Positions 1-24,923 of a stretch of 24,923 bases of DNA are shown piece after piece (the stretch's first letter is position 1; the number at the start of each line of letters is the position of its first letter). Position numbers and translations under genes: made by a program. The stretch comes from Phycisphaerae bacterium. GTDB taxonomy: Bacteria; Planctomycetota; Phycisphaerae; UBA1845. The notes below the pieces were generated by a model, which saw only the letters and a program-made list of their open reading frames with translations, was not told the DNA's origin and did no database searches. The stretch is taken from NCBI GenBank assembly GCA_029260055.1, contig JAJDDX010000258.1, positions 1 through 24,923 of the forward strand. The letters are read 5' to 3'.

Positions 1-1855
1 CATCACCCGAATGCTCTTCTGCGGCGTAGGCAGGCTTTTCAGTGAGGCCGACGGCGCGGAGTCTGAGATTGATGAGTTCGATCGGGGTCTGCTGCTCCTC
101 GAGGGAGTAGCCGTAGAGGCGGTTGTGTTCTTTGTGGAAGGCCGCCCGTATGGCGCCCATCTCGCCGGCCTTGACCGCTTTCAGCGGGACCGGGAGGGAG
201 ACCTCGTGATACTGCTTCACGTAGCGGCAGTCGAAGCTCAAATGGAATTCCTGTTTGGCGGCGGGGATGCCCTCGCCTTTGAGCAAGGATTGTCCCTCGT
301 TGACCATGCCGTCGACGGCGGCGGCAAGGCCCTTCCGGTCGATGCCTTCCAAGGGGGAGACGAAGGAGCGCACGAAGTCGTGCTTGAGATCGCTCATCAG
401 CATGCCCGCGGCGCAGAAGATCGAGGAGTCGCGCGGCACGAGGAACATCGGGATCTCGAGTTCGGCGCAGATCATGGCCGCGTGCAGGGGCCCGGCGCCG
501 CCGGCCACGACGATCGGGAACTCGCGCGGGTCGTAGCCGCGCTTGATCGTGATCTCGCGCACGCCCTGAGCCATGTTGGTGTTGATCACACGGTACATGC
601 CGGCCGCCGCCTGCTGAACCGACATACCCAGCGGCTTGGCGATGTGCTCGTCGATCGCGCGATGGGCGGCGTCATGATCCAGTTGGATCTTACCGCCGGC
701 GAAAAACCCCGCATCGAGATAGCCGAGCACCAGGTCCGCATCAGTACAAGCCGGCAGCTTGCCGCCCTTGCTATAGCACGCCGGGCCGGGGTCGGCCCCC
801 GCGCTTTGCGGGCCCATGCGCAACAGACCGCCCTCGTCGATCCAGCCGATGCTCCCACCGCCCGCGCCGATCGTGACGATATCCAGCATGGGTAGCGCAA
901 TGCGATACCGGTTGATTTCGCCTTCGGTCACGACGACCGATGCGCCGTCCTGCACCAGCGCCGCATCGAAACTGGTCCCACCCATATCGACGGTAAGGCA
1001 ACTATCCGTCCCGTGCGGTCGAACGTAGCCGAGCCCCGCCACCGGTCCGGCAGCCGGCCCGGAAAGCAGCGTCCGCGCCGGGCTCGACACCGTCACCTCC
1101 GGCGACATCACGCCGCCGTTGGACTGCATGATCAGTAGCACACCGCCGAACTCGATCTCCCGCAGCCGCGCGATGAGGCGATCCATGTACGAGCTGACTT
1201 TGGGCCCGACGAACGAGTTCAACACCGTCGAACTGACGCGGTCGTAGAAGCGAATGGACGGCAAGAAATCCGCCGAGACGGTCAAGTAGGTGTCCGGAAG
1301 TTGCTTGCGTACTACCTCCGCCGCCCGTCTTTCGTGCTCCCCATCGGCAAACGAATTCATGAAGCAGATCGCCACCGCCTCGACCCGCTCCTCCTTGAAG
1401 AGCCGCACCGCGCGGCGCACATCGTCCAGGTCGAGCGGTTGCAGTGCATCGCCGCGGTAGTTGAGCCGCCCGCGCACCGGCGCTCGCAGATAGCGCGGCA
1501 CCAGCGGCGGTACGTTCGTGTAGCGGTTGTTGTATTGCTCTTCGCGGATGCCGCGCCGCATCTCGAGCGCGTCGCGCGTGCCGTGCGTCGTGAGCAGGCC
1601 CGTCTTGGCGCCGACGCCCGTCAGTACCGCGTTGGTCGCCACGGTGGTACCGTGAACGATCGTCTCTATGGAATGCGCCAGGCCGGTCAGTGTGGTATCG
1701 AGCGCCGCCGCGATCTCAGTCAGGCCGTTGACTAGACCGATCGAAGGATCGGAGGGCGTCGAAAGCACTTTGAAGACTTGCGGTTCGTGCCCCGCGCGCG
1801 TCACCAGGAAGTCCGTGAACGTGCCGCCCACATCAATGCCGACCTTCAGCGTCAC
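1..1855 (-). CDS. Hydantoinase/oxoprolinase (HyuA/N-methylhydantoinase A / acetone carboxylase beta) family protein, partial (C-terminus beyond window edge)
   Basis: Minus-strand frame is open from the window edge to a GTG at 1855-1853. The N-terminus reads MTLKVGIDVGGTFTDFLVTRAGHEP, the signature start of the hydantoinase A family. Downstream stretches such as LSGPAAGPV and DIVTIGAGGGSIGWIDEGGLLRMGPQSAGADPGPACY fit the family. GGAGG lies 6 nt upstream of the GTG. The GTG overlaps the iorB TGA stop (GTGA), suggesting translational coupling. The listed + ORFs 11..895 and 1301..1735 are its shadows. Confidence 0.8.
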   Translation of the reverse strand, partial: MTLKVGIDVGGTFTDFLVTRAGHEPQVFKVLSTPSDPSIGLVNGLTEIAAALDTTLTGLAHSIETIVHGTTVATNAVLTGVGAKTGLLTTHGTRDALEMRRGIREEQYNNRYTNVPPLVPRYLRAPVRGRLNYRGDALQPLDLDDVRRAVRLFKEERVEAVAICFMNSFADGEHERRAAEVVRKQLPDTYLTVSADFLPSIRFYDRVSSTVLNSFVGPKVSSYMDRLIARLREIEFGGVLLIMQSNGGVMSPEVTVSSPARTLLSGPAAGPVAGLGYVRPHGTDSCLTVDMGGTSFDAALVQDGASVVVTEGEINRYRIALPMLDIVTIGAGGGSIGWIDEGGLLRMGPQSAGADPGPACYSKGGKLPACTDADLVLGYLDAGFFAGGKIQLDHDAAHRAIDEHIAKPLGMSVQQAAAGMYRVINTNMAQGVREITIKRGYDPREFPIVVAGGAGPLHAAMICAELEIPMFLVPRDSSIFCAAGMLMSDLKHDFVRSFVSPLEGIDRKGLAAAVDGMVNEGQSLLKGEGIPAAKQEFHLSFDCRYVKQYHEVSLPVPLKAVKAGEMGAIRAAFHKEHNRLYGYSLEEQQTPIELINLRLRAVGLTEKPAYAAEEHSGD

Positions 1856-2508
1856 GCTGCGCCTCCGCAGTTGGCCCGCTCCGCCGTCATCGCCACGCCC
1901 GCACGGAAGGCCCTACTATTCGTATCGTGCAGTTTGGGCGGCATACGCCTCACAGCCGCTTCCCAGAACGTATCAGCCGAACAGGGCAACGAACCGGTCC
2001 CCAGCAGACAGCCGAGCATCACCATGTTGAGCGCCTTGGCCGACCCAGCCTCGATAGCGCACGCAGTCGCGTCCAAGGTCAGCACGTTCGAAGTCGCCGC
2101 GTGCATCGCCGCGATGAGCCCGTCCACGTCGGGATAGCTCGCGTCCGCCTCCTTGCGAGCGGCCCGCTGAGCCACCACGTAGGGTATGATCGGAGCCGTA
2201 TTCATGTAGACCCACGTATGTTCCGAGACGACCGGGAGCGCCCGCACGGTCTCCACCGGCTCGAGCCCGACCACGAAATCGGCTTGCCCGGCTGCGATCA
2301 CCGGGCAGGTGCCGCCGTCGATGATGATCGACGATTGCACCGCCCCACCGCGTTGCGCCATACCGTGAAGCTGCCCGCTGACGACCTCATGGCCCAGGTC
2401 GACGAAACAGTCGCACAGAAGCCGAGCGGCTGTGAGCACGCCTTGACCGCCCGTGCCCGCTACGAGTACCCGCGTACCGGCGCCGCTGACTTGATCGGGT
2501 GCCGTCAT
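1852..2508 (-). CDS. iorB: Indolepyruvate:ferredoxin oxidoreductase beta subunit (pyruvate/ketoisovalerate oxidoreductase gamma-type catalytic domain)
   Basis: 218-aa protein starting MTAPDQVSGAGTRVLVAGTGGQGVLTAARLL, a POR gamma-domain-like Rossmann start. Its ATG sits immediately after the iorA TAG stop (TAGATG at 2511-2506). A GAGGGGG RBS lies inside the iorA 3' end. Confidence 0.8.
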   Translation of the reverse strand: MTAPDQVSGAGTRVLVAGTGGQGVLTAARLLCDCFVDLGHEVVSGQLHGMAQRGGAVQSSIIIDGGTCPVIAAGQADFVVGLEPVETVRALPVVSEHTWVYMNTAPIIPYVVAQRAARKEADASYPDVDGLIAAMHAATSNVLTLDATACAIEAGSAKALNMVMLGCLLGTGSLPCSADTFWEAAVRRMPPKLHDTNSRAFRAGVAMTAERANCGGAA

Positions 2509-4389
2509 CTAATCCCCCTCTACCTGCATCGGGCTGATCGCGTCGTGCTTACACACATCAGCGCAAAGCTCGCATCCGTCGCACAACTCGCGGTCGATCG
2601 TGTACTTGCCGTCGATGACCAGAATGCCCGGACAACCCAACATCCGAACACAGGCTGTGCATGAGTTGCAGAGCTCCTGGTCGACCGTAAACGGCGACCG
2701 CTTCCGCTCTTTCGTCACACGACGATCGTGAACCACACACGGGGAATGGCAGATCACCACGCTCACGCCCGAGGCAGCCTTCGCTTGCTCGAGCGCGGCC
2801 AGCGTCGCCTCGTCGTCGAACGGATCGACGGAATAGAGGTTCTGCACGCCGAGACCCCGGACGGCATCTTCAATCGAAAAACGCTCGGATCGCTCCACAC
2901 CCGACAGCGAGCCGCCGCCGGCCATGTTGTCCGACGTAAGGCTCGGCTGAAAACCCGTCATGGCCGTGATGTAGTTGTCGAGGATGACGACCGTGATCGC
3001 GTCGTCAGCCTGAACCGCGTTCGCCAGCGCCGGCAAGCCGCTGTGGTAGAACGTCGAGTCGCCGATGTAGGCCACGGTCCGCTCACCCGTCACACGGGCG
3101 ATGCCCGACGCCTGGGAAATCGACGAGCCCATGCACAGCAGCATGTCGCACGCTCCGAGCGGCTCGCCATAGCCAAGCGTGTAGCAGCCGATATCGTTGC
3201 AGTAGACGGTCTTCTTTCCGAAGACCTTCTTGACCATGTGGAAGCTGGTGCGATGCGGACAGCCCGGGCAGAGCACCGGCGGCCGGGGCGGAAGCTCCGG
3301 CACGTTCGCACGCCGACCGTTGCGCTGATCCAACTTCAGATACTTGCGAACCGCGCCGTCGACCATGTCCGGCGAGTACTCGAACTCGACGGGAAAGTGG
3401 TCCGTGTGCTTGCCGAGTATCGGGATCGTTCGGCCGGCCCGAAACGCCGAGAGCGTGACCCACTCCTCGACGAACGGCGTGAGCTCCTCGACCACAAGCA
3501 CCGAGTCGACCGACGCCAGGAAGTCCTTCAGCAGCTCTTCGGGAATCGGATAGGCACCGACCTGCTGCAGCGTAACCTCGTCTTCGATACCGAGTTGCTG
3601 AATTACGTGAGCGGTATAGCTGTAGGCCACGCCGCTGGCGATGATCCCTCTCCGACCGCTGCCCGTGCGGGGGAAGAAGCCGGAGGTGGCCAGCAACGCC
3701 TCCGCCTTCTTGTATCGCTCCGTGAGTTCCACGCGCATGCGCCGCGCGTTTTGCGGAATCGGTACGTACCGCGGCGGGTCCTTCTTGAATCCAACCTCGT
3801 TCCGCTCAGCCGGCAGCGAATCGAACTGGACCATCCCGCTGCTGTGACACACGCGCGTCGTCGGGCGGAGGATGACCGGAAGACCGGTCGTCTCCGAAAA
3901 TCCGAACGCGTACTTCGTCATCCGGCGTGCGTCTTCCGGCGTGGCCGGGTCGAATATGGGATAGTAGAGGAACTTGGTGAAATGCCGCTGGTCCTGCTCG
4001 TTCGGACTGGTGATCGCCGATGGGTCGCCGGCTGAGACGATGACCATGCCGCCGCCCACCCCGACATACGGCATCGTCGAGATCGGGTCATTCGCGGAAC
4101 TAAGGCCCAGGTGCTTCATGCCGCACATGGATCGGGCGCCAGCCAGGCTGGCTGCGAACGCCACCTCCACCGCGATCTTCTCGTTCACCGAGTACTCGAA
4201 GTGGATGTCAGCCGCCTTGGCGATCTGGGCGAAGGTGTCGCCGATCTCCGACGACGGCGTTCCCGGATAGCAGGAGTAGAACTGAACGCCCGCCTCGAGA
4301 CCGCCCCGCACGATCGCGTGGTTGCCGAGGATGGAGAGACGCGTCGACGCGTCGTCCCGCAGAATCTCATGCCCCGAGGCGTTGCTCAT
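2509..4389 (-). CDS. iorA: Indolepyruvate:ferredoxin oxidoreductase alpha subunit (TPP-binding, two 4Fe-4S ferredoxin motifs)
   Basis: 626-aa protein with a GTPSSEIGD pyrimidine-binding region and a GDSTFYHSGLPALANAV TPP-binding region. The C-terminus carries two CxxCxxC...CP ferredoxin clusters (CNSCTACVRMLGCP and CDGCELCADVCKHDAI). GGAAGGG RBS lies upstream of the ATG at 4389. Confidence 0.9.
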   Translation of the reverse strand: MSNASGHEILRDDASTRLSILGNHAIVRGGLEAGVQFYSCYPGTPSSEIGDTFAQIAKAADIHFEYSVNEKIAVEVAFAASLAGARSMCGMKHLGLSSANDPISTMPYVGVGGGMVIVSAGDPSAITSPNEQDQRHFTKFLYYPIFDPATPEDARRMTKYAFGFSETTGLPVILRPTTRVCHSSGMVQFDSLPAERNEVGFKKDPPRYVPIPQNARRMRVELTERYKKAEALLATSGFFPRTGSGRRGIIASGVAYSYTAHVIQQLGIEDEVTLQQVGAYPIPEELLKDFLASVDSVLVVEELTPFVEEWVTLSAFRAGRTIPILGKHTDHFPVEFEYSPDMVDGAVRKYLKLDQRNGRRANVPELPPRPPVLCPGCPHRTSFHMVKKVFGKKTVYCNDIGCYTLGYGEPLGACDMLLCMGSSISQASGIARVTGERTVAYIGDSTFYHSGLPALANAVQADDAITVVILDNYITAMTGFQPSLTSDNMAGGGSLSGVERSERFSIEDAVRGLGVQNLYSVDPFDDEATLAALEQAKAASGVSVVICHSPCVVHDRRVTKERKRSPFTVDQELCNSCTACVRMLGCPGILVIDGKYTIDRELCDGCELCADVCKHDAISPMQVEGD

Positions 4390-4630
4390 GCGCTTCCCTT
4401 CCAGGCGATCGCTCCCGCGCGTTGAATCTCGCCGCCGCCGGCGAAGGCTGCAAGCACGCAGCCGCTTTCGACACGGAAAGCTCCGACAAGCTTAAACGGC
4501 GCAGGCCAAACCGGCAAGTGAAAAGCCGTTGAGACACTGAATGATGTGCGCACGGTACGGTTTCAAGCGCAACGCGCAACGTTTTCGCACACAAACGAAC
4601 CGGCTCGCGCCGCCCCTATCGGATGGGTGC

Positions 4631-4653
4631 CACGGGTGGCTTGCCCACCCGTG
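4631..4653. repeat. Palindromic repeat family A (CACGGGTGG-CTTGC-CCACCCGTG)
   Basis: Perfect 9-bp stem. A close variant, CACTGGTAG-CTTGC-CCACCAGTG, occurs at 9660-9682. Confidence 0.6.
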
Positions 4654-4706
4654 CTCTCGCGGAATCGGTCACCGTACGAACATATGTGTCGACCCACCGC
4701 GCCGCC

Positions 4707-4743
4707 GGGTGCCCCGTCCTTCGGGTACGCCCGAAGGGTGGGG
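4707..4743. repeat. Palindromic repeat family C, copy 1 (GGGTGCCCCGTCCTTCGGGTACGCCCGAAGGGTGGGG; 8-14 bp stem, TACG loop)
   Basis: Near-identical to 6398-6435. Its centre CCTTCGGG-TACG-CCCGAAGG is a perfect hairpin. The minus-frame translation gives the LRAYPKDGAP peptide seen in two unrelated listed ORFs, a sign of a repeated element. Confidence 0.7.
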
Positions 4744-4939
4744 AACAAACGTCGGTGCATGACCCACCACCAATCAGAACCGCGACCGTAAGGGAGCGGT
4801 CCGACGTCCGACCTCCTGCGACTCCAAGCCCGAGAAGAACCGCAGTGTCTCTTGCGGTAGCGGCATCACCCACAATCCCATATGCTGCACGCATTGGGGC
4901 GAGCAACCGCAAGGCCAATCTCTGTGCGAGATTCGACAA

Positions 4940-5467
4940 GTGCCCGACCGAAACCACATCACAGCGTTCTCGACCGGCACCAGCCTCCCGAGGCAACTCC
5001 TCATCTCGGCCGGCATCGGCATCGGCTTCGCCCTTCTCATGGTTCTGGCTTTCGGCATGGAGTTAGCTCTCCTGGACAACGCCTTCAATGCGGCGTGCGC
5101 CGGCATGCCTTTCTTTTTTGCGTCCTTGCTCGTCTTCCCCATGATTGCCGGCGGACTGTCCGGGTATGTAGTCGGAAGGGCAGTCGGCGCCTCGTGGTCC
5201 CTTCCGAAGGCGGTCGTCGCCACACCCGTGTCCTACGGGATGCTCGCCGTCTTCCTCATGCGTGAATCGCTCGGTGACTGGGGCGCTCCATGCTTCATCG
5301 TGGCGATCGTCGGATCTTCGTTCCTGATGACCTTGCTGGGCGTGTACCGCGGTGGCCGGGTCTGGAAGGTGAACAGGGTCGGCGTCTGCAGGGCGTGCGG
5401 CTACGCCCTGACGGGAAACGTCTCCGGCAGATGCCCCGAGTGCGGCACCAAGATTCCGCCGACGTAA
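4940..5467 (+). CDS. Small integral membrane protein with C-terminal zinc-ribbon (CxxC...CPECG)
   Basis: 175-aa ORF with a GTG start and high GC3. It has 4-5 predicted hydrophobic helices and ends in CRACGYALTGNVSGRCPECGTKIPPT. No SD is visible; an internal ATG at 5039 is an alternative start. Confidence 0.5.
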   Translation: MPDRNHITAFSTGTSLPRQLLISAGIGIGFALLMVLAFGMELALLDNAFNAACAGMPFFFASLLVFPMIAGGLSGYVVGRAVGASWSLPKAVVATPVSYGMLAVFLMRESLGDWGAPCFIVAIVGSSFLMTLLGVYRGGRVWKVNRVGVCRACGYALTGNVSGRCPECGTKIPPT

Positions 5468-5569
5468 TCACTCGGTGGAGCTTGGGCGCGGCGTGCGTTT
5501 CGTGCGATGATCCAGCGTAGTTGAACACCGGATACGTTCGTCGGCGCCGGCATCCGCAGGAGAAGTAAG

Positions 5570-6388
5570 ATGCGACTCGCACTCATCCAGCAACACGCCA
5601 CTTTTGACAAAGCCGCCAACGTCCAGCGAGGGCTCGCAGCCGTGCGCGAGGCGGCTACGCAGGGCGCTGACTGCGTCTGCTTCGCCGAACTGGCTTTCGA
5701 GTGGTTCTATCCGCAACACCAGGCTACCGGCGACGTGGCGAGCCTGGCTGAGCCCGTGCCCGGTCCGACGACCGACGCCTTCTGCGCGATGGCACGCGAA
5801 CTCGGAATCGTCATCGTCATCAACCTCTTCGAGAAAGACGGCGACAAGCTGTATGACACATCGCCGGTCATCGACGCCGACGGCACGCTGCTGGGCCGCA
5901 CGCGCATGATCCACATTACCGACCTGCCCTGCTTCTTTGAACGCGGCTACTACGCACCCGGCGACACCGGCGCCCCGGTCTACGACACGGCGGCCGGGCG
6001 CATCGGCGTGGCGATCTGCTACGACCGCCACATTCCCGAATACACGCGGGCGCTGGCACTGCAAGGCGCCCAACTCGCGCTCGTGCCCCAAGCCGGCGCG
6101 GTCGGCGAATGGCCCGAAGGCCTCTACGAAGGTGAGATGCGCGTCACCGCCTTCCACAACGGCTACTACGTCGGCCTGTGCAACCGAGTCGGCGAGGAGG
6201 ACTGCCTTACATTCGCCGGTGAGTCCTTCGTATGCCATCCCGACGGCACGATGATGGCACGTGGGGCTAAGGGACGCGACGACATCGTCTATGCCGATCT
6301 CGACCTCAGCGCGGTCGAGCAAAGCCCCGCACGGCGTCTGTTCATCCCCGACCGTCGCCCGGAACTCTACGCCGACTGGCTTTGCTAA
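5570..6388 (+). CDS. Carbon-nitrogen hydrolase family protein (nitrilase/amidase superfamily)
   Basis: 272 aa. Shows the CN-hydrolase E-K-C triad context: FAELAF (Glu), NLFEKDG (Lys), GVAICYDRHIPE (Cys). AGGAGA RBS lies 5 nt upstream of the ATG. The minus ORF 5468..6553 is its shadow. Confidence 0.85.
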   Translation: MRLALIQQHATFDKAANVQRGLAAVREAATQGADCVCFAELAFEWFYPQHQATGDVASLAEPVPGPTTDAFCAMARELGIVIVINLFEKDGDKLYDTSPVIDADGTLLGRTRMIHITDLPCFFERGYYAPGDTGAPVYDTAAGRIGVAICYDRHIPEYTRALALQGAQLALVPQAGAVGEWPEGLYEGEMRVTAFHNGYYVGLCNRVGEEDCLTFAGESFVCHPDGTMMARGAKGRDDIVYADLDLSAVEQSPARRLFIPDRRPELYADWLC

Positions 6389-6397
6389 GTGTGCGAT

Positions 6398-6525
6398 GGG
6401 TGCCCCATCCTTCGGGTACGCCCGAAGGGTGGGGGACGGACCATATCGCGCGGCCCTTTCGCAACGGAAACGCCAACGGGTAGTCCATCCTTCCCCCACC
6501 CTTGCTTCGCAAGGATGGGGCACCC
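6398..6525. repeat. Family C copy 2, embedded in a MITE/REP-like element with 15-bp terminal inverted repeats (GGGTGCCCCATCCTT ... AAGGATGGGGCACCC)
   Basis: 6398-6435 repeats the family C hairpin. 6511-6525 is the exact reverse complement of 6398-6412. The interior holds a further hairpin, CCTTGC-TTC-GCAAGG. The element starts 10 nt after the CN-hydrolase stop. Confidence 0.6.
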
Positions 6526-6596
6526 GCTCTGCTGAGCCCCGCCGCGCGGCCAACTCAGCTCGTCACTCCAACTCCGAAAAAAAACGTGTTACCCGC

Positions 6597-6624
6597 TTGA
6601 CTATCCCCATTCATGGCGTACACT
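6597..6624 (+). promoter_or_regulatory. Candidate sigma70-type promoter (TTGACT-16-TACACT) with upstream A8 tract
   Basis: -35 TTGACT at 6597-6602 and -10 TACACT at 6619-6624. An A-run at 6577-6584 precedes it. It lies in an unusually AT-rich 120-bp stretch of an otherwise GC-rich genome, and no annotated CDS follows. Confidence 0.35.
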
Positions 6625-6630
6625 TCACAC

Positions 6631-6890
6631 TCTGTTACGTTATTGGCTCCTTTGAGTGAGGTTTGGTTTGGCCTCTTTGTTTGGACAACTTGGTTTCGAC
6701 AGTCGCCCCGGCGGCGATGACTGCGGCGCAATGAAAGCCGTCGCAGTCATGACCCCACCGGCGATATGTCAGACGACGACCGATGCCGAATCGGTGACGA
6801 ATCGTCGCATCACGGGACCTCCCGGATAGCCCGAGCATTTGCTTGCCCGAGCCCCGAAGGCCGTGACACGCGGCCTTCGGGGCTTTTTTT
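6631..6890 (+). ncRNA. Candidate small RNA (~260 nt) bounded by the putative promoter and a strong intrinsic terminator
   Basis: There is no convincing ORF in any frame; the only in-frame ATG ORF is a 35-aa hydrophobic peptide beginning at 6613. Multiple internal hairpins are visible, e.g. GACTGCGGCG...GCCGTCGCAGTC and CCGAT-GCCGA-ATCGG. The 3' end is defined by the terminator at 6851-6890. No match to RNase P, tmRNA, SRP or 6S primary motifs was recognised. Confidence 0.3.
6851..6890 (+). terminator. Rho-independent terminator (GCCCCGAAGGCCG-loop-CGGCCTTCGGGGC + T7)
   Basis: 13-bp GC-rich perfect stem (6851-6863 / 6871-6883) followed by TTTTTTT at 6884-6890. Acts on the + strand only. Confidence 0.75.
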
Positions 6891-7033
6891 GTGCCCATTC
6901 GGTTACGAAGCGTCGAGCACCGGCTGACACCGGGACTGCGCAAACATCCCGAACAGTCGTAACGGGGACTCCGCGCGCCGACCGCGCGAAAGTGGGAGTC
7001 ACCCGTCGGAACTCAGAACAAGGGAACCATGTA

Positions 7034-7092
7034 GCGCCACCCCTTTTGGGGTGGCGCCCGGGGCATGCGTTCGTCGCCCCCCAGGGGCGACG
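7034..7092. repeat. Two adjacent perfect GC-rich hairpins (GCGCCACCCC-TTTT-GGGGTGGCGC; CGTCGCCCC-CCA-GGGGCGACG)
   Basis: 10-bp and 9-bp perfect stems at 7034-7057 and 7072-7092, with no U-tract. They sit in the untranslated region upstream of the clp-like gene. Confidence 0.5.
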
Positions 7093-7186
7093 CTACAGCG
7101 ACTCACGAATGCCGAAAACGCTGCCGTGATCAAGGCGATGCGATGAGGAATGCGTACACGGGAGCACGACGACTGGTAGTGGGATC

Positions 7187-7270
7187 AGGGTCCGCTGTGC
7201 GGGCAAGAGAATGAGTAGGGTCCGCTGTGCGGACCAAGTGTTCGAGTGGGGTCCGTACGGCGGACCCTAC
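7187..7270. repeat. Palindromic repeat family D, three tandem copies (core GGTCCGC-TGT-GCGGACC)
   Basis: Copies at 7187-7204, 7215-7236 and 7248-7270; the third is a variant, GGGTCCG-TACG-GCGGACCC. The same family recurs at 14238-14350. Confidence 0.7.
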
Positions 7271-7354
7271 AGCCCACCTCGGCGCTGCAACTGAATCTTT
7301 GAAAGACACCCGCGGAACGAGTCCGCGGGAAAGAGCAAGAACAGGGACAAGACA

Positions 7355-9229
7355 ATGAACATACTTTCGGAATGGATGGAAAGGGACCTCACAGCCGCGA
7401 TCAAGGCAGGAGACCTGCCGGCGGCGTTCGAGGTGGACGAGCAAGTACACGAATTGGCGGGGATGCTGGACGCCGGCCGGTTTCCGATTTTGACCGGTGA
7501 GTCCGGTACCGGAAAGACCGCCATCGTGTACGAGCTCATCAGGCGGTCGGCCGCGGGTGACGGATGTGCATGCCTCGCCGGGAGGCGAGTCTTGCAGATC
7601 TCGATCCAGCGGCGGGCAGCCGCGTTGGAGGACGCGTACGAGGTCAGTGCCGAGTTGCAGAAGCTCGCCGACGTGCTGGCAAAGGCCGCGGGGAAGTTCG
7701 CGCTATTCATTCGCGACATCCACTTGGGCTATCAGTACGACCTCGAGGCGCAGCTCAGCGCGCTGGCCTATACCTTCGAGGGACCCGTGATCGGTGAGGG
7801 GCGAACCGCGCCCGTGGAGGCGATGCTCGAACATGACGACAGCCTCCAGCAGCACTACTCGATCGTGAATGTCGAGGAGCCGAGCCTGGAAAGGGCAAGG
7901 CAAATCCTCAACGCCTGGGCACTGACGCGGCAAGACCGCAATGGACAAGCGCTTACGGCAACTGCGATCGAGCAGGCGCTGACGCTGACGCACCGGTTCC
8001 TCGCGCGGAGCCGTTTGCCGCGTAAGGCGATCGACCTGTTGACACAGACAGCCTCCAGGGCCGACCTGGAAGCGACGGTCTCCAGTGCGAACGTGATCGA
8101 GTGCTTCTGCGCGACGCACCGCGTACCGCGTGCGCTGCTCGACCCGACTGTGCCGCTTGACCTTGTCGCGCTGCAGCGGCGCTTCGAGGGGCATGTGCTC
8201 GGGCAGAAGGAGGCGGTGCGCGCCGCGGTCGACGTGATCGGGACCGTCAAGGCGGGCCTGTCGGACGAGAGGCGGCCTTTCGGCGCGTTCCTCTTCGTCG
8301 GGCCGACCGGTGTGGGTAGGACCCACGTCGCTCAGCTTCTGGCGGAGTGCCTGTTCGGTCACAAGGAGCGGTTGGTCCGCCTGAACATGGCGGACATGCA
8401 AGGTGATTACGACGCCTTTACGCTGTTCGGGTACCCGAACGGCGACAACGCCGCGGAAAAGCGCGGCATGTTGACGCTCCGGTTGATGGGGAAGTCCTTT
8501 GCCGTCGTGCTGCTGGACGAGTTCGAGAAGGCTCATCCGACGGTTCACGATCGGTTCCTCCAGTTGATGGACGAGGGAGCCTTCATCAACGGCGCGGGCG
8601 AGACGGTCTCGTGCCGCTCGTTGATCTTGATCGCCACCTCCAACGCGGGGGCTGATGCCCACCGCGGAGAGGCGATGGGTTTCGCGTCGGGTCATCCCGA
8701 GCGCAGGGAAAGCGGGGCACGGACGGCGTTGGGTAAGCAGTTCCGAACGGAGTTGCTCAACCGCTTCGACCGGATCGTGCACTTCATGCCGCTGCGGCGT
8801 CGGGATATCCGAACGATCGCGGTCAGGGAGCTCGAGCGGCTCGTGCAGCGCAGCGGGTTCAAGCACCGCAGGCTCACGCTGGTCGTGGACGGCAAGGTGA
8901 TCGACTGGATCACCCGGCGAGGCTACGACCCCCAGTTCGGGGCCAGGGAGCTGCGGCGCACGATCGAGCGGAACGTCACGACCGCCGTGGCCGACGTGAT
9001 CGTCCGCGAGAACCCCGAGCCAGGTTCGCGCGTGAAGCTGACGGTGCGGGACGGCTGGATCGTCGCGAGTGTGGCACCCGCTGCGAGCACAGGACAGCGG
9101 ACGGCGAGTGTGTCATCGCCCGACGCGGGCGCCGCGCCGATCGACACGCGCCCGGCCGCCCTTAGCGGAAGGAACGGGCGACAGCGCGTCAGTCCGTTCG
9201 GGCAGCGCGACGGCGTTCGGCGCAGCTAA
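7355..9229 (+). CDS. ClpA/ClpB-family double AAA+ ATPase-like protein with degenerate nucleotide-binding motifs; lacks the N-domain and the ClpB middle domain
   Basis: Collinear with ClpB D1 and D2. D1: Walker A GESGTGKT is intact, but Walker B reads ALFIRDIH where ClpB has ILFIDELH. D2: Walker A is GPTGVGRT (Lys to Arg), Walker B VVLLDEFEKAH is intact, sensor-1 reads IATSN, and the Arg-finger/sensor-2 context GARELRR is present. An MGF tripeptide sits where ClpA carries its IGL ClpP-docking loop. The minus ORF 7703..8866 is its shadow. Confidence 0.85.
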   Translation: MNILSEWMERDLTAAIKAGDLPAAFEVDEQVHELAGMLDAGRFPILTGESGTGKTAIVYELIRRSAAGDGCACLAGRRVLQISIQRRAAALEDAYEVSAELQKLADVLAKAAGKFALFIRDIHLGYQYDLEAQLSALAYTFEGPVIGEGRTAPVEAMLEHDDSLQQHYSIVNVEEPSLERARQILNAWALTRQDRNGQALTATAIEQALTLTHRFLARSRLPRKAIDLLTQTASRADLEATVSSANVIECFCATHRVPRALLDPTVPLDLVALQRRFEGHVLGQKEAVRAAVDVIGTVKAGLSDERRPFGAFLFVGPTGVGRTHVAQLLAECLFGHKERLVRLNMADMQGDYDAFTLFGYPNGDNAAEKRGMLTLRLMGKSFAVVLLDEFEKAHPTVHDRFLQLMDEGAFINGAGETVSCRSLILIATSNAGADAHRGEAMGFASGHPERRESGARTALGKQFRTELLNRFDRIVHFMPLRRRDIRTIAVRELERLVQRSGFKHRRLTLVVDGKVIDWITRRGYDPQFGARELRRTIERNVTTAVADVIVRENPEPGSRVKLTVRDGWIVASVAPAASTGQRTASVSSPDAGAAPIDTRPAALSGRNGRQRVSPFGQRDGVRRS

Positions 9230-9386
9230 AAGGACGTGATCGCACGGTGGGACAGCTAAGGTCCCGCCGTCATACGACCACGTGGGATTCGTGTTTATTT
9301 GCGGGGTGTCCGGTCACATCGTGGTCGGGCACCCCGTCTTCTTCCCGGAACATCCGTGTGGCAGATACGCTTCGTCCAATCGGTGG

Positions 9387-9416
9387 GTGGCATGGGCAAA
9401 CTTGTTTGCCCGTGTG
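9387..9416. repeat. Palindromic repeat family B (GTGGCATGGGCAAAC-TTG-TTTGCCCGTGTG)
   Basis: Near-identical copy at 18848-18877, downstream of the carboxypeptidase gene. The core GGGCAAAC/GTTTGCCC is a perfect inverted repeat. Confidence 0.65.
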
Positions 9417-9659
9417 CCCCGGCACACCGAGTTTCCCCCTTGCCAAGCCCACCGACTGCGCTCGGCGGGGCCCCGCGACGGGGCGGGCCCGAACGAAGAA
9501 CCTCCCCAAAGCCCTCCTATGTAAAGAGGGGAGCCACACCCGGAGCTGCCAGTCGTCAGCGATCAGACTTGTAGGTCGGGCTTCGCCCGACGAGGATAAC
9601 GGCGTGCCGAGCACGCCCTACAGAGGCCGCCGTTTCGCTCGGCAGTGCCACACGGGTGC

Positions 9660-9682
9660 CACTGGTAGCTTGCCCACCAGTG
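9660..9682. repeat. Palindromic repeat family A, second copy
   Basis: CACTGGTAG-CTTGC-CCACCAGTG; compare 4631-4653. Confidence 0.55.
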
Positions 9683-9749
9683 CCGCGGTCATTGCCACCA
9701 CGACGGCGCGACCTATCGACCCGAAGTGGAAACGACTAGGATCAACGTT

Positions 9750-10778
9750 ATGGATATGATCACGATCGACGGATCACACGGCGAAGGCGGCGGGCAGATC
9801 ATCCGATCCTCGCTCGCTCTGTCCCTCGTAACCGGCAAGCCGTTTCGCATCGAGAATGTCCGCGCGGGCCGAAGGAAGCCCGGCCTCAGGCGACAGCACG
9901 TCACCGCAGCCAGAGCAGCCGCCACGGTCGGCTGCGCCCAAGTCGACGGCGCCGAACTCGGCTCATCCGCCCTATCGTTTACGCCGACTGCCGTCTCGCC
10001 GGGCGACTATGAGTTCTCCGTAGGCACTGCCGGCAGTACGACGCTGGTCTTGCAGACCGTGCTGCCCGCCCTGCTCACCGCAAGCGGGCCGTCCACCGTC
10101 GCCGTCGAGGGCGGCACGCACAACCCCTTGGCCCCACCGTTCGACTTCATAGAGAAGTGCTACCTGCCGCTGATCAACCGTATGGGCCCCACGGTCACAG
10201 CCGCACTCGTTCGACCGGGCTTCTTCCCCGCCGGTGGTGGCCGCATCGAAGTGGCGATCGAACCGACCGATCGACTCGAAGGCATCGAACTCATCGAGCG
10301 CGGCGAGATCATCGCACGCCGCGCCACCGCCCTGCTCTCGAACCTGCCCCGACACATCGGCGAGCGCGAACTTCGCGAGATCGACCGCAAGCTCCACCTG
10401 CCTGCCAAGTCGCTCAGAATCGACGAGGTCGCCTCACCCGGTCCGGGCAACGTCGTGCTGATCGAAATCGAATCCCCGCACGTCACCGAAGTGGTCACGG
10501 CGTACGGCAAGGTGGGCGTGTCGGCGGAGGACGTGGCACGCAAAGCTGTCCGCGAGGCAAAGGCCTACATCGACACGGATGTACCCGTCGGCGAGCACCT
10601 CGCTGATCAACTGCTCTTACCGCTGGCACTCGCCGGCCGGGGAGCGTTCCAAACAACGGTGCCATCCAGCCACACGAAGACCCACATCGACGTCATCGCC
10701 AAGTTCCTCGATGTGAAGGTCGACACACGGCAGATCAACGACAGGGTGTGGCAAGTCGAAATCGGCCCGCAACCCTGA
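9750..10778 (+). CDS. rtcA: RNA 3'-terminal phosphate cyclase
   Basis: The N-terminus MDMITIDGSHGEGGGQIIRSSLALSLVTGKPFRIENVRAGRRKPGLRRQH matches the conserved RtcA start ([25 protein letters not shown]...IRAGRAKPGL...QH); the catalytic His is in RRQH. The start is taken at the ATG at 9750 (AGGAT 8 nt upstream); the listed ORF opens at an in-frame GTG at 9726. Confidence 0.85.
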   Translation: MDMITIDGSHGEGGGQIIRSSLALSLVTGKPFRIENVRAGRRKPGLRRQHVTAARAAATVGCAQVDGAELGSSALSFTPTAVSPGDYEFSVGTAGSTTLVLQTVLPALLTASGPSTVAVEGGTHNPLAPPFDFIEKCYLPLINRMGPTVTAALVRPGFFPAGGGRIEVAIEPTDRLEGIELIERGEIIARRATALLSNLPRHIGERELREIDRKLHLPAKSLRIDEVASPGPGNVVLIEIESPHVTEVVTAYGKVGVSAEDVARKAVREAKAYIDTDVPVGEHLADQLLLPLALAGRGAFQTTVPSSHTKTHIDVIAKFLDVKVDTRQINDRVWQVEIGPQP

Positions 10779-10823
10779 TATGCTCGCACGTACCGGGCAT
10801 CCCCGGAAAAGTCGGAGGCAGGT

Positions 10824-11423
10824 ATGCGACTGAATCGCGAACTGACCGTCAAACAGCGCCTGCTGATCGTCGGCGTCGCGAGCCTGGCCACAGGCTTGCT
10901 CGTCGCATGGTTCAACGATCTGCCGATTCTGCTTGGGCTCGCCGGCGGCTTCGGCATGTGCCTCGTGCTCGTCGCACCCATGGCACTCCGTGCGTGTTCG
11001 GACAAGGATGAAGGACTGACCCGACGGTACTTCCGCTTGGATGACGAGCCGCCGTACATCGTTGCGAGAAGTAACTGGCGCGGCGAGTTCGGCCTATCGC
11101 GCGAAGTGATCGGATTCTACGCTGACCGCCTCGTCACGACGCGAGTCAAAACGAAGTCCGACATCCCACCGGAGATCTTCGACCCCGACGGCGGCGACGC
11201 TCTCGCGCAAATGCCTTGCTACGGCTCGCCGCGCATATGGTGGTATCGCGACATCGAGAACGTCCGCATTACGGAGACTCTCGGTACGCACCTCAGGTTC
11301 CGTGTCGAGACCGGCTTCGGCCGGTTTCGATTCATGTTGCCCGAGCCCGAGGCGGAGGACCTCGCGGAGGCGTTACAAACGCTCCTGGGTGACCGGGTTT
11401 GTTATGGGGAATCCGCACCCTGA
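10824..11423 (+). CDS. Hypothetical membrane-anchored protein (two N-terminal TM helices plus a ~130-aa soluble domain)
   Basis: GGAGG lies 5 nt upstream of the ATG. GC3 is high. Hydrophobic segments are LLIVGVASLATGLLVAWF and ILLGLAGGFGMCLVLVAPMAL. The family is not recognised. Confidence 0.55.
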   Translation: MRLNRELTVKQRLLIVGVASLATGLLVAWFNDLPILLGLAGGFGMCLVLVAPMALRACSDKDEGLTRRYFRLDDEPPYIVARSNWRGEFGLSREVIGFYADRLVTTRVKTKSDIPPEIFDPDGGDALAQMPCYGSPRIWWYRDIENVRITETLGTHLRFRVETGFGRFRFMLPEPEAEDLAEALQTLLGDRVCYGESAP

Positions 11424-13069
11424 GCGTCGCGCCAGGCGCTTATGGGCCCTAGTCCGTCCCTCCACGATCGTCGAGGCTGTCCCCATTCCTTTTCCAGCAA
11501 GCGGGTGAAGCTCGCGCCGTCCAGGCGATCGAGGCCGGAGCTTTCGACCAACCCCATCGAGAAGCTGAGCCTGTGCCGCCGATCGACTTCCTCGACAAAT
11601 TCGTCGGTATAGAAACCGGGGATCAACGGAGAGAAGACCTCGTCTTTAAGCGGGCCAAGGTAGAGATAGGCGTCGTAGCCGTCACGATAGTCGCTAATCA
11701 CAGGCCAATCCGCAAGGGCGTCAAAAGGCTGCTCGCCAAACGGCCCGATGCCCAGAGGAAACGCCATCGGCTTGTGGCCGAGCGCGGCGAAGGCCGTGTC
11801 AAACAGCCCCAGGCAAAGGCGGCCATCAACCCGACCCATGTTTGTCCCCACGTACATATGGGGGAAGAAGGCGTACACATGGTCGCGACCCAGTTCTTTC
11901 ATCAGGAAATGGCCGGCACTGTGCATGGGGGCCCCTTCGAAATGCTCGAGGTTCAGCATGGTATGGCCGGCGCCGACGATAAAGAGCGCGTGCCGCTCGT
12001 CTTCCGCGTGCCGGCGAAGGTCGCGCTCAATGTTGTCGGCCATCTGGCGGTCACGGGAGGGAACTTCGTACTTCCGCCAATCTTCCCGTTTCCGGATGTC
12101 CCTCCATGGCCTCGGCATGTCGGCCAGGACGATTCTGAGCCGGTTCTTCACGGGCAGGTTCTGGTTGACTCTCCAGACGGTCACGAAGAAGTCGAGCATG
12201 GGTTTGCCGGGGCTACCCATCCACTGCATGTCGCGGAGCATCTCGACGACCGGCTTGGTGTCCAGCTTGTCGGCGGCGAGGAACTCGTCGATCAATGCCT
12301 GGTCGTTGGCCGGCAATTCCATGTATATGACGCCGACCGTCTTGGCGAAGGCAGGGTCCGTCACAAGCGAGGAATTGAAAGACCAATACCTCGGCCGATG
12401 GTGGACCTCGCCCATGATCACAAGCCTGTGCCGAGCGAGCGCAGCCATAACAAACGACTTGGGCTCCTCCCCGCTGGCTTTCAGGAACTCGACGAAGGTC
12501 CTCAGGTGGGCATCGGGGTCCTTGACCTTCGGTCGAACAGGTTTGTCGACCCAAGGGGCGCACAGAGCGGCAAAGGTCGATCGCGCCTCGTCCATCGTGC
12601 CGAGGGTGCGTTGCCCGCAGTTCAGCCAGCGGCCGCTGGCCAACTCGACGCTGCGCAGGTCATACGCTATCTCGCCGGACGGTCGTGCGATCTTCGCGAT
12701 CACCGCACCGTGCGTGCCACGAAAGGTGCGCACCTCAAGGACCACAGCACTCATCCACATCCGCGCGTTCTTGTAGTGGACCTCGCGTGTAGCGGCATCG
12801 GCAGGCGGCAGCCGATCCGCCAGACTTTGCACGCTGATCCGCCGCCATGCCGCCTCCTCACCATGCGCCATGACGCGGTTGATGAGCGCGTAAGCAGCCT
12901 CGGGCGTGGAGAAGTCCTCCGCATCGGGAAAGTCCGTGACTCGCTTGTTGACCTCATAGACCTTGAGCAGGTCGGAATCCCCGCCGGGCTGGCCGGCTCC
13001 CAGGCTGGGTGCCTGCACGCTCAGAGACATGACGACCGTGATGGACATCCAGCACGCCAAGATCCTCAT
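11402..13069 (-). CDS. Secreted hypothetical protein (~555 aa) with two GxxH motifs; possibly TIKI/TraB/ChaN-like
   Basis: The long minus ORF 11402..13201 was trimmed to the internal ATG at 13069. That ATG is preceded by AAGGGG and is followed by a signal-peptide-like MRILACWMSITVVMSLSVQAPSLGAG. The motifs IMGEVHH and IVGAGHT suggest, weakly, the TIKI/ChaN fold. The + ORF 11573..13261 is its shadow. The 3' end overlaps the convergent 10824 gene by 22 nt. Confidence 0.55.
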   Translation of the reverse strand: MRILACWMSITVVMSLSVQAPSLGAGQPGGDSDLLKVYEVNKRVTDFPDAEDFSTPEAAYALINRVMAHGEEAAWRRISVQSLADRLPPADAATREVHYKNARMWMSAVVLEVRTFRGTHGAVIAKIARPSGEIAYDLRSVELASGRWLNCGQRTLGTMDEARSTFAALCAPWVDKPVRPKVKDPDAHLRTFVEFLKASGEEPKSFVMAALARHRLVIMGEVHHRPRYWSFNSSLVTDPAFAKTVGVIYMELPANDQALIDEFLAADKLDTKPVVEMLRDMQWMGSPGKPMLDFFVTVWRVNQNLPVKNRLRIVLADMPRPWRDIRKREDWRKYEVPSRDRQMADNIERDLRRHAEDERHALFIVGAGHTMLNLEHFEGAPMHSAGHFLMKELGRDHVYAFFPHMYVGTNMGRVDGRLCLGLFDTAFAALGHKPMAFPLGIGPFGEQPFDALADWPVISDYRDGYDAYLYLGPLKDEVFSPLIPGFYTDEFVEEVDRRHRLSFSMGLVESSGLDRLDGASFTRLLEKEWGQPRRSWRDGLGPISAWRDAQGADSP

Positions 13070-13534
13070 ATCGACCCCTTTGCTTTGGCGGCTCGTTGCG
13101 AGGATCCACTCCTCGATGGCATGAGCCACATCGTGCGCCTCGAAGTGTTCAACGGAATCGCTCGCGATCGCAAATGGCGAAGTGAGCCACAGTTGCGACA
13201 CAGGCGAAACCGTCCAACGCCAGTTCCTGATTATAGGGCCGCCTGCAGCCGCCTATCCTGACCCTGACTTCATTTGCTGGTTTTTCCGTCCCGCATGAGC
13301 CAACCGGCGAGCGGAGCGCCGCAGGGGAACTGACCGGAGCAATGCCTACCGCCGCGCCCTACACCCGCGAGGCTTCGCCCGGCGTGAAGCCTGATGGACT
13401 TGGTAGTTTGCGCAAACAGGCAACGGCTCGCAACAACTGCCAACTCGCCGTAAACGCCGCCCAACAGGTGCCGAACCGGCAATCCGCAGGCAAGATTTGC
13501 GCGGCTGCAGGCAGCAGCCAGGCCCCGCCCGCTG

Positions 13535-13563
13535 GTGACTTCACAACCCGCCCCGTGTAGAAT
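13535..13563 (+). promoter_or_regulatory. Candidate sigma70 promoter (GTGACT-17-TAGAAT) in the 600-bp divergent intergenic region
   Basis: -35-like GTGACT at 13535-13540, a 17-nt spacer, then -10 TAGAAT at 13558-13563. It would give a ~245-nt structured leader ahead of the 13813 ORF; the hairpin GGCTGGC-GTT-GCCAGCC lies at 13578-13594. Confidence 0.25.
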
Positions 13564-13812
13564 CACAGGGCCGATAAGGCTGGCGTTGCCAGCCCTGAGA
13601 CAGTGGAAATGAGTCGCCCGCTCGTGCGTTGACGGGCCGTCGTCTCGCGTCGTGATCCGGCCGGCGACTGCCGGGTGTCGGCATGCTCGCCAGGCAGGTC
13701 GAACCCGTCGACCGACCGCAATCGGTGGCAGCCCCGGCGTGTTTCCAGGACCGCCGCAAGGTTCGTGCCGATAAAAGACGCGGTGCGGTGAGCGGAAGGG
13801 ACGCGCACGCAG

Positions 13813-14241
13813 GTGCATGAGATCCACGCAATGATCGAGAAGGTCTGCAATCTTTGGATAGAGTCGGCTGACTACCGGTGCGTCCCGACCACGGGCGCCG
13901 TCACCAACGGCGAGGCCATCATGGACTCCGGTATCGCCCTCGAGGCGGCTCAGAAGTACCCGAGCCTTCCCGCCGACCTCGGGCGATTGCTCACGTCACG
14001 AGGCAACCACGTACACGAGGTCCGCCCCGGCGTCGTCTCCTTCCCCGTCAAACAGTATGCCTGGCAGGGCGTGACGACCCCCATCGTCGCGCGGAGCGTA
14101 CAGGAACTCATTACACTGGTCGGCGATGCCAAAACGCTCCTGGTCCGCCCCGAGCTCGGCGAAAGCGATCCGTCCTGGGACGAGGTCGCAGCCGCCCTCG
14201 CCCCGCTGCCGGACAACGTCATCGTCATCCAACACCAGTAG
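13813..14241 (+). CDS. Hypothetical protein (142 aa)
   Basis: High GC3, no internal stops. A glycine-rich segment VPTTGAVTNGEAIMDSGIALEAAQKYP vaguely resembles macro/SLOG-type nucleotide-binding loops, but no family could be assigned. The start may be the ATG at 13831. The stop TAG is immediately followed by the family D repeats. Confidence 0.4.
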   Translation: MHEIHAMIEKVCNLWIESADYRCVPTTGAVTNGEAIMDSGIALEAAQKYPSLPADLGRLLTSRGNHVHEVRPGVVSFPVKQYAWQGVTTPIVARSVQELITLVGDAKTLLVRPELGESDPSWDEVAAALAPLPDNVIVIQHQ

Positions 14242-14350
14242 GGTCCGCTGTGCGGACCACGAGTAGCACCTGTAGGGTCCGCTGTGAGTTTGGGAATTAA
14301 TCTCGCGAGGCGTTCCAGCACCTGTAGGGTCCGCTGTGCGGACCACGTGA
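14238..14350. repeat. Palindromic repeat family D, second cluster (three copies of (GTAGCACCT)GTAGGGTCCGCTGTGCGGACCACG)
   Basis: Copies at 14238-14262, 14263-14288 (truncated) and 14317-14350. They lie between convergent genes, and their core is identical to the copies at 7187-7270. Confidence 0.7.
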
Positions 14351-14455
14351 CCGGCACGTCGCCGTCACGCGTCATAGAAAAGCCGGCCCCGCGATGGAGC
14401 ATCGTGCCCCACGAGGCCGGCCTGTTCTAACGCACCGGCAGTTCCTTCCGAAGGT

Positions 14456-15787
14456 CTAGTTGCCGTCCGAACCTCCCGAGGCCTTGGCCGCCAGGTTGCC
14501 GGCGATGCTCTTGCTCACCTGCCGCATGTCGACGCCGAGAATCGTCTCGATCATCGCCAGTGACTCTGACATAGCCTTGGCTCGACCCATCGCCGCCCCG
14601 GCGATCGCGTCGCCTTTGCCGCCGTCGATGACCGTCACGTCGCCCAGTGCAATATTGTTGACACTCTTAGCGACCTCCTGCACGACGCTCGGCATCAGCT
14701 CGACGAGCATGACCTGCAGCGCCTCGGGGTGCTTCTGGATCGCCTGACCGATACATTCGATCGCGGACGCGCGGGCCTTACCCTCTTCCATGACCGAAGC
14801 CGCGTCACCCTCGGCCTTCGCTTTGAGGATGTCTCGCTCGGCGTTGGCGGCCGCCACCTGCGTGGCCTGAAGCCGCGCCTCCTCCGACTTGGCCGCAGCC
14901 TCCTGCTGCTCCGCCTCCTTCAGCGCCGCCTCACGCGAGAGTTCCGCCACGCGGATACGCAGCGCATTGTCCGCCTCGGCGATCTCCTTCTCCGCGCCGA
15001 GCCGAGCCTGCTCAGCCGTCTGGAACGACATCGCCTCAGCCGTCTTCGCCTCGGCGTCGCGCTGGGCCTTGGCCGTACGAGCATCGGCGTTGGCCTCGGC
15101 CTCCTTGACCGCAGCCTCCGCCGCCTGCTCGGCCTCGCTCTTACGTGCGGCGGATAGCACCTCAGCCGTCGCCTTTCGCGCGATCGACTCGAGATACTGC
15201 TGTTCGTCGTGGACGTTCTGGATGTTGACGCTGTCGATCAGCAAGCCCAGCTTACGGAAGTCGTCCGTCACCTCTTCCATGACGGTCTGCACGAACTTAT
15301 CGCGGTCTTCGACGATCTCCTCGGGCGTCATCTTGCCGATGACCGCGCGCAAACCGCCTTCGAGTGTCTCGCGCGACACGCGCTTCAACTCTTCGGACGG
15401 CTGATCCAGGAATCGTTCGATCGCGTTGGACCGCTCGTTCGGATCAGAAGAGACCTTCACGTTGGCCACACCCGTCACGATAATCGGCACCATCGTGCCG
15501 CCACCCGCCTGCGCCTTGACTTCGAGCGCCACCTGCATGTTCCGCAGACTGATGCGCGCGACCCTCTCGAAAATCGGGATCACGATCGCACGACCACCGA
15601 TCAGCGTACGATAGCCCTGCCCGTCCCGCTGCCGCTTACCGGCGATGATCAGCATCTCGCTCGGATTGCCGACCACAATGAACTTCATGACCAGCACGAG
15701 CAACGCTATCGTGAGAAACAGCAGAACGACGCCGATACCGACTCCGGTCTCCATCGCGCCACCAAGTAGTTGCATATTCGTGTTCAC
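14456..15787 (-). CDS. Flotillin-like SPFH/band-7 protein (YqiK/FloA family)
   Basis: 443 aa. It has an N-terminal TM helix, an SPFH core (GKRQRDGQGYRTLIGGRAIVIPIFERV...) and a long Ala/Glu-rich coiled-coil (AEQAAEAAVKEAEANADARTAKAQRDAEAKTAEA...). GTG start. Confidence 0.9.
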   Translation of the reverse strand: MNTNMQLLGGAMETGVGIGVVLLFLTIALLVLVMKFIVVGNPSEMLIIAGKRQRDGQGYRTLIGGRAIVIPIFERVARISLRNMQVALEVKAQAGGGTMVPIIVTGVANVKVSSDPNERSNAIERFLDQPSEELKRVSRETLEGGLRAVIGKMTPEEIVEDRDKFVQTVMEEVTDDFRKLGLLIDSVNIQNVHDEQQYLESIARKATAEVLSAARKSEAEQAAEAAVKEAEANADARTAKAQRDAEAKTAEAMSFQTAEQARLGAEKEIAEADNALRIRVAELSREAALKEAEQQEAAAKSEEARLQATQVAAANAERDILKAKAEGDAASVMEEGKARASAIECIGQAIQKHPEALQVMLVELMPSVVQEVAKSVNNIALGDVTVIDGGKGDAIAGAAMGRAKAMSESLAMIETILGVDMRQVSKSIAGNLAAKASGGSDGN

Positions 15788-16554
15788 GCTTGACCTCCTT
15801 CGTCCGTGTCATGTAGGAACTCGAACTCCTTGCGCGAGACGACCTCGCCCAGGCCGGCCGTGTAACCGACCACCGCGACGATCTCACCCGCGCCGAACTC
15901 ACCGCCGTCGCGCTTGGCGATAGCCGGGATGAATCGCTCGGCACGCTTCGCCTTCACCGCGATCTCACCCGTCTTGCCGGGCCGGATCGCGACGGTGACG
16001 CGCGCGAGCTTGTTGACGTAGTCAGTCGGCTGCAGGGCACTGTTCCCCGAACTGCGCCGAATCGAGCGCAGCAGTTGATGAACGCCCTGCCCCACGAGCA
16101 GCCCACCGCCCGCAGCCAACCCTAGAACCAGCACACTCGACATGCCGTCGGACAGGTAGGTGAAGATCACACCCACCGCACCGAAGACCGCCATGAAGTA
16201 GACGACGAACTGGATCGAGAACCAACTCGTCAGCGACGCGCCCGCATGGTCAACGTGGTGGTGGCCACCGATATCGCCCGGCGCGTCCACGTGACCGGGC
16301 ACATCTACATCGGCACCAACGTCCATTCCGACGTCGGTGTCGAGTGACACGTCGGCATCCGCATGGATGTCGATGCCGACGTCCGCATCCACACCGAAGT
16401 CAGCATCAAAATGGGCATCGACGTCGCCGTGTCCGTGGCTGCCGAGCAGCGTCGAAATCAGGATCAAGCCCATTCCGACGATCAGGCAAATCCAATAGAG
16501 CGAAACCAGGCCCGAGGCGCCGTCCGCCAAAGCTAGCATCGTAATCTCGAACAT
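15784..16554 (-). CDS. NfeD-like membrane protein (YqiJ/YuaF family; flotillin partner) with a long His/Asp-rich insertion
   Basis: 256 aa with N- and mid-protein TM segments and a C-terminal OB-fold-like stretch (VTVAIRPGKTGEIAVKAKRAERFIPAIA). Its stop overlaps the flotillin start by 4 nt. A ~60-aa D/H/V/G low-complexity region (HGHGDVDAHFDADFGVDADVGIDIHADADV...GHHHVDH) is present. Confidence 0.8.
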   Translation of the reverse strand: MFEITMLALADGASGLVSLYWICLIVGMGLILISTLLGSHGHGDVDAHFDADFGVDADVGIDIHADADVSLDTDVGMDVGADVDVPGHVDAPGDIGGHHHVDHAGASLTSWFSIQFVVYFMAVFGAVGVIFTYLSDGMSSVLVLGLAAGGGLLVGQGVHQLLRSIRRSSGNSALQPTDYVNKLARVTVAIRPGKTGEIAVKAKRAERFIPAIAKRDGGEFGAGEIVAVVGYTAGLGEVVSRKEFEFLHDTDEGGQA

Positions 16555-16868
16555 CTGCCTACCTCATGCCTTCATAAGACGCGAACCGAAAGTGCCGGCG
16601 GGAAAGGCATCCCGACCACCTATAATCTACAGCGCGCCGCAATCCGTGCCTATTTGAATTCGCGGACCTTTTCATAACGCCGAAAGCCACGAGAAAGCCA
16701 CCTCCGCCCCCATCACGCCCGCAAATGTCCGAACCTGTAAGGCGGTAAACCACAGCTATTCGGACCCGTCACGACCGAATCCGGGCGAAAACCAGACCCG
16801 ACTTGCGGTTGGCTCCTCACTGCTACTAGAATCGTCAGTGCCTACCGGGCGGAAAAGGGGATTCCGGA

Positions 16869-18809
16869 ATGAGAGAAAAAACGAAGCTCGCTACCCTGTT
16901 GGTCCTGACGGTACTGGGCACGACCGGGCTGTTCTTCTCGCCCGCCGCTGCGTCTGAGCAGCCCGCGCCGGCGGCCGTTGCCCCACAGCCGACCGAGCCC
17001 GTCGTCGTCCGTATCCACGTGCGCGATACCGAACACTTGAACGCCGTCGCCGGCGAACTCGACATCTGGGAGACCCACCCGAACGAGTTGTACGTCGTCG
17101 CGCGTGTGACCCCGGAACAACACCAGTGGCTCGAAGGCCTCGGCTATCGACTGGAAATCGACGGCGACAAGACCGCGGACATCCGAGCCGCCGCCATCGG
17201 CCCGCTCGATCCGCGATTCCACTACTTCGATGACTACCTGACCAACGCCAACGGCCTCTACATCAAGGACACGCTGCAAAGCATCAACGTAGCCCACCCC
17301 GACCTCACCGAGTTGATCGACATCGGCGATGCATGGCTGGCCAACCAGCAGGACGAACATCACCGCGATATTTGGGTCATGCGCATCACGAACGAGGACG
17401 CAGCCTACGGACCGATCGAAAGCAAGCCCGCCTTCTTCCTGTTCGGCACCATCCACGCCCGTGAGGTCGTCATACCCGAACTGGCGACGCGCTACATCAA
17501 ATACCTGACCGAGGGATTCGGCGGCGCCGGCGGCTACGGCGTCGACCCCGATGTCACGTGGCTGGTCAACCACAACGTCGTCCACGTGCTCGTCATGCAG
17601 AACCCGGACGGCCACTGGGTCAACGAACAGGACACCAGCGCCTTCCGCCGCAAGAACAGTAACGACAGCAACCTCTGCGCTAACCCGGCTAACGCGGGCG
17701 TCGACCTGAACCGCAACAGCAGCTTCCTGTGGGGATGTTGCGGAGGCTCGAGCGTTGACCCGTGCAGCCCGACCTATCGTGGCCCCGCGCCCGCCTCTGA
17801 GCCCGAGACCCAGGCCTTCCAGGCCTACTTCGCCTCGGTCATGCAGGACCAGAACGGACCGAACGGTGATGACGAAATCCCGCCGGCTGCTCCGGATGAT
17901 ACGACCGGCATCTTCATCAGCCTCCACGCCTACCAGGATGAAATCTACTGGCCGTGGGGCTTCGACGACTTCGACCCGTCGCCCAATCACGCTCAACTCG
18001 AAACCATCGGGCACAAGTTCGCTTACTACAACAACTACACCCCCGCCGGGACCATCTTTTACGATGTGGACGGCGCCACCGACGACTGGACCTACGGCAA
18101 GTTCGGCATCGCGTCCTACACCTTCGAGGTCGGCCCGACCACCGGCACTTGCCGAGGCTTCTTCCCGCCCTTCGGCTGCATCGACGCCGTCGACGGCATG
18201 CCGCGCAACTTCTGGGCGGAGAACCTCCCGGTCCTTCTCTACGCGCACAAGATCGCAGCCACGCCCTATATGACCGCCTATGGCCCGGATGCAGACAACG
18301 TCGTCGCGCTTCCCGCGTTCGCAACGCCCGGTTTGGTCGTACAACTCAGCGCTCGCGTCGCGGACCACCGATACGTCGGCGACCCGCTGCGCCCCATGGC
18401 GGCAGCCGAGTACTTCATCGACGCACCCGGTACGGACGGCACCGGCACCGCGATGATGCCATCCGACGGCACCTTCGATACGACCAGTGAGCAGGTGCTC
18501 ACCTCGATCAACACGACGGGCCTGAGCAGCGGCCGTCACTACGTCCTGGTCCACGGCCAAAACGACGCCGGCGACTGGGGACCCTTCACAGCCGCCTTCC
18601 TCACCATCGCGGTTCCCGGCGACTTCGACTTTGACGGCACTGTGAACCTCGCCGACCACGCAGTCTTCGCCGCCTGCCTCTCCGGCCCCGACGTAACCAC
18701 TCCCCCACCCGGCTGTTCACCTGCACAGTTCGACGTAGCCGACCTGGACAACGACGACGACGTAGACACCAACGACTTCGCCGCCTTCCAGTCTTTGATT
18801 GGGCAGTAG
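16869..18809 (+). CDS. Secreted M14-family zinc carboxypeptidase with C-terminal dockerin-like Ca-binding repeats
   Basis: Signal peptide MREKTKLATLLVLTVLGTTGLFFSPAAAS. The M14 zinc/catalytic motifs are present: HAREVV (HxxE), NPDG, DLNRN, SLHAYQ (second His ligand) and TFEVG (catalytic Glu). The C-terminus DFDFDGTVNLADHAVFAACLSG...DLDNDDDVDTNDFAAFQ resembles dockerin type I repeats. The minus ORF 16842..18659 is its shadow. Confidence 0.85.
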   Translation: MREKTKLATLLVLTVLGTTGLFFSPAAASEQPAPAAVAPQPTEPVVVRIHVRDTEHLNAVAGELDIWETHPNELYVVARVTPEQHQWLEGLGYRLEIDGDKTADIRAAAIGPLDPRFHYFDDYLTNANGLYIKDTLQSINVAHPDLTELIDIGDAWLANQQDEHHRDIWVMRITNEDAAYGPIESKPAFFLFGTIHAREVVIPELATRYIKYLTEGFGGAGGYGVDPDVTWLVNHNVVHVLVMQNPDGHWVNEQDTSAFRRKNSNDSNLCANPANAGVDLNRNSSFLWGCCGGSSVDPCSPTYRGPAPASEPETQAFQAYFASVMQDQNGPNGDDEIPPAAPDDTTGIFISLHAYQDEIYWPWGFDDFDPSPNHAQLETIGHKFAYYNNYTPAGTIFYDVDGATDDWTYGKFGIASYTFEVGPTTGTCRGFFPPFGCIDAVDGMPRNFWAENLPVLLYAHKIAATPYMTAYGPDADNVVALPAFATPGLVVQLSARVADHRYVGDPLRPMAAAEYFIDAPGTDGTGTAMMPSDGTFDTTSEQVLTSINTTGLSSGRHYVLVHGQNDAGDWGPFTAAFLTIAVPGDFDFDGTVNLADHAVFAACLSGPDVTTPPPGCSPAQFDVADLDNDDDVDTNDFAAFQSLIGQ

Positions 18810-18847
18810 GCCGCGCCCTTGCGAGACACCACGGCCCCCGAGTCCGG

Positions 18848-18877
18848 GTGGCATGGGCAAACTCGTTTGCCCGTGTT
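18848..18877. repeat. Palindromic repeat family B, second copy
   Basis: GTGGCATGGGCAAACTCGTTTGCCCGTGTT; compare 9387-9416. Confidence 0.65.
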
Positions 18878-19045
18878 GACCCACAGCACCCCCATGTTGC
18901 GCCCCTACCGCGACCGAGCACCTCTCCCGGCCCGGGTGCCACGGACAAGCAGCAGCTTGTCCGTGCGCGAACCACTGGCCTGGGACTGCCCGGATCGACC
19001 AGTCTACACGTCGCATGGCCGGAGTTGCACCCATGCAAGCGTAAG

Positions 19046-19078
19046 TTGCAGGGCAGCGAGTCCTTGGTGTACAATTGT
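19046..19078 (+). promoter_or_regulatory. Near-consensus sigma70 promoter (TTGCAG-18-TACAAT) overlapping an 8-bp palindrome ACAATTGT (possible operator)
   Basis: -35 TTGCAG at 19046-19051, -10 TACAAT at 19070-19075, and the palindrome ACAATTGT at 19071-19078. An AAGGAGG RBS sits at 19130-19136, ahead of the ATG at 19149. Confidence 0.5.
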
Positions 19079-19148
19079 GCGTGCCAGGAACACTTCGAAT
19101 TCGGACGGAAGCGCACACAGGCTGAGCTGCAAGGAGGCAGCGGCAAAC

Positions 19149-19955
19149 ATGGCAAGCACAAACCGCCAGCACCGTAAACAACAGAAGAAACTGAAGAGGC
19201 AGCGGAAACTGAAGGCCGAGGGGCAGAAACTGGCAAGAGAACGTTCAGCCTTCCGGGAGGGTTTAGATTCGTACGTCACTGAATACGAACGGCTCAAACG
19301 TACACCGATCGTCGAGTCGCTAATCGGCATCTACGAACTCGACGACGCAACTTACGGCCTTACGCCCGCTGAGCAACTGGAGCACATCGGACTGACTGAC
19401 CACTCCATCGTCTCTTACAATTCAGACGACAACGGGGAGCCTGATCAACATGATGCGGATCCGAAGGCGGCGGGCTCGACCTCAGCCGTTCGCCTGCCTT
19501 CCGGCGCCATTCGCCCAATTATCTTCCTGAGAAACCGCGTCGTGGTAGACGATGATGGCGAGCAGACCGAAGAAGAGACGGAACAGAATGTAGCCTTCGG
19601 AATTCGGCTCGTTTTGCTGTTGCATGAACTTGGGCATGCTGAAGACATCGCATTAGGCGTCAACTTCGACCACGATCGTCGGACGCTTCAGTTGGTGGAC
19701 GCGGAGGCCTATGCCCACCGATTCGTCTGCCGCGAAACCAAGAAACGCAACTACCGATTGGCCCTGGCACACTATCTTGACGACATCGAAGGAAAGCTCG
19801 AATCGGGAGTTGAGTACGTGCGCCTGGCGGCACAGAAACTCCACGAGGAGATAGACGTACCCCAACTGAAGGAATTCGCCGAGAAGGCGTGGAGTACCCA
19901 CAAGGGAAGAGAGTATTACCTCGCGATGGAACGGCTGAGGAAATCAGCTACGTAA
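19149..19955 (+). CDS. ImmA/IrrE-family (DUF955-like) HExxH zinc metallopeptidase with a strongly basic N-terminal region
   Basis: The HELGH motif lies in the hydrophobic context FGIRLVLLLHELGHAEDIALG. About 25 residues downstream comes VDAEAYAHRF, which fits the family's third-ligand E..A..FA motif. The N-terminus is Lys/Arg-rich: MASTNRQHRKQQKKLKRQRKLKAEGQKLARER. The start is taken at the ATG at 19149 after AAGGAGG; the listed ORF 18819.. extends upstream across the promoter and repeat and is rejected. GC content and third-codon positions are visibly lower than in the flanking genes. Confidence 0.6.
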   Translation: MASTNRQHRKQQKKLKRQRKLKAEGQKLARERSAFREGLDSYVTEYERLKRTPIVESLIGIYELDDATYGLTPAEQLEHIGLTDHSIVSYNSDDNGEPDQHDADPKAAGSTSAVRLPSGAIRPIIFLRNRVVVDDDGEQTEEETEQNVAFGIRLVLLLHELGHAEDIALGVNFDHDRRTLQLVDAEAYAHRFVCRETKKRNYRLALAHYLDDIEGKLESGVEYVRLAAQKLHEEIDVPQLKEFAEKAWSTHKGREYYLAMERLRKSAT

Positions 19956-20009
19956 GACACGCTCGTCGTTGGTGGGATAGGCTCGCTCGCGAACAAGCAA
20001 GTCAACATT

Positions 20010-20795
20010 ATGAAAAAGCGCGAAGCAAGAGAGAGAGTCGAACGACAGCTAAAGGCCTTCCAACGGCTGTCTGGAGGCGGGATAGATACAGCTGAATTCA
20101 AGAAATGGAGACGTGATACAGTCCTGGCGATTGAACATGTTTTTGGCAAGGAAACGCGGCATGTGGGCGACTTCACGGGCATCCAATGGACGCCCAGTTC
20201 AGCCGTATTTGATCCCGGCCCCGCGTATGCGAAAGTGTACTCGGCTGGAGTGCAAAGCGTAAATGCGGTCCTCAGGTCGATGATTGATGAGATCGACGAG
20301 TACTGGGACGACCGAGCCGGCCAGCCGAGCGCCGACGCCGCGTCAGCCGTGGTGGCCCTGTGCGACCGATTCCATCTCGTCGCCCGCCAACTGAGATCTC
20401 GACACGATAGCCGAGCTACCCTCGAGGTTGAAGATGAGTACGACGTTCAGGATCTCCTGCATGCTCTGCTGAAAACCAGCTTCGATGATGTCAGGGCGGA
20501 AGAGTGGACGCCGAGTTATGCCGGGAAATCGGCAAGGGTCGATTTCCTCTTGAAGGAATCCAAGCTTGTCATCGAAACTAAGAAGACCAGCAAATCCCTT
20601 GGAGTGAAAGGCATAGGCGACCAACTGCTCGTAGACATCATGCGCTACAAGAGCCATCCTGACTGTGGTCGGCTGATTTGTTTCGTCTATGATCCAGAAG
20701 GGCGCATTGGCAACCCCAAGAGTATCGAAACTGACTTGACAGGAACGCACGATGATCTGGATGTGTTGGTCATCGTCGCACCGAAGGGTATGTAA
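20010..20795 (+). CDS. PD-(D/E)xK nuclease-fold protein (predicted) with an N-terminal helical domain of unknown function
   Basis: The C-terminal half shows the restriction-endonuclease-like core order: an acidic helix (LEVEDEYDVQDLLHALL), then a strand carrying Asp (ARVDFLL), then about 10 residues later E-x-K (LVIETKK), then a hydrophobic strand (RLICFVYDP). It is lower-GC like its upstream neighbour and lies 55 bp downstream of it on the same strand. Confidence 0.5.
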   Translation: MKKREARERVERQLKAFQRLSGGGIDTAEFKKWRRDTVLAIEHVFGKETRHVGDFTGIQWTPSSAVFDPGPAYAKVYSAGVQSVNAVLRSMIDEIDEYWDDRAGQPSADAASAVVALCDRFHLVARQLRSRHDSRATLEVEDEYDVQDLLHALLKTSFDDVRAEEWTPSYAGKSARVDFLLKESKLVIETKKTSKSLGVKGIGDQLLVDIMRYKSHPDCGRLICFVYDPEGRIGNPKSIETDLTGTHDDLDVLVIVAPKGM

Positions 20796-20956
20796 GGCAC
20801 GTTACCGAATCGCGCCACTTCGCCAGACTAGCCGGCGGCGCCCGGCCTTGAGTTAGGCCCCAGAAACGGCGATTCCTCGCCCAGCTTTTCCTTGCCCCCG
20901 CCCGCCCGAACCTGCTACCATACATACTTCATCCCATCTCTTGAGGGAGAGAAGCC

Positions 20957-22456
20957 ATGTCGAACTGCAAGCTGCTTTCAATCGCAATTGCCTGTGTGCT
21001 GATCACCACGACCGCTCGCGCCGGTGGCACCACATACGTCGACGCTGACGCCACCGGAGCCGCGCAAGACGGCTCGAGCTGGTGTGACGCCTACCTCACG
21101 CTGCAAGACGCGCTCGCCTCAGCCGGCGCGGGCGACAACATCCGGATCGCCAATGGCATCTACCAACCCGACCAGGGCGGAACCGCCACGCCGGGCAGCC
21201 GATTCGAAAGCTTCGTGCTTATCGAAGGCGTCGCCATCAAGGGCGGCTACGCCGGTTGCGGGGCACCCGACCCTAACGAGCGAGACCTCATCGCCCACGA
21301 GACCGTCCTTTCCGGCGACTTAACCGGTAACGACGGTCCCGACTTCGCAAACTACGCCGAGAACAGTTACCACGTCGTCACCGCGACCGCCGTCACCCCG
21401 GCCGCGAAAATCGACGGCGTGACCATCAGTTCCGGCAACGCCGACGACAACGCCATCCCCCACGACGCCGGCGGCGGCATGCGGAACAACCAGGCAAGTC
21501 CGGGCGTGATCGAATGCACCTTCAGCGCCAACTCAGCCGTCTGGGGCGGCGGCATGGAGAACTTCGTCAATTCCAATCCGATGGTCTATGGCTGTAAGTT
21601 CGAGGCCAACCGGGCGACGTTCCGCGGCGGCGGGCTGCACAACAACGCCTCGAGCCCGACGGTCCTGCAAAGCGACTTCATCGACAACACGGCCTACAAC
21701 TCCGGCGGCGGCATGCGTAGCTTCAACTTCAGTGCCCCGTTCGTGTCACTCTGCCGGTTCATCGGCAACACGGCTGAGTTCGGCGCCGGCGTGGTCTGCG
21801 ACGAGACTTTCGGCGTCGTCGCCAACACCGTCTTCACCGGCAACACGGCAGAGGGCACCAGCGGGGCCTTTCACAACTGGCTGTCCAGCCCGGTCATCAC
21901 CAACTGCACCTTCAGCTACAACACCGGCAGCGCCGGCGGCGGCATCTTCAGCACCCACGACAGCTTCCCCGAGATCACCAACTGCATCCTCTGGCAAAAC
22001 AGCGACGCGAGCGGCATGAACGAATCCGCTCAGATCTTCTCGCAGGCCGGCTCCGTGCCCGTCGTCAACCACTCCTGCGTGCAGGGCTGGACGGGCACGC
22101 TCGGCGGAACCGGCAACTTCGGCGACGACCCGTTGCTGCTCGACGCGGACGGCCCCGACGATGCACCCGGCACAGAGGACGACAACCTGCGCCTGATCCC
22201 CGGATCACCCTGCATTGACGCCGGCGACAGCACAGCCGCCGTCGGCTCGGTCGACCTCGATAACAACCCGCGCATCATCGACGGCGACGGTGACGACGTA
22301 GCCGTCATCGACATCGGCGCCTACGAAGCCCCACCGATCCCCGAGGCCATCCCAACCGTGTCCACCTGGGGGCTTTTCATCACAACGCTACTAGGCTTCG
22401 TCGCCTTCACGATCGCGACACACGGACGAAGGCGCCTGAGCGCAACCACCGCCTAA
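20957..22456 (+). CDS. Secreted parallel beta-helix protein with Pmp-type (FxxN...GGA[ILV]) repeats and an IPTL-CTERM-like C-terminal sorting signal
   Basis: Signal peptide MSNCKLLSIAIACVLITTTARA. At least six FxxN / GGG[MLIF] repeat pairs are present (FSANSAVWGGGM, FEANRATFRGGGL, FIDNTAYNSGGGM, FIGNTAEFGAGVV, FTGNTAEGTSGAF, FSYNTGSAGGGIF). The C-terminus IPTVSTWGLFITTLLGFVAFTIATHGRRRL has a motif, a TM helix and an Arg cluster. GAGGGAGAG RBS. Confidence 0.8.
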   Translation: MSNCKLLSIAIACVLITTTARAGGTTYVDADATGAAQDGSSWCDAYLTLQDALASAGAGDNIRIANGIYQPDQGGTATPGSRFESFVLIEGVAIKGGYAGCGAPDPNERDLIAHETVLSGDLTGNDGPDFANYAENSYHVVTATAVTPAAKIDGVTISSGNADDNAIPHDAGGGMRNNQASPGVIECTFSANSAVWGGGMENFVNSNPMVYGCKFEANRATFRGGGLHNNASSPTVLQSDFIDNTAYNSGGGMRSFNFSAPFVSLCRFIGNTAEFGAGVVCDETFGVVANTVFTGNTAEGTSGAFHNWLSSPVITNCTFSYNTGSAGGGIFSTHDSFPEITNCILWQNSDASGMNESAQIFSQAGSVPVVNHSCVQGWTGTLGGTGNFGDDPLLLDADGPDDAPGTEDDNLRLIPGSPCIDAGDSTAAVGSVDLDNNPRIIDGDGDDVAVIDIGAYEAPPIPEAIPTVSTWGLFITTLLGFVAFTIATHGRRRLSATTA

Positions 22457-22688
22457 GCCCAACGCAACACTTCGCGCCAAGTGCCACCATGCCTGCACCT
22501 GTGCCACGCAGTGACCTCGTTACCGGACGTTGCCCGCCGCCCTATATCCATATGTAACGCCTCAACATCCCGCCCCCACTTCCCGATGAACGGGGGCTCG
22601 ACGTAACGTGCCGGGTAAAGTACTGCTTGCGTCGGCAGCGACATGTATCGTCAACGGGCAAAAAAACTTACAGCGATGCCATTTTCGT

Positions 22689-22717
22689 TTGTCAAACCCG
22701 GCTCGGATGTCTATCTT
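22689..22717 (+). promoter_or_regulatory. Candidate sigma70 promoter (TTGTCA-17-TATCTT)
   Basis: -35 TTGTCA at 22689-22694 and -10 TATCTT at 22712-22717. It lies in the 718-bp intergenic region, and nothing obviously coding follows for ~450 nt. Confidence 0.2.
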
Positions 22718-23174
22718 TATAGGAGCAACTTCGTGGCGTCGGGGTTGGGAAGCGGGTCGCCCACTGCCGTGGCCGGAGGACCACGCGCGAAGCGCAGACG
22801 GAACCGTCACTCGGTTCCCGGCCGGGGGCAACTCGCACCGCGTCGGAACATTCGGTTGGGAGGAATGTTCTATCGACGCGCTCGCAACCTTACGGGCTGG
22901 CTTCTGCTGTGCCCGTAGTCCCGAACAGCTACGTGTTGTGGTGCATCTCCAGTCGGAAGCTGGTGCCTACCACACAGAAGCGGAAGTTTGTCGCTTGGTT
23001 CGACTGCGCCCAGCGTGTCCGATAACGGGCACGGGACTGGGGGCTTCGAGTCTGTTGTGGTGTTTCTTAAATGACAATGTCTTGGGTTTTGCTTTGGGCA
23101 CGCACTCGGATCTTAAGACCGCACGGGCGGTCCGGATGCGGAGCACGCCTTGGCCTCCTTGGGAGGGATCTGCA

Positions 23175-24923
23175 ATGAGGGCTTCGGAAGGCACAAGTAT
23201 CATGAATGCTAGCATCGTACCGGTGAGATGTAGCCGCTCTCCACGCTGGACGGCGGCCGCTTTTGTGGGGCTGGCGCTGGTTTGCGCGCTGTCGGTTCAG
23301 CCGACGTTCGCACAGACCGACCCATGCGAAGTGGTTGACGATGGATCGGGCACGGTAAGCCTGCCCCCCGAGGGCTGCGCTTATCTGAGCGGCGCTGAAG
23401 TCCACGAGATCATCGACGGGTTGCCGATTGGCACGACCATCGAGCTCGCGCCAATCCACCTCGACTTCATCTGCCGAAAAGGCGGCGGCGGGCCCCACTG
23501 CGGCCAGCCAGGCGGCGGCCTCGGCGGCGAGTTTGAGGTCTTCGATTCGACCCTCGATATTCAACTCACCGGCACCGGCGACCTCGCCGGGTTCAGCAAA
23601 GCGCTGACGATCCCCGTCTTCTGCCAGACGGATACCGGCCCACGCAACCCGGGAGACGCGGTCCAGGACTTTCCGTCCGAGATGGTGCAACTCCAGGGCA
23701 GCCTCTTCGGCGACCCGGACTTCGATTCGCTGACGATCGTCGGCGGGTCGGCCAACGGCCTGCCAAGCCCGGGCAACACGACGCTCACACGCTTGGGCCC
23801 GCCCGGAAGCGACTTCCAGGTCGACAGCTTCTTCGACATTAGCTATCGGATCGACTTCGTAGGCGCACCGGGCGGCGCGCTCGACGGCATGGCGGGAAGC
23901 ACGACGGCGAGCATCCGGATGGAAGCAGCGGCTCCTCCGCCGCCGCCGGACCCGTGTGAAGTCGTCGATGACGGCACGGGCACGGTCAGCCTTCCCCCCG
24001 AGGGCTGCGAATACCTGAGCCCCGCCGAAGTCCATATGATCATCGACGGTCTGCCGGCCGGCACGACCATCGAGCTTGCCCCCATCCACCTCGACTTCAT
24101 CTGCCGTCAGGGTGGCGGCGGCGCACACTGCGGCCAGCCGGGCGGCCCGCTCGGCGGCGAGACCGAGACCTTCGACTCGACCATCGGCTTGCAGCTCACC
24201 GGCACCGGCGACCTCGCCGGGTTCAGCCGCACGCTGCAGGTTCCGCTCTTCTGCCAGGCCGCAACCGGCCCGCGCGTCCCCGGTGACGCGGTACAGGACT
24301 TCGATAACGAAATGGTCCAGCTTCAGGGGAGCCTCTTCGGTGACCCGGACTTCGATACGCTGACTATTGTCGGCGGTTCAGCCAACGGCCTACCCAGCCC
24401 CGGGCATACGACGCTCACGCGATTGGGCCCGCCTGGAAGTGACTTCCAGGTCGACAGTTTCTTCGACATCACCTATCGAATCGATTTCCAGGGCGCCCCG
24501 GGTGGCGCGCTGAGCGGCATGGGCGGCAGCACCACCGGCACCATTCACATGGAAGCCCAGGCCGGAACGCCACCGGCTCCGTCTGACCCGTGCGACGCCT
24601 GCGGCCCCGGCCCGCACTGGGCCGACACCTGCCCCGGCGGCGACGACATCATCGATTCAACCGCCGAAGTCGAGATCGACACGGACCTGGACGGCATCGC
24701 GGACGAGACGCTCATCCTGTCGGGTCCGGTTGTCGTTCGGCGAAGCGCCGGCACTCCGACCGGCACATTCCAAACGGAAATGATCTCCATGTCGCTGAGC
24801 GGCAGCAGCGGTGCCACACTTGTAGCAGGTGCCGGGCAGGGCGCCGGCGGCACGCTTCCGCCTTCGACCGGACAGGTCCAGGAACAAGCGACCGACCCGG
24901 CGGTGGCCGACAGCTTCTTCGAC
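23175..24923 (+). CDS. Secreted Cys-containing tandem-repeat protein of unknown function, partial (continues beyond the window)
   Basis: GGGAGGG RBS lies 7 nt upstream of the ATG at 23175. A signal peptide-like segment is present (...TAAAFVGLALVCALSVQPTFAQ). Two ~210-aa repeats (nt 23319-23948 and 23949-24584) each begin DPCEVVDDG[ST]GTVSLPPEGC.YLS.AEVH.IIDGLP.GTTIELAPIHLDFICR.GGGG.HCGQPGG, followed by a divergent third module. The + ORF is absent from the track only because it has no stop in the window; the minus ORF 23067..24128 is its shadow. Confidence 0.7.
   Translation, partial: MRASEGTSIMNASIVPVRCSRSPRWTAAAFVGLALVCALSVQPTFAQTDPCEVVDDGSGTVSLPPEGCAYLSGAEVHEIIDGLPIGTTIELAPIHLDFICRKGGGGPHCGQPGGGLGGEFEVFDSTLDIQLTGTGDLAGFSKALTIPVFCQTDTGPRNPGDAVQDFPSEMVQLQGSLFGDPDFDSLTIVGGSANGLPSPGNTTLTRLGPPGSDFQVDSFFDISYRIDFVGAPGGALDGMAGSTTASIRMEAAAPPPPPDPCEVVDDGTGTVSLPPEGCEYLSPAEVHMIIDGLPAGTTIELAPIHLDFICRQGGGGAHCGQPGGPLGGETETFDSTIGLQLTGTGDLAGFSRTLQVPLFCQAATGPRVPGDAVQDFDNEMVQLQGSLFGDPDFDTLTIVGGSANGLPSPGHTTLTRLGPPGSDFQVDSFFDITYRIDFQGAPGGALSGMGGSTTGTIHMEAQAGTPPAPSDPCDACGPGPHWADTCPGGDDIIDSTAEVEIDTDLDGIADETLILSGPVVVRRSAGTPTGTFQTEMISMSLSGSSGATLVAGAGQGAGGTLPPSTGQVQEQATDPAVADSFFD

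Follow-up and report, generated by a model that had tools for sequence, protein, structure and literature searches.

A stand-alone PD-(D/E)xK nuclease gene and a gene for an unclassified HExxH protein adjoin in a low-GC islet of a Phycisphaerae contig

Results

Two adjacent genes of atypical composition form a low-GC islet

The window, which is the whole stretch of DNA analyzed here, spans 24,923 nt of contig JAJDDX010000258.1 from a Phycisphaerae bacterium. An earlier note made from its letters alone had singled out two co-directional reading frames of lower GC as a candidate peptidase-nuclease module that may have been acquired horizontally. Both frames, which we call ORF1 and ORF2, were verified at the coordinates in Table 1, on the same strand and separated by 54 nt. 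Their lower GC is also borne out: values of 0.54-0.56 extend across positions ~19,000-20,800 (0.55 in ORF1 and 0.54 in ORF2, against 0.62-0.66 elsewhere), while both flanks lie at 0.62-0.67. Windows of 200 nt show GC going down from 0.64-0.69 to 0.49-0.58 within the islet, with a local peak of 0.62 at 20200-20499 and a recovery past ~20,800.

Codon usage is atypical as well. GC at third codon positions (GC3) is 0.64 in ORF1 and 0.61 in ORF2, compared to 0.806 +/- 0.029 (minimum 0.76) in the window's remaining 14 genes, a deficit of more than 5 SD. A CAI-like index likewise places both genes (0.53 and 0.50) below all of these neighbors (0.62-0.75). The islet is flanked by genes for housekeeping or secreted proteins, among them a hydantoinase, a 2-oxoacid:ferredoxin oxidoreductase, a CN-hydrolase, RtcA, an SPFH protein and an M14 peptidase, and the flanking proteins were found on one contig only. 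No direct repeats, tRNA gene, integrase or Rfam element marks its ends, and a search for intrinsic terminators around it found nothing meaningful. A PADLOC scan of 12 window proteins returned no match except a generic AAA+ ATPase domain more than 9 kb away.

Two native genes might show such a shift without horizontal transfer, if they were weakly expressed or coded for proteins of unusual amino-acid content. GC1 and GC2 are indeed lowered by the many K, E and D residues of both proteins, and the borders lack mobility genes, repeats and tRNA genes. However, the shift is greatest at silent third positions, where even the lowest neighbor lies well above both genes. Relatives point the same way: genes of the ORF1 family are GC-poorer than their own locus in 17 of 18 loci, and the mobility of the ORF2 family is demonstrable on plasmids and IMG/VR contigs. 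We regard an origin without transfer as very unlikely. The foreign composition of the islet is consistent with horizontal acquisition, which is probably how it arose.

Table 1. Features of the islet and its two genes, in window coordinates
Feature	Position	Strand	Basis or remark
Low-GC, low-GC3 islet with ORF1 and ORF2	19000..20800	.	windowed GC; boundaries approximate
Promoter-like hexamers TTGCAG-18-TACAAT, statistically unremarkable	19046..19075	+	8/12 consensus positions
Shine-Dalgarno-like AAGGAGG	19131..19137	+	read from sequence; 11 nt upstream of ORF1 ATG
ORF1, 268 aa, basic N-terminal helix then zincin-like HExxH domain, unclassified family	19149..19955	+	
HELGHAED (H159, E160, H163, D166), putative metal-binding/catalytic motif	19623..19646	+	invariant in 61 members
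AEAYAH (A185, E186, A189, H190)	19701..19718	+	conservation in 61 members; predicted helix 182-199
ORF2, 261 aa, stand-alone, helical N-domain and PF18742 PD-(D/E)xK domain	20010..20795	+	phrog_29450, homologues
ORF2 N-terminal helical bundle, residues 1 to ~113	20010..20348	+	conserved, homologous to PDC-S35 N-terminus
ORF2 nuclease domain PF18742, residues 114-259	20349..20786	+	
ORF2 catalytic residue D178	20541-20543	+	
ORF2 catalytic residue E189	20574-20576	+	
ORF2 catalytic residue K191	20580-20582	+	

Signals upstream of ORF1

The islet had been credited with a near-canonical sigma70 promoter, otherwise rare in the window, overlapping an 8-bp palindrome. The hexamers are indeed present 73 nt upstream of the ORF1 ATG, at the GC transition, a position that is compatible with a promoter and proves nothing. 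Their quality is less than near-consensus: they match the sigma-70 consensus at 8 of 12 positions, with a -35 hexamer of 3/6, although the phylum's own consensus may differ, and a promoter scan did not call the site. The window holds 10 sites that are as good or better, against 22 +/- 5 in composition-preserving shuffles of the window, and the match by itself therefore carries no weight. The palindrome ACAATTGT (19071-19078) is also real, but it is 1 of 128 palindromes of 8 bp in the window, where 125 +/- 10 are expected. Neither signal is better than chance, and the argument for a module drawn from them falls away.

ORF1 encodes an HExxH protein of an undescribed family

ORF1 begins with a basic helix (residues 2-37) that may bind nucleic acid; with 13 K/R among the first 33 residues, it is the Lys/Arg-rich N-terminus remarked on earlier. 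The HELGH motif, reported from the first reading, is found at residues 159-163 (nt 19623-19637), and the wider HELGHAED lies at the C-terminal end of a predicted helix (142-169). Across 61 sequences of the family, H159, E160, H163, D166 and E186 are all invariant, and A185, A189 and H190 are kept in at least 90%. By analogy with gluzincins, E186 is a putative third metal ligand on the helix after HExxH, and D166 is read as a second-shell Asp. The predicted fold is weakly zincin-like, and the C-terminal part is predicted to be all-helical.

Searches of ORF1 against Pfam, NCBIfam, PADLOC and PHROGs gave no match, with only noise in Pfam at E<=1. Extending the Pfam search to 61 family members returned scattered noise: Peptidase_M91 in three members (best E 0.015), plus a single member matching DUF6782 and another matching MPTase-PolyVal (both E>0.04). 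Sequence searches of the PDB with family profiles built from 6 and from 61 sequences found nothing, and neither did Foldseek against the PDB at E<=0.001. Apparent domain fusions in three longer members (P0138, P0194 and P0128) were set aside; because an internal Met precedes the basic stretch in each, they look like mis-called starts or upstream-ORF read-through.

ORF1 had been proposed to be an ImmA/IrrE-type metallopeptidase. The conserved HExxH signature of that proposal stands, but membership of Peptidase_M78 (PF06114, formerly DUF955) does not: none of the 61 family members matches at E<=0.1, NCBIfam likewise gives nothing, and an M78/CapP-type identity is ruled out by HMM and by fold comparison. 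The missing XRE/HTH partner was seen correctly, since no HTH domain occurs among the window genes scanned and none adjoins ORF1. At other loci of the family, HTH genes lie 0.5-4 kb away and are inconsistent. From its sequence, ORF1 is best read as a cytoplasmic protein resembling zinc metallopeptidases, from a family not described before, and it may act as a peptidase.

ORF2 belongs to a widespread family of stand-alone nucleases

The second protein matches PF18742 (REase_DpnII-MboI) with an E-value of 4.5e-56 and a score of 189 bits, where the gathering threshold is 27, over profile positions 3-150 of 150. The D...ExK core is present, upholding the PD-(D/E)xK assignment made from the letters. 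D178, E189 and K191 are intact, and this catalytic set is invariant among 48 diverse family members; an EDEYDVQD helix occupies residues 141-148. The predicted fold is PD-(D/E)xK, with its alpha-beta-alpha core, and the best fold matches are CdiA-CT and BamHI.

The architecture is conserved in its entirety. phrog_29450 spans the full length of ORF2 (1e-73), homologues in more than 4,300 clusters cover 100% of its 261 aa, and mean column identity among the 48 diverse members is 57%, with conservation over the full length. The public gene call of 210 aa, which starts at the GTG at 20163, is a truncated ORF2. Members of the family occur on 208 plasmids, 161 of them conjugative, and on 38 IMG/VR viral contigs, while the GenBank phage set gave no match. 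The carriers include IncX1 and other enterobacterial plasmids, prophages and chromosomes of many phyla, and across ~25 contexts ORF2 has no conserved partner. Judged by its sequence, ORF2 is a PD-(D/E)xK nuclease of a stand-alone family.

Two sets of PADLOC models recognize parts of this protein. Three Aga_Helical-REase models match ORF2 (1.6e-31 to 3.4e-13) and all 48 family members, and in the PDB the nuclease EcbAgaN (23wq) aligns to residues 135-192, the helix and D-ExK core, at an E-value of 0.01. Because the HMM alignment covers only residues 85-260, the N-domain of ORF2 is not the Aga helical domain. Instead, this domain, which the first reading had left uncharacterized, is homologous to the N-terminus of PDC-S35: the N-terminal ~100 residues match in 48 of 48 members (best E 1.1e-15). 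ORF2 residues 1-102 align to positions 1-102 of the 264-position profile, with no full-length match. Since only the N-domain is matched, the C-terminal domain of PDC-S35 is evidently different.

The name of the Pfam family, together with the type II enzymes BamHI, BstYI and BglII among the top fold matches, raises the possibility that ORF2 supplies the restriction enzyme in a DpnII/MboI-like type II restriction-modification system. No methyltransferase gene lies beside ORF2 in the window, however, or beside its homologues in the contexts sampled, and the window shows no avoidance of GATC (167 sites, where a Markov model expects 172). Two features, the relatedness to bAgaN and the helical domain conserved at the N-terminus, point instead to a non-specific effector nuclease. 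On the GATC counts and the neighborhoods we rejected the restriction-modification reading, which we consider extremely unlikely.

Among the loci sampled, the two genes are neighbors only in this genome

At the center of the earlier note stood the idea of a dedicated two-gene system, with ORF1 as a sensor peptidase that would gate or activate the ORF2 nuclease. Their arrangement would suit such a system: they are adjacent on one strand, no terminator-like site was found in the 54-nt spacer, a good Shine-Dalgarno-like site precedes ORF1 only and not ORF2, and the two share their atypical composition. CapP/CapH also offers a precedent for peptidases that gate immune operons (bioRxiv 10.1101/2022.04.27.489752).

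We looked for the same arrangement elsewhere with local HMM searches. None of 23 other ORF1-family loci contains an ORF2-type gene, and none of ~25 ORF2 contexts, the closest relatives included, contains an ORF1-type gene; these samples are modest, and many of the contigs are short and metagenomic. The sole other locus with both genes (L041) is a second assembly of this same sequence. Different neighbors surround the closest ORF2 relatives (65% and 62% identity), and an HTH protein upstream of the closest one (L080) proved to be neither ORF1-type nor an HExxH protein. Moreover, the ORF2 family stands alone on plasmids, prophages and chromosomes in phyla that lack the ORF1 family, and ORF1 is neither of M78/CapP type, by HMM or by fold, nor close to an HTH substrate. 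Because, in this sample, the genes are side by side only in this genome, they are not the two-gene defence system that had been proposed, and we think it quite unlikely that a dedicated pair exists. They were nonetheless probably acquired or retained together, given that they are co-directional and 54 nt apart, have near-identical composition and lack a terminator-like site between them. Co-transcription is possible, and the two may also be linked in function at this locus.

Genes downstream of ORF1-type genes vary from locus to locus

The ORF1 family is rare: it comprises ~220 clusters, nearly all from Planctomycetota. No match to ORF1 turned up in collections of annotated phages and plasmids, and 2.9 million viral contigs yielded one partial relative. 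The neighborhoods of the family are variable and often of conflict type. Relatives of ORF2 are carried by plasmids and viral contigs, and both gene families keep company with genes of conflict or mobility.

In 12 of 16 informative loci, a co-directional gene follows the ORF1-type gene within ~100 nt. In the window this is the PF18742 nuclease gene. Elsewhere it encodes a NACHT/HEAT protein of 1,547 aa (L002), an AbiZ-like DUF6161 protein (L018), an unclassified 313-aa product followed by a DUF4365-containing protein of 660 aa (L023), or a short 92-aa ORF with an HNH gene after it within ~100 nt (L030). Such close effector-like genes could mean that the ORF1-type peptidase works with its neighbor.

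The ORF1 family might be the constant part of a modular system in planctomycetes, a zincin peptidase joined to downstream effectors that change from locus to locus, which here has captured a PF18742 nuclease. The closeness of the downstream gene and its changing identity speak for this arrangement, as does one family member embedded in a Pycsar-like cluster. So does the recurrence of a homologous NACHT/HEAT giant beside a 40%-diverged ORF1 relative (L003), but there the giant gene is convergent. The count of 13 of 16 loci with a co-directional downstream gene does not clearly exceed what is usual among neighboring bacterial genes; three loci lack one. Some downstream genes, encoding DUF2293, a DnaJ-type zinc finger and a hydrolase fragment, are not effector-like, the same effectors occur elsewhere without an ORF1-type gene, and clustering in defence islands alone yields the same pattern. 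We consider the modular system unlikely.

A mechanistic form of this idea would make the ORF1 family an undescribed defence-associated zincin, the constant module of a cassette, that licenses swappable effectors by proteolysis after nucleic-acid sensing; we give it a similarly low probability. The effectors would be the PF18742 nuclease here and an HNH nuclease, DUF4365, AbiZ-like or NACHT/HEAT NTPase proteins elsewhere. The basic N-terminal helix would be the putative nucleic-acid sensor.

Discussion

We favor, with some reservation, the view that the islet is an acquired segment of ~1.8 kb carrying two functionally independent accessory genes that are neighbors by chance. The proposed new peptidase-nuclease defence system falls, which saves follow-up effort on the pair, and each gene becomes of interest in its own right. 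To our knowledge, almost nothing is known about immunity in Planctomycetota. ORF1 defines an HExxH family that has no match in Pfam, NCBIfam, PADLOC, PHROGs or the PDB, and the occurrence of this family in conflict-gene neighborhoods offers a starting point. The helical-domain and PF18742 family of ORF2 is widespread, highly conserved and present on clinically relevant plasmids; it is a cheap single-gene candidate for defence or exclusion. Our literature searches found no experimental work on the stand-alone family, and no papers under the names REase_DpnII-MboI or PDC-S35.

Comparison with known systems

An HExxH motif with a downstream Glu does not by itself identify M78, since numerous families of gluzincins share it. 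ORF1 resembles ImmA, IrrE and CapP in combining HExxH with a Glu, its putative ligand, in the following helix, in being cytoplasmic and in occurring near immune genes; its H159/H163/E186 correspond in kind to the CapP metal residues H96/H100/E129 (bioRxiv 10.1101/2022.04.27.489752). Unlike IrrE and CapP, it has neither an HTH-like linker nor a GAF domain, and carries a basic N-terminal helix in place of such parts. Zincin domains also occur in the DNA-associated metalloproteases of the SprT/Spartan and ArdC types. The motif of these families is HExxHx5H, and all three ligands are His; that of ORF1 is HExxHxxD with an additional Glu. They show no sequence similarity to ORF1, and Foldseek finds nothing.

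Among proteins related to ORF2, PDC-S35, a PADLOC phage-defence candidate of the guilt-by-embedding kind, is alike in overall length and shares the N-terminal domain. To judge by its number, it comes from a set of 145 PDC candidates, which the authors of the set call untested (bioRxiv 10.1101/2024.01.29.577857). The Pfam nuclease domain of ORF2 is found in variants of Detocs, a three-gene phosphorelay resembling two-component systems; no partner genes of the Detocs type flank ORF2. In these variants PF18742 is likewise an effector domain (bioRxiv 10.1101/2023.01.24.525353).

A further parallel is bAgaN of the long-B Argonaute BPAN systems, whose nuclease domain is homologous to that of ORF2. 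Both proteins consist of a helical N-domain followed by the nuclease, although ORF2 is shorter (261 aa, compared to 390 aa in bAgaN). ORF2 also differs from BPAN systems in having no adjacent Argonaute gene; PIWI/Argonaute is absent among the window genes scanned and among the neighbors of ORF2 homologues. In EcbAgaN, the nuclease that serves as a long-B Argonaute effector, the C-domain is toxic alone and the N-domain autoinhibits it (PMC13535254; see also PMC10620215). By analogy, the helical N-domain of ORF2 most likely keeps its nuclease autoinhibited until a trigger is sensed, and the released nuclease would degrade DNA non-specifically. ORF2 would then be a candidate single-gene module for abortive infection, exclusion or defence, borne by plasmids and prophages. 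A defence role for stand-alone ORF2-type proteins is a candidate function, and bAgaN now provides a mechanistic precedent for their nuclease domain.

A low-GC islet with two probably foreign genes

An earlier note had described two adjacent genes as a possibly horizontally acquired insert, and both ORFs are found where it placed them, in the same orientation and separated by 54 nt. The shift in composition is real and strong. Windowed GC changes from 0.62-0.67 outside to 0.54-0.56 within approximately 19.0-20.8 kb, and the genes themselves stand at 0.551 (ORF1) and 0.543 (ORF2). Their GC3 values are 0.64 and 0.61, compared to 0.806 ± 0.029 (minimum 0.76) in the window's 14 other genes. A CAI-like index, calculated with those 14 genes as the reference set, gives 0.53 and 0.50, compared to 0.62-0.75 in the others. 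The low values of both genes are consistent with a foreign origin.

A Shine-Dalgarno-like AAGGAGG lies 11 nt ahead of the ORF1 start. The supposedly near-consensus promoter, TTGCAG-18-TACAAT, did not hold up: it agrees with the consensus at 8 of 12 positions, a promoter scan does not report it, and sites as good or better number 10 in the window, which is below the 22 ± 5 of shuffled sequences. The argument from the overlapping palindrome ACAATTGT fails as well, this being one of 128 8-bp palindromes in the window where 125 are expected.

Searching around the islet, we detected no tRNA, flanking repeats or Rfam element at its ends. Around it lie genes for ordinary metabolism or for secreted proteins (the neighbors include a hydantoinase, a 2-oxoacid:ferredoxin oxidoreductase, a CN-hydrolase, a ClpB-like AAA+ protein, RtcA, an SPFH protein and an M14 carboxypeptidase), and PADLOC returned nothing from them beyond one generic AAA+ match.

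The two flanking genes resemble those of secreted or surface proteins. The M14 carboxypeptidase has a signal-peptide-like N-terminus and Asp-rich dockerin-like C-terminal repeats. The 499-aa flanking protein has no Pfam match, and its C-terminus runs from IPTVSTWG through a hydrophobic helix to RRR, which we take to resemble an IPTL-CTERM-type sorting signal. Just 3' of the carboxypeptidase gene are two hairpins, possibly a terminator or repeat element; their 11-nt arms (91% and 100% complementary) enclose loops of 2 and 4 nt, and a T-run is lacking. The ClpB-like double AAA+ protein (AAA_2 + ClpB_D2-small) matches PADLOC DolB and PDC-M37B via its ATPase domain, and its gene lies approximately 500 nt upstream of that for the RNA 3'-phosphate cyclase RtcA.

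Coordinates of features in the window and in the loci compared with it
Locus	Feature	Position	Strand	Product
Window	ClpB-like gene	7355-9229
Window	RtcA gene	9726-10778
Window	Flanking gene	16869-18809		M14 carboxypeptidase
Window	Hairpin	18852-18875
Window	Hairpin	18940-18965
Window	Promoter-like hexamers	19046-19075
Window	Palindrome	19071-19078
Window	ORF1	19149-19955	+	268 aa
Window	ORF2	20010-20795	+	261 aa
Window	Flanking gene	20957-22456		499-aa protein
L002	Recurring upstream pair	839-2421		XRE-HTH protein + 333-360-aa protein
L016	Recurring upstream pair	1223-2631		XRE-HTH protein + 333-360-aa protein
L002	Recurring upstream pair	2506-5245		435/450-aa protein (weak HNH_2 match) + 487/534-aa protein
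L022	Recurring upstream pair	2327-5078		435/450-aa protein (weak HNH_2 match) + 487/534-aa protein
L002	NACHT-like/HEAT giant	6841-11484
L003	NACHT-like/HEAT giant	7405-12000	-
L016	Pycsar-like cluster and ORF1-family gene	2825-7352

ORF1 represents an undescribed HExxH family

ORF1 has no match in Pfam, NCBIfam, PADLOC or PHROGs. A word-indexed search of 5.8 billion proteins, a method that misses distant relatives, found five relatives. When 1.84 billion representatives were searched exhaustively with a profile, 220 clusters reached E ≤ 1e-3 and 42 reached E ≤ 1e-30, with members nearly all 230-290 aa long. Across 61 aligned members, H159, E160, H163, D166 and E186 are invariant and Y42, L157, G162, N172, A185, A189 and H190 nearly so, which defines the signature L-x-HExGH-xx-D ... 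AExxAH. None of these 61 convincingly matches Peptidase_M78 or another Pfam family, and PDB searches with ORF1 profiles of 6 or 61 sequences returned nothing. In an AF2 model built on 17 sequences (pLDDT 80, pTM 0.75), the N-terminus is a long basic helix; a sheet of four strands, the HExxH helix (142-169), a helix with E186 and H190, and four more helices make up the rest.

The identification of ORF1 as an HExxH protein is thus upheld by the invariant motif. Its assignment to ImmA/IrrE/CapP (DUF955) is not: there is no HMM match, the fold ranking goes against it, and unlike those proteins, ORF1 has no HTH-like linker, GAF domain or XRE partner. It can reasonably be regarded as a zincin-like protein of a new family, one that is undescribed and probably part of a known superfamily. 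With every motif residue invariant, the most likely prediction for ORF1 is a cytoplasmic metallopeptidase that is active.

MAGs of the Planctomycetota carry the family (Planctomycetia, Gemmataceae, Planctomycetales, Phycisphaerales and Pirellulaceae), with one further bin labelled Paceibacterota. The annotated plasmid and phage collections searched gave no match, and IMG/VR contains a single partial relative. GC of the gene is below the rest of the locus in 17 of the 18 loci, window included, with defined gene coordinates. Among the 16 loci with enough flank (again counting the window), a co-directional gene follows within approximately 100 nt in 12 and at 279 nt in one, while three have a convergent neighbor; where gene calls were not supplied, downstream starts are longest-ORF calls.

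What lies downstream differs from locus to locus: the PF18742 nuclease in the window, a 1,547-aa NACHT/HEAT protein (L002), an AbiZ-like DUF6161 protein (L018; PADLOC AbiZ, 1.8e-18), an unclassified gene and then a DUF4365 protein (L023), an HNH nuclease after a short 92-aa ORF (L030), DUF2293 (L022), a DnaJ-type zinc-finger protein (L026), a MauJ-domain protein (L033) and a hydrolase fragment (L016). That ORF1-type peptidases might be a constant module with interchangeable downstream effectors is, in our judgment, unlikely.

In L016, as in L017 and L021, one member of the ORF1 family, P0273, directly follows a Pycsar-like trio: a 520-aa Guanylate_cyc protein, a 191-aa SEC-C protein and a 306-aa cNMP_binding + CAP12-PCTIR_TIR protein. 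Some neighbors recur. NACHT-like/HEAT giants of approximately 1,540 aa, 30% identical over their full length, adjoin the ORF1-type genes of L002 (co-directional) and L003 (convergent), which are only approximately 40% identical to each other. Two upstream gene pairs are 45-60% identical between loci, and the ORF1-type genes of the loci sharing them only 29-32%. Together, these loci portray a gene that evolves fast or is often exchanged, in islands that are variable and rich in conflict genes. The short alpha/beta-hydrolase-like ORF after P0273 in L016 has a homologue on the opposite side of the ORF1-type gene in L028.

ORF2 is a stand-alone member of a known nuclease family

Pfam PF18742 (REase_DpnII-MboI) covers ORF2 residues 114-259 (E 4.5e-56), and the EDEYDVQD helix, D178, E189 and K191 are invariant among 48 diverse homologues aligned at 57% mean column identity, confirming ORF2 as the PD-(D/E)xK nuclease it had been taken for. 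The entire protein is matched end to end by phrog_29450 (1e-73). The public gene call (210 aa, GTG start at 20163) truncates a conserved N-domain, since the alignment with homologues begins at residue 1 of the 261-aa ATG ORF and takes in invariant W33, F45 and H51. PADLOC relates the nuclease domain to Argonaute-associated Aga_Helical-REase models (1.6e-31) and residues 1-102 to candidate PDC-S35, and both matches are present in 48 of 48 aligned members. The sole PDB sequence match is EcbAgaN (23wq, E 0.01). ORF2 adds a member to a known nuclease domain family, and its stand-alone architecture is uncharacterised. A restriction-modification role is unlikely because no methyltransferase was found beside ORF2-family genes in the window or sampled contexts and GATC is undepleted in the window.

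The family comprises more than 4,300 clusters at 90% identity, nearly all of approximately 262 aa, and occurs on 208 plasmids (161 conjugative) and 38 IMG/VR contigs. Four metagenomic or genomic contexts show the gene on its own amid variable surroundings: RHS/immunity cassettes, an integrase island, acetyltransferase/immunity-like genes of Paenibacillus, and beside a TIR protein. In E. coli and Salmonella, IncX1 plasmids carry it next to an 'Abi family protein'. The neighborhoods of both families bear out the conflict-gene flavor that the earlier note saw here. An all-against-all neighbor comparison of 25 representative contexts found no shared partner beyond closely related phages.

On the IncX1 plasmids (such as L039, NZ_CP115825.1), the homologue is flanked by a resolvase and the convergent Abi gene. 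Enterobacterial plasmid copies (L039; L040, NZ_CP132684.1) are annotated 'hypothetical protein' or, wrongly, 'malate dehydrogenase'. A K. pneumoniae plasmid carries one in an inovirus-like block with Zot, a pII/X replication protein and a GspD-like secretin.

The two genes do not co-occur elsewhere

HMMs of both families were run against six-frame ORFs of every locus compared. In these modest samples, partly short metagenomic contigs, an ORF2-type gene was found in 0 of 23 other distinct ORF1-family loci and an ORF1-type gene in 0 of approximately 25 ORF2 contexts. The families co-occur in one other locus, L041, which is the same sequence assembled a second time. Ahead of the closest ORF2 relative (65% identity) lies an unrelated protein that has an XRE HTH at its C-terminus and lacks HExxH, and the next-closest (62%) has no near neighbor. 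Furthermore, the ORF2 family is abundant in phyla and on replicons without the ORF1 family. The earlier note had staked its two-gene defence system on, among other things, a DUF955 match and co-occurrence in other genomes, and neither of these was found.

That ORF1 and ORF2 form a dedicated pair, as their adjacency, short terminator-free spacer and near-identical composition could suggest, seems quite improbable given the absence of such pairs elsewhere in the sampled loci. These same features make joint acquisition and co-transcription plausible. On balance, we favor a single acquired islet whose two accessory genes are independent of each other.

Possible functions and relation to known systems

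The literature searched contained no experiments on either family. Something of greater interest may lie around the ORF1 family, with modest odds. The Lys/Arg-rich N-terminal helix of ORF1 may anchor the protein to nucleic acid, for which Spartan, ArdC and ssDNA-stimulated CapP would be analogues.

ORF2 is most likely a self-contained effector. By analogy with EcbAgaN and from its genomic company, we infer that the conserved N-terminal helical domain would keep its intact, highly conserved PD-(D/E)xK domain inactive until some trigger frees the nuclease to degrade DNA, making ORF2 a putative single-gene abortive-infection or exclusion module of mobile elements. EcbAgaN carries a nuclease domain related to the C-terminal domain of ORF2 (PADLOC, PDB 23wq). 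Its C-terminal D-EVK nuclease domain alone is toxic, and its N-domain keeps the dimer autoinhibited until target-bound Argonaute builds the active octamer (PMC13535254; PMC10620215). In Detocs, PF18742 is among the alternative effector domains (bioRxiv 10.1101/2023.01.24.525353).
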